Both the position numbers and the translations under genes were made by a program. Source: Alphaproteobacteria bacterium (GTDB lineage Bacteria; Pseudomonadota; Alphaproteobacteria; Rickettsiales; UBA1997). Taken from it: 64,000 nt of DNA. The stretch covers positions 177,272 to 241,271 of the forward strand of contig BJGH01000001.1 of the NCBI GenBank assembly GCA_014190355.1. Reading direction: 5' to 3'. Positions 1-64,000 of the stretch are shown here, in pieces. A model generated the notes under the pieces. That model was not told the DNA's origin and made no database searches. It saw only the letters and a program-made list of their open reading frames with translations. Numbering within the stretch: position 1 is the stretch's first letter; every line of letters starts with the position of its first letter.

Positions 1-2809
1 TAAAAATGCCGAAAACGATGAAAATCTTCAAACAATTATTGCTAATATTTTTAGTGAAGTCAGCGAAGAAAGTCTTGAAGATCTGATTTTATTGGTTTTA
101 ACTCAAAAAGAAAAAATTAATCTATTACAACTTCAAACCAACAATTTTAAAAATTTTCCAAAAATTATTGAAAGTATTTTACAAATTCAATCCACTCAAG
201 ATCGCGATCAATTAATTAAAGAATTTACAGAAAAAATTGATTTAAAGAATCTTATTAAAATGGTTTACGACCTAGAAAATAGCGGAAAAAGAAATATTGA
301 TACTGCAAAAAAAATCGCTAAATTTCTAAACAACTCATCATTCTTGAACTTTGATTATTTGGTCAAAGGTTTTTTTAATGATGAAGGCAAACCCAGAAAA
401 TTATATGGTGAAATTGCTAAAATTAAAATTGAGGACATCTACCATGATCTTTGTAAAAAAACAAGAGATTTAATAGAAACCTATCAACAAAAAATAATTT
501 CACTTGAAATCGCTAGAAATACTTCAAATTTAATAGAATTAATTTCTCGAATTTTAGAAACTTACCAAAAAATTAAAAAAAACAATTCTTTTTTAGATTA
601 TGATGATTTGATATTTCAAACCAATAAACTTCTTGAGAATCCTGAATTTTCTTCTTGGGTAAAAATGAAAATGGATGGCAATTTTGATCATATCTTAATC
701 GATGAGTCACAAGATACTAATATGCAACAATGGCAAATTATTAAGGCTCTTAGCGAAGATTTTTTTAGTGGAGAAAGTAAGGCTAATAAACCAAGAAGTA
801 TCTTTATAGTTGGTGATGAAAAACAATCAATTTATTCATTCCAAGGATCAGAACCAGATATTAGTAGTAAAATTTATCAATATTTTTTAAATAAACTTGG
901 CAAAAACTTACAAAAAATTGAATTGAATAATTCCTTTCGCTCAACCAATGAAGTTTTACAATTAGTTGATGAAATTTTTAAGCAAAAACAATATTCATCT
1001 GCTATCTGCAAAGTAAGTAATTTTGAAAACCATCGACCAATCCGATTAGGAAATGGAAAAGTTACAATCCTTCAAAATATTCATTTCAAAGAACTTGATT
1101 CATTTCAACAAGAAAAAATAACTAACTATTATCAAAAAATTGGTTATAATTTTAATGATCAAGAAGAAGAAGCAATTTCTGATAGCTTTATTTTAGCTGA
1201 AATAATTGCTAAGAAAATTAGCTCATGGATTAATGATCAAAGAATTTTAACCAATAAAAATCGTCCAATAAGATTTGATGATATAATGATTTTGCTTAGA
1301 AACCGAACTAACTCACTGCCTCAAGCTTTATCACAAGCTTTTCATCGCTATCAAATTCCTTTTTCTTCTACAGCAAAAATTAAATTTAATGAAAATTTAA
1401 TAATTCAAGATATTCTTAGCATTGCAAATTTTGTTTGCTTAAATGTTAATGATTCTAACCTAGTTCACTTGCTAAAATCGCCTTTTTTTAATTTTAGTGA
1501 AGAACAAATTTTTTGTCTTTGCCAAAAGAGAAATGAACTAAATAAACCTCTAATTGAGGTAATTGAAAATTCTCAAACAATCAATTTACTTAATAATTTT
1601 ATTGAACTATCACAAAAATTTAATGCTTACGATTTTTATTTTTTAATATTAAATAAAAAAAATTTTCAAGAAAATTTTTACAGTAGATTTGGTAAACAAG
1701 CTAAGCAAATATTTGACAAATTTTTACTAAAATTAAATGATTTTAACCAAGACCAAAATCTTAATCTTCACAAACTTTTAGATCTAATTAATAAAATTGA
1801 TCCAGATATTAACCTTGACTCTTTTTCATCTAATTCGGTTAAAATTACCACCGTTCACTCTGCTAAAGGTCTTCAATCGCCAATTGTTATATTACCTGAT
1901 TGCAATCATGATTTAAATCGATCTGCTGATAACAAAGAAAATATTTTTTGGCTTGAACATTCACAAATTAGCATTCCTTTATGGTGTAAAAAAGATAGTG
2001 ATAAACATTTTTTAATTGACCATCTTAAACAGTTAAAAAAAGAATTGCGCAATGAAGAATATTTAAGACTTCTTTATGTTGCATTAACAAGAGCGGAAGA
2101 TGAAATTTATTTATCTGGTTTTGGTAAGACTACTGATCAAGAATCTTGGTATAACATAGTAAACAAATCATATGCTAGTTATTCATCGGTAATTAAATGT
2201 AGCGAACTAATTGATTTTTTATACCACGAAGATAACAACAAAAATAAAATTGAACATAATAATAATTTCAGTCTTGAAGATTTACAAAAAAATTTTTCGA
2301 CAAATCTAGTCTATGATGTCCACGAAGAAACTAAAAAAAACCAAAATAACTTTAATTTTTTCTGGCAAATTAAGGGGGAAATTATCCACGAAATATTAGA
2401 AATCATTGGCAATAACTATCAACAGGAAAAAAAATTTTTAATCAAATTATCTGAAGAATTAATAAGCAATAATAATTTTATTGATTCACAAACAAAATTA
2501 GAAATTAAAACTCTAGTTAATAATTTTATTTCTAGTGATCATTTTAATCAAATATTTAAAGGTAAAGTAGATTGTGAAATTGAAATTAGCGATGGATCAA
2601 AAATTTATCGAATAGATTTAATACGTTATTTTGATGATAAAATTTTAATAATTGATTATAAAAGTGACGAACTTATAACTTCACAAAATATAACTAAATA
2701 CAAAGAGCAACTTCAACAATATCAAGAAGTAATTTCAAAAGTTTATAATAACAAAAAAGTTGAAATTGCAATACTATGGATTAGACGTCTTGAGTTGCAG
2801 ATTTTATAA
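1..2809 (+). CDS. addA: Double-strand break repair helicase/nuclease AddA (5' end cut by window edge)
   Basis: The frame is open from nt 2 with no stop before the TTG at 92, so the gene continues upstream of the window. UvrD-type helicase motifs are present: LIDESQDTN, VGDEKQSIYSFQG, TVHSAKGLQSP, LLYVALTRAEDEIYL. A C-terminal PD-(D/E)XK-like nuclease segment follows (RIDLIRYFDDKILIIDYKSD). Confidence 0.8.
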   Translation, partial: KNAENDENLQTIIANIFSEVSEESLEDLILLVLTQKEKINLLQLQTNNFKNFPKIIESILQIQSTQDRDQLIKEFTEKIDLKNLIKMVYDLENSGKRNIDTAKKIAKFLNNSSFLNFDYLVKGFFNDEGKPRKLYGEIAKIKIEDIYHDLCKKTRDLIETYQQKIISLEIARNTSNLIELISRILETYQKIKKNNSFLDYDDLIFQTNKLLENPEFSSWVKMKMDGNFDHILIDESQDTNMQQWQIIKALSEDFFSGESKANKPRSIFIVGDEKQSIYSFQGSEPDISSKIYQYFLNKLGKNLQKIELNNSFRSTNEVLQLVDEIFKQKQYSSAICKVSNFENHRPIRLGNGKVTILQNIHFKELDSFQQEKITNYYQKIGYNFNDQEEEAISDSFILAEIIAKKISSWINDQRILTNKNRPIRFDDIMILLRNRTNSLPQALSQAFHRYQIPFSSTAKIKFNENLIIQDILSIANFVCLNVNDSNLVHLLKSPFFNFSEEQIFCLCQKRNELNKPLIEVIENSQTINLLNNFIELSQKFNAYDFYFLILNKKNFQENFYSRFGKQAKQIFDKFLLKLNDFNQDQNLNLHKLLDLINKIDPDINLDSFSSNSVKITTVHSAKGLQSPIVILPDCNHDLNRSADNKENIFWLEHSQISIPLWCKKDSDKHFLIDHLKQLKKELRNEEYLRLLYVALTRAEDEIYLSGFGKTTDQESWYNIVNKSYASYSSVIKCSELIDFLYHEDNNKNKIEHNNNFSLEDLQKNFSTNLVYDVHEETKKNQNNFNFFWQIKGEIIHEILEIIGNNYQQEKKFLIKLSEELISNNNFIDSQTKLEIKTLVNNFISSDHFNQIFKGKVDCEIEISDGSKIYRIDLIRYFDDKILIIDYKSDELITSQNITKYKEQLQQYQEVISKVYNNKKVEIAILWIRRLELQIL

Positions 2810-2897
2810 GAGATTGTGATACTTGCAAATTGTTTTAAATTAAATAAAATATTTCCTAGAAAAATAATTAATTCTTATAAAATAACAAATTAATAAT

Positions 2898-5354
2898 ATG
2901 AAATTTACTCTTTCAAGCTTAAAAGATTTTCTTGAAACTGATGCTTCATTAAATGAAATCTGCCAAAAACTTACAGCAATTGGTCTAGAAGTTGAATCAG
3001 TTATTGATCAAGGAGCAATTCTTAATCAATTTAGCGTTGCAAAAGTAATTAGTTGCGAAAATCACCCAAACTCTAGCAAGCTCAAGATTTGTCAAGTCGA
3101 AGTTGTTAACAATTCACAACCTTTGCAAATTGTCTGCGCAGCAAGTAATGTAAGAGCGGGCATTAAAGTTGCATATGCTAAAATCGACTCGGTAATTCCT
3201 GCTTCAAAGATGGTTATTAAAAAAGCAAAAATTGCTGGAGTTGAAAGCAATGGTATGCTTTGCTCTGCTCAAGAATTAGAATTAGGTAATGATCACCAAG
3301 GAATTATTGAAATTGATGATAAGTTTGAAATTGGCCAAAAAATCAGCGAAGTATATCAAAAAAATGATGCCATAATTGAAATATATGTTACTCCAAATCG
3401 TGCAGATTGCCTTGGATTATATGGTATTGCCCGAGATCTAAGTGCTTGTGGATTAGGAAAATTAAAAAAAATTACTACTTCAAAAATTGAAGGTGATTTT
3501 GCAATTAAACTACAAATCGAAAATGAAAATTTTGATGCTTGTAATTACGCAATTTTTCGACAAATTAAAAATATTAAAAACTGCCAATCACCTCAATGGC
3601 TTAGAGATAAAATGCAAGCAATAGGTTTCAATTCAATCTCAGCAATTGTTGATATTACAAATTATGTTATGCATCTTACATCGCAGCCAATGCATGCCTA
3701 CGATACTAATAAAACCAATCAAAAAATATCAATTGGCTATGCTAAAAATTTCAATGAATTTACTTCTTTACAAAACCAAAATTATAAAGTTGATAGCGAT
3801 ATTTTAACCATTAAAGATCAAGAAAAAATATTGGCAATTGCTGGAGTTATTGGCTCAGCTCACAGCTCATGTCAAGAAAACACTTGCGATATTATTCTCG
3901 AATCAGCAAGTTTTAATTGTCACGAAGTTACTAAATCTGGAAGAAAATTAAATATCTTAAGTGAATCCCGACATCGCTTTGAAAGAGTTAGCGATCCATA
4001 TAACTGTGAATTGGCTATTGATCTTGCAAGCAATTTAATTTTAGAAATTTGTGCAGATAAAAACTCTCAGGTAAGTTATAAAAAAATTATTGGCGAATTG
4101 CCGAAGATTCGTAAAATTAACTTTAATTTTGAAAAATTTGTAAAAATAATTGGCTTTGCCGTTGATCAAAATCAGGCTAAAAAAATTCTTTTAGACTTGG
4201 GTTTTGAATGCGATGATAGCTTTAATATTTCAATCCCAAGCTATCGAAATGATATTAATATTGATGAAGATATTATCGAAGAAATAATTAGAATTTATGG
4301 CTATGATTTCATCAAAGCCAAACCAATATTAGACATTAATAGTTACAAACCATCTTTAACTTCACATAAAAATAAATCAAAAAACCAAGAAACCAAAAAT
4401 CATCAAGATTTTCAAATAAAGTTTAATAACTCTTCTTTTTTAAATTATTATTCCCATAAAATTAACAATTGCCTTATCAATCGAGCGATGAATGAAACCA
4501 TTAATTGGGCTTTTGTTGATAACAATATCGCTAAATTATTTTATGAAAATAAACCTGAGTTATTTCTAGAAAATCCAGTTTCCAGTGAAATGAATTATCT
4601 ACGCCCCACTCTGTTGATTGGGCTGATTAATAGTTATCAGAAAAATGCTTCACGCAGTCATACCAACCTTAGCTTATTTGAGATTGGCAATATTTTTCTC
4701 AATCTCAACCATCAACAATTATCAGTTGCAGGTCTTCGCTCAGGAAAAAACTGCGAAGCCAATCACCATCATACGAGTCGAGATTTTGATGTCTTTGATG
4801 TTAAAGCTGATTTTATAGCATGCCTGGATGCAATTAACTTAAAAACTAATAATTTAGAATTTACTCAAAATAATATTCCATCATACTATCACCCTCATCG
4901 CAGTGCTTCAATATTTATTGGTAAAAATATTTTAGGTTATTGTGGTGAAATTCATCCAGCTTTAAGCCAAAAATTAACTAATAAAAATCGCCTTAACTTC
5001 TTTGAAATTTTCCTTGATGATCAAATAATTAGTAAAAAACAAACTGTTTTCAAAGCATACATTGCTAATGACTATCCAGTAGTTGATCGCGATTTTGCTT
5101 TTATTGTTGATAAAGATTTACCGGTAAATGATCTAGTTAGAGCAATTGCCAGTAGCGATAAAAATCTTATTAAATCAGTTAATATTTTTGATATATTTAG
5201 CGGTAAAAATATTGAACAAGATAAAAAATCAGTAGCTTTAAATGTTAAAATTCAAGCAGAAGATAGAACACTTATAACTTCAGAAATTGATCAGCTAAGT
5301 AAAAAAATAATTGATGATGCAAATATTAAATGTAATGCCCATTTAAGAAGTTAA
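2898..5354 (+). CDS. pheT: Phenylalanine--tRNA ligase beta subunit
   Basis: 818 aa. The N-terminal tRNA-binding (EMAP-like) domain carries HPNSSKLKICQV and GVESNGMLCS. The layout then follows B3/4, B5 and a C-terminal anticodon-binding domain, typical of bacterial PheT. Confidence 0.95.
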   Translation: MKFTLSSLKDFLETDASLNEICQKLTAIGLEVESVIDQGAILNQFSVAKVISCENHPNSSKLKICQVEVVNNSQPLQIVCAASNVRAGIKVAYAKIDSVIPASKMVIKKAKIAGVESNGMLCSAQELELGNDHQGIIEIDDKFEIGQKISEVYQKNDAIIEIYVTPNRADCLGLYGIARDLSACGLGKLKKITTSKIEGDFAIKLQIENENFDACNYAIFRQIKNIKNCQSPQWLRDKMQAIGFNSISAIVDITNYVMHLTSQPMHAYDTNKTNQKISIGYAKNFNEFTSLQNQNYKVDSDILTIKDQEKILAIAGVIGSAHSSCQENTCDIILESASFNCHEVTKSGRKLNILSESRHRFERVSDPYNCELAIDLASNLILEICADKNSQVSYKKIIGELPKIRKINFNFEKFVKIIGFAVDQNQAKKILLDLGFECDDSFNISIPSYRNDINIDEDIIEEIIRIYGYDFIKAKPILDINSYKPSLTSHKNKSKNQETKNHQDFQIKFNNSSFLNYYSHKINNCLINRAMNETINWAFVDNNIAKLFYENKPELFLENPVSSEMNYLRPTLLIGLINSYQKNASRSHTNLSLFEIGNIFLNLNHQQLSVAGLRSGKNCEANHHHTSRDFDVFDVKADFIACLDAINLKTNNLEFTQNNIPSYYHPHRSASIFIGKNILGYCGEIHPALSQKLTNKNRLNFFEIFLDDQIISKKQTVFKAYIANDYPVVDRDFAFIVDKDLPVNDLVRAIASSDKNLIKSVNIFDIFSGKNIEQDKKSVALNVKIQAEDRTLITSEIDQLSKKIIDDANIKCNAHLRS

Positions 5355-5520
5355 ATATTTTTTTAAAAATTACCAAAATCCTTAAATCAATATTTCAATT
5401 TGAAAGTCAAATATCAAAAAATTTAGATGAATAAAAATATATTTATTTAATTGTTATAAAAAGATTTAGAAGAATTTTCTTAACTAAGTTTTTTTAGATT
5501 TATAAACAACTAGCTTTTAA

Positions 5521-5817
5521 TTATTTACCACCACGACCATAAAAAGGACCTTCATCAAGTCGTCGCAACATATCTTGAATCCTTACCATATTTTCCCGTT
5601 CAAGAGGTCTTAAATCAACTGCGCCTTGTTGATTCATTGTCATATTTTGTACAAGAGGTCTTGGTAATTCATGTGTATCAGTATTTGGATTGCCATTATT
5701 TAGATTACCATTATTTTCAGTATAATTAGGGCTAATATTTGGATTACCATTATTTTCATTATTATCACTAGAATCGCTATTATTTGGATTACCATTTGTT
5801 GAATTGCTATTATTCAT
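5521..5817 (-). CDS. Hypothetical small protein with an Asn-rich N-terminal half
   Basis: 98-aa ORF. The first ~45 aa are NGNPN-type low complexity. The C-terminal half is non-repetitive (HELPRPLVQNMTMNQQGAVDLRPLERENMVRIQDMLRRLDEGPFYGRGGK). I recognise no family. Confidence 0.4.
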   Translation of the reverse strand: MNNSNSTNGNPNNSDSSDNNENNGNPNISPNYTENNGNLNNGNPNTDTHELPRPLVQNMTMNQQGAVDLRPLERENMVRIQDMLRRLDEGPFYGRGGK

Positions 5818-5916
5818 AAGCTTAATAATTATTTAGTTAAATTAGATTATCATCAACCACAAACTTATAAAAATCAATATTTTTTAATATTTAATTATCA
5901 ATTTTTAAGACGCCAT

Positions 5917-6960
5917 TTATTTGGAAGATGAGCTGTTTTTAAAAAAATTAGCACAAGAAATTAGTTGATCCATGACTAAATCAATTTCTTGTTTAGATTG
6001 ATCAAAAAATATATTGGTTTTTTTTCTTAGATTTGTTAAAGACTCACTTATTTGTGGAATATTTTGTAATTCTTTTAAAAATAACTCTCGATAATAATTC
6101 TTAATTTCTGTTAGTTTTGAAGAATTATCAATAATTTCTTGATAATTTGTAGCATAATCTAGGTAACCAAGAACAGCCCCAACTCCAATTTCATATGGCA
6201 AAATTATAATCAAAATTAGAATAAAATCTGCTCTATTTTTAAAAATAAAACCGTCACAATTTAGCTTATTACGAATTATTGATATATTTTCATATAAATT
6301 GGCTCCAACATAATTTATTATTGGATCTTTATTGCTTTGAATAAATTCATAACACAATTCAAATGAATTATCTTTTTCAGAAAATTTTAAAATATTTTTC
6401 CCTAAAAAGTTCGCTCTGGATAAATGGTAATTTAAAAATTTTTGAATGTTATCATAGATTGATGACTTTATCGCTAAATCGTCTTTATCATCACAATCAT
6501 TCTGGGAAATTATTTGCATAACTCTCGAGATCGTTTTAATAACTCTCTCTTCTTTCATATAAACTCTTCCCACGGTATTTTTTTTGCTTTTAAGAAACTC
6601 AAAAAATTTATCAAACTTAACAAGATATGGTAAGCGCTTTTCTAAATCAATTTGATTATTTATTAAAACAATATAAATACTGTTAAGCCATATTTCAAAA
6701 GCACTGTCTATATATAAATTATTTTCATTAACTATTTGGGCAATTGCATTGAACTTGATGAGAGTATCCTGATTTGGATCATTAATAATTATTGTATATT
6801 TTTTAAAAAAATTAAAAATTTTATCGCTAGGGATTGAGTCCTCATTGATAAGAACACTAAGTATTTTAAAAAACTCAATGTTTTTAATTCTTAAAATATC
6901 TTTATAACTAGGATATTGATTAGCTTCTATATAGTCTTGATTTTCTTGATTAGTTTGCAT
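5917..6960 (-). CDS. Hypothetical protein with one predicted TM segment
   Basis: 347-aa ORF with no overlapping alternative. One hydrophobic stretch (FILILIIILPYEIGVGAVLGYL). No recognisable motif. Confidence 0.5.
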   Translation of the reverse strand: MQTNQENQDYIEANQYPSYKDILRIKNIEFFKILSVLINEDSIPSDKIFNFFKKYTIIINDPNQDTLIKFNAIAQIVNENNLYIDSAFEIWLNSIYIVLINNQIDLEKRLPYLVKFDKFFEFLKSKKNTVGRVYMKEERVIKTISRVMQIISQNDCDDKDDLAIKSSIYDNIQKFLNYHLSRANFLGKNILKFSEKDNSFELCYEFIQSNKDPIINYVGANLYENISIIRNKLNCDGFIFKNRADFILILIIILPYEIGVGAVLGYLDYATNYQEIIDNSSKLTEIKNYYRELFLKELQNIPQISESLTNLRKKTNIFFDQSKQEIDLVMDQLISCANFFKNSSSSK

Positions 6961-7073
6961 AAAATTTCAATTAACACATATTAAATTTAACAAATAATTA
7001 GTTAATTCAAAGTTATTTTTAATTTAAATTTCAAAAAAACACTATAACAAACATATCAAGATTAAGTTAGAAG

Positions 7074-7150
7074 TGGTGGGTGGTAGAGAACTCGAATCTC
7101 CGACCTCTACGATGTCAACGTAACGCTCTAACCAACTGAGCTAACCACCC
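7074..7150 (-). tRNA. tRNA-Val (anticodon GAC), CCA encoded
   Basis: The reverse complement GGGTGGTTAGCTCAGTTGGTTAGAGCGTTACGTTGACATCGTAGAGGTCGGAGATTCGAGTTCTCTACCACCCACCA folds as a cloverleaf. The acceptor stem GGGTGGT/ACCACCC is perfect, the anticodon loop is TTGACAT and the T-loop is TTCGAGT. Confidence 0.9.
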
Positions 7151-7236
7151 GTATGTATGTAAAATAAATAATTTAATATTAAAATTTTATTAAAGATATT
7201 TTAAAGACAATTTTTTAAAAAAGAATAATAAAAAAT

Positions 7237-7947
7237 ATGAAAAAAGCAATAATTTTATTAAGTGGTGGACTGGACTCTGCAACTATTAGTGCCATAGCTA
7301 AATCACAAGGTTACGAATTATTTGGATTAAGTTTTTATTATGGTCAACGTCACGAGATAGAAATTGATTGTGCAAAAAAAATTGCCAATTTTTTCAACTT
7401 CTCAGAACACAAAATTGCCAAAATTGATCTAAAAATTTTTGGACACTCGGCATTAACCGATGATATTGAAGTTCCAAAATCAAATCAGCCCTATTTTGAA
7501 AATATTCAAGATGATTTGCGACCAACACCAATTACTTATGTTCCTGCTCGTAACACCATTTTTCTATCCTATGCCTTAGCTTATGGAGAGGTTCTTAAAG
7601 CTTTTGATATTTTTATTGGCGTTAACTCAATTGACTATAGCGGATATGTTGATTGCCGAAAAGAATTTATTGATGCATTTACAAATTTAGCTAACCTAGC
7701 TACCGATATTACAGTTAAAAATAATGCAAAATTTGAAATTCATGCTCCTTTAGTCAATATGGATAAAAAAACAATAATTACAACCGGATTAAATCTTGGG
7801 GTTGATTACAGCTTGACTCATTCTTGTTACGATCCAAGGATAATTGATGGCAAGGTATACAGTTGTGGAAGATGTGAGTCATGCAGAATTAGACTCAATG
7901 GTTTTAAAAATGCCAATGCTTCAGACAAAATCCTATATCAATTATAA
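7237..7947 (+). CDS. queC: 7-cyano-7-deazaguanine synthase
   Basis: 236 aa. N-terminal PP-loop LLSGGLDS and a C-terminal zinc cluster (HSCYDP...CGRCESCRIR), as expected for QueC. Confidence 0.9.
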   Translation: MKKAIILLSGGLDSATISAIAKSQGYELFGLSFYYGQRHEIEIDCAKKIANFFNFSEHKIAKIDLKIFGHSALTDDIEVPKSNQPYFENIQDDLRPTPITYVPARNTIFLSYALAYGEVLKAFDIFIGVNSIDYSGYVDCRKEFIDAFTNLANLATDITVKNNAKFEIHAPLVNMDKKTIITTGLNLGVDYSLTHSCYDPRIIDGKVYSCGRCESCRIRLNGFKNANASDKILYQL

Positions 7948-8104
7948 AAAATAAAGTAAATTTATTCAATCCCCAATTTATTTAATCACAAGAGTATTTA
8001 AAATATTAATTATAGATCGAATCTTGCCGAAATTAAAATGCTTTAGTTAAAAATATATTCAGTATTATCGTTTCAAAAGATTCAAGATATTTTATATTCA
8101 TATT

Positions 8105-8794
8105 TTACTTATCTAGCTCTTTTGATAATGCATTAATCAATAATAGTGAAAAATTACTTGCCCTTTCATTAAATTGATTAATTTTTGCCGCAAAAATATT
8201 ATAAAAAAATACAGCTGGAATTGCCGCAAATAAACCTATTGCCGTAGCTAGAAGGCTTTCTGCAATCCCTGGAGCAACAACTGCTAGGCTAGTATTTTTA
8301 GATACTGCAATCGCTTGAAAAGAATTTAAAATCCCCCACACTGTTCCAAACAAACCTACAAATGGCGCAGAAGAGCCAATAATTGCCATATAATTTAGCC
8401 CAGATTCAAGCTTAATCAACGATCTATTTGTGGCAACTGTCATAGCATTAGCCAATCGTTCTTTCAAAGCAGATTTTTTATCTACTCCATCACTCATGAT
8501 TTGCTTGATATTGTTTAACTTCCACTCTTTAATACAAGCCAAAAAAATTCTTGCCAATGGATGATTATCATTGTTTTTAGTTTTATTAAAAACCTCTTCA
8601 ATCTTAGCACCATTTTCAAAATACTCCTCAAACTCATCGCTTCTCTTTTTTAAAATTCTAAATTTTAATATTTTATCAAAAATTAAAGCCCATGAAAACA
8701 GGGAGGCAAAAACTAGGGCAAGAATAACTATCTGCACAATAATATCAGCTTGGATCAACAAATTTAAAACCGAAATCGATGAATTATTAGTCAT
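8105..8794 (-). CDS. tolQ: Tol-Pal system protein TolQ (MotA/TolQ/ExbB proton channel family)
   Basis: 229 aa with three TM segments. The conserved C-terminal core is FVGLFGTVWGILNSF...VVAPGIAESLLATAIGLFAAIPAV. Confidence 0.85.
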   Translation of the reverse strand: MTNNSSISVLNLLIQADIIVQIVILALVFASLFSWALIFDKILKFRILKKRSDEFEEYFENGAKIEEVFNKTKNNDNHPLARIFLACIKEWKLNNIKQIMSDGVDKKSALKERLANAMTVATNRSLIKLESGLNYMAIIGSSAPFVGLFGTVWGILNSFQAIAVSKNTSLAVVAPGIAESLLATAIGLFAAIPAVFFYNIFAAKINQFNERASNFSLLLINALSKELDK

Positions 8795-8953
8795 TAAATA
8801 ATTATTAAGTTTACGAAAGAATTAAAAAGTAATATTAAAAAAAACTTTAAATAATTCAGCAAGATTTTTTTAAATGTATTATATTGGATAAAAAAATTTT
8901 AACTAATTAAGTAAAATATCTTCAAATCTTTCGATAAAAACTTTGAGATAATT

Positions 8954-11287
8954 TCAATCTTCAATAATTTCTCTTTTTCCCGAAATACTTGGGGTAGTAA
9001 TAACACCTTCTTGTTCCATTCTTTCAATCAAATTAGCTGCTCGGTTATAGCCAATTCTTAATTGACGCTGAACATAACTTATTGATGCCTTTTTATCACG
9101 ACGAACAATCATTACAGCTTTTTTATATAAATCACCCTCACCTCCTAAATCTTCATCACCACCAAGCCCAGATCCCGCTTCATCAATACTTGGTATAGGT
9201 TCATCAAAAGAAATTTTTTGAGATTCGCTTTCGTCCTCAAAATTTTGATCTTTAATAAAATTTACAATATTTTCAATTTCTCTATCCGAGCAAAATGGAC
9301 CATGAATTCTAACCATTTTACTTCCTCCAGACATGTATATCATATCACCCTGCCCTAAAAGTTGTTCAGCTCCTTGAACTCCAAGAATTGTTCTACTATC
9401 AATTCTTGAGGTGACTTGAAAAGAAATTCTTGTTGGAAAATTAGCTTTAATAACACCTGTAATAACATCGACCGAAGGACGCTGAGTAGCCATAATTAAG
9501 TGGATTCCCGCAGCCCTTGCCATTTGTGCTAATCGCTGAACTGAATTTTCAATTTCCTTACCTGCTACCAGCATTAAATCTGCCATTTCATCAACGATAA
9601 CAATAATAAATGGCAGCTTCTTTGGTTCAAATTCAATCTCTTCAATTATTGGTTTGCCATTGGTTGGATCAAAACCAGTTTGCACTTTGCGCATTAATTT
9701 TTCTTTATTAATTATGGCTTTTTCAACTTTTTCGTTATAACCAACAATGTTTCTTACTGCAAAACTTGACATCAAACGATAACGCTCTTCCATCTCTGCT
9801 ACAACCCATTTTAAAGCAACTACCGCTTTACTTGGCTCAGTAACAACTGGTGAAAGTAAATGAGGAATGCCATCATAGATTGACAATTCTAACATTTTTG
9901 GATCAATCATAATAAATTTACACTCATCTGGACGAAGTTTATAAAGTAGCGATAAAATCATAACATTTAATCCAACTGATTTTCCAGATCCCGTGGTTCC
10001 TGCAATCAACAAATGAGGCATTTTTGCTAAATCTGCGATCATCGTTTCTCCACCAATATCTTTTCCTAAAATTATCGGCAAATAGAATTGTGAAAATTTA
10101 TAATCCTTTGCTTCAAGCATTTCTCTTAAGAAAATCATTTCCCGCTTTGGATTTGGAAGCTCAATACCAATCGAGGTTTTTCCTGAAACTACCGCTATTC
10201 TTGCCGATACGGAACTCATTGAGCGCGCAATATCATCTGATAAAGCAATTACTCGTGAAGCTTTTGTTCCCGCTTCTGGCTCAAATTCATGAAGGGTAAT
10301 AACTGGTCCAACCTTTGCTCCAACTGCCAAACCCTTTACTCCAAAATCTTCTAAAACTTTTATCAACATTTTAGATTGATTTTCTACAACATCACGACCA
10401 ATTTTTTTATCCTTATTTTCACTAGATCGATCCATCAATAAATCAATTGGAGGAAGTTTATAATTTACTTTCTTTTTTGGTTTTTTTAACTTACTAGCTT
10501 GTTTAAGTTTTTCTTTAAGATTTTTGTTATTTTCTTCATCTTCCTCTTCATCTTGCTCCTGAAATTCTTCTTCATAATCTTCTTCGTTATCTTCTAAATT
10601 CTCGACCTCATCTTGTGCAATTTCACCAAGTTTTTGTTTGAGTTGCAGATTGGTGTCGTGCTGGTCATTAACATTGGTTATTATATTTTGATTTTTGTTG
10701 TCTATTTTAAATAATTTTCTCCAAAAATACTTGATACTTATAAAACTATAACGAGCAGAAAATATCCAATCTTTCAATGAAATTTCTATAATAAAAGAAA
10801 TAGAAATAATTGAAAATAAAAGTGCTAATGAGCCAACTAAAAAAGGTGAAAAATTATTAAATTTACTGACAATATATTGGCCATTAACGCCACCTAGTGA
10901 GGTAAATTCCCACCAGCTGGGTATTGGCATTGAAGCAAAAAAAACTGAAAAACTTAAGATACAAAATGGTAAAACAATGATCTTGGGAATAAAGTTCCTT
11001 AGACCATTTTTATTAAACATTTTTTTTCCAATATTAAAAATTATTAAAACTAAAAAAAATGAAGATATTCCAATAAGTTGAAAAGACAAATCTGCTAGGT
11101 GTGAGCCAAAGATACCCATTAAATTTCTTATGAGAATCTGCGATGATGCAGAATTGAAAGAAGGATCTGCATAATTAAAGCTTAATAAAGCTAATAAGTA
11201 TATTGCCGAAAAGACAATTAACAAAAACCCTAGTCCTTTATTGAAAATTTTTAAGATAATATAAAAAACTTTATCATTTATCATCAA
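8954..11287 (-). CDS. ftsK: DNA translocase FtsK
   Basis: 777 aa. N-terminal multi-TM domain, acidic linker, motor domain with Walker A GTTGSGKSV and IVDEMADLM, and a C-terminal gamma domain (ASISYVQRQLRIGYNRAANLIE). Confidence 0.95.
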   Translation of the reverse strand: MMINDKVFYIILKIFNKGLGFLLIVFSAIYLLALLSFNYADPSFNSASSQILIRNLMGIFGSHLADLSFQLIGISSFFLVLIIFNIGKKMFNKNGLRNFIPKIIVLPFCILSFSVFFASMPIPSWWEFTSLGGVNGQYIVSKFNNFSPFLVGSLALLFSIISISFIIEISLKDWIFSARYSFISIKYFWRKLFKIDNKNQNIITNVNDQHDTNLQLKQKLGEIAQDEVENLEDNEEDYEEEFQEQDEEEDEENNKNLKEKLKQASKLKKPKKKVNYKLPPIDLLMDRSSENKDKKIGRDVVENQSKMLIKVLEDFGVKGLAVGAKVGPVITLHEFEPEAGTKASRVIALSDDIARSMSSVSARIAVVSGKTSIGIELPNPKREMIFLREMLEAKDYKFSQFYLPIILGKDIGGETMIADLAKMPHLLIAGTTGSGKSVGLNVMILSLLYKLRPDECKFIMIDPKMLELSIYDGIPHLLSPVVTEPSKAVVALKWVVAEMEERYRLMSSFAVRNIVGYNEKVEKAIINKEKLMRKVQTGFDPTNGKPIIEEIEFEPKKLPFIIVIVDEMADLMLVAGKEIENSVQRLAQMARAAGIHLIMATQRPSVDVITGVIKANFPTRISFQVTSRIDSRTILGVQGAEQLLGQGDMIYMSGGSKMVRIHGPFCSDREIENIVNFIKDQNFEDESESQKISFDEPIPSIDEAGSGLGGDEDLGGEGDLYKKAVMIVRRDKKASISYVQRQLRIGYNRAANLIERMEQEGVITTPSISGKREIIED

Positions 11288-11515
11288 ATAATCTTTTAAT
11301 TAACACTAACGCCTGCAAACGCAATTTAAATTTATCATAATATTTTAATAATTTTTTTTAAAAAAATTGTTAAAAATAAAATGTTATAAATTCCTAAAAT
11401 TTAAAATAAAACAATAATTTAAAATATAAATTTTAGATAATAACGATTAAGAAATTGTTATTACTAAGTTACAAGTAAATTTTAAAAAACCAAGCAAATA
11501 GTACTAAATTATTTT

Positions 11516-12595
11516 TTACCTAGGAAGCTCGACAATTGGAAGTTGAAGCTCACTACTTTTAGAATTTTTTGTTTTACTATCAATAGTATTAAGATTTTTT
11601 GGTACTTCAAAAGTTTCTACAGGTTTTGAATAGTCATTGACCTGATTTACATTTTTTGTCTCAGGCTGGGGATCTTTTTTTTCCTGATCTAAATCATTAT
11701 CTAAAATTGCTTCCACAATTGGAGGATTATTATTCTTAACAACCTGATCTTGAATTCCAGGCTGCTGAATAATTATTTGTTGGTTTTGATTAGGATTAAC
11801 TAGAATTTGTTGATTGTTATTTGCTATTTTATTTTGTGCAGGATTAATATTAGATTGAACATCGGGATTTTGTGTATTATTATTTATTTGAGATTCATTA
11901 CTAGTGTTTACCTCAGGTTGTTTGGGATAATATTGAATTGATTTCATTCGATTTTTGTCAATAGGACCAGAATAATAATATCGCTCATCAAAATTAGTTA
12001 TATAATTTCTACCTTGAGAAATTTCGGGATATTTTTTGTTATAAACTTCGCCATAATTATTATTACTAAAATTATTATGAGCTATCACTGTATCACCGTT
12101 TTCACTATATTTTGCAACAGTTAAATTAGATCGATTTTCAATCATTCTTTTAATCAAATCCTGCTGATATTTTTTTGCCTTGGCAACTCTTTTCTTTTTT
12201 GCCTCTGACATAAGATCTATTTCTTGTTGACGCATTTCATCAAAAACTTTTTTATATTCCAAAACTGCAACACATTTTTCATTATTCCAACACTTTCCTT
12301 TACCACAATCACATCCAAAAGTTCGGGCTTGACTGCATACCGCAAATTCATCAAACTTAGAATAGCAATCATCTGCACAACCATTTCCAAATTCATGCCA
12401 TACTCCCTTATTACTCTCGCAAATTTCTCTGTTATCAAAAGAGGTTTTCCTTAAACCAGCTCCTTGAACTTGATTTAAAAAAACTAATAAAATTACTAAA
12501 GAAAAAAATAAAAAATTATTTTGTCTAAAAAAAAACCCATGCCAAAAAATTTTCAAGCCTATAAAAATTTTAAGAGCGGTATTGGTTATTTTCAC
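11516..12595 (-). CDS. Hypothetical secreted or membrane-anchored protein: Cys-rich module plus Q/N-rich tail
   Basis: 359 aa. An N-terminal hydrophobic signal or anchor is followed by a ~50-aa block with 8 Cys (CESNKGVWHEFGNGCADDCYSKFDEFAVCSQARTFGCDCGKGKCWNNEKCV). The rest is a long Q/N/P-rich low-complexity region. No family recognised. Confidence 0.55.
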   Translation of the reverse strand: MKITNTALKIFIGLKIFWHGFFFRQNNFLFFSLVILLVFLNQVQGAGLRKTSFDNREICESNKGVWHEFGNGCADDCYSKFDEFAVCSQARTFGCDCGKGKCWNNEKCVAVLEYKKVFDEMRQQEIDLMSEAKKKRVAKAKKYQQDLIKRMIENRSNLTVAKYSENGDTVIAHNNFSNNNYGEVYNKKYPEISQGRNYITNFDERYYYSGPIDKNRMKSIQYYPKQPEVNTSNESQINNNTQNPDVQSNINPAQNKIANNNQQILVNPNQNQQIIIQQPGIQDQVVKNNNPPIVEAILDNDLDQEKKDPQPETKNVNQVNDYSKPVETFEVPKNLNTIDSKTKNSKSSELQLPIVELPR

Positions 12596-12643
12596 AAAAT
12601 TTTGTTAATTTAAAATTAGCCCAAAAATTAATAATTAATACCA

Positions 12644-13750
12644 TTAATTAGCCAATATTTTATCTAATTCTTCAACAACTTTATCAGCCATTTGAGAACA
12701 TGATACAGTTTTTTCATTAGGCTTTGCGATATCAGCAGTTCGGTAACCCAGATTTAATACATTTGCAACAGCTTTTTCAATTGCATCAGCCTCATAATTA
12801 TAATCAAAAGAATATCTAAACATCATCGCTAAACTTAAAATAGTTGCTAAAGGATTGGCAATATTTTTACCGGCAATATCAGGAGCAGAACCATGAACTG
12901 GTTCATACAAAGCAAATTGTTTACCATTGCTTTGTTTTGCTCCAAGAGATGCTGAAGGAAGCATTCCCAATGATCCAGTCAACATCGAAGCAATATCTGA
13001 CAAAATATCGCCAAACATATTACCCGTAACCAATACATCAAATTGCTTTGGATTTCTAACCAACTGCATTGCACAATTATCAACATACATATGACTTAAA
13101 TTAATATCAGGATATGATTCTTTTTGGATTTTAATAACTTCTTCACGCCACATCTCAGTAGTTTCAATTACATTGGCTTTATCCACTGAACAAAGTTTTT
13201 TACTGCGAATTTTTGCCAAATCAAAAGCAACTTTAGCAATTCTTTGGACTTCTTTAGAGTTATAAGTCATAGTATTGATTCCTTGCTTTGAACCATCTTC
13301 TAAAGTTTTAACTCCTCTTGGTTCGCCAAAATATAAATCACCCGTTAACTCTCGAATAATCATGATGTCAAGGTCTGCAACTATTTCTCTTTTTAAAGTT
13401 GAGCTATCGGCTAAGGCATTAAAAACTTTTGCTGGACGAAGATTAGCAAATAATTCAAGATCTTTACGAATTCCTAACAATCCTCGCTCTGGACGATGTT
13501 TATATTCTAAACTTTCCCATTTTACACCTCCAACCGCTCCAAGTAAAATAGCATCTGCTTCTTTGGCTAATTTTAAAGTTTCCAAAGGATAAGGTGTTTG
13601 ATATTGATCATAAGCAATTCCCCCTAAAAGAGCATCTTGAGTTGAGAATTTTTTATCAGTATGATCATTAAAAAACTTAATTATTTTTTGAGTTTGATTA
13701 ACAACCTCTGGTCCTATTCCATCTCCTTGGATTAATAATATTTTTTTCAT
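12644..13750 (-). CDS. leuB: 3-isopropylmalate dehydrogenase (beta-decarboxylating dehydrogenase family)
   Basis: 368 aa. Motifs [43 protein letters not shown] and [26 protein letters not shown] match LeuB closely. Confidence 0.85.
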
Positions 13751-13760
13751 AAATTAAATT

Positions 13761-14063
13761 TTAAGTTAAATAATTTTTTAATTCAGCGGTTAATTTTGAG
13801 GAGAGCTCAATATCTTTCGCTGATAACCATTGTTTTTGTTGTTGATTAAAAGCAAAATAATCAGTTCCACTAAATGGCGAGGAAAACCATATTTTTTGAT
13901 TACCAGAATTACGATTAATAACATACATTTTGCCAGTTTCAACAATCGTAATATTCAAAACACCGTCGCTATATTCAATTTCTAAATTACTTTGCTTGTC
14001 TTTTATTTCAAGTTCTTGAGCAAGATTTTCGAGAAATTGTTCACATAAAACACTAAATTGCAT
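13761..14063 (-). CDS. cyaY: Iron donor protein CyaY (frataxin homologue)
   Basis: 100 aa. The pattern DGVLNITI...YVINRNSGNQKIWFSSPFSG...F parallels E. coli CyaY. Confidence 0.8.
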   Translation of the reverse strand: MQFSVLCEQFLENLAQELEIKDKQSNLEIEYSDGVLNITIVETGKMYVINRNSGNQKIWFSSPFSGTDYFAFNQQQKQWLSAKDIELSSKLTAELKNYLT

Positions 14064-14155
14064 ATTTTATAATTTTAATTAACTTTAAAGAGTATTTTTT
14101 ATTAATTACTAATTGTTAACAATTAAAAAACTTAACACAAGTTAAGTAATTAAAT

Positions 14156-14755
14156 TTAAGGATAAAGTGTTTTTGTTTGCCATCCCTGACCAACCAATTC
14201 ATAACATTGACGATGGTGAATACGAAATTTTCCTTCACTCCAAAATTCAATAACTTTAGGAACTACTCGAAAACCAGACCAAAACTCTGGTCTTTTAACT
14301 TCTTTATCACGAAATATTTCTTCATAATAACTAATTCGCTCTTCAAACTCACTCCATTGTTTCATTTCTGTTGACTGTTTGGAAGCCCATGCCCCGATTT
14401 GACTTTGACGAGCTCGGCTTTTGAAATATTCATCGGCTTCTGTATCACTAACTCTTTTGGCAACTCCCTCAATTCTAATTTGCCTACTCAAAACCCCCCA
14501 GTAAAAACATAAACTAACATTGGGATTAGCTGAGATTTCTTGAGCTTTACGACTATTTAAATTAGTAAAAAAACAAAATCCTCGCTCATCAAATTTTTTT
14601 AGAAGAACCATTCGATTTGATGGACAATTTTTATTATCAACGCTAGCCAGATTCATTGCAGTAGGCTCAACAATTCTATTATCAGTGTTGGCTTCATCAA
14701 GCCATTGCTTAAATTTATTAAAAGGCTCATTAAAAGCAATTATTTGCATTGTCAT
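14156..14755 (-). CDS. pdxH: Pyridoxamine 5'-phosphate oxidase
   Basis: 199 aa. Motifs RMVLLKKFDERGFCFFTNLNSRK, RQIRIEG, YFKSRARQSQIGAWAS and EFW...R(I)HHR are diagnostic for PdxH. Confidence 0.9.
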   Translation of the reverse strand: MTMQIIAFNEPFNKFKQWLDEANTDNRIVEPTAMNLASVDNKNCPSNRMVLLKKFDERGFCFFTNLNSRKAQEISANPNVSLCFYWGVLSRQIRIEGVAKRVSDTEADEYFKSRARQSQIGAWASKQSTEMKQWSEFEERISYYEEIFRDKEVKRPEFWSGFRVVPKVIEFWSEGKFRIHHRQCYELVGQGWQTKTLYP

Positions 14756-14872
14756 TTTATTTTTTTTATGATAACTTATAGTGCTTGGATAATTTTCAAA
14801 AAAATAATTTTAATCCAATTAACTCTCATTTTATAGTTATTTTTTAATTTTAAAATAGTAATTTTTCTAAAA

Positions 14873-15475
14873 ATGCACCCCCTTCTTAAAATTATTCTAA
14901 AGCTTATTGCAATTATCTTTACCATCTTTATTTGCCTTCAGTCATATAATTTAGCTTGTAACAATTTTTTTAAATGCAGTCCAATTTACCTAGACTATAT
15001 ATTTTACCAATCATACTCAAACAAAGTAGAAAATTTTTTTATTAACACCAATTTTTTATTAATAAATAACAACAAAAATGTTGAAGTTGTATTAGATTAT
15101 GATAAAAAAAATTCTATCTTAGGTAAAATAGTTAAAGTTAATTTAGTTTATAATAATTTAACTAAAAATAATATAGTCGTAAAAACTAAAATTGAATATG
15201 ATTTTGAAAGTATTAAAGAACTTATAAAAATGTTGAAATGCCCATGTAAAAGCAAAATAAAATTAAAACCCTTTGAAAAGAAAATGGTTGAAATGGAATT
15301 TTTTTATATTTACCCAAGAAATAAATTGATTAGAAATAAATTTATAGAAGAAATTCAAAAAAGACCAAATCTTATAAGAAATGAGGATATTAATATCAAT
15401 AACAACTTAATAAACCAAAAAAAATCATTTAATATTACTAACTTAACTAATAATATGAAAATTGTAATTTATTAA
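14873..15475 (+). CDS. Membrane-anchored hypothetical protein, possibly a divergent Cox11/CtaG-like copper chaperone
   Basis: 200 aa with an N-terminal TM helix. By eye it is colinear with Cox11: TM, then Y..C, then a beta-rich middle. The segment LKCPCKSKIKLKPFEKKMVEMEFFYIYP sits where Cox11 has HCFCFEEQ.L...E...MPV.FYIDP. The call rests on this one pattern. Confidence 0.4.
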   Translation: MHPLLKIILKLIAIIFTIFICLQSYNLACNNFFKCSPIYLDYIFYQSYSNKVENFFINTNFLLINNNKNVEVVLDYDKKNSILGKIVKVNLVYNNLTKNNIVVKTKIEYDFESIKELIKMLKCPCKSKIKLKPFEKKMVEMEFFYIYPRNKLIRNKFIEEIQKRPNLIRNEDININNNLINQKKSFNITNLTNNMKIVIY

Positions 15476-15615
15476 AGTGTTTATTTAATATTTATTAAAT
15501 AATTATTTCGTTTTAAAGCTGTAATTAAAAAATATTTTTAAACCTAAACGATCAAATTAATTTAAAAATAATTAATTAGAAATTCACTCTCTTCTTAAAC
15601 AATTAATTTTTAATC

Positions 15616-17694
15616 TTAACGACGATTTAATTGAGCAACACCAGACTTGTATAATTGACGGATTGATTTAGCTGCTACTCCAATCAAGATTGCTGCAACA
15701 ATTGGCAAAACTATTGGCAAAATTTTTACACCATTATCATTGTCATCTGAAGATTTGCAAACTGATTGATCTTGTTCGAAATGTGAAGAATTGGTGATAT
15801 TTTCAATTTTTTTAACATGACTTATTAAGTTATTAATTTTTTCAATATTCTGGGTACCATCAGTTTTATTTAGAACATCACCTAAAAGCTTGGAGAGTGT
15901 TTTAATATTGTTAGGAGTTATGTCTTTTGGATCGATATAACAATCTTTCTTTTCTGAACCAAAAAAATTTGAAAAATTCTTAACATTTTCTACCATGTAG
16001 TTAAAAAAGTTTTTTTCTGAAGATTGTTCGCAGAATTCTTTTATTTTTTTGTTAACATCTGCTAGACTTACAGCTGATGTATTTGCTTCAAAGTTATATG
16101 TAGTTCCATTTTTAAAATCAGTAACCCAAATATTGCTATTCCTGCAATATGTTATCGAAACAGGTAAAATAGGATTTGGTGAGGGAGTAGCGGGAGGAAA
16201 GAATGGCTCACTGGAATCAGGTTTTACCAATGTTATATTTGAACATGACACAATTTCTTGACCATCTTTGGTTTTTAAATCATAAGTATTTCTCATAAGA
16301 TTATAATCTAAAACAACTGCTTCTTCTTTTAAAGGCAATTTATAAACTCCATCTACTAAACTTAAAGCGCTAACAGTTCCATTGGATGATGTTAGAGTTC
16401 CATTTGAAATATTTAAAAATTCCGATAATCCAGATTTATGATTAGTTAAATTTAAACCCGCTATTTCACCACCACTATCCAAAACTCTTTCAAATGAATA
16501 ACTAAGATTGCCGTTGTTTTTAAGAGTTAGTAAATTATTTGAAACCGTACAAGAATAATTATCATATAATATTAAACTTGAGTTTGAAAAATTAGTAACT
16601 GGTAATGGAGTAAAAGTAATGGGAGTAGTTGAATTATATGAAGTTGCATTGGGCGGAAAATTAGGTGCAGATATTAAATTTGAACAAAGAAAATTATCGC
16701 TCGTATCATAAACTGTATTGTAAACATATTCTTGTTCAATTCCATTTAATGATTTATTAATTAATCTAAATTGATATTTTAAATTACTTTTGGTAAAATT
16801 ATAAGAATTTGTTATTGCATCATATGAAGGATTTAAAGATCTTAGTGTATTTAGAATAACTGGTCTAGGATCAGAAAAATCAAGATTATAAGATGTTGTT
16901 TCGCCTCTTCCTTCAAAAAATTCAATTTTTTGTGAATTATATGATAGATAGAAAATTTTAGCCAACTGGGTAACTCCCTGACTAATAATAAAACTTTGCA
17001 AAACTGATGATGCTGTTTCGCCATTTTGACATGAAACTGCCCCTGATTGACGGGTTTTAAAAGATTCTTTAAAAACAACTGGTTTTGATTGACCTTCAGA
17101 CCAAATAGTTTTAGAGGATACAATAGATAAATCCTTATCTAGGTTTTGTGATAAATCATCTTGCGATAGAATTTGACGCGAAGCTTTAAAAACCTTATCC
17201 TTAGAACCCATAGAAGGACTACTAACCTCAGATCTAATAACATCAGAACCAGTACTTATAGGATTTGAATTTCTGAGATCAAGAGGGATATCTTTTCTTT
17301 GCAATTTAGGCTCTTCATAGCCAGAAGGATATTTAATTTTGTGACTTGATAAAACATCGGTATCAGTTGTTGTATTTTTACTAGAATCAGTAGTTTTTGA
17401 TTTAAGTTGGCTAATTCTTGATGTTTCAGCGACTTCCTTTTTATTTAATAATTTACCCTCTCTTGCTCTTTTTAATTTATTATACTTACCCACTTTTGTC
17501 CGATATTTTCTTCTATCATTACCATGGTTATTTTGAGATGAAAAAAAACTAGCATATAAAGTTGCCAGAGCTATTTGACCCCCCAAATCAGGTAAATTGG
17601 GACCTCGCGAATCCATTCGAAAATTATAAAGACCTTGGGAATCTTGTTGAAAATCATAAGAACCCTTACTAATATTTTTTCCATTTAATGGCAT
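15616..17694 (-). CDS. Large hypothetical tail-anchored protein (S/T/N-rich)
   Basis: 692-aa uninterrupted ORF with no N-terminal signal. It has a basic patch (RRKYRTKVGKYNKLKRAREGK) and a single C-terminal TM (ILPIVLPIVAAILIGVAA) followed by a basic tail. No SxxK, SxN or KTG penicillin-binding motifs are present. Confidence 0.6.
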   Translation of the reverse strand: MPLNGKNISKGSYDFQQDSQGLYNFRMDSRGPNLPDLGGQIALATLYASFFSSQNNHGNDRRKYRTKVGKYNKLKRAREGKLLNKKEVAETSRISQLKSKTTDSSKNTTTDTDVLSSHKIKYPSGYEEPKLQRKDIPLDLRNSNPISTGSDVIRSEVSSPSMGSKDKVFKASRQILSQDDLSQNLDKDLSIVSSKTIWSEGQSKPVVFKESFKTRQSGAVSCQNGETASSVLQSFIISQGVTQLAKIFYLSYNSQKIEFFEGRGETTSYNLDFSDPRPVILNTLRSLNPSYDAITNSYNFTKSNLKYQFRLINKSLNGIEQEYVYNTVYDTSDNFLCSNLISAPNFPPNATSYNSTTPITFTPLPVTNFSNSSLILYDNYSCTVSNNLLTLKNNGNLSYSFERVLDSGGEIAGLNLTNHKSGLSEFLNISNGTLTSSNGTVSALSLVDGVYKLPLKEEAVVLDYNLMRNTYDLKTKDGQEIVSCSNITLVKPDSSEPFFPPATPSPNPILPVSITYCRNSNIWVTDFKNGTTYNFEANTSAVSLADVNKKIKEFCEQSSEKNFFNYMVENVKNFSNFFGSEKKDCYIDPKDITPNNIKTLSKLLGDVLNKTDGTQNIEKINNLISHVKKIENITNSSHFEQDQSVCKSSDDNDNGVKILPIVLPIVAAILIGVAAKSIRQLYKSGVAQLNRR

Positions 17695-17987
17695 AGCAAA
17701 TTTAATTTAATTTTATTAAAATTTTTACAAATTTCCTAGTAAAATTTTAAGGAATTGAATCTATAATTATAATCAATAATTATTTAAGTTTAATTTTAAA
17801 AACTAAAACATTAACACTTTAAAATAGTTATTAATTATCAAACTATAAACAAACCATTTGTATTTAAGATTTTTTTTAAATCAAATAAAAAATTATTTAA
17901 ATTTTTAAAAAAAATATTATAAAAAAATTTAAAAAATCAATTTTAAAATATTTGTTATTAGCAAATTAATAGAAACTTAAATTTTAA

Positions 17988-18368
17988 CTAGAAAGGAATA
18001 ATTATAGAATCACTTGATGAGCTTGATTGATCTTCATGAGTTTCCTGTTGATAACTTGCGGGATAAAATTTTTCTAACTCTTCTACACTTTTAATTTGAC
18101 TTGCCAAAGCATAGCCATTGTTTTTTAAATATTTAGCAACTAATGTTCTAAGTCTCTCAGGACGAGTTAAGTAAACCCACTCAACTTCAAGCAACCTAAT
18201 TTCATCTTCAAGCGAAGAAATTTCATTTTTAGTTTTAGCGATGTCATCTTGTAAATTCTCTACTTGGTATTGAACGAAATACAAAGAAAAAATACTAATT
18301 AACAAAAGTCCAATAACTAGGGAATTTAAAAAATAAACTTTATTTAAATTTTGCCAAAAAGCTTTCAT
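17988..18368 (-). CDS. ftsL: Cell division protein FtsL-like
   Basis: 126 aa with an N-terminal TM followed by a coiled coil (LQDDIAKTKNEISSLEDEIRLLEVE). It lies immediately downstream of mraZ-rsmH, the canonical FtsL slot. Confidence 0.6.
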   Translation of the reverse strand: MKAFWQNLNKVYFLNSLVIGLLLISIFSLYFVQYQVENLQDDIAKTKNEISSLEDEIRLLEVEWVYLTRPERLRTLVAKYLKNNGYALASQIKSVEELEKFYPASYQQETHEDQSSSSSDSIIIPF

Positions 18369-18447
18369 AGTTAATTTTTATTAATAAATTTTTTATACAT
18401 TAGTTAAAATTATTTTTACTAAAATAATTTTAACCTAAGAGTGTTTT

Positions 18448-19395
18448 TTATAACTTTACAACAGATCTTAATTTTGCACAACGCGATCTTGGATTTCTCT
18501 TTACCTCTAGATCACTTGGCTCAATTGCAGATTTGTTTAATAATTTTAATTCGATATTTAACACTGGATTTAAATCAGGTAAATATCGTGATTGACCTTT
18601 AAAATAGCCTGATTTTTCGCGAAAAAAATCTTTAACAATTTTGTCCTCTAATGAGTGAAAAGTTACCACCACCATTCTTCCTCCGCTCTTTAAAATTTCT
18701 AAAGAGTTTTTTAAAGCTTGGCTTAGCTCCTCTAACTCATTATTAACATATATTCTTAAGGCTTGAAAAGTTCTAGTTGCTGGATCGGTTTTATAATATC
18801 CAACATAGAGAGATCTAACTATGTCAGCCAATTCACAGCAACTAGTAATCGTTTGCTTACAGCGTTGAGTTGTAATTTTTCGGGCAATTTTTTTTGCTTT
18901 TGGTTCATCACCAAATTTATAAATAATTTCAGATAATTGTTCTTCACTGAAATTATTGACTACTTCAAAAGCACTTAATTCTTGGTTTTGATTCATTCTC
19001 ATATCTAATTTATCGTGCGAATCAAAAGAAAATCCGCGGATTTTTTCATCAAATTGCATTGACGATACACCGATGTCTAAAACCACTCCGTCAACTTGCT
19101 CAACAGCAAATGACCTAAGAACTTCTTTAACTTGAGAAAATTTTGCATAAGCAAAGTGAAAATTTTTAGGAAAATTTTCTTGTAATTTTTTTACAAATTT
19201 ATCAACCGTATGATCTTGATCTACCGCATATACTTGGCAATTGCAACTTTGCAAAATCGCTGAAGAATAACCTCCCGCTCCAAAAGTTCCGTCAAAATAA
19301 ATTTCATTAGCTTGAGGTTTTAAAAAACTTAAAACTTCATTAAGCATTACTGGAATGTGAGGTTGATTTGGATTAAAGGCTAATTCATTGATCAT
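18448..19395 (-). CDS. rsmH: 16S rRNA (cytosine1402-N4)-methyltransferase
   Basis: 315 aa. Motifs HIPVML.E, DGTFGAGGYS, DIGVSSMQ.D and VVTFHSLEDKIVK are present. It overlaps mraZ by 4 nt. Confidence 0.95.
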   Translation of the reverse strand: MINELAFNPNQPHIPVMLNEVLSFLKPQANEIYFDGTFGAGGYSSAILQSCNCQVYAVDQDHTVDKFVKKLQENFPKNFHFAYAKFSQVKEVLRSFAVEQVDGVVLDIGVSSMQFDEKIRGFSFDSHDKLDMRMNQNQELSAFEVVNNFSEEQLSEIIYKFGDEPKAKKIARKITTQRCKQTITSCCELADIVRSLYVGYYKTDPATRTFQALRIYVNNELEELSQALKNSLEILKSGGRMVVVTFHSLEDKIVKDFFREKSGYFKGQSRYLPDLNPVLNIELKLLNKSAIEPSDLEVKRNPRSRCAKLRSVVKL

Positions 19396-19841
19396 TTGTT
19401 TAACCTCAATAAATTGCGTTTAGATTTAGCTTGAGATTTAGCTTGATCCATATATTCGACGAACCGTTTTGGTTCCCATATTTCAAATGTTGAACCCTTT
19501 CCCACAAAAACTGCTAAATCTTTGATTTTAGCTTTTTTAAGTAAATTTTCTGGAAGAATTACTCGACCATCACCATCAATACTTAACTGAACTGAACCTC
19601 CCAAAACTGCAGTTGCAAATGCATCTCTTTCTTCAGAATAAGGATCCAAATTATCAATCGACTCAGAAATTTTTTTAATTCTTTCCAAATCACAACCCTC
19701 TACGCAATCATTAATAAATGACTCATAAACCACCATCGAGGCAAAATTATCACTAACCAATGACGCACGAAACTGGGAAGGTACAGAAACTCTGCCCTTA
19801 GCATCGACTTTATTGGTAAAGGTTGATAAGAATAATGCCAT
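19392..19841 (-). CDS. mraZ: Transcriptional regulator MraZ
   Basis: 149 aa. The N-terminus FLSTFTNKVDAKGRVSVPSQFR and the second SpoVT/AbrB-like half (DGDGRVILPENL) are typical of MraZ. Confidence 0.9.
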   Translation of the reverse strand: MALFLSTFTNKVDAKGRVSVPSQFRASLVSDNFASMVVYESFINDCVEGCDLERIKKISESIDNLDPYSEERDAFATAVLGGSVQLSIDGDGRVILPENLLKKAKIKDLAVFVGKGSTFEIWEPKRFVEYMDQAKSQAKSKRNLLRLNK

Positions 19842-19848
19842 AATTTTA

Positions 19849-19904
19849 TGGAATTTTTTGGAATAATTTGGAATTAAATGGAATTTTTAGGTAAATTTAT
19901 GGGA
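19849..19904. promoter_or_regulatory. 10-bp-phased direct repeats (TGGAAT x4, then AGGTAA and TGGGAC) upstream of mraZ; candidate MraZ operator
   Basis: TGGAAT starts at 19849, 19859, 19869 and 19879. Degenerate copies start at 19889 and 19899. The period is exactly 10 bp and the array begins 8 nt from the mraZ start codon. Confidence 0.45.
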
Positions 19905-20173
19905 CAAAAACTTAATGTCAATAACTAAATTTATTTTGTTTAAAAAATTTACTTGAAAAAAATTAATCAAAAAAAAACTTCAAAATTTATTCTGGAAAAA
20001 AAATATCAGGATTGTAGAATTGGAAAAAATCATCTTTTTTTTTAAAAATTAATGATTAACTACTTTTAATAAAAAAATTTTTATTCTATTAATATTCACA
20101 ATTACTGTTAACATTTAATTTTTTAAAAAATTAAAAATTAAAAATTAAAAAATAATCAAAATAACTCCAGCAA

Positions 20174-21403
20174 ATGACTGACTCCTCAACCAACAATAAC
20201 AATAAAAAACCCAGATACAAACAACCCAACAACGCTGGAAAATTTGGTCAATTTGGCGGTTGTTATGTTGCTGAAACACTAATGCCCGCAGTTCTTGAAC
20301 TTCAAAAAGAATATCTCAAAGCTAAAAAGGATAAAAAATTTCAAGAAGAACTCTCTTACTACTTGCAACATTATGTTGGTCGACCCAGCCCTTTATATTT
20401 TGCCAAAAAACTTAGTGACCATCTCAATGGAGCAAAAATTTATCTAAAAAGAGACGAGCTTAACCACACCGGATCTCACAAAATCAATAATTGTATTGGA
20501 CAAATTCTTTTGGCACGAAGACTTAACAAAAAACGAATTATCGCCGAGACAGGAGCTGGTCAACATGGTGTTGCTACTGCTACAGTTTGCGCATTATTCT
20601 CAATGCCCTGCACTATTTACATGGGTGCTAAAGATATTGCTCGTCAAGCTCCGAATGTTTTTCGTATGAAACTACTTGGAGCAGAAGTAAAATCAGTGGA
20701 AACCGGTTCAAAAAGTCTAAAAAACGCTATCAATGAAGCGATGCGCGATTGGATCGCCAATGCCAATGACACTTATTATTTACTTGGAACAGTTACTGGT
20801 CCTCATCCTTACCCGATGATGGTTCGTGATTTTCATTCAATCATTGGCAAGGAAGCAAAAAAGCAAATTTTAAAATATGAAAATAAACTTCCCGATGCAT
20901 TAATTGCTTGTATTGGAGGTGGATCAAATGCTCTTGGCTTGTTCCATGATTTTATCGATGATCCGGTGCAAATGTACGGCGTTGAAGCTTCAGGCAAAGG
21001 TCTTAATACCGATCAACACTCCTCATCAATTGCCAAAGGCAGTGTTGCAGTTCTTCATGGCAATAAAACTTTTTTCCTGCAAAATGAAGATGGTCAAATT
21101 GACGATGCCCATTCAATTTCTGCAGGTCTTGATTATCCAGGAATTGGTCCAGAGCATGCTTATTTACATGAAATTAATCGCGTTAACTATGTTAGCGCTA
21201 CGGATGATGAAGCCTTGGAAGCATTCCAATTGCTTTGCAAAACTGAAGGAATTATTCCAGCTTTAGAATCAGCTCATGGCATTGCTTTTGCTTGCAAGCT
21301 AGCCAAAACAATGAATAAAGAGCAAATTATTATCACCAATCTCTCAGGGCGAGGAGATAAGGATATCAATACTGTTGCCCAACATTTAGGATTTAAATTG
21401 TGA
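20174..21403 (+). CDS. trpB: Tryptophan synthase beta chain
   Basis: 409 aa. Motifs [29 protein letters not shown] (PLP lysine) and GGGSNALG are present. Confidence 0.95.
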
Positions 21404-22203
21404 AAAGAATTAAAAATAAATTTAACGAATTAAAAAAACATAATCACTGCGGTTTTATCGCTTATCTTTGCGCTGGAGATCCAGACTTTGCAACCTCATT
21501 AACAGTATTAAATAATTTAGCTAATAATGGTGTTGATTTAATTGAAATTGGCGTTCCCTTTCTTGATCCATCTGGCGATGGACCAATTATTGAAAACGCT
21601 TCCAAGAGGTCAATTGCCCGTGGCATGAATTTAAAAAAGGTTTTAGAACTGAGCACAGAATTTCGTAAAACCAATCACCATACTCCTTTAATTATGATGA
21701 CCTATTTTAACCCGTTGTTGAAATATGGATTAGAAAATATTTTTCAAGATGTTGAACAAGCAGGTTTTGATGGAATTTTAATTGTTGATTTACCATTTGA
21801 AGAAGAGCAAGAAGTTGTCAGTAAAATTAAAAAAACTAATCTTGATTTTATTCGCTTAATTGCCCCAAGTACGCCATTATCAAGAATGAAAAAAATTATT
21901 AAAAATGCCAGTGGCTTTTTATATTTGATTTCAATGCTGGGAATCACTGGCACCAAGCTAGCTCAAAGTCAGGATAACATTGAAAATTTAAAAAATTTAC
22001 GATCATGTTCTAAACTTCCAATTGCTATTGGCTTTGGTATTCAAAATCCCAATCAAGCTCAAGAGTTTTCACAATTGGGATGCGATGCAGTTGTGGTTGG
22101 ATCAGCAATTGTCAAAATTATGAATCAAGAAATATCTAATGACCAAATCATCTTAGAGACTTTAAAAATTGTTAAAGATTTCGCTGGAAAAATTAAATCT
22201 TAA
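21400..22203 (+). CDS. trpA: Tryptophan synthase alpha chain
   Basis: 267 aa. The GTG start overlaps the trpB stop. Motifs [22 protein letters not shown] and GFGI are present. Confidence 0.9.
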
Positions 22204-22290
22204 CTTCTAAATTACCAAAAAAAACTCACCAAAAATTACTAAAATTAAAAAAAATAATTTTTAACAATTTCAATTATTTATTAATAATAA

Positions 22291-23490
22291 ATGTTCAATA
22301 ACATTAAGATCTATACCACTAACTGTGGTTTAAAATATAAAAACCGCGATGATTTACTTGTCATTCACTTTCCGAAGGGAGCGAATGTTGCCGGGGTTTT
22401 TACTAAATCCTCAATGCCTGCTTCGCCAATTAAATGGTGTAAAAAAATTATTGAAAAACATCATGCCAAAGCATTAATTGTTAACTCGGGAAATGCTAAT
22501 GCCTTTACTGGTAAAATTGGTGATGAAGCAGTTATAAAAACAGTCAACGAAGTTGCTAAAGAGTTTGGTTGTCATCAAGATGAAGTTTATGTTTCTTCTA
22601 CGGGAGTGATTGGTGAAACTTTAAAAGTTGATTTAATTTGTCAGGCAATTAAGCCAATGATTGAATCACAAATCAACCATCAAGAAAATCAGGAAGAGTT
22701 ATGGGATAAAGCTGCTCAAGCCATTATGACTACTGATACTACTAAAAAAATTGTTCGTCGCTCTTGTCAAATTGGACATAAAACAGTCCATCTGGTTGGT
22801 TTTGCTAAAGGTTCAGGAATGATTTCTCCGGATATGGCAACCATGCTTAGCTATATTTTTACCGATGCTAAAATCAGCGGTAACACTTTGCAAAAAATTC
22901 TTGAAGATGCTGTTGAAAAAAGCTTTAATTCAATTACTGTTGACTCAGATCAATCAACCAATGATACGGTTTTATTATTTTGTGCAAATGCCATTGGCGA
23001 TCACGAAATATGCGATTCCAATAGCGAAGAAATAAAACATTTTATCTCAACTCTTAACGAGTTATGTTTAGAGCTTGCCAAAAAAATTGTCATCGATGGC
23101 GAAGGTGCAAAAAAAATTATCGAAATATCGGTTGAACAAGCTAGCACCAAAATTCAAGCTAAGCAAGTTGCGATGGCGATTGCCAATTCTCCGCTAGTTA
23201 AAACTGCGATTGCCGGTTGCGATCCAAACTGGGGAAGAATTGTTATGGCGGTTGGTAAATCATGTGAAGAAGCTGATCCAGAATCATTACTGATTAAAAT
23301 TGGCGATCATCCTCTTACCAGTAAAGGTGCTAAACATCCCAATTATGATGAAAAAATAGTTCACGAATATTTAAAAAATTCTGAAGTTAAAATTTCTGTA
23401 AATTTAGCAATTGGTTCTAAAAGTGCTACGGTATGGACTTGTGACCTTAACGAAGAATATATTAAAATTAACAAAGATTATCGAACTTAA
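22291..23490 (+). CDS. argJ: Bifunctional glutamate N-acetyltransferase / amino-acid acetyltransferase ArgJ
   Basis: 399 aa. It carries the autoprocessing-site context GMISPDMATMLSYIFTDA, plus TTDT, DGEGA and ANSPLVKTA..G.DPNWGR. Confidence 0.9.
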   Translation: MFNNIKIYTTNCGLKYKNRDDLLVIHFPKGANVAGVFTKSSMPASPIKWCKKIIEKHHAKALIVNSGNANAFTGKIGDEAVIKTVNEVAKEFGCHQDEVYVSSTGVIGETLKVDLICQAIKPMIESQINHQENQEELWDKAAQAIMTTDTTKKIVRRSCQIGHKTVHLVGFAKGSGMISPDMATMLSYIFTDAKISGNTLQKILEDAVEKSFNSITVDSDQSTNDTVLLFCANAIGDHEICDSNSEEIKHFISTLNELCLELAKKIVIDGEGAKKIIEISVEQASTKIQAKQVAMAIANSPLVKTAIAGCDPNWGRIVMAVGKSCEEADPESLLIKIGDHPLTSKGAKHPNYDEKIVHEYLKNSEVKISVNLAIGSKSATVWTCDLNEEYIKINKDYRT

Positions 23491-23506
23491 AAATTTTAAA
23501 CTTATT

Positions 23507-23884
23507 ATGAGCGAAATGTCAGCCGAAAAAAAATTTGAAAATTCTCGTAAAAAGCTTGCCAATACTTTAAAAAATCTTGAAGAAATTATCAAAGATAAAA
23601 TTCAGCAAAGTGCTGTTGAAGATAAAATGCTTAATGAATCTTTTTCATCAAAACCAATAGCAAACATTGATCAAAAACTCACCATTGAAAATCAAAACAA
23701 AGAAATTACTCGCCTCACTCAAATGTTGAATGATTTTGAAAAGGAAGCTGAATTTTTACGGGAAAAAAATAAAATATTAACTCAAAAAATTCTTCATTTT
23801 CGTAACCAAGCCAGTAATATTGTTGATGCGGTGCAAAATGATATTATCAAAATTGAAGACATCTTAAAAAATCATGATAGTTGA
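23507..23884 (+). CDS. Coiled-coil protein upstream of zapA (ZauP/DUF4164-like by position)
   Basis: I prefer the ATG at 23507 (MSEMSAEKK...) over the track start at 23411, which lies inside argJ. The protein is ~125 aa and predicted all coiled coil. Its stop overlaps the zapA start. The family assignment is by position only. Confidence 0.45.
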   Translation: MSEMSAEKKFENSRKKLANTLKNLEEIIKDKIQQSAVEDKMLNESFSSKPIANIDQKLTIENQNKEITRLTQMLNDFEKEAEFLREKNKILTQKILHFRNQASNIVDAVQNDIIKIEDILKNHDS

Positions 23885-24242
23885 AATTAAAATCCTAAAA
23901 TCAAATTATAAAATTGACTGTAAAGAAAGTGATCAAAACAAAATCCTTAACTGTGCAGATAAATTAAATAATCGCATCAACAAATTAAACTCTAGTCTTG
24001 GCAATATCGATGAAAAAACTTTATTGGTTATCACTTGTTTAATGATGGAAGAGGAATTAAAAAATCTTAAAACTAAAATTTCTAAAAATTCCCAAACCAC
24101 TAACTCTTCTCAAATAAATTCACACTTAAACACTGAGAACAAAAAATATTCAGAAGATGAAGTGCTAGAAGCAATAAGCGAAAGCACCGATAACATCAAT
24201 GATTATCTTACTAAAATTATCAACAAAATTCAAGAATATTAG
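23874..24242 (+). CDS. zapA: Cell division protein ZapA
   Basis: 122 aa. The N-terminus VEIKILKSNYKIDCKESDQNKILNCADKLNNRI follows the ZapA pattern. It sits directly upstream of 5-formyl-THF cyclo-ligase, as in many proteobacteria. Confidence 0.7.
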   Translation: MIVEIKILKSNYKIDCKESDQNKILNCADKLNNRINKLNSSLGNIDEKTLLVITCLMMEEELKNLKTKISKNSQTTNSSQINSHLNTENKKYSEDEVLEAISESTDNINDYLTKIINKIQEY

Positions 24243-24273
24243 ATTTAAGTTTTTTTATTAAATATTATTTACA

Positions 24274-24870
24274 ATGAATATTTCTCAACAAAAAAAACTA
24301 ATTCGTAATAATTATCAACAATTACGAATGCAACTTAATTCACTAGAAGTTGATAATCGATCAAATCAAATTTGTCAAAATGTTATCACTAATATTTTAA
24401 AAAAAATTCCCGAGCTATCAAACCTTAAAATTGCCTGCTATATCAGCGCTTTCAATGAAGTTAAATGCGATAAAATTATTAATTTTTTATTTGAAAATAA
24501 TATTATCATCGCTCTTCCCAAAATTAATAACAACTCCAATATCCTTGATTTTATTGAATATAACCCAACAGTAAAATTAATTGCTAACCAAAAATATCAT
24601 AAAATTTTTGAACCATCTTCACAGCATAAAATTTTACCAGATATAATCATCACCCCTTTAGTTGCATTTGATAAAAATTGTCGAAGACTGGGAATGGGAG
24701 CGGGATATTATGACAAAACAATAGCTCACCTACAACGCGATAATTCCAAAATTAAAACAATTGGTTTAGGATACGACTTTCAAGAGTTCAAACCATTATT
24801 AATTGTTGAAAAACATGACTCAAGCCTTGATTTCATTGCCAGCGAAAATACAATTTTTTTACCAAACTAA
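24274..24870 (+). CDS. 5-formyltetrahydrofolate cyclo-ligase
   Basis: 198 aa. It has the signature RLGMGAGYYDK and the C-terminal D...D pattern of the MTHFS/YgfA family. Confidence 0.85.
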   Translation: MNISQQKKLIRNNYQQLRMQLNSLEVDNRSNQICQNVITNILKKIPELSNLKIACYISAFNEVKCDKIINFLFENNIIIALPKINNNSNILDFIEYNPTVKLIANQKYHKIFEPSSQHKILPDIIITPLVAFDKNCRRLGMGAGYYDKTIAHLQRDNSKIKTIGLGYDFQEFKPLLIVEKHDSSLDFIASENTIFLPN

Positions 24871-25050
24871 GATATCATTGACTTAATAAACAAAAAAAAT
24901 TCACTTTTTTTAAAATAAACAGTTGCTTTAAATTTTTTAAGGCTTTAAGTTATTTGTTAGGAACTAGCAAGTACCTAGTTGAAAATCAAAGTAGACGAAG
25001 TATAAGTTAGTTTTTAATTTTTTTTAATATTAACATAAAAGAGATCATTT

Positions 25051-25323
25051 ATGCATAAAACAGACTTAATTAAAGAAATTGCTAATCAAACTGGACTTTC
25101 ACAAAAAGACGCTGGTGCTGCTTTAGAAGCCTTTTTGAAAACAGTTACTAAAGCTTTGAAAAAAGGCGATGCCGTAACTTTAATTGGTTTTGGAACTTAT
25201 AAAGTAGTTAAAACTGCTCCAAGAAAAGGACGCAATCCTCAAACTGGAAAAGAAATCCAAATCAAAGCTTCAAAAAGAGTTAAATTCTCTGCAGGTAAAG
25301 CATTGAAAGATTCTGTAAAATAG
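25051..25323 (+). CDS. hup: DNA-binding protein HU
   Basis: 90 aa. The sequence MHKTDLIKEIA...GFGTYKVVKTAPRKGRNPQTGKEIQIKASKRVKFSAGKALKD is a canonical HU/IHF fold sequence. Confidence 0.9.
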   Translation: MHKTDLIKEIANQTGLSQKDAGAALEAFLKTVTKALKKGDAVTLIGFGTYKVVKTAPRKGRNPQTGKEIQIKASKRVKFSAGKALKDSVK

Positions 25324-25336
25324 TTTCTTTAATAAA

Positions 25337-25370
25337 AACCCTTACGTTAAATTTAGCGTAGGGGTTTTTT
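25337..25370 (+). terminator. Rho-independent terminator of hup
   Basis: AACCCTTACG / CGTAGGGGTT forms a ~10-bp stem with one G-U pair and a 10-nt loop. It is followed by T6 and starts 14 nt after the hup stop. Confidence 0.75.
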
Positions 25371-25383
25371 ATTGCCTAAAGAT

Positions 25384-25576
25384 ATTATAAATTTTTTTAG
25401 GTCGTGCTTTCGGGCAAGTTAAAAACTTGCCCTTACGCAACGACGGGAGTATAGAATAGATTTTGGAGATTGGGGTGAGATTATAAATTTTTTTTGGTCG
25501 TGCTTTCGGGCAAGTTAAAAACTTGCCCTTACGCAACGACTGTTGGCTAGAATGAGGTTTGGAGATTGGGGTGAGA
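25384..25576. repeat. Tandem duplication (2 x 96 bp) of a hairpin-containing element
   Basis: Copy 1 is 25384-25479 and copy 2 is 25480-25575. The first 61 nt differ at one position and the last 18 nt (TTTGGAGATTGGGGTGAG) are identical. A 17-nt patch between them shares only 8 identities. Each copy holds a GC-rich hairpin: GTCGTGC-TTTC-GGGCAAGTT-AAA-AACTTGCCC-TTAC-GCAACGAC. Confidence 0.8.
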
Positions 25577-25663
25577 AAATATTTTTTTTAAATTTAAGCT
25601 TTGCAAAATTAACTATTGAAATTCAAAAACAATTCAATCATAATTATTCTAATTTTAGAAATT

Positions 25664-25739
25664 GGGTGATTAGCTCAGTTGGTAGAGCATCTCCCTTACA
25701 AGGAGAGGGTCGGCAGTTCGAGCCTGTCATCACCCACCA
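25664..25739 (+). tRNA. tRNA-Val (anticodon UAC), CCA encoded
   Basis: GGGTGATTAGCTCAGTTGGTAGAGCATCTCCCTTACAAGGAGAGGGTCGGCAGTTCGAGCCTGTCATCACCCACCA folds as a cloverleaf. The acceptor stem is GGGTGAT/ATCACCC and the anticodon loop is CTTACAA. Confidence 0.9.
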
Positions 25740-25890
25740 TTTTTTATAAAAATTTACGAAGTTTTAAAAATTCTTAAATAAAATTTTAAATTTTATTTTA
25801 TATTAGTTGTTAAATAATATTTTTAACCTAATTTTTATAAACCTAATAATAAAAATTTTGTTTTTTTAATTCATAATTTTTCTTCCCTTT

Positions 25891-25967
25891 GGGGGTGTAG
25901 CTCAGTTGGTTAGAGCGCTTGCCTGTCACGCAAGAGGCCGCGGGTTCAAGTCCCGTCACTCCCGCCA
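25891..25967 (+). tRNA. tRNA-Asp (anticodon GUC), CCA encoded
   Basis: GGGGGTGTAGCTCAGTTGGTTAGAGCGCTTGCCTGTCACGCAAGAGGCCGCGGGTTCAAGTCCCGTCACTCCCGCCA folds as a cloverleaf with anticodon loop CTGTCAC. Confidence 0.9.
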
Positions 25968-25973
25968 CTTACT
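25953..25973 (+). repeat. Direct repeat copy 1 (last 15 nt of tRNA-Asp plus 6 nt of downstream flank)
   Basis: CCGTCACTCCCGCCACTTACT is identical to 27621-27641. Weaker similarity continues into the A-rich flank. Confidence 0.85.
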
Positions 25974-26214
25974 AAAAAAAACTACTACAGGATCACTTCT
26001 GATCGCAATAGCTTTTGGAAAATATAAAGAAGATGGCGCGCCTTATACTGGCACAAAAGACGGAGGAAGAGTTTATATAGCCTACTTAAACCATCCGCTA
26101 CTATTCAGAGTAGGATTAGCTTTATTAGTTTTTGGATTTGGTTTTCAATTATTGGAAAAGTTAGAAATATTAAAACTAATAAATTCCTTAGCATACTAAC
26201 ATTAAGATTAGAAT

Positions 26215-27483
26215 ATGGACTTCAAATTTTTATCAAAATTACTCCAAAACTATTTGGTAAGATTGGGTAACACATCCAAAGAAAATAAACTTGCGTATCT
26301 ATTATTAATAATAGTTTTTTTTGTATGCTATAACACAGGATTGGTAGCGCTTTTTAGTGCCTTAATTGCAATTTATGCAATATTTTTTAATACCATGAGC
26401 AATGAATACAACGCTAGAAGTGCACTTATTAGCGATTTAACCAATAAAGCAACTGACCATTTAAAAGCATTTAAGGATGGTACTTTGGCATTGGAAGCAA
26501 TGCAAATGCAACTTTTACCTAAACCTCATTACTTTCAAATTTATGATGTTTTAACCTATAAACCTAAAAAAACTGAATATCGAGAAAAAGAACTAATAAT
26601 TAAGATTGATAACAGAACTGGTATAGTCTCAAAATTTAAAATTTTCATAGCCAATAAAGGTAAATGCATAGAAAATTACACAGAAATAGATGAAAAAGAA
26701 TATTTAGGAAAAGGTCAATTTGGAGAACCAGTAATACAATGGATCAAAATTTATGAAATGCTTGATATCCGAGCATACTCAGCAGAATTTATTAAAAAAT
26801 ACATTGTAGGAATGAAAAAATCAGGACTAAAAAAAGACGAAGTAGGAGTCAAAGCAAATCTACAAGGTATATGGCTTCATGGCGCAAAATTAGAAGAAGC
26901 AAACTTGGAGGAGGCAAACTTACAGGGAGTTAGTTTGCAAGGAGCGGATCTATCAGGAGCAAATTTATATAAAGCCAATTTGCAAGAATCATATTTACAG
27001 GGAGCAATTCTACAAGAGGCTAATTTACAAAAAACAAACTTAGAGAGAGCTAATTTACAAGAAGCTAATTTAATAGTAATGCAATTACAGGAAGCGGATT
27101 TATCAATGGCAAATTTAAGAAAAACAAATTTAATATTTTCTAATTTACAAGGAGCGGATTTAAATAAAACGGATTTCAGAGAAGCGAAATTTCGACAAAC
27201 AAATTTTAAAAAAGCTATAATTGGCCTTATTAATGAAAAAATAACACTTGAAGAAGTTTTATTAAATCCTGATTTGTTTGAAAAACACAAAAAAGACTTA
27301 CCTAGATTTTCTAGTCTTGTTCAATTAGAGGGAGCAATATTTCATGAAGATTGCGGCATAATTGATGGAAAAATAAAAAATGCATTAATTGAAGCAGAAA
27401 AATGGAAGCTGGAGCATGAAAAGAAAAATGGATTGAGTCCTGATTTTTGTGATTATCGCCTAACTTATCTCGACACAAAATAA
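26215..27483 (+). CDS. Membrane-anchored pentapeptide-repeat protein
   Basis: 422 aa with two N-terminal TM helices. From about aa 215 to 335 it has ~24 consecutive A(N/D)LxG/E-type pentapeptide units (ANLQGIWLHGAKLEEANLEEANLQGVSLQGADLSGANLYKANLQ...). Confidence 0.85.
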   Translation: MDFKFLSKLLQNYLVRLGNTSKENKLAYLLLIIVFFVCYNTGLVALFSALIAIYAIFFNTMSNEYNARSALISDLTNKATDHLKAFKDGTLALEAMQMQLLPKPHYFQIYDVLTYKPKKTEYREKELIIKIDNRTGIVSKFKIFIANKGKCIENYTEIDEKEYLGKGQFGEPVIQWIKIYEMLDIRAYSAEFIKKYIVGMKKSGLKKDEVGVKANLQGIWLHGAKLEEANLEEANLQGVSLQGADLSGANLYKANLQESYLQGAILQEANLQKTNLERANLQEANLIVMQLQEADLSMANLRKTNLIFSNLQGADLNKTDFREAKFRQTNFKKAIIGLINEKITLEEVLLNPDLFEKHKKDLPRFSSLVQLEGAIFHEDCGIIDGKIKNALIEAEKWKLEHEKKNGLSPDFCDYRLTYLDTK

Positions 27484-27620
27484 CGCATCTAGTTCTCAGG
27501 AAAGTATAAATATAAATTTATAGTCATAAGCAATCTTGGGGGTAAAAATGGGGGTAAATAGGTTTTTTATAAAACCATAAATCCTTTATTTACAAATCTC
27601 CAAAGCCTACAATATGACTG

Positions 27621-27641
27621 CCGTCACTCCCGCCACTTACT
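27621..27641 (+). repeat. Direct repeat copy 2 (att-like duplicate of the tRNA-Asp 3' end)
   Basis: CCGTCACTCCCGCCACTTACT is a 21/21 match to 25953-25973. No tRNA body lies upstream of it. Confidence 0.85.
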
Positions 27642-28112
27642 TTAAAAAAACCACTATATTTTTTCTCGTTTTTATTGTTAATAAACTAAAAAAATTTCAA
27701 AAATCCTTTTGCAAATTTTCCTTCCCCATATTTATAATATTCATCAGCAAAAAATTACTTAATTATCCTTGGCAACCTTGTTCGAGCTCTTAAATAATAT
27801 TGGCAATCAAGCATAAATTTAAGACTTAGTAAAATCATGACCAAGCTTGATTTATATGATTAAGATAGATAATCATAAGCAATTTGTGTTGATTGAAAAT
27901 ATATCAAACTTAAATCAAAGCATTTTGTAATTAAGAAAAAATATAGCATTAATCACAAAATAAATTATAACAAAATATAAAGAAAAAAAATGCCACTTCC
28001 AATCAACCAAAATCAGCAACCATATTCCAATTACATGGAAAACTATATAAAAAAACTAAAATACACCAAATATTTAATATTAAAAACACGCAAAACACTA
28101 ACAAACTAAACT

Positions 28113-29120
28113 ATGTCAAATAACCAACAAAACCAACCCTCCCCGCAAATCCTACTTTATCAAAGCGAGGATGGCAAAATTAAACTTGATGTTGAATTAC
28201 AGCAAGAAACCGTCTGGCTTAATCAAGAACAAATGGCGGTTTTGTTTGGCAAGGCAAAATCTACCATCAACGAACATATTCAAAATATTTATACTGAAGG
28301 AGAGCTTTTAGAAAGCCAGTCCATGAAGAAATTCGGAAATTCCGAATTTCAACAAAAAGCCACAAATTATTACAACCTTGATGTCATAATTTCTGTTGGT
28401 TATCGGGTAAAATCAAAGCAAGGCACACAATTTCGCATTTGGGCGACTAATCGTTTAAAAGAATATATTGTTAAAGGTTTTGCACTAAATGATGATCGCT
28501 TTAAAGCTGGCAAGTCGATGAATTATTTTGATGAATTGCAAGAAAGAATTCGTGAAATTAGGCTTTCTGAACGCTTCTTCTATCAAAAAATTAAAGATAT
28601 TTACGCAACCAGCATTGATTATGACGCCAAAGATGAAAAGACAATTGAATTTTTTCAAATTGTCCAAAACAAGCTTTTATGGGCAATAAGCAAGCAAACT
28701 GCAGCAGAGTTGATTTACAAAAGGTCTGATGGCAATTTGCCTTTTATGGGCATGAAATCTTATGACAAAAAAACCGAAAAATCGATCACTAAAAAAGATT
28801 CTGAAATTGGCAAAAATTATTTAGATGAAAGCGAAATTAAATTGCTTGGGCTTTTGGTTGAGCAATATTTGGCATTTGCCGAAACGATGGCAAATCAAAG
28901 AATTGCAATGTATATGAAAGATTGGATTGCAAAACTTGATTCAATCTTGCAACTTAACGGCAGAGAGATTTTAAAACATGCAGGAACAATAACTCACAAA
29001 ATTGCAGTTGAAAAATCAGGAAACGAATATCAAAAATTTAAAGAAATTCAAAAAAAACTAGAAAAACAAGAAAGCTTGAAAGAGCTCGAAAATGATTTAA
29101 TGAAAATTAAAAACTTATGA
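28113..29120 (+). CDS. RhuM-family (virulence-protein RhuM-like) protein
   Basis: 335 aa. The N-terminal pattern ILLYQSEDGKIKLDVELQQETVWLNQEQMAVLFGKAKSTINEHIQNIYTEGEL...YNLDVIISVGYRVKSKQGTQFRIWATNRLKEYIVKGFALND matches the RhuM family as I recall it. Confidence 0.75.
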   Translation: MSNNQQNQPSPQILLYQSEDGKIKLDVELQQETVWLNQEQMAVLFGKAKSTINEHIQNIYTEGELLESQSMKKFGNSEFQQKATNYYNLDVIISVGYRVKSKQGTQFRIWATNRLKEYIVKGFALNDDRFKAGKSMNYFDELQERIREIRLSERFFYQKIKDIYATSIDYDAKDEKTIEFFQIVQNKLLWAISKQTAAELIYKRSDGNLPFMGMKSYDKKTEKSITKKDSEIGKNYLDESEIKLLGLLVEQYLAFAETMANQRIAMYMKDWIAKLDSILQLNGREILKHAGTITHKIAVEKSGNEYQKFKEIQKKLEKQESLKELENDLMKIKNL

Positions 29121-29800
29121 CTAACAAAGAAGATTTTTATGAAAAAAATAATTCATCAATATTCGACCCAAAAGGAACCAATTGGATTGATGATATTGAA
29201 ATTTTATTAAACGATAAGCATTTTGTTAAACATTATCAAGATAATTTTTTTTCTCTTTACGCATCAGGCTATAAAGATTCAGCAAATATACTTTGCGAAC
29301 ATATCATAGAAAAAAAACGAACTTTAAATCGATCCGGCATAGTTTATCCAATAATTTATCTTTACAGACATTATTTAGAACTTCAGTTAAAAAACTTAAT
29401 TTTATTAAGTAATAAAGCTATTCTTCTAATTAATAACAACTCCTTTGATGATAGCTATAAAAAAATAATACTTTCTCATAATCTTATAGATTTATACGAT
29501 TTATGTTTAAAAAATCTAAAAAACTTATCAGAAGAAATTGGGGAAGAAGAATCTTTAATTAACGAAAATGAGGATTTTTCAATGCTAAAAAATATTATTA
29601 AAGAATTTGATAAACATGACAAATTATCTGAAGCTTTTAGATATCCGGTGGATAAAAAAAATAATTTTAACTTACAAAAAATTAATAACATTAACATAAA
29701 AAAAATATACGATATGATTAATGAGGGCACTAAAATATTAGATGGAGCTGAAGGCTGGCTTGATCATCAAATTTCTGAAATTTCTAAGAATCATAGTTGA
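29117..29800 (+). CDS. Hypothetical protein translationally coupled to the RhuM-family gene
   Basis: 227 aa. Its ATG overlaps the RhuM-like stop (ATGA). It looks helical and has locally conserved-looking motifs YLYRHYLELQLKN, LSHNLIDLY and AFRYPVDK. No family recognised with confidence. Confidence 0.55.
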   Translation: MTNKEDFYEKNNSSIFDPKGTNWIDDIEILLNDKHFVKHYQDNFFSLYASGYKDSANILCEHIIEKKRTLNRSGIVYPIIYLYRHYLELQLKNLILLSNKAILLINNNSFDDSYKKIILSHNLIDLYDLCLKNLKNLSEEIGEEESLINENEDFSMLKNIIKEFDKHDKLSEAFRYPVDKKNNFNLQKINNINIKKIYDMINEGTKILDGAEGWLDHQISEISKNHS

Positions 29801-29834
29801 TTTTAAAAATAAAAAATTTTTTTAAGTTGATATT

Positions 29835-30146
29835 TTGGCAGCCAAAGGAGATTTAGGTTTTGAAAATCCTAAAATTTGTATTCAAGTAAAATCGGGCTCA
29901 GCGGTTGGAATTGATATTTTAGATCGCCTTTCAGGAACAATCAAAAAAGTTAAAGCTGATTTTGGTTTGCTGGTTTCTTGGGAAGGTTTCAAAGGAAGTA
30001 TTAAAGAAGAAAAGAAAAATGAATTTTTTGCAATCAGGCTTTGGGAGCAAAAAGAACTGGTTGAAGAATTTTTAAAACATTATCATAAACTAGATGAAGA
30101 GATAAAGTCAGAAATCCCTTTGAAGCAAATCTTGATTTATTTCTAA
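29835..30146 (+). pseudogene. 3' fragment of an Mrr-like restriction endonuclease (Mrr_cat family)
   Basis: Only 103 codons, opening with TTG. GDLGFENPKICIQVKSGSAVGIDILDRLSGTIKKVKADFGLLVSWEGFKGSIKEEKKNEFFAIRLWEQKELVEEF...EIPLKQIL corresponds to the C-terminal half of ~300-aa Mrr-type enzymes. The N-terminal wHTH and the upstream catalytic Asp region are missing. Confidence 0.6.
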
Positions 30147-30369
30147 TGATGAATAATTTTAACTAAAATAAATTATGGAGGTGTAATTGCGGTCAGTAGC
30201 TATAAAATTCGAATTATAGATTTTTTTTAATATTTTTTTATTGATAAAAACAATTCCAAAAAAGCTGGCAGGCTAGAAAAAATCTTTTGCAATACTAACA
30301 GATTTAGTAAAATCTATCTTATTTATTTTTAAATTAAAATTTATAAATTATCACAAAACCTCTGCAAAT

Positions 30370-31686
30370 TTATTGAATTTCACACCCTTTGCCTCTCCTT
30401 CTCAATAAACCAGTACAAGAATTTCTTCCTTTGGATGTTACAGGTAAACTAGAACCATCTACCTGGTCATTTGTATTATCGCTCAAACTAAAACCCCTTG
30501 CAATCTGCGATTGAGTAGTGTTATCACAATTTTCTAAAACAATCTGGCCATCTCTTAATAATGAAGAATTAACTTGATTTTCTTGAGGATTATGAGTGTT
30601 CTGAAGATTATGGTTTAAGGGATTTTGATGAGATTGGATAGACTCTAAAGCATTTTCTTCTAAATCACTTTTACCAGAACTTATAATAGCTAATTCACAG
30701 ATAATTTTAGGTTCTTTATCTTCAATTCCAGGTTTTTTAAGTCCCCGTTCAATTTGATGGGATTCAGATCTTGATTGATTAGCTATTTTACTTTCCGCTT
30801 TACTTGCCGCGACACTATTAAATGCCGATACTCTATCTCTTACACTTCCTAACTCTTTTTCATCTATACCCTGAAGAGCGCTACCATTTTGGTTTGTCGA
30901 AGGTTTGATTGATGATCGCATTGGAAGAGTCGGCATAATTCTTCTACCATATTGATTGACAGTTCGCTCATTTCTATTTAAATAGGTTTCGTGACAAGTT
31001 TTTATTTTTTTTAAAATTGTTTTTAAATCTTCTAAATTATCGATTTCAATTTTTTGGGGATTAGATCTATATTGAGCCGCTTCACAAAAGAAAATTCTTA
31101 ATTTATCATCTTCAGTATCGTAATTTACAAAAATTGAAGATCTGCTTGAATTTTCATTAAACTCCATTTCAACAATTTTTTCTTTAACTAAAAATGATAA
31201 ACTATTTTCAGTTCCAACAAAAATAAATTCTTTAAGAGTTTTAGAAGTTTTCTTTAGATTTTCAATCGCCAAATCTTTAAAATATTTTTGCAATTCTTTT
31301 AATTCAACATCACCATCATGATGTTTGGGCATGACTTCATCGTCAGCTAAACTATCAATTTTTATTTGTCTTTGATCAATAGCATCAATAAATAAAGCTG
31401 TTATTTGAGCAATTCTTTCCTTATCCGATATATGAGACTTAACTTTATCAACATCAAAACTAAATATTTCAAAATTGTTATCATCAGTAATTTCAATTTG
31501 ATATCTCTCGCCATTATCTATTAAAGCCATGGCTTTTCGCCCAAGTCTTTCAGTTATCCCGCATTCAATTTCACTTACAAAAGGATCTTTGAAAAAACCT
31601 TTTTCACTATTAGATTTAGTATTGTCTTCAATGAAATTATTGATTTGCTGATAATATGGATTGTTTGCAATATTTGAGCTTTTCAT
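30370..31686 (-). CDS. Hypothetical protein ending in a polybasic CaaX-like box
   Basis: 438-aa ORF with no recognisable domain. The C-terminus, read codon by codon from the minus strand, is ...CTGLLRRRGKGCEIQ-stop. Confidence 0.6.
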   Translation of the reverse strand: MKSSNIANNPYYQQINNFIEDNTKSNSEKGFFKDPFVSEIECGITERLGRKAMALIDNGERYQIEITDDNNFEIFSFDVDKVKSHISDKERIAQITALFIDAIDQRQIKIDSLADDEVMPKHHDGDVELKELQKYFKDLAIENLKKTSKTLKEFIFVGTENSLSFLVKEKIVEMEFNENSSRSSIFVNYDTEDDKLRIFFCEAAQYRSNPQKIEIDNLEDLKTILKKIKTCHETYLNRNERTVNQYGRRIMPTLPMRSSIKPSTNQNGSALQGIDEKELGSVRDRVSAFNSVAASKAESKIANQSRSESHQIERGLKKPGIEDKEPKIICELAIISSGKSDLEENALESIQSHQNPLNHNLQNTHNPQENQVNSSLLRDGQIVLENCDNTTQSQIARGFSLSDNTNDQVDGSSLPVTSKGRNSCTGLLRRRGKGCEIQ

Positions 31687-32167
31687 AAAAAATGAAATTA
31701 ATTAATTTTTGTCACATATAAAATAATCTTTAAAATAATTAAGATTTTTATATTAAAAAAACTAACCTAATTATGATTTATTTATTAAATAAATTTTTTC
31801 ATAAATAAATTATTTTTAATTAGAAGTCAACAATTTATTTTTTTCTTTTAGATTTTTATCTTTAGGTTAATTTTTAAATGCCAAATTTAATAAAAAATAC
31901 AATCATTTTTTTTAATATTTTAACCATCTGCATCATTGATAACATGATTAAAATACATCGTTTGACTATTATAAAATTACCATCTTAAATTAATTCATCA
32001 AAACTAATAAATTTTTTAAGAAATATTTGATAAATGCTCTAAAACCATGATTTTGTATGGTTAGCTTCGTAAATCATTTTTAGTTTTTAAATATTTTTTT
32101 AAAAAATGTTAATTTTAAATTTTAAAAAAATTGCAAAAAATAGCTTTAATTATTACAACATTAAATT

Positions 32168-33394
32168 ATGAAAAAAATTTTAGTAAAAAATCCCATTGTT
32201 GAAATTGATGGCGATGAAATGGCTCGAGTCTTATGGCATATGATCAAAGAAAATTTGATTTTGCCTTATCTAGATCTTAACATAAAATATTATGATTTAG
32301 CCATTGAAAAACGCGATGCAAGTGAAGATCAAATCACTATTGATGCAGGTAATGCCATCAAGGAATATCAAGTTGGTATCAAATGCGCAACGATTACTGC
32401 TGACGAAGCTCGTCAAAAAGAATTTAATCTTAAACAAATTTGGAAATCGCCCAATGGCACAATTCGCAATATTTTAGATGGTACGGTGTTTCGTGAACCA
32501 ATTGTTTGCAAAAATGTTCCAAGACTTGTTAGTAATTGGCAAAACCCGATCATTGTTGGCAGACATGCTTTTGGCGATCAGTATAAAGCAACAGATTTTT
32601 TAATTCCAAGTGCTGGCAAATTATCAATTAAATTTGTTGGTGATGATGGAAAAGTTATAGAACATGAGGTTCATAAATTTAAATCAAGCGGTGTTGCCAT
32701 GGCAATGTATAATGTTGACGAGTCAATCACCGGCTTTGCTCGCTCATGTTTTAATTTAGCCTTGCAAAAAAATTGGCCATTATATCTTTCAACTAAAAAC
32801 ACTATCCTAAAAAAATATGATGGCAGATTTAAAACTATTTTCCAAGAAATTTTTGATAGCGAATTTAAAGAAAAATTTTCTTCACAAAATATCACCTATG
32901 AGCATCGCTTGATCGATGATATGGTAGCTTTTGCTTTGAAATCGAATGGCAATTTTATTTGGGCTTGTAAAAATTATGATGGCGATGTGCAATCTGATTC
33001 AGTTGCTCAAGGCTTTGGTTCGCTTGGTTTAATGACCTCAGTATTAATAACTCCCGATGGCAAAATTTTAGAAAGTGAAGCTGCTCATGGCACAATCACT
33101 CGTCATTATCGCCAATATCAAAAAGGCATTCCAACCTCTACTAACCCAATTGCTTCAATCTTTGCTTGGAGTCGTGGTTTGGCATTTCGAGGAAAAATTG
33201 ACCAAAATTTAGAGTTAATTGATTTTTGTCAAAAATTAGAAAAAGCTTGTGTGGCAAGTGTTGAATCAGGAAAAATGACTAAAGATTTAGCAATCTGCAT
33301 TAATCCCAACAAAGTTGAGCATGGCAAAGATTATCTTTACAGTGAAGAATTTATTTTAGCAATCAAAAAACAGCTTGAAAAATTTTTAAAATAA
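32168..33394 (+). CDS. icd: NADP-dependent isocitrate dehydrogenase (homodimeric, eukaryote-like type)
   Basis: 408 aa. Motifs [56 protein letters not shown] and [10 protein letters not shown] are present. Confidence 0.95.
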
Positions 33395-33460
33395 ATTAAA
33401 TTATCATAATTAAAATATAATATAATTATTTTTATTTATTTAAATTAAATATTTTATAAC

Positions 33461-34561
33461 ATGCAAAATATTGTTAATATTGAAAAAAAAGCTAGAACAT
33501 TCACCCTTGCCTTGGTTGACAATGACGATACTTTGATTGATAAAAATGCCAATATCAATACACATTTACTTAATCATTTACGCAATCAAGTTAAACCAGA
33601 TTATTTAGCAATAATAACTGGCAGGATTTTAGGAACAGTTGCAAATATAAACCTCAATCCGCATTCGTCTTCTTTTTTTCGAAGGAAAATATCTAGATGG
33701 AAAAATCAATTAGCTTTTGATGAGGTATATCAGGGTTTAGCTAATTCTGAAGATTCTGAAAATCCTCCATTAAAAATTGATTTTGTTAGTACACCATATG
33801 ATTTAGCTCATGTAAAAGAAGATGATTGGAAAGGATTTTATCAAACAAAAATGAAACCTTTTGAAAATGCGGTAAAAAATGATACTAAAATAACTTCAAT
33901 TGAGCAAGCCAGAAGATATTGGAAACATAATGCAAGTAAATTACAATCTTCAGATGAAGAAAAATGTTTAGAAATTCTAACAGATGCTGATTTATCTAAA
34001 ACAAAATATGCTGAAATAGTTAATGCTTTTAAAGTAAATGATGATGTGAAGAATGAATTAATTAAATCTCATCCAGCTAATAAACCCTTAGCTAACAAAC
34101 ATCTGCAAACTCTGGATTTTTTAAGAAAACTTGCCAAAACAAAATCACTAGATAAAAAAAATTATGATGAGTTAGAAATTGCCATCTATGACGATAATAC
34201 AGAAAATATTCAAGCCATGAAAAATGCCGCTGGAGATTTTAATAAATTAACTGGGATTAGATTAAAATTTTTTACAGCAAATATTAAATATGGTGAAGGC
34301 AATAATATGTTTAGCCAAACTCAAAATGTTTGTGCTAAATTAACTACTAAATTAGATTCTTATCGAAGATTTTATATGGCATTATCTTATAAAGTATCAT
34401 CAAATTCAAGAGCTGAAAATAACCTATTTTATCGCTTAAAAAATAATTTTAGAGATAAATCTTCAAGATCACATGATCTTGTTTCAGGTGAACATGAAGG
34501 ATACCAAGGGCATAATTCTCAAAGTTTTCAACTTCCAACAACTCCCCCCTCAAATCAATAA
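33461..34561 (+). CDS. Hypothetical protein with HAD-phosphatase-like motifs (probably the 5' part of a split gene)
   Basis: 366 aa. It has LALVDNDDTLID (hhhhDxDxT, HAD motif I), LAIITGR (motif II-like) and IAIYDDNTENIQAM (motif IV-like). The ORF ends just after a C6 run at 34544-34549. Confidence 0.5.
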   Translation: MQNIVNIEKKARTFTLALVDNDDTLIDKNANINTHLLNHLRNQVKPDYLAIITGRILGTVANINLNPHSSSFFRRKISRWKNQLAFDEVYQGLANSEDSENPPLKIDFVSTPYDLAHVKEDDWKGFYQTKMKPFENAVKNDTKITSIEQARRYWKHNASKLQSSDEEKCLEILTDADLSKTKYAEIVNAFKVNDDVKNELIKSHPANKPLANKHLQTLDFLRKLAKTKSLDKKNYDELEIAIYDDNTENIQAMKNAAGDFNKLTGIRLKFFTANIKYGEGNNMFSQTQNVCAKLTTKLDSYRRFYMALSYKVSSNSRAENNLFYRLKNNFRDKSSRSHDLVSGEHEGYQGHNSQSFQLPTTPPSNQ

Positions 34562-35237
34562 AACTCGTTATGATTTTAAATTAACAACCCATCAAGAAAC
34601 TAACCCAATTTCACAAGCAATTAAAGATAACAATCAGCAAGTTTATTTTAGCGAATTGGCAAAAATAATTTTAGCAACTAAAAACCAATTTGATAAAGGT
34701 AAAGGCGAAGGAGAAAAACTTGATTTAGATGACATAACCAAAATAATAACCATGGCAATTGCCCTAAAAGGCTTTAGCGAAAAATCTGATCGAGATCTTG
34801 AAGATAATTGGCAGGCAATTGAAGGGAATCCTCAATTAAGACCGAGTGATTTAAGAAGATTTGGAGCAATTTTTCAAAAACAAATTAGTAGTTATGCATT
34901 AACAGGCAATCCAAATGCCACAAGACCTGAGGTAGGTATGCGCTTAAAAAGAATCGACATAAATTTCTTGCCTGAAATTATGAAACAAGCCGAAATTCAA
35001 TTACAATCAGGAGCTAAAGATTCGGATATTACCGATTTTAATAATAGTCTTAAAGATAATTTACAAAAATTAAACGAATTAAAAATTACCAACGCTTCTC
35101 AAGATCAATCAGCCAAGGACCAAGTAAAAAATGAATTTTATGATCAATTATTAATTCCAAATAAATCCCTATTAAGACCATTAGCTTCAAGTATAGTGCA
35201 AAAAAATAACCGCCCGCATAAAAAAAACAAATGTTAA
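34473..35237 (+). CDS. Hypothetical protein (probably the out-of-frame continuation of 33461-34561)
   Basis: This ORF overlaps the upstream ORF by 89 nt in another frame. Removing one C from the C6 run joins ...QLPTTPP to QINKTRYDFKL..., giving a protein of about 590 aa. Its stop abuts the rmuC stop with no spacer. Confidence 0.45.
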   Translation: MILFQVNMKDTKGIILKVFNFQQLPPQINKTRYDFKLTTHQETNPISQAIKDNNQQVYFSELAKIILATKNQFDKGKGEGEKLDLDDITKIITMAIALKGFSEKSDRDLEDNWQAIEGNPQLRPSDLRRFGAIFQKQISSYALTGNPNATRPEVGMRLKRIDINFLPEIMKQAEIQLQSGAKDSDITDFNNSLKDNLQKLNELKITNASQDQSAKDQVKNEFYDQLLIPNKSLLRPLASSIVQKNNRPHKKNKC

Positions 35238-36809
35238 CTAATTATTATTTTTTGTTATTTCTTGTTGATTAATATTTAAATTAACTTGCGGTAATGAAGA
35301 ATCATCTAAAACTACTAAATCATTATTATCCAACTCAATTTCATCAATTAAAATTTCAGGAATTTTTTTGTGCGATTTTAATCCCAAATTTTTAAAATTT
35401 TGAGCTTTGCTAATCAAATTGCCACGACCCTTGGAGAACTGGTTAACACTTTGTTCATAGACTTTACCAAGTGATTCAATTTGATTGCCTATTTTAACAA
35501 AACTCTCTGAAAAATTTATTAATTTATCATAAAATTTTTCAGCACTTTCAACAATTTTTAATGCATTACGAGTTTGGATTTCGCGTTGCCATAAATCACT
35601 AATTAATTTTAAACAAACGATTAAATTAGTTGGACTAACCAATAAAGTTTTTCGTTCATATGCATAAATCCATAATTGCTCATCAGCTTGCATAGCAAGC
35701 AAATATGCACTTTCAACCGGAATAAACATAATAGTAAAATCCAGTGATTTCAATAAATCATGATATTTTTTTTGCCCTAAAGTTTCAATGTGATTATAAA
35801 TTGATTTAAGATGCTGTTCAATAAAGATTTTTTGTTGAGCTTGATCATTGCAATTGCAATATTTTTCATAAGCGGTTAAAGAAACCTTAGAATCAGTGAT
35901 AATTAAACGATCATCTGGTAATAAAATTTGAAAATCTGGACGTAAATTTTTACCCTCCTCATTAACAAAAGATTTTTCACTGAAATAATTAACATTGCGA
36001 ATAAGGCCTGAATGCTGAAGAATTGCCTCTAAAATCATCTCTCCCCAATTACCTAATTTTTTGTTATTTCCTTGCAAAGCTTTTGCCAAATTATTGGCTT
36101 GTTCACTAACCTTATCACTATTTTCTTGCAATAATTTTACAGCCTTTTCTAAAGAGAATCGTTCTTTGGATTCTTTATCATAAACTTCATTAATTTGTTT
36201 TTTAAAATCTTCAATGTTTTTACCAAGAGGCTGAAGGATTGTAGAAATATTATTGAAATTTACTTCACTAAATTTTTGAGATTTTTCTTCTAAAATTTTA
36301 TTAGCCAAATTTTGAAATTGGATCAAAGAATTTTGATTAATTTGTTCCTGATTTTTAAATATTTCCGACTTAAAAATTTGCAGATTTTCTTTTAAATTTT
36401 TATTTTCAAAACTCAACTCGCCATTAGCTTTCTCAAGATTATGAATTTTGTTATTCAATTGCAGATTTTCTGAAGTTTGCTGATTTTGAGTTTTCTTAAA
36501 TTCGGCAATTTGTTCGAGAAAATTTTTAATTTGATTATCGGCTTCACTATCTTTTTTTTCAAAAATTACTAACTGTTTTTGTAATTCTAAATTACTGGTT
36601 TGTAAGTCATTAACAATAACATTTTTTTCTTCAATATTTTTACTCATCAACCCTACCCTTTCTTGCAATACTGCATTTTCTTTTTCAAGATCGGTAATTT
36701 TTGAATTAGTTGATAATTGCGAATTTTTTCGAGAAAAATAAAATGCTAAAAAAGATCCTACAAACACTGAAATTAAAGGCAAAACAGCATAAGTAAAAAC
36801 ATTAGACAT
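35238..36809 (-). CDS. rmuC: DNA recombination protein RmuC
   Basis: 523 aa. N-terminal TM, long coiled coil, and a C-terminal RmuC nuclease-like domain (NWGEMILEAIL, RPDFQILLPDDRLIITDSKVSLTAY). Confidence 0.9.
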   Translation of the reverse strand: MSNVFTYAVLPLISVFVGSFLAFYFSRKNSQLSTNSKITDLEKENAVLQERVGLMSKNIEEKNVIVNDLQTSNLELQKQLVIFEKKDSEADNQIKNFLEQIAEFKKTQNQQTSENLQLNNKIHNLEKANGELSFENKNLKENLQIFKSEIFKNQEQINQNSLIQFQNLANKILEEKSQKFSEVNFNNISTILQPLGKNIEDFKKQINEVYDKESKERFSLEKAVKLLQENSDKVSEQANNLAKALQGNNKKLGNWGEMILEAILQHSGLIRNVNYFSEKSFVNEEGKNLRPDFQILLPDDRLIITDSKVSLTAYEKYCNCNDQAQQKIFIEQHLKSIYNHIETLGQKKYHDLLKSLDFTIMFIPVESAYLLAMQADEQLWIYAYERKTLLVSPTNLIVCLKLISDLWQREIQTRNALKIVESAEKFYDKLINFSESFVKIGNQIESLGKVYEQSVNQFSKGRGNLISKAQNFKNLGLKSHKKIPEILIDEIELDNNDLVVLDDSSLPQVNLNINQQEITKNNN

Positions 36810-36892
36810 AATTAATTTTTGGTAAATAATTTATTTTTAAACATAATTTAATTTTTGATTAATCCAAATTTGATTAACAAAAAAATAGCTAG

Positions 36893-39622
36893 TTAACTGC
36901 CATGACAATTTTTATATTTTTTACCACTACCACAAGGGCAAGGCTCATTTCGTCCAACATCTCCCCAAGTTGATTGATCTAGAGGATTACGTAATTTAGG
37001 ATCAACTTTCTTTTTTTGCGAGATAAAATTACTAAGTTCTTTAACAGGCTTAGCTTCACTTTGCACAAAAGCTGGATCAACCCTAGTTTGAATTAAATTT
37101 TTACTAAGATTTTTTTTAGGAATTGCTACCTGTTTGCTTAAATCTTTTTTCTCTTCATTATCAGCTTCAACATTAATTTGCATATGAGCAAATCGAGCAA
37201 CAACCTGCTCTTCAATTCTCAAGGTCATCTCTTCAAAAAGATTGAAGGCATCTCTTTTATATTCAATTAATGGGTCTTTTTGAGCATAAGCTCTAAGATT
37301 GATTCCATAACGCAATTTATCCAATGATAGTAAATGATCCTTCCATTCCGAATCAATGGTAATCAAGAAAATCTGTTTTTGAATTTGTTTTAAAATCGCT
37401 AAATCACAAATTTTTTCTTTGCTGACAAAAAGCTCGTTAACTACTTGCTCAAGATAATTTAAAACTTCTTTTTGACCAATGCCATCTTGTTTAGCATATT
37501 CAACTAAATCAAGTTTTAAACCATAAATTCGATAAATTTCTTTGGCAAGCAAATCACTTTCCCATTGCTCTGGGTAAGTATTTTTTGGAATACAATCTTC
37601 AACCAAATCTTGATTAATTTGCTGGGCATAATTATGAATTTTTTCAGATACATCTTTAGAATTGATAATTTCTGATCTTAGCGAAAAAATATTTTTTCGT
37701 TGATGATTAACAATATCATCATATTTCAAAAGATTTTTACGAATTTCATAATTACGATTTTCAACTTTACGTTGAGCTCCTGCTAAGGTTTTGGTAATCC
37801 ATGGGTGAAATATTGCTTCATCATCTTTTAAACCAAAAGTTGACAATAATGATTGCAATTTTTCTGAACCAAAAATTCGCATCAAATCATCTTCAAGCGA
37901 TAAAAAGAATTTTGATTTTCCTGGATCGCCTTGTCGACCAGATCTTCCTCGTAACTGATTATCGATTCTTCTACTTTCATGTCTTTCCGTTCCTAAAACA
38001 AAAAGTCCTCCAGCTTCAATAGCAATTTTTTTATCAGCTTCAATTTTGTGATTTATTTCAACAATTTTTTGCGGATCGGTTTCATCACCAATTATTGCCT
38101 CAGGATTTCCCCCAAGCATAATATCAGTTCCTCTACCTGCCATGTTAGTAGCGATAGTTATCGCTCCAGGCATTCCTGCGAGAGCAATAATTTGTGCTTC
38201 TTGTTCGTGATATTTAGCATTTAAAACATTATGGGGAAGTTTATTTTCCTTTAACAATTTTGAAAGATATTCAGATTTTTCAATACTGATCGTTCCAAGA
38301 AGAATTGGTTGTTTTTTATCATGAGCTTCTTTAACTGCTCGAATAATTGCCTGATATTTTCCTTGCTCGTTTTTATATATCTCATCATCTTCATCAGTTC
38401 TTAAAATAACTCGATTGGCTGGAATTTCAACAACTCGAAGATTATAAATTTCTTCAAACTCTACCGCTTCATTCATTGCCGTTCCCGTCATTCCAGAAAG
38501 TTTACGATAAAGTCGAAAATAATTTTGAAAAGAAATTGAAGCTAAGGTTTGATTTTCATTACGGACTCTTAAACCTTCTTTAGCTTCAAGAGCTTGATGT
38601 AAGCCATCAGAAAATCTTCGACCTTCTTGCATTCTGCCAGTAAATTCATCAATGATAACAACCGATTGATCTTTGACAATATAATCAATTTCATTTTTAA
38701 AAATTTTATGAGCTTTTAAAGCTTGGTTAACATGATGAACAATAGCGATATGACTTGGATCATAAAGTGTTGAACCTTGTTCAATTAAACCATTATTTTG
38801 TAGTAATTTTTCAATTTTTTCTGTTCCTTGATCAGTTAAGAAAACTCCGCGATCTTTTTCTTCCAATTGAAAATCACCTACTGAAAGCTTTGGAATAATA
38901 TTATTAATTTGCTCATAAAGTTTTGAATTATCATTGGTTGGACCAGAAATAATCAGAGGAGTTCTGGCTTCATCAATTAAAATTGAGTCAACTTCATCGA
39001 CAATTGCAAAATTATGCTTTCTTTGCACCATATCCTCTATATCAAATTTCATATTATCGCGTAGATAATCAAACCCTAATTCATTATTGGTAGCATAAGT
39101 TATATCGCAATCATATTGTTTTTTTCTAAGCTCATCTTCTAAGTCGTTAGTAATACAACCTACGCTTAGCCCTAAAAATTGATGAACCTTACCCATCCAT
39201 TGAGCATCTCGATTAGCAAGATAATCGTTAACGGTAACAACGTGAACTCCTTTGCCAGTTAAAGCATTGAGATAACTTGGTAAAGTTGCAACTAGGGTTT
39301 TTCCTTCACCTGTTCGCATTTCAGCAATTTTTCCCTGATGCAAAACTATTCCACCAATCAATTGAACATCGAAATGACGCATATTTAATACTCTTTTTGA
39401 GGCTTCTCTAACCACTGCAAATGCTTCGCATAATAAATCATCAACTTGAGCATTTTGCGTAATTCGATTTTTAAACTCATGAGTTTTACCCCGCAATTCA
39501 GCATCGCTCAATAAAGCAATTTGCGCTTCAAGAGAATTAATCTTGGCAATATCTTGAGCAAGAGAACGAATGAATCTCTCATTAACTGATCCAAAAAATT
39601 TTTTTGCAATTGTTGATAACAT
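36893..39622 (-). CDS. secA: Preprotein translocase ATPase SecA
   Basis: 909 aa. Motifs MRTGEGKTLV, DEVDSILIDEARTPLIISG and TNMAGRGTDI are present, with the C-terminal zinc finger CPCGSGKKYKNCHG. Confidence 0.97.
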   Translation of the reverse strand: MLSTIAKKFFGSVNERFIRSLAQDIAKINSLEAQIALLSDAELRGKTHEFKNRITQNAQVDDLLCEAFAVVREASKRVLNMRHFDVQLIGGIVLHQGKIAEMRTGEGKTLVATLPSYLNALTGKGVHVVTVNDYLANRDAQWMGKVHQFLGLSVGCITNDLEDELRKKQYDCDITYATNNELGFDYLRDNMKFDIEDMVQRKHNFAIVDEVDSILIDEARTPLIISGPTNDNSKLYEQINNIIPKLSVGDFQLEEKDRGVFLTDQGTEKIEKLLQNNGLIEQGSTLYDPSHIAIVHHVNQALKAHKIFKNEIDYIVKDQSVVIIDEFTGRMQEGRRFSDGLHQALEAKEGLRVRNENQTLASISFQNYFRLYRKLSGMTGTAMNEAVEFEEIYNLRVVEIPANRVILRTDEDDEIYKNEQGKYQAIIRAVKEAHDKKQPILLGTISIEKSEYLSKLLKENKLPHNVLNAKYHEQEAQIIALAGMPGAITIATNMAGRGTDIMLGGNPEAIIGDETDPQKIVEINHKIEADKKIAIEAGGLFVLGTERHESRRIDNQLRGRSGRQGDPGKSKFFLSLEDDLMRIFGSEKLQSLLSTFGLKDDEAIFHPWITKTLAGAQRKVENRNYEIRKNLLKYDDIVNHQRKNIFSLRSEIINSKDVSEKIHNYAQQINQDLVEDCIPKNTYPEQWESDLLAKEIYRIYGLKLDLVEYAKQDGIGQKEVLNYLEQVVNELFVSKEKICDLAILKQIQKQIFLITIDSEWKDHLLSLDKLRYGINLRAYAQKDPLIEYKRDAFNLFEEMTLRIEEQVVARFAHMQINVEADNEEKKDLSKQVAIPKKNLSKNLIQTRVDPAFVQSEAKPVKELSNFISQKKKVDPKLRNPLDQSTWGDVGRNEPCPCGSGKKYKNCHGS

Positions 39623-39705
39623 TGAAATATATTTAAAATTGTTATTTAATATTTTTTTTAACTAAATATTTTTATCTTAACATTTATAATTGTTAATTAA
39701 TAATT

Positions 39706-40992
39706 TTAGTAAATTATTTTAATTTGCGCACCGCAATTTGTTAACTTCTCTGCGAGCCTTTCATAACCTCGCTCTAAGTGATATAATCGGTTGATGGTAG
39801 TTTGCCCTTCAGCTACTAAACCTGCCAAAACTAATGATACCGAAGCTCTTAAATCAGTAGCCATAACTTCTGCACCTTTTAATTTTTTAACACCTTTAAC
39901 TACCGCAACTTTTCCGTGAGATTCAATATTTGCTCCCATTCGCATCAACTCCAAAATATGCATGAAACGATTTTCAAAAATATTTTCTTCAATTGTTGCA
40001 ACACCATTTGCTACAGTCATTAAAGCCATAAATTGAGCTTGCATGTCAGTTGCAAATCCTGGAAAAGGATGAGTTGAAATATTAACTGATTCAATAAAAT
40101 CTTGAGTTCTTGATACCTCGATAACATCATCACTAATTTGCTTGAAAATAACACCTGCTTTTTCTAAATCTTCCTTAAAACCCGTCATAATCCAAGGCTC
40201 AAGATGATGCAATCTAACAAGACCTCCAGCAATTCCAACAGCAGTTGCATAAGTTCCAGCTTCAATACGATCAGCAATAACACGGTGAGTTGCCCCATGC
40301 AACTCATCAACTCCTTGAATATTAATTTGCGAAGTTCCTTCACCTTCAATTTTTGCACCCATTGCTTTTAAGCATTTGGCTAAATCAATAATTTCAGGCT
40401 CACATGCCGCATTAGTGATTAGCGTTTCACCCTTGGCTAAAGTTCCTGCCATCATAGCATTTTCAGTTGCTCCAACCGAAACTTTTTCGAAATGAATATG
40501 ATCACCTCGCAGTCTTTTATTAACCTTAGCTTCAACATAGCCATCGCTTAATTCAATTTTAGCTCCTAATTTTTCCATGGCTTTCAAATGCAAATCAACC
40601 GGACGAGTTCCAATTGCACAACCTCCAGGTAACGATACCCTAGCATGTCCAACCCTTGCTAACAAAGGTCCTAAGATAAAAATTGAGGCACGCATTTTTC
40701 TGACCAAATCATAAGTAGCGCATGGATTGGTAATTTTTTTTGCTCTAAAAACCATTGCCCTGCCTTCATTGCCAAAGTCTGGATTATCACCATCAAAACT
40801 TATTTCAATTCCCAAATCATTCAATAAATTGGCCATTGTTGCAATATCTGCAACATGGGGAACATTGGTTAAAGTTAATTTATCAGCAGTCAAGATTGAA
40901 GCAACCATTAGCGGTAAGGTAGCATTTTTTGCGCCACTAATTTTAATATCGCCATTAAGTTTGCATCCACCGGTTATAACTAATTTTTTCAT
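39706..40992 (-). CDS. murA: UDP-N-acetylglucosamine 1-carboxyvinyltransferase
   Basis: 428 aa. Motifs ISGAKNA.LP, the active-site loop LPGGCAIGTRPVDLH, and RLYHLERGYE are present. Confidence 0.95.
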   Translation of the reverse strand: MKKLVITGGCKLNGDIKISGAKNATLPLMVASILTADKLTLTNVPHVADIATMANLLNDLGIEISFDGDNPDFGNEGRAMVFRAKKITNPCATYDLVRKMRASIFILGPLLARVGHARVSLPGGCAIGTRPVDLHLKAMEKLGAKIELSDGYVEAKVNKRLRGDHIHFEKVSVGATENAMMAGTLAKGETLITNAACEPEIIDLAKCLKAMGAKIEGEGTSQINIQGVDELHGATHRVIADRIEAGTYATAVGIAGGLVRLHHLEPWIMTGFKEDLEKAGVIFKQISDDVIEVSRTQDFIESVNISTHPFPGFATDMQAQFMALMTVANGVATIEENIFENRFMHILELMRMGANIESHGKVAVVKGVKKLKGAEVMATDLRASVSLVLAGLVAEGQTTINRLYHLERGYERLAEKLTNCGAQIKIIY

Positions 40993-41345
40993 ATTATTTT
41001 AAGATTTTAAAATCATTTTATATTTCACTTAAAAGCAATATACTATCGCCATTTCAAACTTGCAATTTCTATTTAAATTGCTTTCGTATTAAAAGTAATT
41101 TTCTATACCAATAAAACTCATATCAAGTTAAATCTTAAGCAAAGTTTTTAAATTGTTAAATTATTAAATCTGGTAAGTTACTAAATTTTAAATTTAGGAT
41201 TTTTTAATTAAAAAATTAAGAATTTTTTTTGCAAAATTAGAGGTCTGACCTCTTTTTTTGAGTGCTTTTTTAAAACCCCAATTGATATTTATTAATTAAT
41301 AAATAAATTTAAAGTTTAAATTATTATAACTTATAACTTTTTCTT

Positions 41346-42149
41346 ATGCCAACAAAAACACTCCTTCAAATTGCATCATTCAATGGTAAAATTGAAGATG
41401 TGACAAATTTAATCAAGAATAATGTAGATGTTAATGAAAGCGACAATGTAAACTTGGAAACCCCAATTTTCTTGGCCTCGCAAAATGGTCATTTGGAAAT
41501 CGTTAAGAAGTTAATTTTGGCAAATGCAAATATTAATCTATCAAATAAATATAAATATGATCCGCTTATGGTAGCATCTTATTATGGGCATGAAGAAGTT
41601 GTTAAGGAGTTAATTAATTCTGGTGCTGATCCTAATAAAAAAAATATTTTTGGCCAATCGCCTTTATTTCTTGCTACTAAAAGGGGAAACTTAAAAATTG
41701 TCAGAGAATTAATTAAAGCTGGTGCTAATGTTAATGAAGAAAATAATGACAAAGAAAATCCTCTTTATGAAGCGATAAAAAGATTTAATGAAGAGGCTAG
41801 AAAGTTAACAATTTGCGACCAAGAAAAAAGCACATTAGATGTAATCGAATTAGAAAAAACACAATATTTAGAAATTGCTAAAACCCTAATTTCAGCGAAT
41901 GCTGATGTAAATCTTCCAAATAAATATGGAGAAACTCCGCTCCTGCTTGCAATGTTAAGTGGAAATGAAGAAATTATAAAAGCATTTGACCCGCATGAAG
42001 ATCCTGATAAATTAAATTTAGAGGAATTATATAAAGGATTACTAACCTTTGCTCCATTCCCTTCTCCATCTAACTCCCCCACCAACTCTCCTTCTCGAAC
42101 TCCATCTAATACTCGAACTCCATCCAATACTTCTCATGAAAAAAAATAA
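41346..42149 (+). CDS. Ankyrin-repeat protein with an S/P/T-rich C-terminal tail
   Basis: 267 aa with at least 5 ANK units (ETPIFLASQNGHLEIVKKLILANANIN; DPLMVASYYGHEEVVKELINSGADPN; QSPLFLATKRGNLKIVRELIKAGANVN; ETPLLLAMLSGNEEI). The tail is PFPSPSNSPTNSPSRTPSNTRTPSNTS. Confidence 0.85.
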   Translation: MPTKTLLQIASFNGKIEDVTNLIKNNVDVNESDNVNLETPIFLASQNGHLEIVKKLILANANINLSNKYKYDPLMVASYYGHEEVVKELINSGADPNKKNIFGQSPLFLATKRGNLKIVRELIKAGANVNEENNDKENPLYEAIKRFNEEARKLTICDQEKSTLDVIELEKTQYLEIAKTLISANADVNLPNKYGETPLLLAMLSGNEEIIKAFDPHEDPDKLNLEELYKGLLTFAPFPSPSNSPTNSPSRTPSNTRTPSNTSHEKK

Positions 42150-42463
42150 TATTTAATAATAAAATCTCATGAACAAATGATCAATTTTCTTGAAATTATT
42201 GAATTACCTTAGTTAGAATAATTAACTCAAAACCTTAAATTTTAATTTGTTTTTTTGTTAAGGAGTGTGACTTTTTTTTAAAAATTATTGGAAGCACTTA
42301 TCAGCTAAATATTTCTATTAAAATATAATTTTTTAAAAAATAAAACTTAACTGAAGATTGCCCAATAAGAAATGTTGATTTTAAGTTTTATATTTGAGGT
42401 TTTTTAATATCACTTTGATTTGAAAATAATTAACAAAACATGTAACAAAAAATTTAACTAAAA

Positions 42464-43933
42464 TTATTTTTCAAATTTTCTAACCAATTGATCAAGTAAT
42501 CTTAATCCAAAGCCAGTAGCACCTTTATGAGCCATAGCATCGCCCTTACCTTTCCAAGCAACACCAGCAATATCAAGGTGAGCCCATTTGGTTTCGCCAA
42601 CAAATCTCTTTAAGAATTGAGCTGCGGTAATACTTCCCGCTCCTCTGCCACTACCAACATTTTTCATATCAGCAATATCAGAATTGATCATCTCATCATA
42701 TTCTTCGCCAATTGGTAAACGCCATACCCAGTCACCCGTTTGTTTACCGCAATCAATTAAATCATTAGCCAATTTATCATCATTGCAAAATAACCCAGCA
42801 TAAACATCGGCAAGGCTGACAATTATTGCTCCCGTAAGCGTGGCAAGGTCAACGATAAATTGTGGTTGATATTTTGTATTGGTGTAATGCAAAGCATCAG
42901 CTAAAACTAATCTTCCTTCAGCATCAGTGTTAATAACTTCAATAGTTTGTCCTGACATTGACTTAACAACATCACCAGGGCGTTGAGCAGTTCCAGATGG
43001 CATGTTTTCAACTAAACCAACTACACCCACAACATTGATTTTGGCTTTGCGATGAGCAAGATGACGCATCAATCCAACCACCACTGCTGAGCCAGCCATG
43101 TCTGTTTTCATATCTTCCATATTGTTAGAAGGCTTGATAGAAATTCCCCCAGTATCAAATGTAACACCTTTTCCAACAAAAGCTAAAGGTTTTTGATCCT
43201 TCTTGCCACCATTGTGACGCATGATAACTAATTGTGATTTTTTATCACTACCTTGACCAACCCCAAGCAAAGCATTCATCCCTAATTTTTTCATTTGCTC
43301 AACACTTAAAACCTCTACCTCTAAACCATCTTTTTTTAAACTCTTGCAAATTTCAGCATAGCTTTCAGGATTTAAAACATTGGCTGGTTCAGATACCAAA
43401 TCTCTGACAAAGAAAATATTTTGGGCTAAAATTTGCAACTCATTAAATTGCTTTTGATTTGATTTTTCATCAGTTACTACAAAATTAATTTCGTTAATTT
43501 TGATTTCTTTATCTTTCTTTTTGTCAACAAAATATTTGTTAAAACGATAACCCTGCAAAATCATACCAAAAGCCATTTGTGAAGCATTTTGACTATGATT
43601 TTTTTCAGTAAAATTTATTTGGGCATTGCGATATTTTAAGCCATTAATCATTGTTAAAATTCTTGCACCAAGTTTTTGAAAAGCTGATTCATCAAGCTTT
43701 TTTTCCACTCCAAGTCCAACATATAAAGTATTTTCAAAAAATTGTATCTGTGAAAATTTTGCCTGAAAATCAAAATCTTTTTCAAGAGTTTTTAGATTTT
43801 TATCGCTAGTTTTTTTTAGAAATTCGCTAGTCAACAATTCAACATTAACAAAAATACTGTTTTTAGAATTAATATTTTTATTGCTTTTAGACTCTTTGGC
43901 TGTAGCATTTAACTTTATAAAATTTATCTTCAT
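42464..43933 (-). CDS. pepA: Leucyl aminopeptidase (M17)
   Basis: 489 aa. Motifs VGKGVTFDTGGISIKP, NTDAEGRLVLADAL and DLATLTGA are present. Confidence 0.92.
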   Translation of the reverse strand: MKINFIKLNATAKESKSNKNINSKNSIFVNVELLTSEFLKKTSDKNLKTLEKDFDFQAKFSQIQFFENTLYVGLGVEKKLDESAFQKLGARILTMINGLKYRNAQINFTEKNHSQNASQMAFGMILQGYRFNKYFVDKKKDKEIKINEINFVVTDEKSNQKQFNELQILAQNIFFVRDLVSEPANVLNPESYAEICKSLKKDGLEVEVLSVEQMKKLGMNALLGVGQGSDKKSQLVIMRHNGGKKDQKPLAFVGKGVTFDTGGISIKPSNNMEDMKTDMAGSAVVVGLMRHLAHRKAKINVVGVVGLVENMPSGTAQRPGDVVKSMSGQTIEVINTDAEGRLVLADALHYTNTKYQPQFIVDLATLTGAIIVSLADVYAGLFCNDDKLANDLIDCGKQTGDWVWRLPIGEEYDEMINSDIADMKNVGSGRGAGSITAAQFLKRFVGETKWAHLDIAGVAWKGKGDAMAHKGATGFGLRLLDQLVRKFEK

Positions 43934-44031
43934 ATTTAATATAATTTAATTTTTTTTAAAAAGATTTTTTTAATAAATAAATAAATTAATAATGATTTTT
44001 ATTTTATGCTAGTTAAATCTGAATTTTTTTT

Positions 44032-44799
44032 ATGGAAAATTTTTTTAGCCTTTTTTCAAAGCAATCTTATTTATTGATTAGTCTATTTAGTCTGGGTTTT
44101 TTTGGGAGTTTTTCGCATTGTGTTGGCATGTGTGGACCATTTGTTATTGCTCAAACATCTAGCAATTTAGCTAAAATTAAACTGGCTGATTACAATTTTA
44201 TGCAAAGATTAAAAAATTCCGCACTACTACCCTATCATTTAGGACGAATTACAACTTATAGCTTGATAGCACTGATTAGTAAATTTATTACCAAATCATT
44301 TGATGAAACCAGATTTTTTGAAATCTTAAGTTCGATATTTTTAATAATTGCCAGTCTTTTTTTTCTAAAAATTTTTTTAGAAGATTTTAATAAATCCCAA
44401 AAATTAAATTTTTTAAAAACTTTTTCCGCAAAGTTTTTTAAAAATAAATCAACAAATAAAATATTGTTTAAAATCTTTAACAATATTAAATTATCAAAAT
44501 TTATTAACTTTCTATTTAAAAATCCGCGAGGTTGGCGAGGTTTTTTACTTGGCATTATTTTGGGATTTTTGCCATGCGGTTTAATTTATGGAGCAGTTTT
44601 AATAAGTTTAAACTTCACAAACCCAATAAGTAGTGCTTTAGCAATGTTATGCTTTGGCTTAAGCACAATTCCAGCCTTATTTTTTACTGGATTTTTTATG
44701 AGCTTTATTTTAAAATTTGCCATATTAAAATATCTAGCTAAATTAATAATTTTTTTAAACATTTTAATGCTTTTAATTCTTGCGTTTAAACAAATTTAA
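44032..44799 (+). CDS. Polytopic membrane protein of the DsbD_2/TauE-like type with an HCxxMCGP motif
   Basis: 255 aa with ~6 TM segments. The first TM carries [12 protein letters not shown] and a later one [10 protein letters not shown]. The gene ends 17 nt before ccoN. The family name is from memory. Confidence 0.6.
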
Positions 44800-44816
44800 A
44801 TATAACAAATTTTAAC

Positions 44817-46265
44817 ATGACTATAGCTATTTCAAAAAATTCTTATAACTCAGCTAAAGCTTCAAGCACTCAATCAATTTTCAATTACGATATTGTTAAA
44901 CTCTTCACAGTTGCTTCAGTATTCTGGGGAATAGTTGGTTTCTTAGCAGGGGTTTTAATTGCTTCACAACTGGCATTTCCAGCTTTGAATCTTAACAATG
45001 AATTTACCAGTTTTGGCAGACTTCGACCTCTTCATACCTCAGCGGTAATTTTCGCCTTTGGAGGAAATGTCTTGTTTGCAACGAGTTTGTTTGTTGTTCA
45101 ACGAACCTCTCAAACCAAATTATGGGGAAGTGATAATTTGCATCGCTTCATTTTCTTTGGGTATCAATTATTTATAATTTTAGCAGCCTATGGTTATGTA
45201 ACTGGCGTTACTCAAGCCAAGGAATATGCTGAACCTGAGTGGTATGCTGATTTATTGTTATTAATAGTTTGGGTATGTTATTTTTTTGTTTTTATTTTAA
45301 CTTTAAAAAATCGTCGTGAACCTCATATCTACGTTGCTAATTGGTTTTACTTAGCATTTATTGTTACCGTGGCAATTCTTCACATTATCAATAATTTATC
45401 AATTCCACTTAGAATTGACAGCTCAACAAGCTATCCAATTTTTGGGGGAGTGCAAAGCGCAATGATTCAGTGGTGGTATGGTCATAATGCCGTAGGTTTC
45501 TTCTTAACAGCTGGATTTATTGGTATCATGTATTATTTCGTTCCCAAACGAGCTCAACGCCCAGTTTATTCTTACCGCTTATCGATTCTGCATTTTTGGT
45601 CATTAATTTTTATTTACATCTGGGCAGGTCCTCATCACCTTCATTACACCTCTCTTCCTGATTGGGTTCAAACATTGGGAATGACATTCTCAATAATGCT
45701 TTGGATGCCATCTTGGGGAGGAATGATTAACGGCATTATGACTTTATCAGGAGCTTGGGATAAACTTCGCACCGATCCAGTTTTACGTTTTTTAATTACT
45801 GCAGTTGCCTTTTATGGTATGAGTACTTTTGAAGGTCCGCTGATGTCAATTAAAACCGTTAATGCTTTATCACATTATACCGATTGGACTATTGGTCATG
45901 TTCACTCTGGAGCTCTTGGTTGGGTTGCTTTAATTAGCTTTGGAGCGTTATATCACTTAGTGCCAATTCTCTGGAATCGCAAAGAATTATATTCAATGAA
46001 ATTAGTTAGCACTCATTTCTGGTTAGCGACAATTGGTATTGTGCTTTACACAGTTGCTATGTGGATTTCAGGAATCATGCAAGGCTTGATGTGGCGATCT
46101 TATGATGAAATGGGTTTTTTAAGTTATTCATTTATTGAAATTGTCAAAGCTTCGCATCCACTATACGTAACTCGTGCACTAGGAGGATTATTTTTCCTTG
46201 CTGGAGCGTGCGTTATGGCTTATAACTTTTATAAAACAATTTCTAGTGATAAAATTAGAGATTAA
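44817..46265 (+). CDS. ccoN: cbb3-type cytochrome c oxidase subunit I
   Basis: 482 aa and polytopic. Motifs [38 protein letters not shown] and [12 protein letters not shown] are present. Confidence 0.95.
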
Positions 46266-46290
46266 CAAATTTAGTTAAATTATTTTTAAT

Positions 46291-47340
46291 ATGCTTCATC
46301 ATCATGATAAAATTGAACGCAATTCAATTCTTCTTTTAATTCTAACAGTTATCGTTATTTCAATTGGAGGAATTGTCGAAATTGTTCCTCTTTTTCGTCT
46401 TGAAACCACCATTGAAAAAGTTGAAGGAATGCGTCCCTATACACCTCTTGAGTTAGCTGGAGCGAAAATTTATAAACGTGAAGGTTGCTATGGCTGTCAC
46501 TCCCAACAGGTTCGTGTATTGCGTGATGAAGTTGAGCGATATGGTCATTACTCAATCGCTGCCGAAAGTATGTATGATTATCCATTCCAATGGGGTTCAA
46601 AAAGGACTGGTCCAGATTTGGCTAGACTTGGTGGCAAATATTCCGATGAATGGCATACTCGCCATCTAATCAATCCTCGTGATGTTGTTCCTGAATCAAT
46701 TATGCCTGGTTACAAATTTTTAATTAGTCGCGATGCTCAGCTCAACACAATTGGTGATGATATGATGGTTTTACGAAGACTAGGTGTTCCTTATGACGAC
46801 TTAATGATTCAAAATGCTGTATCCGATGCAGTAGTCCAAGCTTCAACAGATCGTGATAGCGATGGCCTCTTAAAGCGTTATGGCAAAAAAGTTGCAATTC
46901 GTGATTTCGATGGCAATCCTCAAAAAGTTTCAGAAATGGATGCACTAGTTTCATATTTGCAAGTTCTTGGAACACTTGTTGATTTTAGTAATTTTGAGCC
47001 AATAGGTTATCAAAAAAAATCTACTCAAGAAAAATTAACTGAACAAAAAAATCTAAACCAAGCTCAGTCTAATCAGTCAAACAAAGCTAATGAATTAAAT
47101 TCTAAGTCAACTGATAACAAGGCAATCATTAACAAAAACCCTGATGATAAAGGTCTAACAAACTCTGAAAATAAGGATTTAAAAAAAATTAATTCAGTAG
47201 ATCCTGATAAAAAAAATAATAACAATCTATCTGATAAAAAAAATGACAAAGATAATAAAAATCTAAATCCAAATTCAGAAAATAAAAATTCTAAAGATCA
47301 AAAATTTAATGGTCAAAAATCACAATTAATTAAAAACTAA
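46291..47340 (+). CDS. ccoO: cbb3-type cytochrome c oxidase subunit II (monohaem) with a long low-complexity C-terminal extension
   Basis: It has an N-terminal TM, the haem site CYGCHS, and [24 protein letters not shown]. The conserved part ends near aa 237. The remaining ~110 aa are K/N/D/S-rich. Confidence 0.9.
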
Positions 47341-47346
47341 CACGAC

Positions 47347-47508
47347 ATGATTGAATCAATTATCAAATATGCTCCAACCATTGCAACAATTATGTTCTTT
47401 ACGATATTTTGCATAATTTTATTTACTGTTTTGCGTAAAGAAAATAAAAAAAAATTTGATAAATATTCAAGAATTCCATTAGATGATGAAAAAATTAAAT
47501 CTAAATAA
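47347..47508 (+). CDS. ccoQ: cbb3-type cytochrome c oxidase subunit IV (CcoQ-like small membrane protein)
   Basis: Not in the ORF track because it is only 53 aa: MIESIIKYAPTIATIMFFTIFCIILFTVLRKENKKKFDKYSRIPLDDEKIKSK. It has a single TM followed by a basic tail and sits exactly between ccoO and ccoP, where ccoQ lies. Confidence 0.6.
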   Translation: MIESIIKYAPTIATIMFFTIFCIILFTVLRKENKKKFDKYSRIPLDDEKIKSK

Positions 47509-47564
47509 AATTAAAAAAAATACAAAATTTAAAAATTACTAAATAAACCAAATATTTATTTAAA

Positions 47565-48479
47565 ATGAGTGAAAATCCAACAAATAAAAATAATTTCTCA
47601 AACAATAAAACTGAGAAAAATCAGCAACAAAATTTGCCAAAGCATACCGATGAATCAACCACCGGTCATCAATGGGATGGCATCAGCGAATACAATATTG
47701 GTGCACCTCGCTGGTGGTTAATAGTTTGGATTATTTGCATAATTTGGGGAGTTGGTTACTGGTTTTTTTATCCAGCAATTCCCGTTCCAAATGGCAATAC
47801 CACTGGTTCACTAAAATGGAGCAAATATTCACAACTCGATGAAGCCCAAGGGATTGTTAGCAGCAAGCAAGCGAAATATCTGGAAAAAATTTCTAAGCTC
47901 ACCTTATCAGAAATTCAACAGGATAAAAATCTTCTTGAATTTGCCTTAAACGGTGGAAAATCAGCATTTCAACAAAATTGTTCGGCATGTCACGGGCGAG
48001 GTGCGCAAGGCTATAAAGGCTATCCAAATCTTAATGATGATGATTGGCTTTGGGGTGGAAAACTTGAAGATATTTACACTACCCTACTCTATGGAATTCG
48101 TTCGGGTCACGATAAGGCCCGTGTCAATCAAATGCCTGCTTTTGGCTTAGATAAGGTTCTTAAAAAGGACGAAATTAATGCTACTATTGATTATGTTCTT
48201 TCATTATCCAACAAAGCAAAACATAATGCCAAGGGTGAAGCAATTTTCAAAGCGAATTGTGTAGCTTGTCATGGCAATGAAGGTAAAGGCAATAGACAGC
48301 TAGGTGCTCCAAACCTTACAGATGCAATTTGGCTTTATGGTCAAAAACGTGAAGATCTTTATCAAACAATTTATTTTGCAAGAAATGGAGTTATGCCTTT
48401 CTGGGAAAAAAGACTCGATGATAATACCATAAAACAGCTTACTTTGTATGTTCATTCGCTTGGTGGTGGAGAACAGTAA
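47565..48479 (+). CDS. ccoP: cbb3-type cytochrome c oxidase subunit III (dihaem)
   Basis: 304 aa. It has HQWDGISEYNIGAPRWW, one TM and two haem sites, CSACHG and CVACHG. Confidence 0.92.
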   Translation: MSENPTNKNNFSNNKTEKNQQQNLPKHTDESTTGHQWDGISEYNIGAPRWWLIVWIICIIWGVGYWFFYPAIPVPNGNTTGSLKWSKYSQLDEAQGIVSSKQAKYLEKISKLTLSEIQQDKNLLEFALNGGKSAFQQNCSACHGRGAQGYKGYPNLNDDDWLWGGKLEDIYTTLLYGIRSGHDKARVNQMPAFGLDKVLKKDEINATIDYVLSLSNKAKHNAKGEAIFKANCVACHGNEGKGNRQLGAPNLTDAIWLYGQKREDLYQTIYFARNGVMPFWEKRLDDNTIKQLTLYVHSLGGGEQ

Positions 48480-49081
48480 ATTTAAGAGATAATTTATTCC
48501 TTAATCAGTATATTTTTTAGCAAAAAAAATAAAATTTTATATTATTTTTTAAGTTAAATTTAAAGGTAATACCAATAGCCTTATCCACCTCAATATTAAT
48601 TTACTGTTTTTTAAATTATCCAAATAGCTCCCAAATAGCTCCATTTGCAGTTCTATTTTTTAAACTTTTAAAATATTAAAAAATTTAATTGATAGCCAAT
48701 CTATTTTAAATTCAAAACAACTTAGGTTTATAATTTTTTTGTACATAATTAAATATTATAACAAAATTTATTAGATAAAAAATTTAAACTATTTACTAGC
48801 AATTTTACGCAACGAGATTTATTAAACAAAAAATTTTAATTTGGTCGTATAAGATATTTTTTTGACTTCACTTCATCCAATAATTTTACTGACTTAATGA
48901 TCAATTTTTATTTTCGAAATTTTATGATTGATAGATTGATTTTAAGGAATTTTAGGTTGCAATATTGATCTAATCAAAATACCAAAAGAAAAGATTATGA
49001 ATAATGTTAATTTTGATTTAGTAGTGAAAGGTTTTTAAGAATAATTTTGTAGTTTTTTTATGATGAAATATAACCTTAGAA

Positions 49082-49119
49082 GTGATTTATAGCTCAAAAA
49101 TAATTGAACTATAAATCAC
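49082..49119 (-). terminator. Hairpin immediately downstream of acpP (candidate terminator)
   Basis: Perfect 11-bp inverted repeat GTGATTTATAG / CTATAAATCAC with a 16-nt loop, 10 nt past the acpP stop. The downstream U tract on the minus strand is weak. Confidence 0.4.
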
Positions 49120-49128
49120 AGTTTTAAG

Positions 49129-49371
49129 TTACATATTTTCAGAAATATATTTAACTGCGGTTCCTACAGTTGTAATTTTTTCAGCAGCTTCATCGGGAAT
49201 CTCAATGCCGAACTCTTCTTCAAAAGCCATTACTAATTCAACTTGGTCAAGGCTGTCTGCACCCAAATCATCGATAAAATGTGAACCATCACCAATTTTG
49301 CCCTCTTCGACACCAAGGTGGTTAATAATGATTTTTTTTACTCTTTCAAAAATCTCGTTGTTATTAGTCAT
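49129..49371 (-). CDS. acpP: Acyl carrier protein
   Basis: 80 aa with the phosphopantetheine site [21 protein letters not shown]. Confidence 0.95.
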
Positions 49372-49673
49372 AAAATTTATGGTTAGTTAATAGGAAAATA
49401 AACAATTATAAATTATTTATTTTTCAAGCAAAATAATTTATGCTTGTAAAAGTTAAGCGTAATTAGTTAATATTTATTAAATAATAATTTTCTAATTTAC
49501 ACTCTTGAAAACTCACTTGAAAATGAATTCATAAGATAGTAAATAAAAAATAAGTTAAAAGAAATAACCTATCAAAATTAATTTCAAAAAAATAAATAGC
49601 AAATAGAAATAATTACAATTTATTTCAAAAGAATATTAAAGCAATAATAATTTAATTTTAACAAGTAATTTAC

Positions 49674-50603
49674 TTAAAAACTAGGCATTATTGCCATGAT
49701 TTTCTGTTGACTTGTAATGCTAGATTTGTTGTTTAAAAAAGGCAAGTATCCTAAAAAGTTTTCTAAAAATTTTTTATCTTTTTTAATTATCTCGACTTCA
49801 CGAATTGGCAAATTTTTTACATTAATTTTCTTTGATGAAAAATAGCTTAAAATATCATTAACATTACCAACCTTATCAACTAGACCAGCATTTACTGCTT
49901 GTCTTCCGGTGAATACCCGACCATCAAATATTTCTGAAATATTTTTTTTATTTAATAATTTACCGCGACGCTCTTCAACCAGTTCAACAAAAAAACGATA
50001 AGAGTCTTCGATTGATTCCTTTATAACTCTTTCCACTTGTTGGTTAGATTTTTCAAAAGGCGATGGACTTCCTTTCAGAGGAGAAGATTTATAAGTGTTA
50101 AACTTTACCCCGATTTTATTTGCCAAATCAGTAAATTCAGGTGATTCCATCAATACCCCAATTGATCCTGTTAAGGTGCCGTTATGAGCAACAATATAAT
50201 CGCTAGCTAAGGATGCCATATATGCCCCCGAAGCAGCAGATGAATACATCAAAACTGCTATCGGTTTTTTTTCATTAATTGCCTTAAGTTGATTATACAA
50301 AATTTCACTACCAACAATTTCTCCACCCGGACTATCTACATTAACAATTACTGCTAGAACTGAATTATCATTGGCAAGATCCTGAAGAACCTTACTACGA
50401 TGCTCGTCATGAAAAATTGCTCCTTCAATTTTAATTGAAGCAATATGATCGCCTTCAATTACATTACTAGAAACATCAAGGCCGAAAAGCATTTTAAAGC
50501 ATAATAAAAAAGATAGAACTCCAAATAAAAAAGCAATGTTTTTCCATTTATGGACTTTACTCTTAAAGTATACTAACGCAGCAAGGTTATCAGTGAAATT
50601 CAT
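49674..50603 (-). CDS. sppA: Signal peptide peptidase SppA (36K type, S49 family)
   Basis: 309 aa. N-terminal TM, then VDSPGG, the catalytic-serine context SAASGAYMAS, and GSIGV. Confidence 0.85.
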   Translation of the reverse strand: MNFTDNLAALVYFKSKVHKWKNIAFLFGVLSFLLCFKMLFGLDVSSNVIEGDHIASIKIEGAIFHDEHRSKVLQDLANDNSVLAVIVNVDSPGGEIVGSEILYNQLKAINEKKPIAVLMYSSAASGAYMASLASDYIVAHNGTLTGSIGVLMESPEFTDLANKIGVKFNTYKSSPLKGSPSPFEKSNQQVERVIKESIEDSYRFFVELVEERRGKLLNKKNISEIFDGRVFTGRQAVNAGLVDKVGNVNDILSYFSSKKINVKNLPIREVEIIKKDKKFLENFLGYLPFLNNKSSITSQQKIMAIMPSF

Positions 50604-50616
50604 ACTTAAATGATTT

Positions 50617-52368
50617 TTAAGATTCTTGTTTTTTTAAAGATTCCAAAACATCACCAGCAATATTGCCAATGGTAGTTCCGCTAGACGATTCAGAATAGAT
50701 ATGAGCTTCTTGCTCTTCAATCTCCATATCTTTTATTGATAAAAGTAATTTTCCACTAATTTTGTTAAACATGGTTACTTTTGCTTCAATACGATCACCA
50801 ACCTCAAACTTTTCAGTTTTTTGTTCATTCTTATTTTTTGAAAGATCCAGTCTTTTGATAATAGCTTTTAATCCAGAATCAAGTTCAACTTCTAAGAAAT
50901 CTTTTTTAACACCGATTACTAGACAAGAAACTACAGTTCCTTCAGCAACCTTATCAAGCTCAGCTTGGAAGTTTGGATTATCAAGTTGACGAATCCCCAA
51001 AGAAATTCGCTCTTTTTCATAGTTACTTCCTAAAACCATAACTTTGATTTTTTCGCCAGATTTGTATTTCTTTTGAATTTCATCGTTAATTCCATCGTTT
51101 GAAATATCTGAAACATGAACTAAACCGTCAACTCCGCTGTCAAAGCCGATAAATAATCCAAACTCAGTGAAGTTTTTGACAACACCTTGAACAACATCAC
51201 CAACTTTATTTTTTTCAGAGAAAGATTGCCATGGATTTTGCTCACATTGTTTCATACCCAATGAAATACGGTGATTTTGTGAGTTAACATCTAAAACCAT
51301 AACCTCAACTTCTTGACCAACATTGATAAATTTATTTGGACTAGAATTATTTTTTAACCAACTCATTTCTGAAACATGAACTAGACCTTCAATACCTTGT
51401 TCAATTTCAACGAATGCTCCGTAGCTAGTAATATTGGTGACTTTTCCTTTGAGAGTTGAACCAACAACATATCTTTGGGCAATTGATTCCCATGGATTTT
51501 GTTGCAATTGCTTCATACCAAGTGAAACACGCTTAGTAGCTTCATCATATTTAATTACCTGAACCTTAACTTCTTGTCCAATTTTTAACATCTCAGATGG
51601 ATGTTTAATTCGACACCAAGAAATATCAGTTAAATGAAGTAAACCATCGAAACTTCCAAAATCGATAAATGCACCATAATCTGTGATATTTTTAACAACA
51701 CCGTCAATAGCATCACCAACCTTGATAGTTGACAATACTTTTTCTTTTTCAACATTTCTTTGAGTTTCCAGAACTGCTCTTCTTGAAACAACAATATTAC
51801 CACGAACTTCATCAATTTTCAAGACCATTAATTTTTCAATTTTGTTGATCAAAAAACTATCATCAGATAACAACATGGTATCAACTTGGCTTCTTGGTAA
51901 AAAGCAGATGATTGCATTAATATCAACTGCGTATCCTCCTTTGACTCGACCAATTATTTTTCCTTCAACAATAGTTTTGTCTTCTAAACATTGTTTTAAG
52001 AAATGCCAATTATTGAACCTTCTAGCATTATCGCGACTGATAATCAACTCACCTTTTTTATTTTCCAAACGCTCTAAAAAAACATCAACAACATCACCCT
52101 CTTCAACTTCACCATCTCTTTTGAATTCCATGATATCAACAAAACCAACTGATTTAGCACCAATATCAACTGCAACACCTTTGTCGGAAATACCAACCAC
52201 AACTCCCTTTACTACTGAACCTTCTACTAACTGCTGCGAGTCCTTCTCGTACTCTTCAAGCAATTTGGCAAAATCTTCTTCTGCAGAGTAATTTTGAGGT
52301 AGATTATTTGATTCATTATTTTTTAAATTTTCATTATTTTTGAAATTTTCGTTTTTTTTATTTGTCAT
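50617..52368 (-). CDS. rpsA: 30S ribosomal protein S1
   Basis: 583 aa with six S1 repeats (for example GKVTNITSYGAFVEIEQGIEGLVHVSEMSW). Confidence 0.95.
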   Translation of the reverse strand: MTNKKNENFKNNENLKNNESNNLPQNYSAEEDFAKLLEEYEKDSQQLVEGSVVKGVVVGISDKGVAVDIGAKSVGFVDIMEFKRDGEVEEGDVVDVFLERLENKKGELIISRDNARRFNNWHFLKQCLEDKTIVEGKIIGRVKGGYAVDINAIICFLPRSQVDTMLLSDDSFLINKIEKLMVLKIDEVRGNIVVSRRAVLETQRNVEKEKVLSTIKVGDAIDGVVKNITDYGAFIDFGSFDGLLHLTDISWCRIKHPSEMLKIGQEVKVQVIKYDEATKRVSLGMKQLQQNPWESIAQRYVVGSTLKGKVTNITSYGAFVEIEQGIEGLVHVSEMSWLKNNSSPNKFINVGQEVEVMVLDVNSQNHRISLGMKQCEQNPWQSFSEKNKVGDVVQGVVKNFTEFGLFIGFDSGVDGLVHVSDISNDGINDEIQKKYKSGEKIKVMVLGSNYEKERISLGIRQLDNPNFQAELDKVAEGTVVSCLVIGVKKDFLEVELDSGLKAIIKRLDLSKNKNEQKTEKFEVGDRIEAKVTMFNKISGKLLLSIKDMEIEEQEAHIYSESSSGTTIGNIAGDVLESLKKQES

Positions 52369-52656
52369 AATAGTTATTTAGGGAAACCTAGAGTACATTG
52401 CATTTGACCTAATCAAAGAAAAAATTAATATCTATTTTTTCTTTGATTAATTTGCAAGTTTTATTAACGATTTATAATTTTTTATAAATCTCTATGGTTA
52501 AAGTTAAACAAAATATCTCGACGATATTTTTTCATTTTTTTTAAAAATTAGCAAAAATTTGTAATTATTTACAAAAAATTTATTGCTAAGAGCAAAATAT
52601 TTTTAATATTCTAACTTTTTAGTTTTTAAAATCAAGCTCAACAAACAAATAATTTA

Positions 52657-52688
52657 ATAGTTGACTAATTTAGTAAGGTATTTATAAT
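52657..52688 (+). promoter_or_regulatory. IscR type-1 box overlapping a sigma70-like promoter of the isc operon
   Basis: ATAGTTGACTAATTTAGTAAGGTAT (52657-52681) matches the E. coli type-1 consensus ATASYYGACTRwwwYAGTCRRSTAT (recalled from the literature) at 24 of 25 positions. TTGACT (52661-52666) and TATAAT (52683-52688) are 16 nt apart, and the -10 lies 30 nt upstream of the iscR ATG. Confidence 0.6.
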
Positions 52689-52717
52689 TTATTCAATAAT
52701 TAAATTTGCAATTCAAT

Positions 52718-53125
52718 ATGATTTTAACTACTAAAGCAAGATACGCAGTAATGGCAGCAATTGAGCTTTGTGAAGCTCAATCTAATCAACCAATTAACCT
52801 TGCCCAAATTGCCCAGAATCAAGATATTTCGTTATTTTATCTTGAGCAAATTTTTGCCCAATTAAAAAAATCACAAATTGTAATCTCAGTCAAAGGTCCA
52901 GGTGGAGGATATGTTTTAGCAAAAAAACCCAATGAAATCAGCATTGCCAATATTATCAATGCAATTGGTGAGCCAATAAAAATGACGAGATGCACCCCTG
53001 AAATAAAAGTCTGTAATACCAAAAATAAAACTTCAAAAACTAAATGCAAAACCCATCATCTATGGCAAGGTTTAGAAAATAGAATCTTCGAATATCTCAA
53101 CTCCATCACCTTGCAAGATTTATGA
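52718..53125 (+). CDS. iscR: Rrf2-family Fe-S cluster regulator IscR
   Basis: I prefer the ATG at 52718 (MILTTKARYAVMA...), the usual Rrf2 N-terminus, over the TTG at 52706. It has a wHTH and three Cys in the cluster-binding region (CTPEIKVC...KC). Confidence 0.8.
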   Translation: MILTTKARYAVMAAIELCEAQSNQPINLAQIAQNQDISLFYLEQIFAQLKKSQIVISVKGPGGGYVLAKKPNEISIANIINAIGEPIKMTRCTPEIKVCNTKNKTSKTKCKTHHLWQGLENRIFEYLNSITLQDL

Positions 53126-54258
53126 GTATTTTTTTCGATCACAATTCTACAACTGCTCTCAATCCAGAAGTCTTAAAGGTTATGATAGAAATTTATCAAA
53201 AACCTTACAACAACTCAGCTGTTCACCAGCTTGGAAGAGAAGCCCAGAGTATTATCGAGCATGCCAAAAATGTTATTAAAAAAGCCTTAAATGCTGAAAA
53301 TTATGAAGTTATTTTTACTAGTGGTGCAACTGAGTCATGCAATCAAGTTATTTTTGCTAACAATCAAAATAAATTATTTTATTCTACAATTGAACATGCC
53401 TGTATAGATTCATGCAAACCTCAAAACAAAACAATCACTTATTTTCCTTGTGATCACCATGGCATAATTTCTTTAGAAAATCTTGAAAAAATTCTTACTC
53501 AAAATATCACCCCAAATCAAACATTTAACAATGACTTTATTGCCTTTGCAATGCTTGCCAATAACGAAACTGGAGCAATTCAACCAGCTCAAAAAATTGG
53601 CAAAATTATCCATCAAAAATCTGGCTTATATTTTTGTGATATTGTTCAAGCGGTTGGTAAAATCAAAGTTGATCTAGAAGATATTAATGCTGATTTTGTA
53701 TGTCTTTCAGCTCATAAAATCCATGGTCCACAAGGAGTTGGAGCATTACTTGTTAGAAAAAATATTGATCTTAAACCATTAATTTTTGGAGGAAAACATC
53801 AACAAGGAAAAAGAGCTGGAACACTTAATATTGCTGGAATTGCAGGTTTTGCTAAAGCTGTTGAAATTGCCACAAATAACCTTGAAAAATATGGCAAAAT
53901 TGCTGAGTTACGCGATTTCTTAGAAAGTCAGCTAAAAAAAATTGCTAATGATCATCTAAAAATTTTTTGCAATGATCAACCTCGCCTTGCTAATACTAGT
54001 CTTATTGCTCTTGCTAATTGCGATTCGCAAACACAAATTATTAACTTTGATTTATCTGGAATTTATCTTAGCGCTGGCTCTACCTGCTCCTCAGGAACAA
54101 TTAGTCAATCACGAATTCTCCAAGCTATGAATTGTCCACAACAATTCATTAACAGTGCTATTAGAATTAGCTTAGGATTAACAACAACAAAAACTGATAT
54201 TGAAAAATTCATTTCAATTTGGGATAATTTTTATCAACAAAAATTTTTAAAAAAATGA
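53122..54258 (+). CDS. Cysteine desulfurase, NifS-like paralogue
   Basis: 378 aa, class V aminotransferase. It has the PLP lysine [12 protein letters not shown] and the catalytic Cys loop SAGSTCSSG. Its start overlaps the iscR stop. Confidence 0.85.
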
Positions 54259-55472
54259 CTTTAAAATTACCAATTTACCTTGATTACCAATCAACAACTC
54301 CGGTTGACCCAAGAGTGGTTGAAGCAATTGCTAAATCCCTTAGTGAAGATTTTGGCAATCCTCATTCACGCACTCACAGCTTTGGCTGGAAAGCTGAAGA
54401 GAGTGTTGAAATTGCTCGAGGACAAATCGCTAGTTTAATTAATGCCGATCCCAAAGAAATTTTTTTTACATCTGGAGCAACTGAATCAAATAACATAGCA
54501 ATTAAAGGAGTAGCAAATTTTTATAAAAACTCTGGCAAAAATCATGTTATCACCGTTGCAACCGAACATAAATGTGTTATAAATTCGGTTCGTGACCTAG
54601 AGCAAGAAGGCTTTAAAACAACTTTTTTACCTGTCCAAAATAATGGTATTATTGATTTAAATCAATTCGAATCTGCAATTACCGATAAAACTGCCTTAGT
54701 TTCAATAATGGCCATTAACAATGAAATCGGAGTGATTCAACCCTTGAAACAAATTGGTGAAATTTGCCGTAAAAAAGGAGTTTTTTTTCATAGTGATTGT
54801 GCTCAAGCTTATGGCAAAATTGCTCTTGATGTCAATGATCTAAACCTTGATTTAATGAGTATTTCTGGACATAAAATTTATGCTCCAAAAGGGATTGGAG
54901 CAATTTATATTCGCCGTAAACCTCGCGTTCGAATTAAACCATTATTCAGCGGAGGTGGTCAAGAACGACAGATCCGAAGCGGTACCGTTCCAACTGCCCT
55001 AGCTGTTGGTCTTGGGCTTGCAAGTAAAATTGCTAAAGAAGAAATGGCTAAAGATTATCAACATGTTAAAAAACTTAGCGAAAAATTTTACCACGAAATT
55101 AGCAAACTCACCCATATTTATCTCAATGGCGATTCAGTTCAACGCTATCCGGGAAACCTCAACTTATCTTTTGCCGGAATTGAGGGTGAATCAATGATCA
55201 TGGCCATTAAAGATCTTGCGGTATCTTCTGGATCGGCTTGCACCTCAGCTTCACTTGAACCATCATATGTTTTACACTCACTTGGCGTGGATGATGAATT
55301 ATCTCATACCTCAATCCGTTTTGGCTTTGGAAGATTCACAACTGACGAAGAAATTGATTATGCAATTAATTTAATCAAACAAAAGGTTAATCGTCTTCGC
55401 GAAATGAGCCCATTATGGGAAATGATGCAAGATGGTATCGACTTAAAATCAATCAATTGGAAATCTCATTAA
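54255..55472 (+). CDS. iscS: Cysteine desulfurase IscS
   Basis: 405 aa. Motifs [26 protein letters not shown] and [17 protein letters not shown] are present, with the C-terminal SPLWEM tail. Confidence 0.95.
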
Positions 55473-55488
55473 CTTAAATTTTAAAAAT

Positions 55489-55878
55489 ATGGCGTACTCA
55501 AAAAAAGTAATCGATCATTACGAAAACAATAATAACATAGGTTCTTTTGCTAAAGACGATAAAAATATTGGAACCGGATTAGTAGGAGCACCTGCTTGTG
55601 GTGATGTTATGAAACTGCAAATTAAAGTTGATGACAATGGCATTATTACTGATGCTAAATTTAAAACTTTTGGATGCGGATCAGCGATCGCCTCAAGCTC
55701 TCTGATTACGCAGTGGGTTAAAGGTAAGAATCTTAACGAAGCTGGAAAAATTACTAACCAGGATATTGCTGAAGAACTTTCACTTCCTCCTGTTAAGAAA
55801 CATTGCTCGGTTTTAGCAGAGGAGGCAATTAAGTCAGCAATTGAAGACTATCTAAGTAAAAAACAACTTGAAAATTAA
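55489..55878 (+). CDS. iscU: Fe-S cluster assembly scaffold IscU
   Basis: 129 aa. Motifs GAPACGDVMKLQI, FKTFGCGSAIASSS and LPPVKKHCS are present. Confidence 0.95.
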   Translation: MAYSKKVIDHYENNNNIGSFAKDDKNIGTGLVGAPACGDVMKLQIKVDDNGIITDAKFKTFGCGSAIASSSLITQWVKGKNLNEAGKITNQDIAEELSLPPVKKHCSVLAEEAIKSAIEDYLSKKQLEN

Positions 55879-55893
55879 TTTTATTAGAAAATA

Positions 55894-56319
55894 ATGAACT
55901 CTGTTAAAAATAACGAAACATTAACAAATAACAATAAATCTTCAAATGACTTTTCTAATCCTATTGTTACTTATCTAACAATAACTACCAGCGTTGCAGA
56001 TCATATCACTAAACTAATTTCACAAAGAACTGAGCCATGCCAAGGCATTAGAATTAATGTTCGAACTCGAGGTTGTTCTGGAATGAGTTACACTATTGAA
56101 TATGCTCTGGCTGAAAAAAATATCACCAAATTTGATGACCTAGTTTTATGCAAAAATAGTCAAGGTCAAACAATCCAAGTTTTTATTGATCCCAAAGCTT
56201 CAATGTTTTTAATCAACAGCGAAATGATTTTTAAAAGTGATGAATTAACATCAGGCTTTGACTTTATTAATCCCAACGAAAAAGGCCGATGTGGCTGTGG
56301 AGAAAGTTTTAAAGTATGA
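55894..56319 (+). CDS. iscA: Iron-sulfur cluster insertion protein (IscA/HesB family)
   Basis: 141 aa with RGCSGMSY and the C-terminal CGCGESF. It has a ~30-aa N-rich N-terminal extension. Confidence 0.85.
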   Translation: MNSVKNNETLTNNNKSSNDFSNPIVTYLTITTSVADHITKLISQRTEPCQGIRINVRTRGCSGMSYTIEYALAEKNITKFDDLVLCKNSQGQTIQVFIDPKASMFLINSEMIFKSDELTSGFDFINPNEKGRCGCGESFKV

Positions 56320-56801
56320 AAAATTTTTTTAAATTATTTGCCATTGAAGAAAAATTCGCCATCGATCTCACTGAACTTGAAAGTAAATATTTGCAATTTC
56401 AAAATAAACATCATCCTGATAAATCATCAGATAAGAGTTTAAAAAAAATTTTAGATTTTAACGAAGGATACCAAGTTTTAAATGATGATTTTCTTAGAGC
56501 CAGCCATCTTTTACAGCTTAAAGAAATTGATATTTTAAATGACGAAAAAGCCATCAAACCAGATAAATTAATGTTAATGGAAATTTTAGAATTACAAGAA
56601 CATGTTGCACAAATCACCCAAAAAAATGCTATTGAAATTCTTCAAAAAAATCTCAAAAATACTATCAGCGATCTAATCAATGATTTCAACCATTATTACC
56701 TTCATCAAGAATATAAAGTTGCAGGACAATTTTTAGTAAAGGCCAAATATCTCAAAAAAATTCTCGCAGATTTAAAAATAAAAAAACAAAAATTATTATA
56801 A
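56316..56801 (+). CDS. hscB: Co-chaperone HscB
   Basis: 161 aa with a J-domain carrying HPDK, followed by a helical C-domain. It sits between iscA and hscA. Confidence 0.8.
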
Positions 56802-56803
56802 AG

Positions 56804-58588
56804 ATGTCGATTATACAAATTCAAGAGCCAGGAGCGTTATCAAATGATTTAGATTCAAATGAAATAATCATCGGTATTGACCTTGGAACAACCAACTCCA
56901 TAGTTGGAGCAATCATAAATAATAAAGTCAAACTTTTTTGCGATGAAAATAATCGCGATATTTTTCCTTCAATTGTCAATTTTAATGATAAAGGTCAGGT
57001 CATTAGCGTTGCAAAAAACCAAGAATGTTTTTTTAGTGTTAGCTCAATTAAAAGATTAATGGGAAAAAATTTTGATGACATAAAGCAACAAAATATTTTA
57101 GCAAAAAAATATTTACCAAAAATTGCCAAAAATTGTCAAAACCAAGATAGCGTTAGCTTGCAAATTGCTGACAAAACTTTTTTAGCAGTAGAAATTTCTG
57201 CAGAAATTCTAAAATTTTTAAAGAAAATTGCCGAAAAAAATCTTCAACAATCTGTAAAAAAAGTAGTAATTAGCGTTCCAGCATATTTTGATGAACAAGC
57301 CAAAAATGCTACCAAACAATCAGCTCAGATTGCTGGCCTTGAAGTAGTTAGACTGATCAACGAACCTACTGCATCAGCTCTAGCATATGGTCTTGACAAT
57401 AATAGTCAGGGAATATTTGCGGTTTATGATCTAGGAGGAGGAACATTTGATGTTAGCGTTTTAAAAATTGTTAATGGCGTATTTCGTGTTCTTGGGGTTA
57501 GCGGAGATAATCATTTAGGAGGAGATGACTTTGATCATCTTTTAGAAGAATATGGTTTTAAAAATCCGCGTTTAGCAAAAGAAAGTCTTAGCTTAAATCC
57601 TGAATATAGCGAAGGATCACTAAAAATCACCCAAAAACAATTTGAAAAATTAATTTTAGAAAATATAACTAAAACCGTTAAAATCTGTGAAAATTTGTTA
57701 GAAGATTTAGAAATACATACAGATCAATTAAATGGCATAATTCTTGTTGGAGGATCAACAAGAATCCCCTTAATCAAAAAACTTTTAATTAAAAGCTTTG
57801 GTAACAAGATTTTAACTAATATCGATCCAGACCGTGTTGTTGCAATTGGTGCATGTCATCAAGCCCATAATCTATCGCAAACTGGAAAAAACCTTCTTCT
57901 TGATGTCAATCCATTATCCCTTGGAGTTGAAATGATGGGTGGAATTGTTGATAAAATAATTTATCGTAATTCAACAATTCCCATTAGCAAAACTAAAGAA
58001 TTTACGACTTATGCTGATAATCAAACTGGCATGAAAATTCATATTGTTCAGGGCGAAGGTGAATTTGCTAAAGATTGTCGATCACTTGGTGAATTTGAAA
58101 TTAAAAATATTCCAGCAATGATTGCGGGTCTTGCTCAAGTTGCAATAAATTTTAGCCTTGATGCTGATGGCCTGTTAACAGTCAGTGCCACTGAAAAACT
58201 TACTAATTCATCTGCTAAAATTACTATTAAACCAAGCTTTTCTCTTAGTGAGGAACAAGTTAAGGAAATGCTATTAAAATCTTTAAAAAATTCTAAAGAT
58301 GATATTCAGCTTCGTCTTTTAACTCAGGCAATTATTGATGCTAATCAAGATTTAACAATTATCAAAAAGGATTTGAAAAATAATAAATTAAAAATCACAA
58401 CCAAACTTAAAAAACTTCTTAACCAAAAAATTTGTGAACTTGAAGAATTAATCGCAGAAAAAAAAGATAAGGATTTAATAAATAACTGCAAAGATCAACT
58501 CATCAAAATAGCTCAACCATTAGTTTTACAAAAGGTTAATAAAACCATAGGTAACCAAATAGTTGGCAAAAAAATCGATAATTTTTAA
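56804..58588 (+). CDS. hscA: Fe-S protein assembly chaperone HscA (Hsp70 family)
   Basis: 594 aa. Motifs [26 protein letters not shown] and LVGGSTRIP are present. Confidence 0.92.
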
Positions 58589-58810
58589 AATAAAATTTTT
58601 TTAGCAAATAAAAGTTGGAATTATTAAAAGTAAAACTTTATTTCTTTGCTCAAAATAATATCGAGCATTTTATTTTAATTTACTTTTCAATAATAAAAAA
58701 TTGATTAAGTAATCTGTTTTAAAATATAACGATGATGGTTAAATTTGTTCATCTTATAGTTTGATATGTTTCAGTAAGTAAGTTAGTTATTAACTAATTT
58801 ATTGAAATCT

Positions 58811-59431
58811 ATGTCAAAAACTAATGAAACTAAAAGCATTAAAAGCTCTTTATTTAAAAGATTACCTCACCTTGCAGAATCAAGAACTCATGGTATTGCA
58901 AGACACCTGATAGAGAAAAAAAAATTAACTAGATTAGAAAAAACTACCAATCCAGCAATGACAAAAGTTGGATTTTCAAAAACTGATTCATCAAATATAA
59001 AACCAATGGATATTGAACCAAGCCAAGAAATTGATGAAGGTTCAGCTGGAATTTATCAAGAAATTGATGAAGGTTCAGCTGGAATTTATCAAGGAATTGA
59101 TGAAGGTTCAGCTGGAATTTATCAAGAAATTGATGAAGGTTCAGCTGGAATTTATCAAGGAATTGATGAAGGTTCAGCTGGAATTTATCAAGGAATTGAT
59201 GAAGGTTCAGCTGGAATTTATCAAGGAATTGATGAAGGTTCAGCTGGAATTTATCAAGGAATAAGTGACGATTTTGCAAAAATGAGTTTTCAAAAAGAAA
59301 CGCAATTTACTCAATCTCATTTAGCTCAATCTCATTTAGCTCAATCTCATATTGCACCACAAACTGCAACATCTTCATCTTTAGTCAATAAAGATAAAGT
59401 AAATAATCCTAAAAAAACCATCGGCAGTTAA
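58811..59431 (+). CDS. Hypothetical tandem-repeat protein
   Basis: I prefer the ATG at 58811 (MSKTNETK...). The protein has seven 11-aa units Q(E/G)IDEGSAGIY, then three SHLAQ-type units. No family recognised. Confidence 0.6.
   Translation: MSKTNETKSIKSSLFKRLPHLAESRTHGIARHLIEKKKLTRLEKTTNPAMTKVGFSKTDSSNIKPMDIEPSQEIDEGSAGIYQEIDEGSAGIYQGIDEGSAGIYQEIDEGSAGIYQGIDEGSAGIYQGIDEGSAGIYQGIDEGSAGIYQGISDDFAKMSFQKETQFTQSHLAQSHLAQSHIAPQTATSSSLVNKDKVNNPKKTIGS
59024..59254 (+). repeat. Seven head-to-tail 33-bp repeats inside the CDS
   Basis: The unit is CAAG[A/G]AATTGATGAAGGTTCAGCTGGAATTTAT. The only variable base is position 5, with pattern A,A,G,A,G,G,G. A partial eighth unit follows to about 59265. Confidence 0.95.
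59312..59356 (+). repeat. Three 15-bp tandem repeats inside the CDS
   Basis: CAATCTCATTTAGCT occurs twice, followed by the variant CAATCTCATATTGCA. Confidence 0.85.
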
Positions 59432-59537
59432 CAGCTAATAAAATTTTTAATTAAAATAATTTAAAAAAAATTTAACCAAACAATATTTCCCTAACAAAAT
59501 CTTTAACATTTCAAAACCATAAATTTAGATAGTATTT

Positions 59538-61856
59538 CTAAGCAATACTTACAAAATCTTTTAAAACTATTTTAGTTCCAGCTTTTTCAAATACAATTTC
59601 AAGTTTTTTATCATCAACCTTGATAACTTTACCATAGCCAAATTTTTGATGAAAAACTCGCTGATTAAGCATCGTATCACTATTATCTGAATTAGTTTTT
59701 GAAGCTGAAGAATAGTGATTAGTTTGATTAGCTGGTTTTTTGATAAAAGATGATTGCTGAAAGCTTTTATTAAATTGAAATTGCTGAGTTTTTTTATCCT
59801 CATAGTCAAAATCTTGAGAAAATTCATCGTCAAACTTATCACTTTTATAATTATTATTTTTACCATAAAAATTATTACCAAACGATATTTCTTCGAAATC
59901 TAACTCATCTTCATTTAATTCTTTGATAAATCTTGAAGGCATTGAGAATTGAACATCACCATACATGTAACGACTTTTCGCAAAAGAGATCGTAAGAAAT
60001 CTTTTTGCTCGAGTTATTGCTACATACATCAATCTTCGCTCTTCTTCTAAACCAGTTTTTTCATCAAGTGATTTTGAGCTTGGAAAAATTCCATCTTCTA
60101 GACCAGGTAAAAAAACCATTTCAAATTCTAGCCCTTTTGCTCCATGCACAGTCATAATACTTACAGCTTCTTGAAGATTTTTTTCATCACGAGCTTCAAC
60201 CAAAGAAGCATATTCTAAAAATTCAGTAATATTAGTAAAATCATTTAAAGTATTGATAAACTCTTCAATATTTTCAATTCGTCCTTGCGCTTCAACAGTA
60301 TTTTCACTTTTCCACATCGCTAAATATCCTGTTTGAGTTAACAAGTTTCTGGCAATATTAAGCAAAGATTCAGAGGTAATTTGTTTATTAAATTGATCAA
60401 AAATAGTGATCAAATTAGTTAAAGATTCTTTGCCCTTACCCTTTAATTCATTGTTAGCAATAGCATTTTTTATAACTTGCATAAGGGGAATTTTTTGCTC
60501 TTTAGCTTGGCTAAAAAAATTTGCTAAAGCTGTTTCACCAATGCCACGCTTAGGAACATTGATTATTCGCGATAATGCCAGATCATCATCAGGATTTGCA
60601 ACAACTCGTAAATAAGCAATTGAATCACGGATTTCCATACGCTCATAAAACTTCATTCCGCCAATTACTCGATAGGAAATATTATTTTGCATAAAAGCTT
60701 CTTCAAATGCCCTAGTTTGATGCCCTGCCCTAACCAAAACAGCAATTTCATTGGGCTTAACTTTTTTACTACTTAAGCTATCTTTAATTTTATTGGCTGT
60801 CATCAAAGCTTCTAAGCGATCATCATTATAAGCAAAAACTTTTATTTTTTCTCCTTGCCCAAGCTCAGTCCATAATTTTTTACCATGACGCTGTTTATTA
60901 TTGGAAATTATCTGATGAGCGCTGTTTAGAATTCTTGTTGTTGAACGATAATTTTGTTCAAGACGAATCACTTTGGCATCGCTAAAATCTTTTTCAAAAC
61001 GCAAGATATTGGCAATATTAGCTCCTCGCCAGCTGTAAATCGATTGATCATCATCACCAACACAGCAAATATTTTGATTTATTGCCGATAACTGTAATAA
61101 CCAACGATATTGAGCATCATTTGTATCTTGATATTCATCAATCAAAACATAGCGAAATTTATTTTGATAATATGCCAAAACCTCTGGATCATTATTAAAA
61201 ATCTGCAAGTTTAAAGCAATTAGATCACCGAAATCTGCTGAATTCATTGAACGCAAACGAAATTGATAGGTTTCAAAAACTTCTTTAAGTTTTGGTAACG
61301 CTAAGTCATCAGCATTAGCAGGAGTTTTTAGCGAATCTTTTAAGCGAGAAATTTTGTTGAGATATGCTCTTGGAGCAAATTGCTTAATATCGATATTAAA
61401 ATCGTTAAGTATCTGCTTTAGTAACCTAGTTTGATCATCATCGTCAATTATCGTAAAATCTGATCGTAATCCAACTACTTCAGGATGTCGACGTAAAATT
61501 TTAGCGCAAATCGCATGAAAAGTTCCAACCCAGATATTATTGACTTGATCGCCAACGATCTCGCCAATTCTTTTTTTCATTTCTTGAGCTGCTTTATTGG
61601 TGAATGTTACTGCAAGAATTTGCGAAGGATAAGCCAATGAGTTTGCTAAAATATTAATGATTCGCGAAGTTAAAACTTTGGTTTTACCAGTTCCTGCTCC
61701 AGCCAGAACGAGAAGTGGACCTTCGGTGCTTTTAACAGCTTGTAATTGTTGGTCATTAAGTGATTTTAATAAGTTTGATATTTTATCTGAATTAATGCGA
61801 AGATCATCTTGTGAATCCTGTGTTTGATTGGTTAAATCGTAATTTGAAGCAAACAT
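59538..61856 (-). CDS. uvrD: ATP-dependent DNA helicase UvrD/PcrA family
   Basis: 772 aa. Motifs AGAGTGKT, IDEYQDTN, VGDDDQSIYSWRGA, TVHGAKGLEF and YVAITRA are present, with the C-terminal VFHQKFGYGKV. Confidence 0.9.
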   Translation of the reverse strand: MFASNYDLTNQTQDSQDDLRINSDKISNLLKSLNDQQLQAVKSTEGPLLVLAGAGTGKTKVLTSRIINILANSLAYPSQILAVTFTNKAAQEMKKRIGEIVGDQVNNIWVGTFHAICAKILRRHPEVVGLRSDFTIIDDDDQTRLLKQILNDFNIDIKQFAPRAYLNKISRLKDSLKTPANADDLALPKLKEVFETYQFRLRSMNSADFGDLIALNLQIFNNDPEVLAYYQNKFRYVLIDEYQDTNDAQYRWLLQLSAINQNICCVGDDDQSIYSWRGANIANILRFEKDFSDAKVIRLEQNYRSTTRILNSAHQIISNNKQRHGKKLWTELGQGEKIKVFAYNDDRLEALMTANKIKDSLSSKKVKPNEIAVLVRAGHQTRAFEEAFMQNNISYRVIGGMKFYERMEIRDSIAYLRVVANPDDDLALSRIINVPKRGIGETALANFFSQAKEQKIPLMQVIKNAIANNELKGKGKESLTNLITIFDQFNKQITSESLLNIARNLLTQTGYLAMWKSENTVEAQGRIENIEEFINTLNDFTNITEFLEYASLVEARDEKNLQEAVSIMTVHGAKGLEFEMVFLPGLEDGIFPSSKSLDEKTGLEEERRLMYVAITRAKRFLTISFAKSRYMYGDVQFSMPSRFIKELNEDELDFEEISFGNNFYGKNNNYKSDKFDDEFSQDFDYEDKKTQQFQFNKSFQQSSFIKKPANQTNHYSSASKTNSDNSDTMLNQRVFHQKFGYGKVIKVDDKKLEIVFEKAGTKIVLKDFVSIA

Positions 61857-62000
61857 TATAAAAAATTATTTATTGAAAAATTATACCATTTCAACGAAAA
61901 AAAATCATCTAAAAAATCATCATTTAGAAGAAATGATATTTAGTTATTTTGCTAACAAAAAAAAATCTCTCAACAAAAATATTATTTAATTTTACAAATC

Positions 62001-62939
62001 TTAAGAATTTTTGCGAATTTTTTTAGGTAGGGCAAAAAACACACTTTCATCAATTCCTTCAATATCAACAACTTTAACAGTTTCGCCAAAAATTTTTTTA
62101 ATTTTATCAATTACTTCTTGCACTAAAATTTCTGGAGCAGATGCACCTGCGGTTAGACCAATATTTTCAATGTTATTAAACCATTTTTCATCAATATCAT
62201 CAGCATTATTAATCAGATAAGATGGTAAATTATATTCTTCACCTAAATCACGCAATCGATTAGAATTTGAGGAATTCTGTGCTCCGATCACTAAAAGAAT
62301 ATCGGCTTTTTTTGCCAATTGTCTGACTGCATCTTGACGATTTTGCGTAGCATAACAAATATCTTTAGTTGCTAAGCCTTTTTGTAAATTTGGAAATCTT
62401 TCTTCAAGAATATCAATAATTTTTTTAGTATCATCAACACTTAGAGTAGTCTGAGTCACAAAAGCGATTTTATCGGAATTTTTGATGCAAATATTTCTGG
62501 CATCATCTTCATTAGTAACCAAAATTACATCTTTTTTTACTCTTCCACTAGTTCCCTCAACTTCAGGATGTCCACGATGACCAATTAAAATTATTTCATA
62601 ACCCTCTTCTTCATGCTTTTTAGCTTCACGATGAACCTTACTTACTAAAGGACAGGTTGCATCAATAACATCTAAACCTCTTTTCAAAGCATCTTCCTCA
62701 ACTTGATCTGATACGCCATGAGCTGAAAAAATTGTAATTGCTCCACGAGGAATTTTATCAACCTCATTAACAAAGATTGCACCCTTTTTTTTCAATGACT
62801 CAACCACAAATTTATTATGAACAATTTCGTGACGAACATAAACAGGTGAACCAAATTTTTCAATGGCTTTTTCAACGGTTTCAATAGCCCTTCTTACCCC
62901 CGCACAAAATCCTCGTGGTTTAGCCAAAATAATTTGCAT
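62001..62939 (-). CDS. ispH: 4-hydroxy-3-methylbut-2-enyl diphosphate reductase
   Basis: 312 aa. Motifs RGFCAGV, HEIVHN, ATCPLV.KVH and TQTT are present. Confidence 0.95.
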   Translation of the reverse strand: MQIILAKPRGFCAGVRRAIETVEKAIEKFGSPVYVRHEIVHNKFVVESLKKKGAIFVNEVDKIPRGAITIFSAHGVSDQVEEDALKRGLDVIDATCPLVSKVHREAKKHEEEGYEIILIGHRGHPEVEGTSGRVKKDVILVTNEDDARNICIKNSDKIAFVTQTTLSVDDTKKIIDILEERFPNLQKGLATKDICYATQNRQDAVRQLAKKADILLVIGAQNSSNSNRLRDLGEEYNLPSYLINNADDIDEKWFNNIENIGLTAGASAPEILVQEVIDKIKKIFGETVKVVDIEGIDESVFFALPKKIRKNS

Positions 62940-63116
62940 ATCTTAATTTCGATAATTTTTTTGAAATAAATTTTTAGTTATTTTAAAATATTTGCCTAAG
63001 CAATCAAGCCCTATTTTAACTGCTTAAAAAAACCATTGTAATCAATATTAAAAAAATATATTTTTTTAAAAATTACTCTTTACTATTAACCTTAAAAAAA
63101 CATAACTAAAACAACA

Positions 63117-63818
63117 ATGTTAAATTATTTTTTAAAACTTAAAAATTTTGACAGAAACTTTCGAATATTTGCTCCACTTTCATTGGCCCTAATGTTTATT
63201 TTCTTGGGTTTTGGAGCTATTGCAGTTGTTAACTCACCAATAGATTATCAGCAAGGCAATGCTGTAAAAATTATGTATCTACACGTTCCTTGTGCATGGC
63301 TAGCTTTAATGATTTATTGTTTATTAGCATTATTTAATTTAGCAGGATTTATCTGGAAAAATCCCTTTTTTTACATAATTGCCAAGGCTATTGCCAAAAT
63401 TGGCTGTTTGTTTACTTTGATTACCTTACTAACTGGGAGTATATGGGGTAAACCAATCTGGGGAACATGGTGGGTTTTTGATCCTCGACTGACCTCCATG
63501 TTAATTTTATTTTTTTTATATGTTGGTTATTTAGTTTTACTCGTTAGTTTTGAAGATCAAAGCAAGGGTGAAAAAATTAGTGCAGTTATTTCAATTATTG
63601 GCTTTATTAATATTCCAATAATTAAATTTTCTGTTGAATATTGGAATTCTTTGCATCAAAAGGCTAGTATCATCAGAACCAAAGGAATTGCTATTGATCC
63701 AACCATGCTAAAACCATTAATGATAATGAGTGCAATGTTTTTTTGTTACTTTATTTTTTTATCATTGATTTTAGTTAAAAATAGTTTAATGTTAAAAAAA
63801 TTAAATAAAAAATATTAA
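63117..63818 (+). CDS. ccmC: Haem exporter protein CcmC
   Basis: 233 aa and polytopic. It has the Trp-rich motif [18 protein letters not shown] and the conserved His in YLHVP. Confidence 0.9.
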
Positions 63819-63820
63819 TT

Positions 63821-64000
63821 ATGACATACGTTGTTACTGATAATTGTGTAAAATGCAAATACACTGATTGTGTTAGTGTTTGCCCAGTTGATTGTTTTTT
63901 TGAGGGAGAAAATATGCTAGTCATTGATCCAGAGGCTTGCATTGATTGCGGTGTTTGCGTTCCTGAATGTCCAGCTGAAGCTATTTTCCCAGAAACACCT
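63821..64000 (+). CDS. fdxA: Ferredoxin, bacterial 2x[4Fe-4S]/7Fe type (3' end cut by window edge)
   Basis: [55 protein letters not shown] carries both Cys cluster motifs. The ORF is still open at nt 64000. Confidence 0.85.

What the first reader, a model, noticed from the sequence alone, without database searches (positions are those of the whole stretch)
25384..25576. Tandem 96-bp element with a strong GC-rich hairpin and a diverged 17-nt patch
Two head-to-tail copies lie between the hup terminator and tRNA-Val(UAC). The 5' 61 nt differ at one base and the 3' 18 nt are identical, but a 17-nt internal patch keeps only 8 identities. Each copy contains a ~16-bp interrupted hairpin (GTCGTGC...GGGCAAGTT AAA AACTTGCCC...GCAACGAC), which is conspicuous in this AT-rich genome. 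No T-run follows it on either strand, so it is not a simple terminator. It could be a palindromic repeat element comparable in size to Rickettsia palindromic elements. It could also be a duplicated small RNA with a variable region, or a recombination site linked to the neighbouring tRNA island.
Basis: seen in the sequence. Interest (0 to 1): 0.55.

Follow-up and report, generated by a model that had tools for sequence, protein, structure and literature searches.

The report
Strain-variable hairpin repeat array
The two 96-base copies are real and belong to a previously undescribed family of short hairpin-carrying DNA repeats that sit head-to-tail in non-coding gaps of an uncultured lake alphaproteobacterium and differ in number and stem sequence between near-identical strains; what they do, if anything, is not known.

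Summary
It is not a trivial local duplication.

The same element fills the hup-to-tRNA-Val spacer in more than ten independent metagenome assemblies of the same and a sister clade. Arrays there hold one to four or more units, with short (61 nt) and long (93-96 nt) forms. At least six inner-stem alleles keep pairing through compensatory changes, while 500 nt of flank is 98-100% identical. The two patch versions in the window are alleles also seen in other strains.

Other close lineages have an empty spacer. One GOS contig carries seven units in an unrelated, very AT-rich context, so the family occupies at least two sites. No further copy lies in the 64-kb window.

There is no Rfam match, no conserved reading frame, no adjacent transposase or integrase, and no canonical terminator. 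In the window the array lies between the hup terminator and the conserved tRNA promoter.

Best reading: a new lineage-specific modular hairpin repeat of the BOX/NIME/REP kind. It expands and contracts by recombination at T-rich junctions. A small-RNA or promoter-cassette role is not excluded.

The parts
25339..25370 (+). hup intrinsic terminator (CCCTTACG..CGTAGGGG followed by T6). It forms the left boundary of the gap that holds the array.
   Evidence: Read from the sequence. It is identical or nearly so in all related contigs.
25384..25479 (+). Repeat unit 1, long type, 96 nt: A/T-rich junction with T-run, hairpin module, patch allele A, G-rich tail.
25401..25444 (+). Hairpin module of unit 1. 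Outer stem 25401-25407 with 25437-25444, internal loops TTTC/TTAC, inner stem 25412-25420 with 25424-25432, loop AAA. Inner-stem allele H1.
   Evidence: Folding. Covariance model R1 scores 60.2 bits. Compensatory changes across alleles.
25445..25461 (+). 17-nt patch, allele A (GGGAGTATAGAATAGAT). The same allele occurs in L008 unit 1.
25462..25479 (+). Conserved tail TTTGGAGATTGGGGTGAG.
   Evidence: Two copies in the window. Also present in L007 and L008. L171 and L175 carry the variant TTTGGAGATTGTGATGAG.
25480..25575 (+). Repeat unit 2, long type, 96 nt. Its junction (ATTATAAATTTTTTTTG) copies the left flank of the array.
25497..25540 (+). Hairpin module of unit 2, identical to that of unit 1.
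25541..25557 (+). 17-nt patch, allele B (TGTTGGCTAGAATGAGG). The core GGCTAGAATGAGG is the allele found in every unit of L171 and L175.
25558..25575 (+). Conserved tail of unit 2.
25576..25590 (+). Right junction AAAATATTTTTTTTA. TRF counts it as the start of a third copy. In L171 and L175 this type of junction separates the units.
25616..25644 (+). Candidate promoter of the tRNA-Val/tRNA-Asp genes (TTGAAA-17-CATAAT). It lies downstream of the array and is context rather than part of the repeat.
   Evidence: Best promoter-like site in the region, 10 of 12 matches. The block AAATTAACTATTGAA.TTCAAAAA is kept in relatives with and without the array.
25664..25739 (+). tRNA-Val(UAC), context.

Best explanation
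The two copies are units of a lineage-specific, modular, non-coding hairpin repeat. It is a new family of the same general kind as the pneumococcal BOX, neisserial NIME and enterobacterial REP/BIME repeats.

A unit consists of an A/T-rich junction ending in a T-run, then a constant 'handle' (outer stem GTCGTGC/GCAACGAC plus internal loops), then a free-to-vary inner stem-loop. After that comes either a short tail (61-nt units) or a 17-nt patch plus a G-rich tail (93-96-nt units). Units lie head to tail in non-coding gaps. In the window that gap is the transcriptional dead zone between the hup terminator and the tRNA-Val promoter.

Shown: the anatomy, the hairpin, the spread across strains and two contexts, the copy-number and allele variation, and the absence from sister lineages.

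Inferred:
- Arrays grow, shrink and get shuffled by unequal recombination or slippage at the T-rich junctions and by gene conversion between units.
- The inner stem stays paired because palindromes are corrected by intrastrand template switching, and/or because a hairpin is needed.
- The element has no trans-acting product. It is tolerated or selfish DNA whose effects on neighbours, such as insulation or weak promoter activity, are secondary.
For: Real and non-random.

Same element, same orientation, same spacer in independent assemblies with different make-up:
- window: 2 long units, allele H1;
- L175: 2 units, H2;
- L171: 3 units, H2/H4/H2;
- L008: at least 2 units plus a second GC-rich module;
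- L007: at least 4 units, short and long, H3/H1;
- L182-L184: diverged units plus a third module.

Flanks are 98-100% identical while the inner stems differ at 6-8 of 21-23 positions. In the inner helix, 4 of 8 pairs show double changes, 94% of cells are paired, and 0 of 500 shuffles reach the observed score or percentage paired.

Unit junctions copy the left flank in the window and the right flank in L171 and L175. This is expected from unequal exchange at the flanking T-runs. Chimeric stems (L007 u1, L191 u1) show exchange between alleles.

Empty or differently filled spacer in close lineages: L180/L181, L179, and the P0009, P0003 and P0002 groups.

A second context holds seven units and no hup or tRNA. 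Six 50%-identity cluster representatives in the global protein library are translated arrays (L171's own ORF, the query, was not returned by either search).

Not coding: the frame is open in L171 but broken in the window and in the 61-nt units. No Rfam family matches. No terminator is called. The array lies upstream of the conserved tRNA promoter block. No transposase, integrase or reverse-transcriptase Pfam hit is on record for the genes called in window ~16.2-37.5 kb (about 9 kb upstream and 12 kb downstream of the array).

Template switching as a source of one-step compensatory change in hairpins: PMC8794818.
Against: - The genome-wide copy number is unknown. Only 64 kb of an estimated 1.7-Mb genome could be searched, so tens of arrays elsewhere cannot be excluded.
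- The element persists in clades whose flanks are only about 86% identical, which could mean selection.
- All units known are co-oriented with the downstream gene in both contexts.
- The 3' arm of the hairpin (TTGAGC or TTGCCC) sits 17-19 nt upstream of a -10-like hexamer in both unit types, and two GGA/GGAG motifs 19 nt apart are kept. These features would fit a promoter cassette or a small RNA.
- Nothing here measures transcription.
Confidence: 0.5

Rival explanations
1. Each unit is a small transcription unit or promoter cassette. The 3' arm of the hairpin serves as the -35, an A/T hexamer 17-19 nt downstream as the -10, and transcription runs rightwards through the next hairpin. The array then makes hairpin small RNAs, or acts as tandem promoters or leader structures for the downstream gene (tRNA-Val here). 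The G-rich tail (GGGAG ... GGAGA, 19 nt apart) could bind a protein or the ribosome.
For: In 61-nt units the arrangement is TTGAGC-17 nt-TG-n-TATAAA followed by a T-run and the next hairpin. In long units it is TTG(A/C)(G/C)C-19 nt-TAGAAT.

The TTG of the 3' arm is the best-kept part of the inner stem: T28 and G29 are invariant, and column 27 is T in 10 of 13 alleles.

All units are co-oriented with the downstream gene in both contexts. Compensatory stem changes are present. The element is kept in two clades with about 86% identical flanks.
Against: The -10-like hexamer in the DNA I could read lacks the T at position 6, or has a 19-nt spacer. The promoter scan calls nothing inside either array, and such hexamers are common in 30% GC DNA.

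No hairpin-plus-U-run terminator ends the window units. There is no Rfam family. Close lineages do without the element, so it is not needed for hup or tRNA expression. The hup terminator upstream is strong. No expression data exist.
Confidence: 0.22
2. It is a non-autonomous mobile element (MITE, REP or PATE-like) mobilised in trans by a transposase or recombinase encoded elsewhere. The arrays arise by repeated insertion into T-runs, and many more copies exist in the unsampled 96% of the genome.
For: Presence/absence polymorphism between close lineages. A second, unrelated context. Units are flanked by similar A/T-rich T-run sequences that could be target duplications. The element is GC-rich in an AT-rich genome. 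Other small GC-rich modules accumulate in the same spacer. Assemblies break inside the element.
Against: No other copy appears in 64 kb even with an unfiltered covariance-model search, nor in about 200 kb of relatives' DNA outside this spacer. There are no terminal inverted repeats. All units are in direct orientation. No transposase is recorded in window ~16.2-37.5 kb around the array. Contig breaks are explained by the tandem structure alone.
Confidence: 0.18
3. The units are scars of site-specific integration and excision at the 5' end of tRNA-Val. Each unit would end in a decayed copy of the tRNA 5' junction left by an integrative element.
For: In sister lineages the same spacer holds inserts that duplicate the first 10-15 nt of tRNA-Val plus upstream sequence, in 0, 1 or 2 copies. 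Podoviruses of SAR11 integrate at cores overlapping tRNA 5' ends (10.1101/410191). Integrases follow tRNA-Asp in relatives. The tail TTTGGAGATTGGGGTGA loosely resembles TTTTAGAAATTGGGTGA at 25650-25669.
Against: The resemblance does not beat shuffles: 36, 352 and 759 of 1000 shuffles score as well. No similarity to the sister-lineage insert was found (z no higher than 2). No phage or viral contig carries the unit. The L191 array has no tRNA nearby. There is no integrase in the window region.
Confidence: 0.06
4. It is a trivial, recent local duplication of a unique 96-bp stretch, or a short repetitive protein-coding gene.
For: Only two copies exist in the window. The period is a multiple of three: 96 nt here, 93 nt in L171. 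A gene caller placed a 101-aa ORF over the L171 array.
Against: The two patches are distinct alleles that recur in other strains. The element occurs in many assemblies and in another context. The L171 frame is closed by stops in the window, and the 61-nt units are out of frame.
Confidence: 0.02

Closest known systems
BOX elements of Streptococcus pneumoniae (boxA-boxB(n)-boxC)
   Same: Both are short, modular, non-coding intergenic repeats with strong secondary structure. Both contain an internal module present in a variable number of head-to-tail copies. Neither has a transposase of its own, and the effects of both on neighbouring genes are debated. (Comparison from general knowledge of the family.)
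   Different: There is no sequence relationship. BOX elements number over 100 dispersed copies per genome with fixed end modules. Here only two contexts are known, the units carry a hypervariable inner stem, and there are no fixed terminal modules.
Neisserial intergenic mosaic elements (NIME: repeat units flanked by dRS3) and Correia elements
   Same: Both are mosaics of different small repeat modules piled up in particular intergenic gaps. Both differ between strains, and some carry promoter or terminator activity. In this lineage the hup-tRNA spacer holds at least three unrelated hairpin modules in varying combinations.
   Different: No dRS3-like flanking inverted repeat is present, no link to a phage integrase was found, and there are no terminal inverted repeats as in Correia elements.
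REP / BIME (REPIN) sequences and their RAYT transposases
   Same: Both are 35-45-nt imperfect palindromes with a constant part and a variable stem. Both are GC-rich relative to their surroundings and extragenic, and both often lie after terminators.
   Different: REPs start with GT(A/G)G, occur in hundreds of copies, typically as inverted pairs, and co-occur with a RAYT gene. Here the head is GTCGTGC, all copies are direct, no other copy lies in 64 kb, and no transposase Pfam hit is recorded in window ~16.2-37.5 kb around the array.
Rickettsia palindromic elements (RPE)
   Same: Similar size (about 100 nt), a hairpin-forming repeat in an AT-rich alphaproteobacterium. The source MAG is placed by GTDB in o__Rickettsiales (inferred from MAG numbering).
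   Different: RPEs are dispersed single copies, many inserted in frame inside protein-coding genes, and the whole element folds end to end. Here the units are tandem, intergenic and out of frame, and only the central 44 nt fold.
Rho-independent terminators
   Same: Both have a GC-rich stem-loop in AT-rich DNA next to T-runs. Two short units in L007 have the T-run 2-4 nt after the stem.
   Different: In the window units the T-run precedes the hairpin, and the next T-run starts 43-44 nt after it. The terminator scan finds none.

Membership tests
Rickettsia palindromic elements (RPE) | Dispersed single copies, many inserted in frame within protein-coding genes | tested here: not met
   All 30-odd units seen are intergenic and head to tail. 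There is no copy elsewhere in the 64 kb. Units of 61 nt are not a multiple of three.
Rickettsia palindromic elements (RPE) | Sequence similarity to one of the RPE families | not testable with these tools
   No RPE consensus library is on hand, and Rfam holds none.
REP / BIME (REPIN-RAYT) | Conserved 5' GT(A/G)G head on a 20-40-nt imperfect palindrome | tested here: not met
   The head is GTCGTGC in every unit.
REP / BIME (REPIN-RAYT) | Many dispersed copies, commonly as inverted pairs | tested here: not met
   Only direct orientation is seen. No other copy lies in the window or in relatives' DNA outside the spacer. The rest of the genome was not searchable.
REP / BIME (REPIN-RAYT) | RAYT (Y1 transposase) gene in the genome | tested here: inconclusive
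   No transposase Pfam hit is recorded for genes in window ~16.2-37.5 kb (about 9 kb upstream and 12 kb downstream of the array). The remaining 96% of the genome was not seen.
MITE | Terminal inverted repeats and target-site duplication | tested here: not met
   The unit ends (ATTATAAA.. / ..GGGGTGAG) are not complementary. The flanking T-runs are similar but are low-complexity sequence.
Intrinsic terminator | Stem-loop followed within 0-2 nt by a U-run | tested here: not met
   No site is called in the array on either strand. The T-run lies upstream of the hairpin.
Any Rfam RNA family (riboswitch, sRNA, ribozyme) | Covariance-model match | tested here: not met
   No hit overlaps 25384-25600 at E up to 10. 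There is none at gathering score and none in eight related loci.
CRISPR array | Short repeats (23-47 nt) separated by unique spacers of similar size, with cas genes | tested here: not met
   79 of 96 nt are repeat. The 17-nt patch exists as a few recurring alleles, not as unique spacers. No cas Pfam hit is recorded nearby.
Type III toxin-antitoxin RNA repeats (ToxI-like) | Tandem 34-40-nt repeats followed by a terminator and the toxin gene | tested here: not met
   Units are 61-96 nt. The downstream genes are tRNAs or, in L191, an unrelated acidic ORF 380 nt away with no Pfam match.
BOX / NIME-type modular intergenic repeats (kind, not sequence family) | Non-coding, structured modules, variable number of tandem internal units, strain-to-strain mosaicism, more than one site | tested here: met
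   Multi-site status rests on one extra context (L191) and on five short array-only contigs, four of about 600 nt and one of 3,850 nt that I could not read.

The most novel reading that the evidence does not exclude
The array is a battery of self-contained promoter-hairpin cassettes that produce small hairpin RNAs. In these, a constant handle is recognised by a host or phage protein, and the fast-evolving inner stem is a specificity determinant under diversifying selection. It could act, for example, as a decoy or immunity RNA, or as a hairpin/cruciform ligand of the HU protein encoded next door. That would explain why divergence is focused on the inner stem while everything around it is nearly identical between strains.
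Probability: 0.08. Interest if true: 0.75.

Novelty: new member of a known kind. Interest (0 to 1): 0.4.

Why it matters
Small structured repeats are well charted in a few model pathogens and hardly at all in uncultured plankton bacteria. This family gives a compact natural example of three things.

First, it shows a non-coding locus that changes copy number and composition between strains whose flanks are 98-100% identical. Such a locus is useful as a strain marker, and it is also a cause of assembly breaks.

Second, it shows a hairpin whose stem turns over by compensated changes on a very short time scale. That makes it a test case for telling mutational palindrome correction from selection.

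Third, it shows a spacer next to tRNA genes that collects unrelated hairpin modules in different lineages.

If the promoter-cassette or small-RNA reading were right, it would be a new regulatory device. If not, it is ordinary selfish or neutral DNA.

Tried and rejected
1. The genome-contig scan with GTCGTGCTTTCN{12,30}ACGCAA was too loose. The single scan was wasted and says nothing about isolate genomes.

2. The metagenome-contig scan with a tighter pattern gave 10 chance hits only. It also missed the known JGI positives L171 and L172, so its negative result is weak.

3. Viral contig scans and a phage BLAST found nothing related.

4. A search with the translated minus-strand frame of the window array gave no hits. 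The same trick with the ORF called over L171 worked.

5. Three homologies I saw by eye did not beat shuffles and are dropped:
- unit tail versus the tRNA-Val 5' junction;
- window element versus the sister-lineage insert;
- patch plus tail versus the 37-nt GGGGTCAGACCCC module.

6. Other readings considered and rejected:
- Diversity-generating retroelement: the patch differences are not adenine-specific and there is no reverse transcriptase.
- Pseudo-tRNA: ARAGORN and the Rfam tRNA model find only the real tRNAs.
- Integron attC: no core sites and no integrase.
- Coding repeat: the frame is not conserved.

7. I first took the organism for freshwater SAR11 (LD12) because names in the HU cluster said Pelagibacterales. 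The MAG table points instead to o__Rickettsiales f__UBA1997, and coding density in the window is only about 85%.

Full report
**Observation**

The window holds two head-to-tail 96-nt units at 25384-25479 and 25480-25575, plus the first 15 nt of a third (TRF: period 96, 2.2 copies, score 321). The units differ at 10 positions: one in the first 61 nt, nine in positions 62-78, and none in the last 18.

The 45-nt hairpin module occurs twice in the window and never in shuffles. Each unit folds into the following:
- an outer stem GTCGTGC/GCAACGAC with one bulged A;
- a 4x4 internal loop (TTTC/TTAC);
- a 9-bp inner stem GGGCAAGTT/AACTTGCCC with loop AAA.

A census of perfect GC-containing hairpins shows these two are the only ones of that strength in 64 kb.

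The array sits between the hup terminator (25339-25370) and the best promoter-like site of the region, TTGAAA-17-CATAAT at 25616-25644. That site precedes tRNA-Val (25664-25739) and tRNA-Asp (25891-25967).

No Rfam family matches, even at E = 10. No terminator-like site is called in the array.

**Source organism**

Exact protein look-ups place the window on ENA scaffold MEHR18-4_SAMD00112394_METAG-scaffold_1 (367 kb). They also tie it to NCBI proteins GDX35657-63 with locus tags LBMAG18_*, named 'Alphaproteobacteria bacterium'.

In Table S3 of Okazaki et al. (10.1101/655167) the eighteenth MAG by accession order is LBMAG_Alphaproteobacteria_epi.bin2. It is 1.63 Mb in 24 contigs, 29.9% GC, and GTDB places it in o__Rickettsiales f__UBA1997 g__UBA2645. 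This assignment is inferred from the numbering, not verified.

The window is 29.8% GC and roughly 85% coding. It therefore covers about 4% of the genome.

**The same spacer in other assemblies**

Contigs encoding the identical HU protein mostly break inside the first unit. Those that run on, and contigs found through near-identical neighbours, show the same element in the same place and orientation, but never the same array:

| Locus | Array |
|---|---|
| L175 | two long units with inner stem GCTCAAGC/GCTTGAGC (H2) |
| L171 | three units, H2, H4 (GCTCAAGT/ACTTGAGC), H2; complete from hup to tRNA-Val |
| L008 | at least two H2 units, each followed by a second GC-rich module |
| L007 | at least four units: 61-nt short units with H3 (GATCAGGC/GCCTGATC), plus one long H1 unit |
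| L173 | one unit read before the contig ends: an H4-like stem (GCTCAAGT/ACTTGAGC, loop AAA) with the short-unit outer-stem end GCAAGCGAAG |
| L182-L184 (sister clade, flanks about 86-94% identical) | diverged units with an imperfect stem, mixed with tandem copies of a third module AAAAAGGGGTCAGACCCCTTTTT |

Flank identity to the window is 98.4% for L171, 99.3% for L008, and 100% for L001 and L005. The inner stems nevertheless differ at a third of their positions.

The two patch versions of the window are alleles. Version A (GTATAGAATAGAT) recurs in L008, and version B (GGCTAGAATGAGG) fills every unit of L171 and L175. The 'diverged patch' is therefore not local decay after a recent duplication.

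**Hairpin evolution**

Thirteen distinct modules align without trouble. In the inner helix, 4 of 8 pairs show changes on both sides and 94% of cells are paired. No shuffle out of 500 reaches the observed covariation or pairing, and slid registers collapse to 10-48% pairing (for the first ten).

The outer stem and internal loops are constant at the background level of divergence. A few units are chimeras of two alleles and carry a mismatch (L007 u1, L191 u1).

So the stem is either needed or is self-correcting. Template switching at palindromes gives one-step compensated changes (PMC8794818). For DNA palindromes, then, covariation alone does not prove an RNA function.

**Junctions**

In the window the junction between units (GAG|ATTATAAATTTTTTTTG) repeats the left flank of the array. 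In L171 and L175 it (GAG|AAAATAATTTTTTTAT) repeats the right flank. Both are what unequal exchange or slippage between the T-rich sequences on either side of a unit would leave. This step is inferred.

**Absence in relatives**

L180 and L181 encode the same HU protein as L182, and in them the terminator is followed within about 35 nt by the conserved promoter block, with no element. L179 has unrelated filler. Lineages with 92-93% identical HU lack the element too.

Some of those lineages, and a further one (L185-L187), instead carry a different 107-145-nt hairpin-rich insert inside the 5' end of tRNA-Val. It is flanked by a duplicated tRNA 5' fragment and is present in 0, 1 or 2 copies. The spacer is thus a hot spot for small structured inserts. 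The element under study is young or dispensable.

**Other sites**

A covariance model built from ten modules finds only the two known copies in the window with filters off. In about 200 kb of related loci it finds copies only in this spacer.

A gene caller had placed a 101-aa ORF over the L171 array. Searching with that translation found three more array-derived 'proteins'. An exhaustive search of 1.84 billion representatives then found six in all, on contigs of 552-3,850 nt.

The one contig I could fetch is L191, from a Global Ocean Sampling (GOS) metagenome held at JGI. It carries seven units at 184-660, mostly 61-nt short units (R1 scores 53-66 bits). There is no tRNA and no hup. The array has 183 nt of 15% GC DNA upstream and 360 nt of 12% GC DNA downstream, followed by an unknown acidic ORF. 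The flanks match nothing else I hold.

The family therefore occupies at least two contexts. How many per genome is unknown.

**What it is not**

- It is not coding. The frame open in L171 (period 93) is closed in the window, and the 61-nt units are out of frame.
- It is not a CRISPR array, a ToxI-type array, an attC site, a diversity-generating retroelement or a tRNA relic (see the membership table).
- It is not a canonical terminator.
- It has no link to phages or to integrases near the array.
- The idea that the tail is a decayed tRNA-Val 5' junction fails the shuffle control. So do two other similarities I saw by eye.

**What could still make it functional**

In short units the 3' arm of the hairpin (TTGAGC), 17 nt of constant sequence and TG-n-TATAAA form a sigma-70-like promoter aimed at the next hairpin. 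In long units a TAGAAT lies 19 nt after the same arm.

The TTG of that arm is the best-kept part of the inner stem. Two GGA/GGAG motifs 19 nt apart follow the hairpin in nearly all long units. All arrays point toward the downstream gene.

Against this, the -10-like hexamers are imperfect and the promoter scan calls none of them. Such hexamers are frequent in 30% GC DNA, and there are no expression data.

**Verdict**

The finding is real and more than a local duplication. It is a new, lineage-restricted family of modular hairpin repeats with fast array turnover and compensated stem change.

It works like the BOX, NIME and REP class of bacterial intergenic repeats, without belonging to any of those families, and it fails the defining features of RPEs.

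I put 0.5 on tolerated or selfish repeat DNA that evolves by recombination at its T-rich junctions. I put about 0.2 each on a promoter-cassette or small-RNA role and on a trans-mobilised element with many unseen copies. Very little remains for an att scar or a trivial duplication.

Interest is moderate. The kind is known. The hypervariable inner stem on a constant handle and the strain-level turnover are the unusual parts.

Noticed in passing
L147:3466-3785, L149:3466-3632, L152, L155, L185:2420-2592 (orthologous spacer in sister lineages): A different 107-145-nt hairpin-rich insert sits inside the 5' end of tRNA-Val. The first 10-15 nt of the tRNA plus 7-32 nt upstream are duplicated on both sides, and the insert is present in 0, 1 or 2 tandem copies among near-identical contigs. 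It has the same build as the window element: a constant outer stem (GTTTTTTTCG/CGAAAAAAAC), a variable inner hairpin, and GNRA-type loops that switch GAAA to GCAA or GTAA between lineages. There is no Rfam, phage or viral-contig match.
   Followed up: partly
L007:680-735, L008:512-565 and 660-705: A second GC-rich module, CCCCCTCTCCCCGCTTGCGGGGAGAGGGATGGGGTGAGGGG, follows some long units. It is bracketed by direct TGGGGTGAG repeats and is absent from the window. It is 82-86% similar over about 45 nt to an unannotated intergenic repeat found in 5,220 of 5,426 E. coli genomes, with a median of 7 places per genome. From memory this resembles the E. coli BoxC repeat; I did not verify that.
   Followed up: partly
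L184:443-642, L182:850-965, L183:1027-1067: A tandem 37-nt module, AAAAAGGGGTCAGACCCCTTTTTGTAAAAAATAGAATGG, that looks like a bidirectional terminator. L184 has at least five copies, interleaved with diverged units of the hairpin element.
   Followed up: no
window 25968-32167; L147, L151, L153, L185 downstream of tRNA-Asp: In relatives, tRNA-Asp is followed by tyrosine integrases and partial tRNA-Asp copies, a classical island insertion site. In the window the corresponding stretch encodes a pentapeptide-repeat protein, RhuM, an Mrr-type nuclease domain and unknown proteins. It has no integrase and no repeat of the tRNA-Asp 3' end.
   Followed up: partly
window 59024-59262: A 33-nt tandem repeat, 7.2 copies, 98% matches (score 457), the strongest tandem repeat in the window. 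The period is a multiple of three, so it probably encodes an 11-residue protein repeat.
   Followed up: no
window 25340-25346 and 25430-25437 / 25526-25533: The 5' arm of the hup terminator and the H1 unit share the octamer CCCTTACG. Other stem alleles share only TTACG, so this is probably chance.
   Followed up: no
L171:5101-5406; P0172-P0175, P0177, P0178: Gene callers annotate spurious ORFs of 57-122 aa across these arrays (peptide repeat ..MRFGDWGEKLIFLCRAFAQ..LTQRREAR..). Such 'proteins' are a handle for finding the repeat in protein databases, and they are false genes in MAG annotations.
   Followed up: yes

Follow-up and report, generated by a model that had tools for sequence, protein, structure and literature searches.

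The question raised by this locus is what kind of DNA separates the tRNA-Asp gene from icd in a small-genome freshwater Rickettsiales-like bacterium, represented by the metagenome-assembled genome (MAG) LBMAG18 from Lake Biwa. In the stretch analysed (64,000 nucleotides of contig BJGH01000001.1, called the window hereafter), the 6.2 kb from the end of tRNA-Asp (25967) to the start of icd (32168) are accessory DNA, whereas the same distance is about 2.6 kb in a sister lineage and only about 400 bp in the relative L002, in which hup, tRNA-Val, tRNA-Asp and icd follow each other in this order; the short, "ancestral" spacer is known from this one relative only. The icd and hup products of L002 are 85% and 92% identical, respectively, to those of the window.

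A sequence-only reading had described 25384-31686 as non-core, decayed accessory DNA and as a tRNA-targeted island after the loss of its mobility genes. The features that it listed, that is, the tRNAs, a pentapeptide-repeat ORF, RhuM, a 227-aa ORF, a nuclease fragment and an orphan, are all present, and the spacers given as about 630, 220 and 480 bp, in contrast to tight flanks, measure 629, 223 and 481 bp, with a coding density of 74% in 25968-32167 and 87-88% in the flanks. Its non-core character is borne out by the L002 spacer, but the interval as drawn from 25384 takes in two core tRNA genes, and the word "decayed" suits the nuclease fragment and the missing mobility genes but not the other four ORFs, which are intact. 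The island interpretation has stood, on the duplication of the tRNA-Asp 3' end, its precise empty site in three independent sister contigs, a right arm shared with other islands and with att arms beside P4-type integrases, the short spacer of L002 and the lack of an integrase in the window. The interval is probably a layered composite islet without an integrase, at a hotspot where DNA integrates and defence genes gather beside tRNA-Asp, and the islet consists of three layers: an att-bounded cassette, a defence remnant and a fast-evolving orphan, p438 (Table 1).

Table 1. Features of the tRNA-Asp to icd interval and its left border, in window coordinates
Feature	Position	Strand	Remarks
Two tandem 96-nt palindromic (hairpin) units	25381-25572	+	Between hup terminator and tRNA-Val promoter; outside the island
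tRNA-Val(tac)	25664-25739		
tRNA-Asp(gtc), anticodon GTC, intact	25891-25967	+	Integration target; ARAGORN; Rfam tRNA model 74.1 bits
attL core	25953-25973	+	Last 15 nt of tRNA-Asp + 6 nt downstream (CCGTCACTCCCGCCACTTACT)
Cassette, 1,668 bp, att-bounded, integrase-less, CIME-like	25974-27641	+	Sole gene PRP422
74-codon open frame without start codon	25975-26199	+	Left end of cassette
PRP422, pentapeptide-repeat protein	26215-27483	+	Pfam Pentapeptide 3e-34
X, conserved right arm of the element	27536-27620	+	Two GGGGGTA repeats
attR core	27621-27641	+	Exact copy of tRNA-Asp 3' end + 6 nt
Non-coding leader of older island segment	27642-28112	+	
RhuM, intact, 335 aa	28113-29120	+	Pfam PF13310 1.3e-95; PADLOC PDC-S05 family
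p227, 227-aa ORF of a rare all-alpha family	29117-29800	+	Start overlaps RhuM stop (ATGA), 4 bp
5'-truncated Mrr-type (type IV) restriction endonuclease pseudogene, PDC-S02 family	29826-30146	+	Fragment ORF 29835-30146
p438, 438-aa lineage-specific orphan	30370-31686	-	
Spacer with unmapped right island boundary	31687-32167	.	

The 21-nt tRNA-derived direct repeat bounds the newest layer only. Its two cores are identical in 21 of 21 nucleotides, and shuffling produced no chance matches (0 in 100). In the sister lineage (contigs L085, L086 and L087, from the three independent samples JGI 3300043442, SRR32583968 and SRR32583965) the site is empty: tRNA-Asp is joined straight to the sequence after 27641, with 25988-27620 missing and one core copy kept. 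At the tRNA-Asp 3' end, the 1.67-kb cassette is present in one and precisely missing from the other of two lineages whose split corresponds to a dS of only ~0.15; most likely it was inserted in the window lineage after that split, or it may have been precisely excised in the sister. It has intact attL and attR and no integration or transfer genes, as do the CIMEs defined in ICEberg 2.0 (PMC6323972), which have lost those genes and kept both att sites. Unlike the described CIMEs, which come from ICEs or IMEs, the cassette has an att arm resembling that of P4-type elements, and its mobilisation is putative. The sequence-only reading had sought the att sites elsewhere, in the hairpin repeats, but these are tandem palindromes upstream of the tRNAs and are distinct from the real att duplication. 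Their two copies are 89% identical and fold as DNA with -14 kcal/mol (z = -4.2), their number differs by strain (two in the window, three in L085 and at least four in L094), and their stems covary, with five pairs changed on both sides and a covariation of 0.259 versus 0.135 in shuffles (0 of 500 as high); no further copy was found elsewhere in the window.

PRP422 is composed of a hydrophobic N-terminus, an orphan N-terminal domain, pentapeptide repeats at approximately residues 205-335 and a C-terminal domain. The tandem A(D/N)LXX repeats score above the Pfam threshold (PF00805, 116.6 bits, cut-off 20.2), and partial matches to PipB2, PipB and HetL models are all below cut-off. The repeat region resembles the Salmonella effectors PipB and PipB2 (NCBIfam models, 1.5e-17 and 5.2e-16), but the scores lie far below the family cut-offs and both terminal domains are orphans; for the N-terminal 210 aa of PRP422 no relative was found among 5.8 billion proteins or in JGI contigs. 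The NCBI annotation gives a shorter, 362-aa form starting at Met61.

The right arm of the cassette, X, probably represents arm-type sites of an integrase. Sequence homologous to X lies 3' of RhuM in four relatives (L106, L108, L109 and L113); in addition, its TTGGGGGTAnAAATGGGGGTA motif immediately precedes a P4-like integrase gene in three IMG/VR contigs, and in two others it is followed, 60-70 nt further on, by a tRNA 3' fragment. X is upstream of RhuM in the window and downstream of it in the relatives, so that the order given here to the layering events is tentative; a second X or another att remnant was not detected in the island. Among the island ORFs there was no Phage_integrase match in Pfam, and tblastn with a P4-like integrase as query found neither an integrase nor a remnant of one in the window or in the fetched islands of the relatives. 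The cassette would have been integrated by a tyrosine integrase that was either encoded elsewhere or deleted afterwards.

The second of these routes corresponds to a rival explanation that sees in the PRP422 cassette what remains of a P4-like satellite or prophage, which would have lost its integrase and its other genes once it had integrated, rather than a unit mobilised in trans. The position of the X motif directly upstream of integrase genes in "viral" contigs speaks for such an origin, and so does the startless 74-codon frame, which resembles a gene remnant and may be what is left of a lost gene, although it has no Pfam match. Against it, both att cores are still perfect, the insertion is later than a split of only dS ~0.15, tblastn gave no integrase remnant, and matches to phage families are limited to generic pentapeptide PHROGs. 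Such a stump is possible but rather unlikely. With a similarly tentative standing, the tRNA-Asp locus may be a cassette site served in trans, where integrase-less units ending in a ~100-bp X arm and the tRNA-Asp core, each with one gene such as PRP422 or with a defence operon plus RhuM, are exchanged by a P4-type integrase from elsewhere in the genome or from a visiting element.

Comparative genomics of the hup-tRNA-icd interval, which had been proposed along with the island interpretation, showed that the interval is not conserved and that its cargo and length differ among relatives. These hold the order zapA, FTHF, hup, tRNA-Val and tRNA-Asp, but the cargo ahead of RhuM differs: a type III restriction-modification (R-M) system in L106, type I HsdM and HsdS in L107, SIR2 and HerA in L108 and a D12 methyltransferase in L109. 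The loci of the relatives have the cargo first, then RhuM, and then, in four of five, X; in L116, tRNA-Asp is 610 bp upstream of RhuM. From this gene content the tRNA-Asp site is predicted to be a hotspot of defence genes for a clade of Rickettsiales-like alphaproteobacteria that are AT-rich and live in freshwater. It is similar to variable-cargo defence hotspots in that type III R-M, type I R-M, SIR2-HerA, a methyltransferase or Mrr remnants occupy it by lineage, and RhuM lies embedded among R-M genes, as PMC3710099 also describes. It differs from them in that RhuM, a defence gene, forms one of the two flanks together with an att arm, and that in the window the slot is partly filled by a non-defence pentapeptide-repeat gene. 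Cargo turnover would proceed by site-specific integration, by recombination between the flanks (tRNA-Asp versus RhuM-X) and by deletion.

In the oldest detectable layer, RhuM stood ~470 bp 3' of tRNA-Asp, and behind it came p227, then a nuclease gene of the Mrr type and finally p438. Its leader, presumably with the putative RhuM promoter, is 94% conserved in the sister lineage over 27642-27966, and the relatives' RhuM loci become homologous to it at ~27996-28032. RhuM carries a full-length Virulence_RhuM domain (319.9 bits against PF13310, cut-off 33.7) and matches PDLC04853 at 7.5e-127 (model positions 5-325 of 336), and by its sequence it falls within PDC-S05, a single-gene family of anti-phage candidates that had been catalogued before. 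One member of this family shielded E. coli from T7, T5 and T4, about 1000-fold for T7 and T5 (bioRxiv 10.1101/2024.09.26.614923), and RhuM is present in Salmonella pathogenicity islands (PMC3710099). A dN/dS of 0.06-0.08 versus relatives indicates strong purifying selection on RhuM. The gene, possibly co-transcribed with p227, would still be active in phage defence. In the sister lineage, RhuM is a pseudogene with an in-frame stop.

The sequence-only reading had also named RhuM and the 227-aa gene as a candidate functional module, but a p227-like gene was found in none of 80 RhuM loci and RhuM in none of ~11 contexts of the p227 family. The window RhuM agrees with the PDC-S05 models over their full length, whereas an overlapping p227 gene after it occurs only here, and the defence role of this RhuM copy is that of a candidate. 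p227 itself has 17 homologs, with R84, E88, K92, H121, D168, R175 and Y176 invariant in the family, and distant homologs occur on 225 plasmids, conjugative in 172 cases, often 3' of a nuclease gene. It is tentatively HEPN-like: the AF2 model is all-alpha (pLDDT 76.8), the Foldseek matches of highest probability are HEPN structures, 4nqf ahead of the others (probability 0.91, TM 0.38/0.53, E 0.43), though at non-significant E-values, a "FRYP" motif is present, and family genes lie by nucleases in mobile elements. Pfam HEPN (PF05168) is sub-threshold in 8 of the 17 family members (E up to 1; the top score is 21.8 bits, where 22 would be needed), but p227 itself gave no match to this profile and seven plasmid and phage homologs were essentially negative. 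Unlike HEPN proteins, p227 lacks the Rx4-6H motif, R84 and H121 being 37 residues apart and R175 having no following His.

The gene behind it is truncated. The Mrr fragment matches positions 42-113 of 115 of Pfam Mrr_cat and 239-339 of 346 of PDLC04815 (2e-38), whereas full-length homologs have 339-347 aa, and the fragment falls short of a complete protein of ~340 aa with an N-terminal domain and a D...(Q/E)xK nuclease core. Its homology begins with "VDILAA" right behind a TAA codon, no start codon can be used until 3' of the catalytic Asp (GVDIL motif), and no N-terminal Mrr remnant was found upstream; the gene is dead, with its first ~230 codons lost. The same layer has been cut further in the sister lineage, which has neither p227 nor the Mrr fragment, by two deletions.

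Among 5.8 billion and 1.8 billion proteins searched, p438 found a sole homolog, P0019 (79%). Its dN/dS is 0.78 versus 0.02-0.20 for core genes, with every indel in frame. The C-terminal half is of low complexity, while the N-terminal ~250 residues may have secondary structure according to a low-confidence model; AF2 reached a pLDDT of only 30.7, too low for its model to be used. The C-terminus, LLRR..KGCEIQ, is conserved, and CEIQ with the preceding basic stretch is kept in the only ortholog; compared with a CaaX box, the Cys at -4 and the Ile fit, but the Glu at the first "a" is not aliphatic. PRP422 and p438 would be candidate secreted or host-interaction proteins. Beyond p438, no att remnant was detectable in 31687-32167, and homology to L001 and L002 picks up again only at ~32130-32163.

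A further rival explanation takes the interval for ancestral chromosomal DNA that reductive deletion removed from relatives, nothing having been acquired at the tRNA and the 21-bp repeat having merely mediated the deletion in the sister. Composition had been proposed as a check, and it does not set the interval apart from core genes: GC is 0.28 versus 0.298 in the window, GC3 0.219 versus 0.208 +/- 0.039 and codon distance 0.160 versus 0.137 +/- 0.038, without any compositional or codon-usage signal except the GC3 of RhuM (0.301, the top value in the window). Because of this, the case for an island is carried by synteny and att evidence. The absence of an integrase and the two plain deletions in the sister lineage (27967-28801 and 29114-30279) also agree with reductive loss. 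On the other hand, the repeat is not random but duplicates the tRNA 3' end together with 6 further nt, X has counterparts both at the island ends of relatives and in the att arms of P4-type elements, the cargo at the same site is wholly different among relatives, the synonymous divergence of RhuM is about half that of core genes (dS 0.54-0.74 versus 1.0 to >2), and L001 has three tandem scars of the tRNA-Asp 3' end just upstream of icd. Ancestral chromosome is therefore improbable as an account of the interval, although for the older layer alone gain here or loss in L002 may both fit. A metagenome assembly or binning chimera of different organisms has a negligible probability, for although the window comes from a MAG and short-read contigs of related strains break nearby, they break at the hairpin repeats outside the island, run DRR125123, assembled independently by Logan, covers tRNA-Val through icd and yields the same gene products save for one residue in the Mrr-fragment ORF, and in sister contigs of three further samples hup and the tRNAs are joined to the RhuM remnant, p438 and icd.

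The composite islet can be compared with the tRNA islands of P4-family tyrosine integrases. One of these islands, SPI-3 of Salmonella, sits at the selC tRNA, and it is there that rhuM first got its name. The islet shares with such islands the insertion at a tRNA 3' end with duplication of that end, absence from relatives, mosaic layers, RhuM cargo and an arm with GGGGGTA repeats of the kind that precede P4-like integrase genes. It differs from them in having no integrase and no atypical composition, in its size of only 6.2 kb (1.67 kb for the newest layer) and in its host.

Current concepts are unchanged by this locus, which is mainly one more well-documented example of an ordinary type of feature. 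It offers a clean natural pair of occupied and empty sites for an integrase-less cassette, and it flags two uncharacterised, testable families, that is, p227 and the fast-evolving orphans flanking icd, which could be host-interaction or surface proteins. If the site is indeed served in trans, it would be a tRNA-based counterpart of cassette capture and not the wreck of a self-sufficient island. Very small, AT-rich genomes of freshwater Rickettsiales-like bacteria appear to retain a dedicated defence hotspot with fast turnover at tRNA-Asp.

The stretch comes from a bacterioplankton MAG of Lake Biwa, 'Alphaproteobacteria bacterium LBMAG18', in which the genes of the island between tRNA-Asp and icd carry the locus tags LBMAG18_01740 to _01780. 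Its left flank consists of housekeeping genes (MraZ, RsmH, TrpB, TrpA, ArgJ, ZapA, 5-FTHF cyclo-ligase and HU), and its right flank of icd, an unknown gene, RmuC, SecA, an EPSP-synthase-family (MurA-like) gene, an ankyrin-repeat protein and PepA. The interval opens with the hup terminator, which is followed by hairpin repeats. Because an independent Logan assembly of run DRR125123 reproduces the region from tRNA-Val into icd on a single contig, with the same gene products save one residue in the ORF of an Mrr fragment, the region is not an assembly artefact. An Rfam scan of 24-33 kb gave no RNA beyond the two tRNAs, and a promoter and terminator scan was non-informative in this AT-rich DNA (31 promoter-like sites against 38 expected). 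The icd product is a 408-aa NADP-IDH (Pfam Iso_dh); the relatives retrieved with it are labelled Rickettsiales MAGs, after which its nearest relatives are Bacteroidota (Dyadobacter, Chitinophagaceae) at 72-76% protein identity.

Features of the tRNA-Asp-icd interval and its surroundings (window positions)
Feature	Position	Strand
Two 96-nt hairpin repeats	25381-25572	
tRNA-Val	25664-25739	
tRNA-Asp	25891-25967	
attL core	25953-25973	
Startless 74-codon open frame	25975-26199	
PRP422 (pentapeptide-repeat protein)	26215-27483	
X (right arm of the cassette)	27536-27620	
attR core	27621-27641	
RhuM	28113-29120	
p227	29117-29800	
Mrr_cat fragment	29835-30146	
p438	30370-31686	minus
icd	32168-33394	
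p366	33461-34561	
p254	34473-35237	
Ankyrin-repeat protein	41346-42149	

The sequence-only reading had described this interval as decayed accessory DNA with long spacers, and the spacers indeed measure 629, 223 and 481 bp, with a coding density of 74% as against 87-88% in the flanks. Base composition and codon usage, which had been proposed as a check, did not set the interval apart from core DNA: GC is 0.28 versus 0.298, mean GC3 0.219 versus 0.208 +/- 0.039, and codon-usage distance 0.160 versus 0.137 +/- 0.038, RhuM being the sole outlier with the top GC3 value in the window (0.301). Comparison of the hup-tRNA-icd interval with relatives, also proposed there, bore the accessory status out, and synteny is decisive on this point. 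A relative's contig (L002; icd 85% and HU 92% identical in protein sequence) has the order zapA, FTHF, hup, tRNA-Val, tRNA-Asp, icd with a tRNA-Asp-icd spacer of about 400 bp, so that about 5.8 kb of the interval in the window is extra relative to it. For the older layer, which holds RhuM, p227 and the Mrr fragment, gain in the window and loss in this relative are not formally separable. The island ends on the right at some point within 31687-32130, and a search near icd gave no second X or att remnant.

The newest layer is a cassette of 1,668 bp. The attL core, CCGTCACTCCCGCCACTTACT, is made up of the last 15 nt of tRNA-Asp and 6 nt downstream, and has an exact second copy at the attR core, whereas no such match arose in 100 shuffles. 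A sister lineage was located through the sole homolog of p438 and is known from three contigs, each of an independent sample (L085, L086 and L087; DNA identity to the window, 90-95%). In all three, what comes after 27641 in the window directly adjoins tRNA-Asp, with a single core copy and without 25988-27620, which makes the two lineages a textbook case of an empty and an occupied site. The cassette holds PRP422 and a startless 74-codon open frame, nothing else, and no integrase gene. Cis-mobilizable elements are defined in the literature by intact attL and attR with integration and transfer genes missing (PMC6323972), and because of its intact att sites and its content the cassette fits this definition. 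Phage-family matches, which might have spoken for a prophage remnant, were limited to generic pentapeptide PHROGs, and that origin was rejected. The open frame, which has neither Met nor any other start codon and runs from the end of tRNA-Asp to just before PRP422, is unusually long for 30% GC; it had no match in a Pfam search and may be what is left of a gene once present at the cassette's left end.

The arm X occupies the approximately 100 bp ahead of the attR core and contains two GGGGGTA repeats. It is homologous to the sequence after RhuM in four related metagenomic contigs (L106, L108, L109 and L113), where its copies likewise end in a copy of the tRNA-Asp core, there partly degraded. 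The motif TTGGGGGTAnAAATGGGGGTA is present in six IMG/VR contigs. In three of them it immediately precedes a P4-like integrase gene (MKLNARQVDTAK..KPYKLSDGGGLF); in two others it stands 60-70 nt ahead of a fragment of a tRNA 3' end, with the same geometry as in the window. From this placement we infer that X is a putative integrase-binding arm and that a P4-family integrase integrated the cassette. A P4-like integrase gene, or a remnant of one, is missing from the window and from every island of a relative that was examined. X lies upstream of RhuM in the window and downstream of it in the relatives. The simplest account of this order would be tandem accretion, in which an older RhuM island would have lost its own right end before a new X-ended cassette arrived and integrated at its tRNA-proximal att site.

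Islands of relatives were found by searching metagenome contigs with RhuM. In these relatives (HU 89%, tRNA-Val 100% identity) the order zapA, FTHF, hup, tRNA-Val, tRNA-Asp is kept and RhuM is conserved at 89-92% protein identity, while the cargo between tRNA-Asp and RhuM varies: type III Mod and Res with an HsdS fragment in L106, type I HsdM and HsdS in L107, and SIR2 with HerA in L108. The contig L109, which does not reach tRNA-Asp, carries an unknown 437-aa gene and a D12 methyltransferase before RhuM. RhuM is followed by X and then trmD in L106 and by X in L108 and L109, X was not detected after it in L107, and L113, a short fragment, shows RhuM and then X only. In L116, a more distant RhuM (65%) is likewise preceded by a tRNA-Asp, at a distance of 610 bp. 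By these gene orders, the tRNA-Asp site is a hotspot and not the place of a single event. In another relative (L001; icd 95%), the tRNA-Asp 3' end is repeated three times in tandem within 210 bp, at 1-15, at 85-112 and, in degenerate form, at 181-206, about 215 bp upstream of icd; because the contig begins inside such a copy, an island not resolved in it probably lies upstream of its start.

In the older layer, RhuM is intact and matches the PADLOC PDC-S05 models over the full length (7.5e-127). With dN/dS of 0.06-0.08 it is under strong purifying selection, and since neighbouring core genes have diverged about twice as much at synonymous sites (1.0 to >2) as RhuM (0.54-0.74), exchange of RhuM among lineages after their split is suggested. 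With one PDC-S05 gene, plating on E. coli fell about 1000-fold for T7 and T5 and about 10-fold for T4 (bioRxiv 10.1101/2024.09.26.614923), and RhuM-like genes were earlier seen within R-M loci and proposed as toxins (PMC3710099).

The nuclease fragment noticed from sequence is a 103-aa ORF and was confirmed as a dead Mrr gene. Its full-length homologs are restriction endonucleases of 339-347 aa in plasmid defence islands; homology starts at 'VDILAA', right after a TAA stop, the earliest start codon comes only after the catalytic Asp, and the upstream sequence has no similarity to the missing approximately 230 residues. That p227 and this ORF are one split Mrr gene was rejected, as p227 is unlike the N-terminal domain of the full-length homologs and the truncation is clean. 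The older layer has decayed further in the sister lineage, in which deletion of 27967-28801 removed the putative RhuM promoter and first 230 codons, the RhuM remnant has an in-frame stop, and 29114-30279, with p227 and the Mrr fragment, is replaced by about 55 bp still opening with p227's ATGACT.

RhuM and p227 had been offered as a candidate functional pair, a proposal that did not hold: a p227-like gene is absent from all 80 RhuM loci, and RhuM from every p227-family context examined, so the overlap of the two genes (ATGA) is a local arrangement and not a conserved system. Only 17 homologs of p227 occur among 5.8 billion proteins, all stand-alone and of about 180-220 aa. By tblastn, distant homologs (about 30% identity) were found on 225 plasmids, 172 of them conjugative and mostly enterobacterial; phage records yielded none, and IMG/VR just three. 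The contexts examined are cargo positions in mobile elements. They comprise an island with an integrase and DUF927, a site that follows D12 methyltransferases and a site within a phage morphogenesis module. On the Methylocapsa plasmid pRX1 (L098, 3790-5606) the p227-family gene comes 33 bp after a Shedu nuclease gene, and on a Shewanella plasmid (L105, 3324-5531) 33 bp after a DUF6035 gene, weakly CoiA-nuclease-like, near Abi and SieB genes. The last two give a hint of a recurring pair of a nuclease and a p227-like protein.

The AF2 model of p227 is all-alpha (pLDDT 76.8). HEPN structures were its highest-probability Foldseek matches, none of them significant; Foldseek against PDB and BFVD gave no significant match, and a profile search against PDB sequences gave no match. 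Pfam HEPN matched 8 of the 17 family members below threshold (best 21.8 bits, cut-off 22), but neither p227 itself nor the plasmid and phage homologs. A HEPN-like nature of p227 is tentative. R84, E88, K92, H121, D168, R175 and Y176 are invariant across the extended family, which points to a putative active or binding site.

The sister-lineage ortholog (79% identity) is the only homolog of p438 anywhere, and a search for remote homologs gave none. Its dN/dS is 0.78, versus 0.02-0.20 in six neighbouring core genes; both copies are intact with every indel in frame. It had been read as a CaaX-box gene: the C-terminus LLRR(RG)KGCEIQ with its Cys-led tail is conserved, but CEIQ fits the box only loosely because Glu occupies the first 'a' position. 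Its AF2 model is unusable (pLDDT 30.7). PRP422 has a typical pentapeptide-repeat core that resembles PipB/PipB2 with scores below the family cut-offs, and an orphan N-terminal domain for which a search found no relatives. Ankyrin repeats are a eukaryote-like domain typical of host-associated bacteria, and a 267-aa ankyrin-repeat protein is encoded amid the housekeeping genes; from this nearby gene and by analogy, we infer a putative effector role for PRP422 or p438. After icd, p366 and p254 overlap and correspond to one ORF of at least 555 aa in the sister lineage, split in the window by a frameshift inside a hypervariable stretch (~34455-34560). Over their N-terminal part, identity to the sister copy is 66% and dN/dS about 1.9; L001 has a 51% homolog after icd, and there were no family matches. 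Two fast-evolving lineage-specific genes thus flank icd.

The hairpin repeats, which had been called att-like, do not qualify as att sites: they lie in tandem 5' of both tRNAs, between hup and tRNA-Val, and do not recur at the island's far end. The palindromic unit of about 96 nt occurs in two copies in the window, three in L085 and at least four in L094, strains with identical HU. The repeat also occurs in L095. Its stems covary (GGGCAAG/CTTGCCC, GCTCAAG/CTTGAGC and ATCAGG/CCTGAT), and in some strains a second, GC-rich hairpin is nested within each unit. Short-read contigs terminate at these repeats, which have no Rfam match and no further copy in the window.

Overall, the interval holds a decaying tRNA-linked defence islet that is genuine and well supported but conceptually ordinary, on top of which an integrase-less cassette was most probably inserted in recent times.

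What the first reader, a model, noticed from the sequence alone, without database searches (positions are those of the whole stretch)
25953..27641. 21-bp duplicate of the tRNA-Asp 3' end brackets a 1.65-kb single-gene insert lacking an integrase
CCGTCACTCCCGCCACTTACT covers the last 15 nt of tRNA-Asp plus 6 nt of flank and recurs exactly at 27621-27641. Partial similarity continues into the A-rich flank. Direct repeats of a tRNA 3' end are the attL/attR scars of integrase-mediated insertion. No integrase or excisionase is present between them, only the pentapeptide-repeat gene and a startless ORF fragment (25980-26199). The element is therefore probably immobilised and decayed, or the second copy marks a boundary between two successive insertions.
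Basis: partly seen in the sequence, partly recalled or inferred. Interest (0 to 1): 0.6.

Follow-up and report, generated by a model that had tools for sequence, protein, structure and literature searches.

The report
Stacked gene islands at tRNA-Asp
The 21-base repeat is real: it marks where a small one-gene DNA segment was inserted at the end of a tRNA-Asp gene, ahead of an older, decayed phage-defence island, which is an ordinary kind of bacterial genome scar.

Summary
CCGTCACTCCCGCCACTTACT occurs exactly twice in the window, at 25953-25973 (last 15 nt of tRNA-Asp plus 6 nt) and at 27621-27641. No copy is expected by chance, and an imperfect extension brings the repeat to 33 of 36 positions.

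Related freshwater Rickettsiales-like contigs show what lies around it. In relatives, tRNA-Asp is followed directly by a conserved non-coding stretch, which I call X. X is a 5'-truncated relic that is probably a tyrosine recombinase. After X come variable defence genes, then RhuM, then a conserved ~100-nt end piece (the "P arm") and a degenerate copy of the tRNA end.

In the window, X sits after the second 21-mer, and the P arm sits just before it. So 25974-27620 (ORF fragment, pentapeptide-repeat gene, P arm) is a later insertion between tRNA-Asp and an older, decayed island. That older island holds X, an hsdS relic, RhuM and a broken Mrr-like gene, and ends near 30.2 kb. The second 21-mer is therefore the junction of two stacked islands.

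No intact integrase was found among the window ORFs tested. This matches tandem accretion of decayed, att-flanked islands, which is a known pattern. Interest is low to moderate.

The parts
25664..25739 (+). tRNA-Val(TAC). It is the conserved left neighbour of the hot spot.
   Evidence: ARAGORN and Rfam. The order HU, tRNA-Val, tRNA-Asp is conserved in L131, L134, L135, L086 and L074.
25891..25967 (+). tRNA-Asp(GTC), intact. It is the integration target.
   Evidence: ARAGORN gives 77 nt and Rfam gives 74 bits. L017 and L123 carry an identical 77/77 sequence.
25953..25973 (+). Core copy 1 (attL-like): 15 nt of the tRNA 3' end plus 6 nt of flank. An imperfect extension runs to about 25988.
25974..27620 (+). 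Island A, the younger 1.65-kb insert. It holds the ORF fragment, the pentapeptide-repeat gene and the right-end piece (P arm).
   Evidence: It is bracketed by exact 21-mers. It is absent from the equivalent tRNA-Asp|X junction of L017, L131 and L134. The coding part has no nucleotide-level relative in any fetched locus, apart from low-identity repeat-region hits to L123.
25981..26199 (+). Startless 72-codon open frame with hydrophobic segments. It is probably the 3' remnant of a truncated membrane-protein gene, or non-coding.
   Evidence: Translation. No family hit in Pfam, NCBIfam, PADLOC or PHROGs. No tblastn relative in any locus.
26215..27483 (+). 422-aa protein: N-terminal transmembrane helices, a small uncharacterised domain, a pentapeptide-repeat beta-helix and a helical C-terminus. 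Function unknown.
   Evidence: Pfam PF00805, E=3e-34. It falls below every Qnr, MfpA and PipB cut-off in NCBIfam. The only full-length relative found in the first search is P0003, at 35% identity. The N-terminal domain has 15 matches at E<=0.001 (one of them this gene's own product) among 1.84 billion representatives, and all 10 that were scanned carry pentapeptide repeats. The AF2 model has pLDDT 79, and only the beta-helix matches PDB entries.
27515..27620 (+). P arm, the conserved right-end piece of this island family. It has two direct 10-mers TGGGGGTAAA (27537-27546 and 27549-27558), a small hairpin (27561-27576), and a conserved ATG at 27614 just before the core.
   Evidence: Homologous to the sequence just before the degenerate distal core in L017 (77% over 77 nt, E=5e-10) and in L134 (75% over 114 nt, E=1e-16). 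The empirical control gave 57 against a next-best unrelated score of 25. It aligns weakly with L147 (E=0.003), L150 (E=0.006) and L135 (E=0.032). It is not tRNA-like.
27621..27641 (+). Core copy 2: the junction between island A and island B, in attP-like order (P arm, core, X).
27642..27930 (+). X, the left-end piece of the older island B. It is a heavily decayed 5'-truncated relic that is probably a tyrosine recombinase. The motif region lies at about 27700-27880.
   Evidence: It is the unique match in the window for the post-tRNA-Asp sequences of L017, L131 and L134. Better-preserved copies read ...PYYNPHSFRDTLSMLGKK...AWSQNLGHSKMSTTLDEYG.... hhalign puts HxxR, GH..TT and Y in register with positions 239-307 of 315 in a XerC/D-like ORF, E=0.03. 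JGI names one copy 'integrase/recombinase XerD'. Pfam, NCBIfam and PDB sequence searches gave no recombinase hit.
27933..28097 (+). Relic of the last ~55 codons of a type I restriction specificity gene (hsdS), with an in-frame stop.
   Evidence: tblastn of L131 HsdS residues 297-354: 41% identity, E=3e-9. It has the same position upstream of RhuM as in L131 and L134.
28113..29120 (+). RhuM-family gene (PADLOC candidate PDC-S05). It is the conserved cargo gene of the island family.
   Evidence: Pfam PF13310, E=1e-95. PADLOC PDC-S05, E=7e-127. It is 92-94% identical in L017, L131, L134 and L135, whose ArgJ (L131, L134, L135) is only 66% identical to the window's.
29117..30146 (+). A 227-aa ORF plus a 103-aa Mrr_cat C-terminal fragment in another frame. 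Together they are probably one frameshifted Mrr-like restriction gene.
   Evidence: The fragment matches Pfam Mrr_cat and positions 239-339 of 346 of PADLOC PDC-S02. L134 keeps a relic of the same gene's 3' end between RhuM and its P arm (21 against a control maximum of 19, 0 of 2392).
30147..30270 (+). Possible degenerate P arm, which would be the right end of island B. This is tentative, and no recognisable third core copy follows it.
   Evidence: It is collinear with the L134 P arm but weak when taken alone (17 against a control mean of 11.4; 57 of 2382 controls reach it). Together with the Mrr 3' end it is the only second above-background site (40 against 25). No third core was found with up to 3 mismatches or by nhmmer.

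Best explanation
The window holds a composite genomic island at the 3' end of tRNA-Asp, in an uncultured freshwater alphaproteobacterium (Lake Biwa MAG; its relatives are labelled Rickettsiales).

The older island B runs from 27642 to about 30270. It is a decayed restriction/defence island of a family found at the same tRNA in relatives. Its parts, in order, are a 5'-truncated recombinase relic (X) next to the tRNA end, an hsdS relic, RhuM, and a broken Mrr-like gene. Its right end is almost erased.

Later, a second element A (25974-27620) recombined into the tRNA-Asp copy of the att core. That event left the tRNA intact. It pushed the old tRNA 3' end plus X 1668 bp downstream and created the exact 21-bp direct repeat. 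A carries the family's right-end P arm, which suggests that the same kind of tyrosine integrase recognises it. It has no integrase of its own. Either the integrase was deleted together with the 5' part of the neighbouring gene (the startless ORF fragment), or it was supplied in trans.

Shown here: the repeat, the order P arm - core - X, the homologies to relatives, and the decay of B. Inferred: that a tyrosine integrase made the junctions, the order of events (B first, then A), and that A is now immobile unless helped in trans. The function of A's cargo, a membrane-anchored pentapeptide-repeat protein, is unknown. A defence or anti-defence role is only guilt by association.

The confidence of 0.62 applies to this full statement, including the integrase-made junctions. 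The structural part alone (an insertion between tRNA-Asp and X, giving two stacked islands) I would put at about 0.85.
For: The repeat is exact, unique and unexpected by chance, and it overlaps the tRNA 3' end.

X sequences taken from directly 3' of tRNA-Asp in L017, L131 and L134 match the window only at 27642-28112. They do not match the tRNA-proximal flank. The window and L017 share the same truncation point of the relic, 24 codons after the core. The window's core2|X junction is therefore the ancestral tRNA|X junction.

The P arm before core 2 is homologous to the piece before the degenerate distal core of L017 and L134, and weakly to L147, L150 and L135. L134 shows a second case of a tRNA-end-plus-flank direct repeat bounding such an island. 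L123 carries, directly after its tRNA-Asp, the flank that in L017 follows the distal core: 17 of 17 nt identical, with the same msrB gene downstream. That is an empty-site relation for the L017 island.

The cargo between tRNA-Asp and RhuM differs in every relative: SIR2-HerA, type I R-M, type III R-M, or HTH/DUF4357 genes. RhuM is 92-94% identical across lineages whose ArgJ is 66% identical.

Core 2 is perfect, whereas the distal cores of the relatives are degenerate and B's own is unrecognisable. This fits A being the later arrival. No recombinase was found in the ORFs tested across the window. Tandem accretion of decayed att-flanked elements is a described process (PMC5704250).
Against: No intact integrase or excisionase was found among the window ORFs tested or in the island regions of the related loci examined. 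The recombinase identity of X rests on motif register, an hhalign E-value of 0.03 and one source annotation. Pfam, NCBIfam and PDB sequence searches gave no recombinase hit, and the structure model was too poor to use.

No empty site or circular junction of A itself was found. The predicted empty-site 40-mer had 0 hits in JGI metagenomes, and the 21-mer had 0 hits in viral contigs.

A's left end does not resemble X beyond about 36 nt, so A is not a complete member of the island family. B's right-end P arm is only weakly detectable (p about 0.02), and no third core was found. The contigs of the two closest relatives (L004, L005) break at or before this tRNA, so no same-genus comparison exists.
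Confidence: 0.62

Rival explanations
1. No integrase was involved. Island A entered by homologous recombination from donor DNA of a related lineage. The left crossover fell in the conserved HU/tRNA-Val/tRNA-Asp region. The right crossover fell in the short 21-36 bp identity between the donor's distal core and the recipient's tRNA end (homology-facilitated illegitimate recombination). The att-like scar is then an old relic that is merely reused as a patch of homology.
For: None of the islands examined at this hot spot has an intact integrase. The conserved flanks (tRNAs on the left, RhuM and the P arm on the right) together with completely different cargo look like cassette exchange between conserved anchors. 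The product of this route would be identical to that of site-specific integration.
Against: A stretch of 21-36 bp is very short for RecA-dependent exchange. The repeat begins and ends where tRNA-targeting integrases typically leave their scar. The P arm has paired direct 10-mers like arm-type binding sites and is conserved across lineages. A recombinase relic sits at the family's left end.
Confidence: 0.2
2. The array arose by tandem duplication of one ancestral island, through unequal crossing-over between its two core copies. The interior of the tRNA-proximal copy was later replaced by the ORF fragment and the pentapeptide gene.
For: Duplication would give the same P arm - core - X junction.
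Against: A's P arm is well conserved relative to L134 and L017, while B's is almost unrecognisable. A's P arm also shows no similarity to B's in the same genome (score 11 against a control mean of 10.8). That is hard to reconcile with a duplication recent enough to keep core 2 identical at 21 of 21 positions. The model also still needs an unexplained gene replacement.
Confidence: 0.08
3. Assembly artefact: a chimeric join at a shared 21-mer, which is the smallest k of common metagenome assemblers.
For: The exact part of the repeat is 21 nt, and the source is a metagenome-assembled scaffold.
Against: The same structure, with both copies, is present in an independently built Logan contig, and the gene is in the NCBI MAG. 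Similarity extends to 33 of 36 positions beyond the 21-mer. Both sides of the distal copy have the homologies expected for a real island junction.
Confidence: 0.03

Closest known systems
Genomic islands and integrative elements inserted at the 3' end of tRNA genes by tyrosine integrases (P4-like and related). This comparison is from general knowledge.
   Same: There is a direct repeat of the tRNA 3' end, here covering T-stem and acceptor-stem 3' strands and CCA plus a few flank bases. The tRNA is kept intact. Accessory and defence cargo lies in between. A recombinase gene sits next to the tRNA at the left end, here only as a relic in island B.
   Different: No functional integrase is present in island A or B, or in any related island seen. 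Island A is only 1.65 kb with one gene.
CIMEs (cis-mobilizable elements) and tandem accretion, described for ICESt1-related elements of Streptococcus thermophilus and reviewed in PMC5704250
   Same: These are decayed elements that keep their att sites but have lost their integration genes. A later element integrates into one att site and forms a tandem with an internal att junction.
   Different: In the described cases the incoming element is a functional ICE or IME carrying an integrase. Here the incoming element A also lacks one, and no conjugation genes are seen. Mobilisation was not tested.
Defence islands and integration hot spots with variable cargo. RhuM-like genes embedded in R-M loci are discussed in PMC3710099.
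   Same: The same chromosomal spot (HU, tRNA-Val, tRNA-Asp) holds type I R-M, type III R-M, SIR2-HerA, an Mrr-like gene and RhuM in different lineages. RhuM sits beside R-M genes, as described.
   Different: Island A's cargo matches no known or candidate defence family in PADLOC.
SSV-type archaeal integrases, whose gene is split by integration because attP lies inside the int ORF. This comparison is from general knowledge.
   Same: A conserved ATG or GTG lies just 5' of the distal core. In the window, an ORF (27614-27793) runs from it through core 2 in frame into the recombinase relic.
   Different: In L153, L131 and L134 about 100 nt of non-coding sequence with stops separates the tRNA end from the relic. 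The relic shows nested 5' truncations rather than one fixed split point. The resemblance is probably accidental.
Qnr, MfpA and AlbG DNA-mimic pentapeptide-repeat proteins
   Same: The protein has the same right-handed quadrilateral beta-helix fold.
   Different: It scores far below all Qnr and MfpA family cut-offs. It also has an N-terminal membrane anchor and an extra domain that those proteins lack.

Membership tests
tRNA-inserted integrative element / genomic island (tyrosine-integrase type) | Direct repeat formed by the 3' end of the target tRNA gene, bracketing the element | tested here: met
   There are exact 21-mers at 25953 and 27621, with 33 of 36 positions matching in the extension and 0 copies expected by chance.
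tRNA-inserted integrative element / genomic island (tyrosine-integrase type) | Target tRNA gene remains intact after insertion | tested here: met
   ARAGORN calls the gene and Rfam scores it at 74 bits. The sequence is identical to tRNA-Asp of L017 and L123.
tRNA-inserted integrative element / genomic island (tyrosine-integrase type) | Integrase gene encoded within the element | tested here: not met
   Island A holds only the ORF fragment and the pentapeptide gene. Island B has only a truncated, frameshifted probable relic. No recombinase was found among the window ORFs tested.
tRNA-inserted integrative element / genomic island (tyrosine-integrase type) | Unoccupied site in relatives (tRNA followed directly by the distal flank) | tested here: met
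   This is met at the level of orthologous loci. L017, L131 and L134 have tRNA-Asp followed by X, which in the window follows core 2. It is not met at the same-species level: the exact empty-site 40-mer is absent from JGI metagenomes.
tRNA-inserted integrative element / genomic island (tyrosine-integrase type) | Excision to a circular form with an attP junction | not testable with these tools
   This needs read mapping or PCR.
CIME (cis-mobilizable element) in a tandem accretion | Retains att sites on both sides but lacks integration and transfer genes | tested here: met
   This holds for island A. Island B keeps its left att but has lost a recognisable right core.
CIME (cis-mobilizable element) in a tandem accretion | Internal att junction joining the right end of one element to the left end of the next | tested here: met
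   The order P arm - core 2 - X is shown by homologies to L017 and L134.
CIME (cis-mobilizable element) in a tandem accretion | Mobilised in cis by a related functional ICE or IME | not testable with these tools
   No functional partner element was seen, and an experiment would be needed.
Defence island / hot spot | Same flanks with different defence cargo across relatives | tested here: met
   The cargo is SIR2-HerA in L017, type I R-M in L131, type III R-M in L134, and HTH/DUF4357 genes in L135, with RhuM in all of them.
Defence island / hot spot | Cargo of the insert itself belongs to a known defence family | tested here: not met
   The pentapeptide protein and the ORF fragment have no PADLOC hit.
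Qnr/MfpA pentapeptide-repeat resistance proteins | Score above the family's curated cut-off | tested here: not met
   The best Qnr-type score is 37 bits against cut-offs of 240-500.

The most novel reading that the evidence does not exclude
The islands at this hot spot may form a family that still moves between lineages, and between tRNA-Asp and non-tRNA sites, even though every observed copy carries only a 5'-truncated recombinase relic. That would imply mobilisation by a mechanism not encoded in the island. One version is an int reading frame and promoter that are reconstituted only across the circular P arm-core-X junction, as with SSV-type split integrases or ICEclc-type junction promoters. 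Another is dependence on a helper element that is still unknown.
Probability: 0.06. Interest if true: 0.65.

Novelty: new member of a known kind. Interest (0 to 1): 0.3.

Why it matters
The finding documents a tRNA-Asp integration and defence hot spot in an uncultured freshwater Rickettsiales-like lineage. It is a worked example of tandem accretion in which both islands have lost their integrase. It also flags a very rare family of membrane-anchored pentapeptide-repeat proteins as island cargo. None of this changes how such islands are understood. Its use is mainly for annotating these MAGs and for explaining why their contigs so often break at this tRNA.

Tried and rejected
1. P arm as a decayed tRNA-Asp duplicate: rejected. 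The flanks show no significant similarity, and there is no tRNA-like Rfam match at E<=10.

2. Third copy of the core or P arm in the window: none was found with up to 3 mismatches or by nhmmer. Only a weak, collinear P-arm-like stretch exists at 30147-30270.

3. Exact empty-site 40-mer in JGI metagenomes: 0 hits. The 21-mer in IMG/VR: 0 hits. The pattern CTGCCGTCACTCCCGCCA in IMG/VR gave 6 hits, all from unrelated contigs of 51-64% G+C.

4. BLAST of 25968-28112 against phage and plasmid collections: the only hit was an unrelated pentapeptide repeat in a Listeria phage, and there were no plasmid matches.

5. Recombinase identity of X by Pfam, NCBIfam or PDB sequence search: no recombinase hit, even for a 172-aa composite. 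tblastn and a small XerC/D profile also found nothing. The AF2 model of the relic had pLDDT 49 and was not usable, so no fold search was run.

6. SSV-type split integrase: considered because an ORF runs in frame from a conserved ATG through core 2 into the relic. L153, L131 and L134 do not support it.

8. The closest relatives, L004 and L005, are uninformative because their contigs end at or before tRNA-Asp.

9. Pentapeptide gene as a marker of a mobile element: its few homologues sit among housekeeping genes with no mobility genes nearby.
Full report
**1. The observation**

ARAGORN and Rfam place tRNA-Val(TAC) at 25664-25739 and tRNA-Asp(GTC) at 25891-25967. The 21-mer CCGTCACTCCCGCCACTTACT is exact at 25953-25973 and 27621-27641. 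These are the only two matches in the 64-kb window even with three mismatches allowed, and none is expected from shuffles. It covers the last 15 nt of the tRNA plus 6 nt of flank. A local alignment extends the repeat to 33 of 36 positions with a 1-nt gap.

Upstream of the distal copy there is no significant similarity to the 5' part of the tRNA. Rfam finds nothing tRNA-like there at E<=10. The distal copy is therefore an isolated tRNA 3' end, not a decayed second tRNA gene.

Between the copies lie a startless 72-codon frame (25981-26199) with no family match and a 422-aa pentapeptide-repeat gene (26215-27483). The source is a Lake Biwa metagenome scaffold, which NCBI labels 'Alphaproteobacteria bacterium' LBMAG18. 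An independently assembled Logan contig contains both copies and both junctions.

**2. The neighbourhood**

To the left are housekeeping genes: TrpB, TrpA, ArgJ, ZapA, 5-formyl-THF cyclo-ligase and HU. To the right of the second 21-mer the genes look like a run-down defence island:
- a RhuM-family gene (PADLOC candidate PDC-S05) at 28113-29120;
- a 227-aa ORF;
- a 103-aa fragment matching only the C-terminal third of an Mrr-like nuclease;
- an unknown 438-aa ORF on the other strand.

After these come isocitrate dehydrogenase, RmuC, SecA and so on. No integrase was found among the ORFs tested across the window.

**3. Relatives**

A genome scan with ArgJ found freshwater MAGs labelled Rickettsiales. 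The contigs of the two closest (94% and 79% ArgJ identity) end at or before tRNA-Asp. A metagenome scan for the tRNA-Asp 3' end and look-ups of RhuM homologues gave informative loci.
- L017 carries tRNA-Asp, 310 nt of non-coding DNA (X), SIR2-like, HerA-like and RhuM genes, a ~100-nt piece (the P arm), a degenerate tRNA-end copy (CCGTCAgTttCGCCA), and then msrB.
- L131-L133 carry HU, tRNA-Val, tRNA-Asp, X, hsdM, hsdS and RhuM.
- L134 carries tRNA-Asp, X, type III Mod and Res, an hsdS fragment, RhuM, an Mrr 3' relic, the P arm, a degenerate repeat of the tRNA end plus its flank, and then trmD.
- L135-L138 carry tRNA-Asp, HTH/DUF4357 genes, RhuM and a weak P arm.

L123 comes from the same lineage as L017. 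Directly after its tRNA-Asp it has the 17 nt that in L017 follow the distal copy, and it shares msrB downstream. That is an empty-site relation for the L017 island.

The spot is thus a hot spot with variable defence cargo and conserved ends. RhuM is 92-94% identical in lineages whose ArgJ is only 66% identical, which implies horizontal exchange.

**4. Where the window fits**

The X sequences taken from directly behind tRNA-Asp in L017, L131 and L134 match the window at one place only, 27642-28112. Their scores were 60, 47 and 76, against control maxima of 38, 28 and 35 over 1238 other window segments. They do not match the window's own tRNA-proximal flank, where the scores of 23, 15 and 19 are background.

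The P arm of L134 and L017 matches 27515-27620, immediately before the second 21-mer. The order in the window is therefore:
- tRNA-Asp/core 1;
- ORF fragment, pentapeptide gene, P arm;
- core 2;
- X, hsdS relic (27933-28097), RhuM, broken Mrr-like gene.

P arm - core - X is the junction expected between two islands in tandem.

L134 keeps a relic of the same Mrr gene's 3' end between RhuM and its P arm. By that synteny, the right end of the older island should lie at about 30150-30270. A P-arm-like stretch is there, but it is weak on its own (p about 0.02), and no third core is recognisable.

**5. What X is**

X is better preserved in relatives. A protein search with the stitched L134 reading found nine short ORFs (56-134 aa) in related contigs. 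One of them reads in an intact frame ...PYYDPHSFRDTLSMLGKKTCTLEQYQAWSQNLGHSKMSTTLDEYGGIS..., and JGI names another 'integrase/recombinase XerD'.

A profile-sequence comparison aligns HxxR, GH..TT and the Tyr in register with positions 239-307 of 315 in a XerC/D-like ORF, E=0.03. Pfam, NCBIfam and PDB sequence searches give no recombinase hit, and the structure model was unusable. The identification is therefore probable, not proven.

The relic shows nested 5' truncations next to the tRNA. It is longest in L153, shorter in L150, shorter again in L131 and L134, and shortest in L017 and the window. L017 and the window share the same end point, 24 codons after the core. That shared end point means the window's core 2|X junction descends from a tRNA-Asp|X junction like that of L017. 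The 1668 bp now lying between them were inserted later.

**6. Mechanism**

The best-supported reading is tandem accretion at a tRNA att site. An old integrase-borne defence island (B) decayed in place. A second element (A) carrying the family's P arm then recombined with the tRNA copy of the core.

The order B first, then A rests on three points. Core 2 is perfect, while B's distal core is gone. Relatives have tRNA|X. And A's P arm does not resemble B's remnant, which argues against a recent internal duplication.

A has no integrase. The startless ORF fragment abutting core 1 suggests a deletion that removed A's left part, but supply of the integrase in trans is equally possible.

A rival that cannot be excluded is recombination without an integrase. 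It would be anchored in the conserved tRNA region on one side and in the 21-36-bp identity on the other. All the islands seen lack a working integrase, which fits cassette exchange between conserved flanks.

**7. The cargo**

The 422-aa protein has N-terminal membrane helices, a small domain of unknown fold, a pentapeptide beta-helix and a helical tail. The AF2 model has pLDDT 79, and only the beta-helix matches solved structures.

The N-terminal domain defines a very rare family, with 15 matches at E<=0.001 (one of them this gene's own product) among 1.84 billion representatives. All 10 members that were scanned carry pentapeptide repeats. The homologues examined sit among housekeeping genes. 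The protein is not a Qnr/MfpA member and matches no PADLOC family. Its function is unknown.

**8. Comparison and novelty**

Direct repeats of a tRNA 3' end, decayed islands that keep their att sites (CIMEs) and tandem accretion are well described (PMC5704250). So is RhuM beside R-M genes (PMC3710099). This locus is a new member of a known kind.

One speculative novel reading was considered. In it, the int frame is reconstituted across the circular junction, because an ORF (27614-27793) runs from a conserved ATG through core 2 into the relic. L153, L131 and L134 do not support this.

**9. Verdict**

The finding is ordinary in kind and of modest interest.

Noticed in passing
window 25381-25572: There is a 96-nt tandem duplication (89% identity) between the HU gene and tRNA-Val. 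Each unit contains an identical 45-nt nested hairpin, GGTCGTGCtttcGGGCAAGTtaaaaACTTGCCCttacGCAACGAC. These are the only two copies in the window, and the equivalent spacer of the close relative L004 lacks them. Nature unknown.
   Followed up: partly
L004 5840-6001 (closest relative, ArgJ 94%): At the position of tRNA-Asp there are only about 34 nt resembling the tRNA 5' part, followed by a perfect palindrome AAATCAAGCCATGGCTTGATTT. ARAGORN calls no tRNA-Asp. The contig ends 120 nt later in a repeat of the pre-tRNA leader.
   Followed up: no
window 29117-30146: The 227-aa ORF and the 103-aa Mrr_cat fragment (PDC-S02 positions 239-339 of 346) lie in different frames. Together they have the length of one Mrr-like gene, so this is probably a frameshifted pseudogene.
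   Followed up: partly
window 28113-29120, with L017, L131, L134, L135: RhuM is 92-94% identical at the protein level across lineages whose ArgJ is 66% and MTHFS about 42% identical. It is still about 75% identical to Bacteroidota proteins. This implies frequent horizontal transfer of the gene.
   Followed up: partly
L147 about 190-250 and 6275-6335; also L150 about 8540-8600 and 14570-14620: The relic-R-M-P arm cassette in L147 is bracketed by a ~58-nt near-perfect inverted repeat containing ATACCAAAT...ATTTGGTAT. Similar palindromic units flank the cassette in L150. They may be REP-like elements or ends of another mobile unit.
   Followed up: no
L147-L149, L150-L152: The recombinase relic, type III R-M genes (Mod, Bro-N protein, Res) and a P arm with a degenerate tRNA-Asp-end copy also occur where the left neighbour is a response-regulator or HTH gene and no tRNA is called. 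The module is therefore not confined to tRNA-Asp.
   Followed up: partly
window 5917-6960 (- strand): A 347-aa ORF with no Pfam match lies directly 3' of tRNA-Val(GAC) (7074-7150, - strand). This is another tRNA-adjacent gene of unknown function.
   Followed up: no
L123 855-1751 (- strand of the locus): A different 298-aa pentapeptide-repeat protein with no membrane anchor is the first gene after tRNA-Asp in a related lineage. It resembles the window's protein only in the repeat region.
   Followed up: partly
L134 about 4640-4680: Between tRNA-Asp and the relic there is a G-run pair, TTTTGGGGGGTACAATAGGGGGCACAAAT, resembling the paired TGGGGGTA motifs at the start of the P arm. It may be a trace of an earlier tandem junction or a second set of arm-type sites.
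   Followed up: no

Follow-up and report, generated by a model that had tools for sequence, protein, structure and literature searches.

Once in the host cytosol, the CaaX effectors of Legionella pneumophila (the Pel proteins and AnkB) receive a farnesyl or geranylgeranyl group from host enzymes, and their conserved Cys anchors them to host membranes. SifA of Salmonella is another host-prenylated effector, and within the CaaX box a Gln at position X directs the protein to farnesyltransferase. In the case of Salmonella GtgE, host prenylation of the C-terminal Cys motif of the injected effector aids its association with membranes (PMC13423502). Only a few pathogens (Legionella and Salmonella) have been shown to hijack host prenylation, and our literature search found no report of a CaaX-using effector from Rickettsiales. 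Here we compare with these systems a 438-aa protein encoded in the stretch of DNA analysed (64,000 nucleotides, hereafter the window), which a sequence-only reading had singled out for its CaaX-like C-terminus.

According to the ORF listing, a single ORF runs on the reverse strand at 30370..31686 and encodes, from an ATG start, 438 aa plus stop. The C-terminal end reads SCTGLLRRRGKGCEIQ followed by the stop, and the listing's own form of the product's end is NSCTGLLRRRGKGCEIQ followed by the stop. The product is entered at NCBI as GDX35667.1, 'hypothetical protein LBMAG18_01780 [Alphaproteobacteria bacterium]', and the following features were distinguished:

30370..31686, (-) strand: complete ORF of the orphan protein GDX35667.1 / LBMAG18_01780 (ORF listing; frame under selection)
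30937..31686, (-) strand: N-terminal region, aa 1-250, predicted alpha/beta domain (omega 0.37; AF2)
30853..31020, (-) strand: hypervariable patch, aa 223-278, at the domain/tail border (15 of the 20 codons that differ from the L084 allele)
30433..30936, (-) strand: Ser/Asn/Gln-rich tail of low hydrophobicity, aa 251-418 (composition; omega 1.3-1.4; AF2)
30385..30432, (-) strand: basic pre-anchor segment KGRNSCTGLLRRRGKG, aa 419-434 (translation)
30373..30384, (-) strand: CaaX-type box Cys435-Glu-Ile-Gln438 (translation), followed by the stop codon at 30370-30372

The translation thus confirms that the protein ends in CEIQ after a basic stretch, and the adjoining patch proved to be polybasic as claimed, since KGRNSCTGLLRRRGKG holds six K/R and no D/E, together with a second conserved Cys (C424). 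The preceding tail consists of 72% polar or disorder-promoting and 23% hydrophobic residues and was modelled by AF2 as coil save one helix, suggesting a flexible linker. Mean pLDDT was 30.7 for the full-length protein (two-sequence alignment) and 34.7 for the N-terminal 250 aa alone, and both of these low-confidence runs placed helices and beta-hairpins in the N-terminal region. Because pLDDT reached only 31-35, the N-terminal fold is unassignable and fold-search matches to the models are meaningless. No P-loop was found in the N-terminal region, and neither a signal peptide nor a TM segment in the whole protein (maximum KD19 0.87). A scan of 30100-32200 for promoters and terminators was uninformative, giving promoter-like sites below the shuffled level and no terminator.

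To judge CEIQ as a prenylation signal, we consulted the two complete CXXX screens published for yeast, a Ras-recruitment (RRS) screen and a Ydj1 screen. In the former, CEIQ has an EF of 11.58, compared with 11.80 for H-Ras CVLS and 7.81 for the PRL-type CCIQ (cut-off >3, exceeded by 6.2% of CXXX sequences), the value for CEIQ being derived from low counts (58 reads at 37 C vs 2 at 25 C). In the latter, CEIQ reaches an EF of 2.44, above two farnesylated controls, CASQ (1.61) and CKQQ (1.63). The Ras_HM score is 13.17 for CEIQ vs 0.85 for the non-substrate CEKA, and SVM-ESM-1b returned p(prenylated) = 0.989 and p(cleaved) = 0.980. Prenylation was also called by PrePS (in H-Ras context), the predictor that the sequence-only reading had proposed as a check, and by FlexPepBind and Freq, and both cleavage predictors were positive for removal of aaX. 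All of these scores refer to yeast enzymes and reporter contexts rather than to the protein's own sequence before the box or to the enzyme of an alga. The published screens show that, in yeast, CEIQ has the chemistry needed to act as a signal for farnesylation and membrane recruitment. The fit to the CaaX pattern stands, and the Glu at a1, which had been regarded as atypical and a possible sign of coincidence, is no problem given the positive screens and predictors; an acidic a1 residue does not rule out a CaaX box, a lesson that can be reused elsewhere.

A competent box may still be an accident. The protein could be a fast-evolving orphan acting in or on the bacterium itself, whether island cargo or a young gene, whose CEIQ and basic residues arose fortuitously and never meet a eukaryotic prenyltransferase; we regard this as a serious possibility that falls distinctly below an even chance. 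The box taken by itself accords with it. With a local Cys frequency of 1.2-1.3%, Cys stands at position -4 in 4 of 283 local ORFs (two of them SecA zinc-finger tails and one CDTE), and the pattern C-x-[ILVM]-[SMQAC]-stop is expected at 6.7e-4 per protein, 0.03 per window and ~0.8 per genome of 1,200 genes, so that across a whole genome chance could account for a CaaX box by itself. The window and related loci, with 283 ORFs in all, yielded no second CaaX protein, and Lys-rich basic tails are frequent in this AT-rich proteome under the looser S4TE criteria, both of which again favour coincidence. The combination with the basic patch points the other way. At least four K/R at positions -12 to -5 occur in only 3 of the 283 local tails, the 438-aa protein having four, and its Lys/Arg cluster lies, as in K-Ras4B, directly before the CaaX Cys and is free of acidic residues. 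Box and patch jointly are expected ~0.009 times per 1,200-gene genome, a combination that was chosen post hoc, although such a bipartite signal was already known. Coincidence would also have had to hit on a tetrapeptide that ranks among the best 6.2% of CXXX sequences in membrane recruitment.

The protein had been called an orphan, and every search upheld the label. A word-indexed search of 5.8 billion proteins matched the protein itself and one 432-aa relative, 79% identical, and an exhaustive HMMER search of 1.84 billion representatives retrieved the same relative alone, indicating a true orphan. Alignment-based scanning of contigs from 185,579 species-representative genomes gave no relatives, and a peptide-pattern scan of metagenome contigs, together with a degenerate DNA pattern for FFCEAAQYRSNPQKIEI, gave zero further alleles. 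There were zero matches in Pfam, PADLOC, PHROGs and PDB; the best PDB profile match, to SAGA-associated factor 11 (E = 0.064), falls in a low-complexity region and was dismissed. tblastn against 50,697 phage records and 72,556 plasmid records yielded zero matches and, against 83 further loci, the sister allele as sole match, and no paralogue was found within the 64-kb window. Since no eukaryotic homologue appeared among the 1.84 billion representatives, the C-terminus would represent short-motif mimicry rather than a transferred eukaryotic gene.

The 438-aa gene sits in a strain-variable island. Its neighbours include RhuM (= PDC-S05), a candidate for a defence gene, and what is left of an Mrr/PDC-S02 gene (PADLOC), both on the opposite strand. 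In the sister strain the 438-aa gene is intact and RhuM, a 227-aa ORF and the Mrr fragment are mostly lost, and the whole block around the gene is missing from the closest genus-level relative (L005). The defence-type neighbours and the absence of the block from that relative would suit a protein that is mere island cargo with an accidental C-terminus. A role as an anti-phage defence component found no support, as the protein has no PADLOC match, is encoded on the strand opposite the defence genes and is kept where these are deleted or decayed, and phage or plasmid cargo found none in the empty PHROGs and tblastn searches; the same observations weigh against coincidence. Further along, an adjacent orphan at 33461-35237 is frameshifted in this genome. 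An ankyrin-repeat protein is encoded 10 kb from the 438-aa gene in the same window, and no secretion-system genes were found within the 64 kb, the latter again fitting a protein that stays with the bacterium.

Three alleles were compared, namely those of the window, of L084 and of the sister strain (432 aa, 79% identical), and the gene is intact in all three independent assemblies/samples. Omega is 0.78 for the whole gene, 0.37 in aa 1-250 (89% aa identity to the sister allele) and 1.3-1.4 in the tail, and dN is 0.097, against 0.003-0.012 for TrpAB, ArgJ, IDH and RsmH compared between the same two strains, and 20-30 times the level of housekeeping genes. Between the alleles of the window and L084 there are 21 nt differences, spread over 20 codons (18 nonsynonymous, 2 synonymous), and aa 223-278 account for 15 of these codons. 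Purifying selection acts on aa 1-250, the only part where it is clearly seen. Across the 438 codons of this 27% GC DNA, the 123 substitutions created no stop (P under neutrality = 0.003), nor did the 79 that fall in the tail (neutral P = 0.031), and all four indels are in-frame ((1/3)^4 = 0.012). A nearly free tail with neither stops nor frame-breaking indels implies selection for translating the protein as far as its C-terminus, but hardly for the particular residues of the tail. This arrangement, a constrained domain with an open but loose tail, is consistent with a linker that connects the domain to a functional C-terminus, and such a C-terminus would supply a reason for the open frame that coincidence lacks.

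The basic patch reads RRRGKG, RRRGRG and RR--KG across the alleles, staying basic despite a K-to-R change and a two-codon deletion. Loss of the terminal Cys in homologues had been named as an outcome that would speak against prenylation. CEIQ is present in all three alleles, but the comparison has almost no power, because the alleles are recent (dS ~0.12) and neutral retention has P = 0.29; its conservation therefore carries no weight. The last six codons and ~80 nt of 3' UTR are nucleotide-identical among the alleles, and sameness across near-identical strains is, as a reusable lesson, not to be counted as evidence. Together with the high omega of the tail, this uninformative retention leaves room for coincidence.

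The same data bear on whether the gene is decaying or spurious, a pseudogene in the making with a functionless tail. Omega of 0.78 overall and at least 1 in the tail, homologues confined to one species-level lineage, the lack of a confident AF2 fold and the frameshift in the neighbouring orphan could all be read in this way. We nevertheless reject this reading on the strength of the N-domain omega together with the stop and indel tests, with the intact frame in three assemblies/samples adding to them, and consider it very improbable.

A further alternative accepts that the protein is a secreted effector but takes the basic C-terminus chiefly as a VirB/VirD4-type translocation signal, with the terminal Cys unlipidated or its lipidation irrelevant. 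S4TE sets four criteria for the tail, drawn up from T4SS effectors of alphaproteobacteria, and the protein scores 4/4: the last 25 residues contain six basic residues with a net charge of +4, a hydrophobic residue stands at -4 and global hydropathy is -328. VirB/D4 substrates of Agrobacterium share an Arg-rich C-terminal consensus, R-x7-R-x-R-x-R, which the tail, with R421-x7-R429-R-R-G-K, presumably resembles, and T4SSs are near-universal in Rickettsiales. However, the S4TE tail criteria are non-discriminating here because SecA and FixO, encoded in the same window, score on all four as well. A translocation signal also leaves the top-ranking farnesylation box at the last four residues unexplained, and the two roles are compatible, as Legionella CaaX effectors translocate with the box intact. 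We consider it improbable that translocation is the main purpose of this C-terminus and that lipidation of the Cys plays no part.

Whether the C-terminus could meet a eukaryotic farnesyltransferase depends on the source organism. The nearest relatives by IDH and SecA similarity are freshwater MAGs labelled Rickettsiales/UBA1997, with labels that are inconsistent, and at 72-76% identity Bacteroidota IDH is close as well; on these labels and this similarity the genome probably belongs to family UBA1997. CARD-FISH has identified UBA1997 cells as extracellular epibionts on cryptophyte algae that keep amino-acid biosynthesis, and the window itself encodes TrpAB, ArgJ, LeuB and AroA. The source had been presumed to be a likely intracellular bacterium, and this presumption finds no support. 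An association of the source genome with eukaryotes is inferred from its probable family, and the presence of a T4SS, which is described as 'almost fully conserved' in Rickettsiales, would be expected from its near-universality in the order. We found no documented case of effector injection by UBA1997 in the literature.

The proposal of an effector targeted to host membranes accordingly survives in part: the farnesylation-competent tail and generic effector-like traits (orphan status, no signal peptide or TM segment, a disordered tail, high dN and a strain-variable island) speak for it, but the intracellular lifestyle is not supported. The reading that we prefer, while placing it somewhat short of an even chance, is that of a lineage-specific, fast-evolving protein that is delivered into a eukaryotic partner, farnesylated at Cys435 and held at a membrane. 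Delivery into the eukaryotic cell would most plausibly rely on a type IV secretion system of the kind that nearly every member of the order has. Host farnesyltransferase would then place a C15 lipid on Cys435 of CEIQ, after which the aaX tripeptide would probably be cleaved off, followed by methylation of the exposed C-terminus. The farnesyl group may act together with the adjoining RRRGK patch as a two-part signal of the K-Ras4B/RhoA type, retaining the protein on negatively charged host membranes, with the long flexible tail as a spacer presenting the N-terminal domain. Translocation, actual lipidation and the target membrane are predictions. The fuller scenario, in which an extracellular, alga-attached 'transition stage' member of the Rickettsiales injects a young, diversifying effector that algal farnesyltransferase lipidates and a K-Ras-like signal pins to the membrane, is tentative and on balance rather unlikely.

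If true, this would be the first host-prenylation hijacking in Rickettsiales and the first in a non-intracellular protist epibiont, extending its reach from the few pathogens that use it to environmental Rickettsiales dwelling on algae. As the lineage is thought to be intermediate between free-living and intracellular lifestyles, such mimicry of eukaryotic motifs would then predate intracellularity, and an uncultured group whose host interaction is otherwise unexplained would gain a concrete effector candidate.

Compared with the eukaryotic proteins that bear such tails, K-Ras4B, RhoA/Rac1 and the PRL phosphatases (CCIQ/CCVQ), the 438-aa protein shows the same succession of a flexible hypervariable linker, an Arg/Lys cluster and a CaaX box with an aliphatic a2, and we take its tail to resemble that of RhoA (...RRGKKKSGCLVL). 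With 4 K/R in 6 residues, its basic patch is shorter than that of K-Ras4B, and the N-terminal domain is neither GTPase nor phosphatase, having no P-loop and no Pfam match. With the ankyrin-repeat proteins and other rvh T4SS effectors of Rickettsiales it shares lineage specificity, fast evolution, hydrophilicity and a positive C-terminus, but it is without repeat domains. Salmonella SifA and GtgE are unrelated to it in sequence and are delivered by type III secretion in animal enteric pathogens, SifA being geranylgeranylated and S-acylated. The Legionella AnkB/Pel proteins are also unrelated in sequence, and they come from an intravacuolar bacterium with a Dot/Icm (type IVB) system, whereas the present lineage is probably an extracellular algal epibiont whose system, if any, would be of the VirB/D4 type (rvh); for the Legionella proteins translocation and lipidation have been demonstrated, whereas the 438-aa protein is known from its sequence. 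The likeness to them lies in a bacterial protein that has no eukaryotic homologue and yet ends in a CaaX box, the Legionella examples being T4SS substrates that are often orphans or carry eukaryote-like motifs, and on these features of its sequence the 438-aa protein may plausibly be added to the host-prenylated effectors already described.

Translation of the window (GC content ~29%) and its ORF listing recovered exactly what the sequence-only reading had claimed, an open reading frame ending in a basic stretch and CEIQ:

30370..31686, (-): orphan protein GDX35667.1, ATG start, 438 aa, C-terminal end NSCTGLLRRRGKGCEIQ followed by a stop codon
30385-30432, (-): basic segment KGRNSCTGLLRRRGKG, from translation
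30373-30384, (-): CaaX-type box CEIQ, from translation

The NCBI entry, on a 367-kb contig, is titled 'hypothetical protein LBMAG18_01780 [Alphaproteobacteria bacterium]', and the description of the protein as an orphan was upheld, as no search returned a relative beyond its own alleles. A search of 5.8 billion proteins retrieved the protein itself and one 432-aa relative (79% identity) from a second strain, hereafter the sister strain, and a HMMER profile run exhaustively against 1.84 billion cluster representatives yielded nothing beyond this relative. No Pfam family was found at E < 0.1, no PADLOC or PHROGs model matched, and no relative was detected among solved structures; nor was a further one found in 185,579 species-representative genomes, metagenome contigs (scanned twice) or phage and plasmid records, or a paralogue within the window. 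One more allele, P0004, belongs to the 90% cluster of the protein and ends in RRRGRGCEIQ, so that three alleles are known, with DNA for each in the window, L001-L003 and L084 (related public loci). Neither a signal peptide nor a transmembrane segment was detected (maximum 19-residue hydropathy 0.87). Two AF2 runs gave unusable models (pLDDT 31 and 35) that agree only on secondary structure, predicting alpha/beta elements in residues 1-250 and then mostly coil.

The terminal box was assessed against published data. In a yeast Ras-recruitment screen assaying all 8,000 CXXX sequences, of which 6.2% pass the positive threshold of an enrichment factor (EF) >3, CEIQ scored 11.58, compared with 11.80 for H-Ras CVLS and 7.81 for PRL-type CCIQ, the exact CEIQ value being noisy because reads were few at the permissive temperature (58 at 37 C, 2 at 25 C); a2, the second residue after the Cys, is described as the main determinant and a1 as promiscuous (Stein et al. 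2015, PMC4358939). In an independent Ydj1-reporter screen CEIQ reached an EF of 2.44, above the farnesylated controls CASQ (1.61) and CKQQ (1.63), and its context-averaged heat-map scores were 5.53 (Ydj1) and 13.17 (Ras), against 1.95 and 0.85 for the non-substrate CEKA (Kim et al. 2023, PMC10320760). CEIQ is also called prenylated by SVM-ESM-1b (p = 0.989), FlexPepBind (stringent threshold), PrePS (H-Ras context) and Freq, and cleaved by both cleavage predictors (p = 0.980, canonical class) (Berger et al. 2022, PMC9231725). The Glu at a1, which had been flagged as atypical, is therefore no obstacle, and the case for a farnesyltransferase-type signal proved clearer than first assumed: CEIQ is a chemically sound motif and a credible farnesylation box.

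How often such an end arises by chance was estimated from 283 ORFs of the window and related low-GC loci, in which Cys makes up 1.2-1.3% of residues. Four carry Cys at position -4, including two SecA zinc-finger tails and one CDTE. A C-x-[ILVM]-[SMQAC] end is expected at 6.7e-4 per protein, 0.03 per window and ~0.8 per 1,200-gene genome, so the box alone is unremarkable at genome scale. Only 3/283 tails have at least four K/R within the eight residues before the Cys, giving a joint expectation for box and basic patch of ~0.009 per genome, a combination chosen post hoc. The polybasic-plus-CaaX arrangement is the established signal of K-Ras4B and Rho-type proteins, and the pairing corresponds to it. 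Retention of CEIQ had P = 0.29 under neutral simulation, so its conservation in three recent alleles says little. Coincidence, with GDX35667.1 a young orphan protein serving a bacterial-side role, has a sizeable chance of being right, though distinctly below even.

Comparison with the sister strain, whose flanking DNA is 94.8% identical, revealed a fast-evolving gene: GDX35667.1 has dS 0.12, dN 0.097 and omega 0.78, and housekeeping proteins (97.5-99.3% identical) have dS 0.14-0.24 and omega 0.02-0.07. Omega was 0.37 in residues 1-250 and 1.3-1.4 in the tail. Despite this near-neutral rate the tail gained no stop codon (simulation, 79 substitutions, P = 0.031), and 4/4 indels were in-frame (probability (1/3)^4 = 0.012), indicating that translation to the C-terminus is maintained and the tail sequence free to vary. 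A decaying or spurious ORF was rejected as highly improbable on the N-domain omega and the stop and indel tests. An open frame over a variable tail is the pattern expected of a flexible linker before a functional terminal signal. The alleles are identical at nucleotide level over the last six codons and ~80 nt of 3′ UTR, and the patch is basic throughout (RRRGKG, RRRGRG, RR--KG). Between the window allele and that of L084, which are otherwise identical, 21 nt differences affect 20 codons, 18 of them nonsynonymously and 2 synonymously. Residues 223-278 (30853-31020, (-)) account for 15 of these codons and form a hypervariable patch at the domain/tail border, which may be a recombined tract or the product of diversifying selection acting locally.

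The gene sits in a strain-variable block. GDX35667.1 and its block neighbours are absent from L005, the closest genus-level relative keeping synteny (TrpB-TrpA-ArgJ-...-5-FTHF ligase, then isocitrate dehydrogenase (IDH) 1.5 kb on). Positions 25987-30280 are a decaying defence-type island containing:

26215-27483: pentapeptide-repeat protein
28113-29120: intact RhuM, PADLOC candidate PDC-S05
within 25987-30280: 227-aa ORF of unknown type
29835-30146: Mrr-like PDC-S02 protein, last ~100 residues only

Three deletions in the sister strain removed the pentapeptide gene, most of RhuM (an 82-aa fragment is left), the 227-aa ORF and the Mrr fragment; GDX35667.1 is intact there. As it lies on the strand opposite to the island genes, matches no defence or phage model and is kept where they were lost, it is not demonstrably part of the island.

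Other genes of the window were also noted. The eukaryote-type NADP IDH (32168-33394, (+)) is 72-76% identical to Bacteroidota proteins (Dyadobacter, Chitinophagaceae), almost matching the 75-85% shared with other Rickettsiales-labelled MAGs and thus suggesting that it was acquired long ago by horizontal transfer; another gene of the Iso_dh family (12644-13750) is probably LeuB. The orphan downstream of IDH (33461-35237, (+)), the fastest-evolving gene of the region (67% amino-acid identity, omega ~1.7), reads uninterrupted over at least 555 aa in the sister strain (L002 1-1665). In the window a frameshift near 34536-34543 breaks it into 366-aa and 254-aa pieces, so that it is either a pseudogene here or misassembled. 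Its N-terminal DNDDTLID may be a HAD-like DxDxT motif (no Pfam match), and its downstream piece ends in ...RPHKKNKC, a basic run with Cys as last residue. Five ORFs of 200-692 aa lacking a Pfam match at E < 1e-5 (5917-6960 (-), 11516-12595 (-), 15616-17694 (-), 14873-15475 (+) and 58802-59431 (+)) may be additional lineage-specific proteins.

IDH-anchored and SecA searches assigned the window to a large freshwater radiation of uncultured bacteria, with MAGs that carry the labels Rickettsiales, 'Rickettsiales bacterium UBA1997' and Alphaproteobacteria or, evidently wrongly, names such as 'Rickettsia typhi'. The MAGs titled 'Rickettsia typhi' and some 'Rhizobium sp.' (L005, L006, L014, L016, L017, L021, L024, L025, L035) come from freshwater lakes, have 31-36% GC and carry Trp/Arg biosynthesis genes; their names are clearly wrong, and the clade therefore cannot be placed reliably from record titles. 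Family UBA1997 is freshwater-restricted, keeps amino-acid biosynthesis, appears by CARD-FISH as small rods on the surface of cryptophyte algae and is described as a 'transition stage' lineage without the ATP/ADP translocase of intracellular families (2023 preprint, 10.1101/2023.01.31.526412). The window matches this description (TrpAB, ArgJ, LeuB, AroA, IspH, cbb3 oxidase, plus an ankyrin-repeat protein); the earlier expectation of an intracellular bacterium is thus not supported, and association of this genome with eukaryotes is a plausible inference. The ankyrin-repeat protein (41346-42149, (+); 267 aa, Ank E = 2.7e-37, low-complexity tail TPSNTRTPSNTSHEKK), a typical eukaryote-interaction scaffold, is a second effector candidate.

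With the CaaX motif and basic patch of host-prenylated effectors both present, an effector reading of GDX35667.1 is plausible, though on sequence evidence alone, and we tentatively propose, at somewhat less than even confidence, an effector that would be exported, farnesylated by a eukaryotic partner and bound to membrane. Export would most likely use a VirB/D4-type T4SS; across Rickettsiales the T4SS is reported to be almost fully conserved (Castelli et al. 2024), and the 64-kb window itself contains no secretion-system gene. Host FTase would then farnesylate Cys435, probably followed by aaX cleavage and methylation, the farnesyl group and RRRGK patch would bind membrane, and the long tail would serve as spacer to the N-terminal domain, whose activity is unassigned; speculatively, the conserved Cys424 might be acylated as well. 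The basic tail might instead be a T4SS signal without relevant lipidation, since S4TE criteria pick it out, but they pick out the tails of SecA and FixO too, and we consider this unlikely.

Our literature search turned up no description of a CaaX effector from Rickettsiales; a host-farnesylated GDX35667.1 would give an already known effector class a new ecological and phylogenetic setting. Sharing no sequence relationship with any of them, it would resemble the Legionella AnkB/Pel proteins, Salmonella GtgE and Salmonella SifA in function, and its terminal signal is like that of the likewise unrelated eukaryotic polybasic-CaaX anchors.
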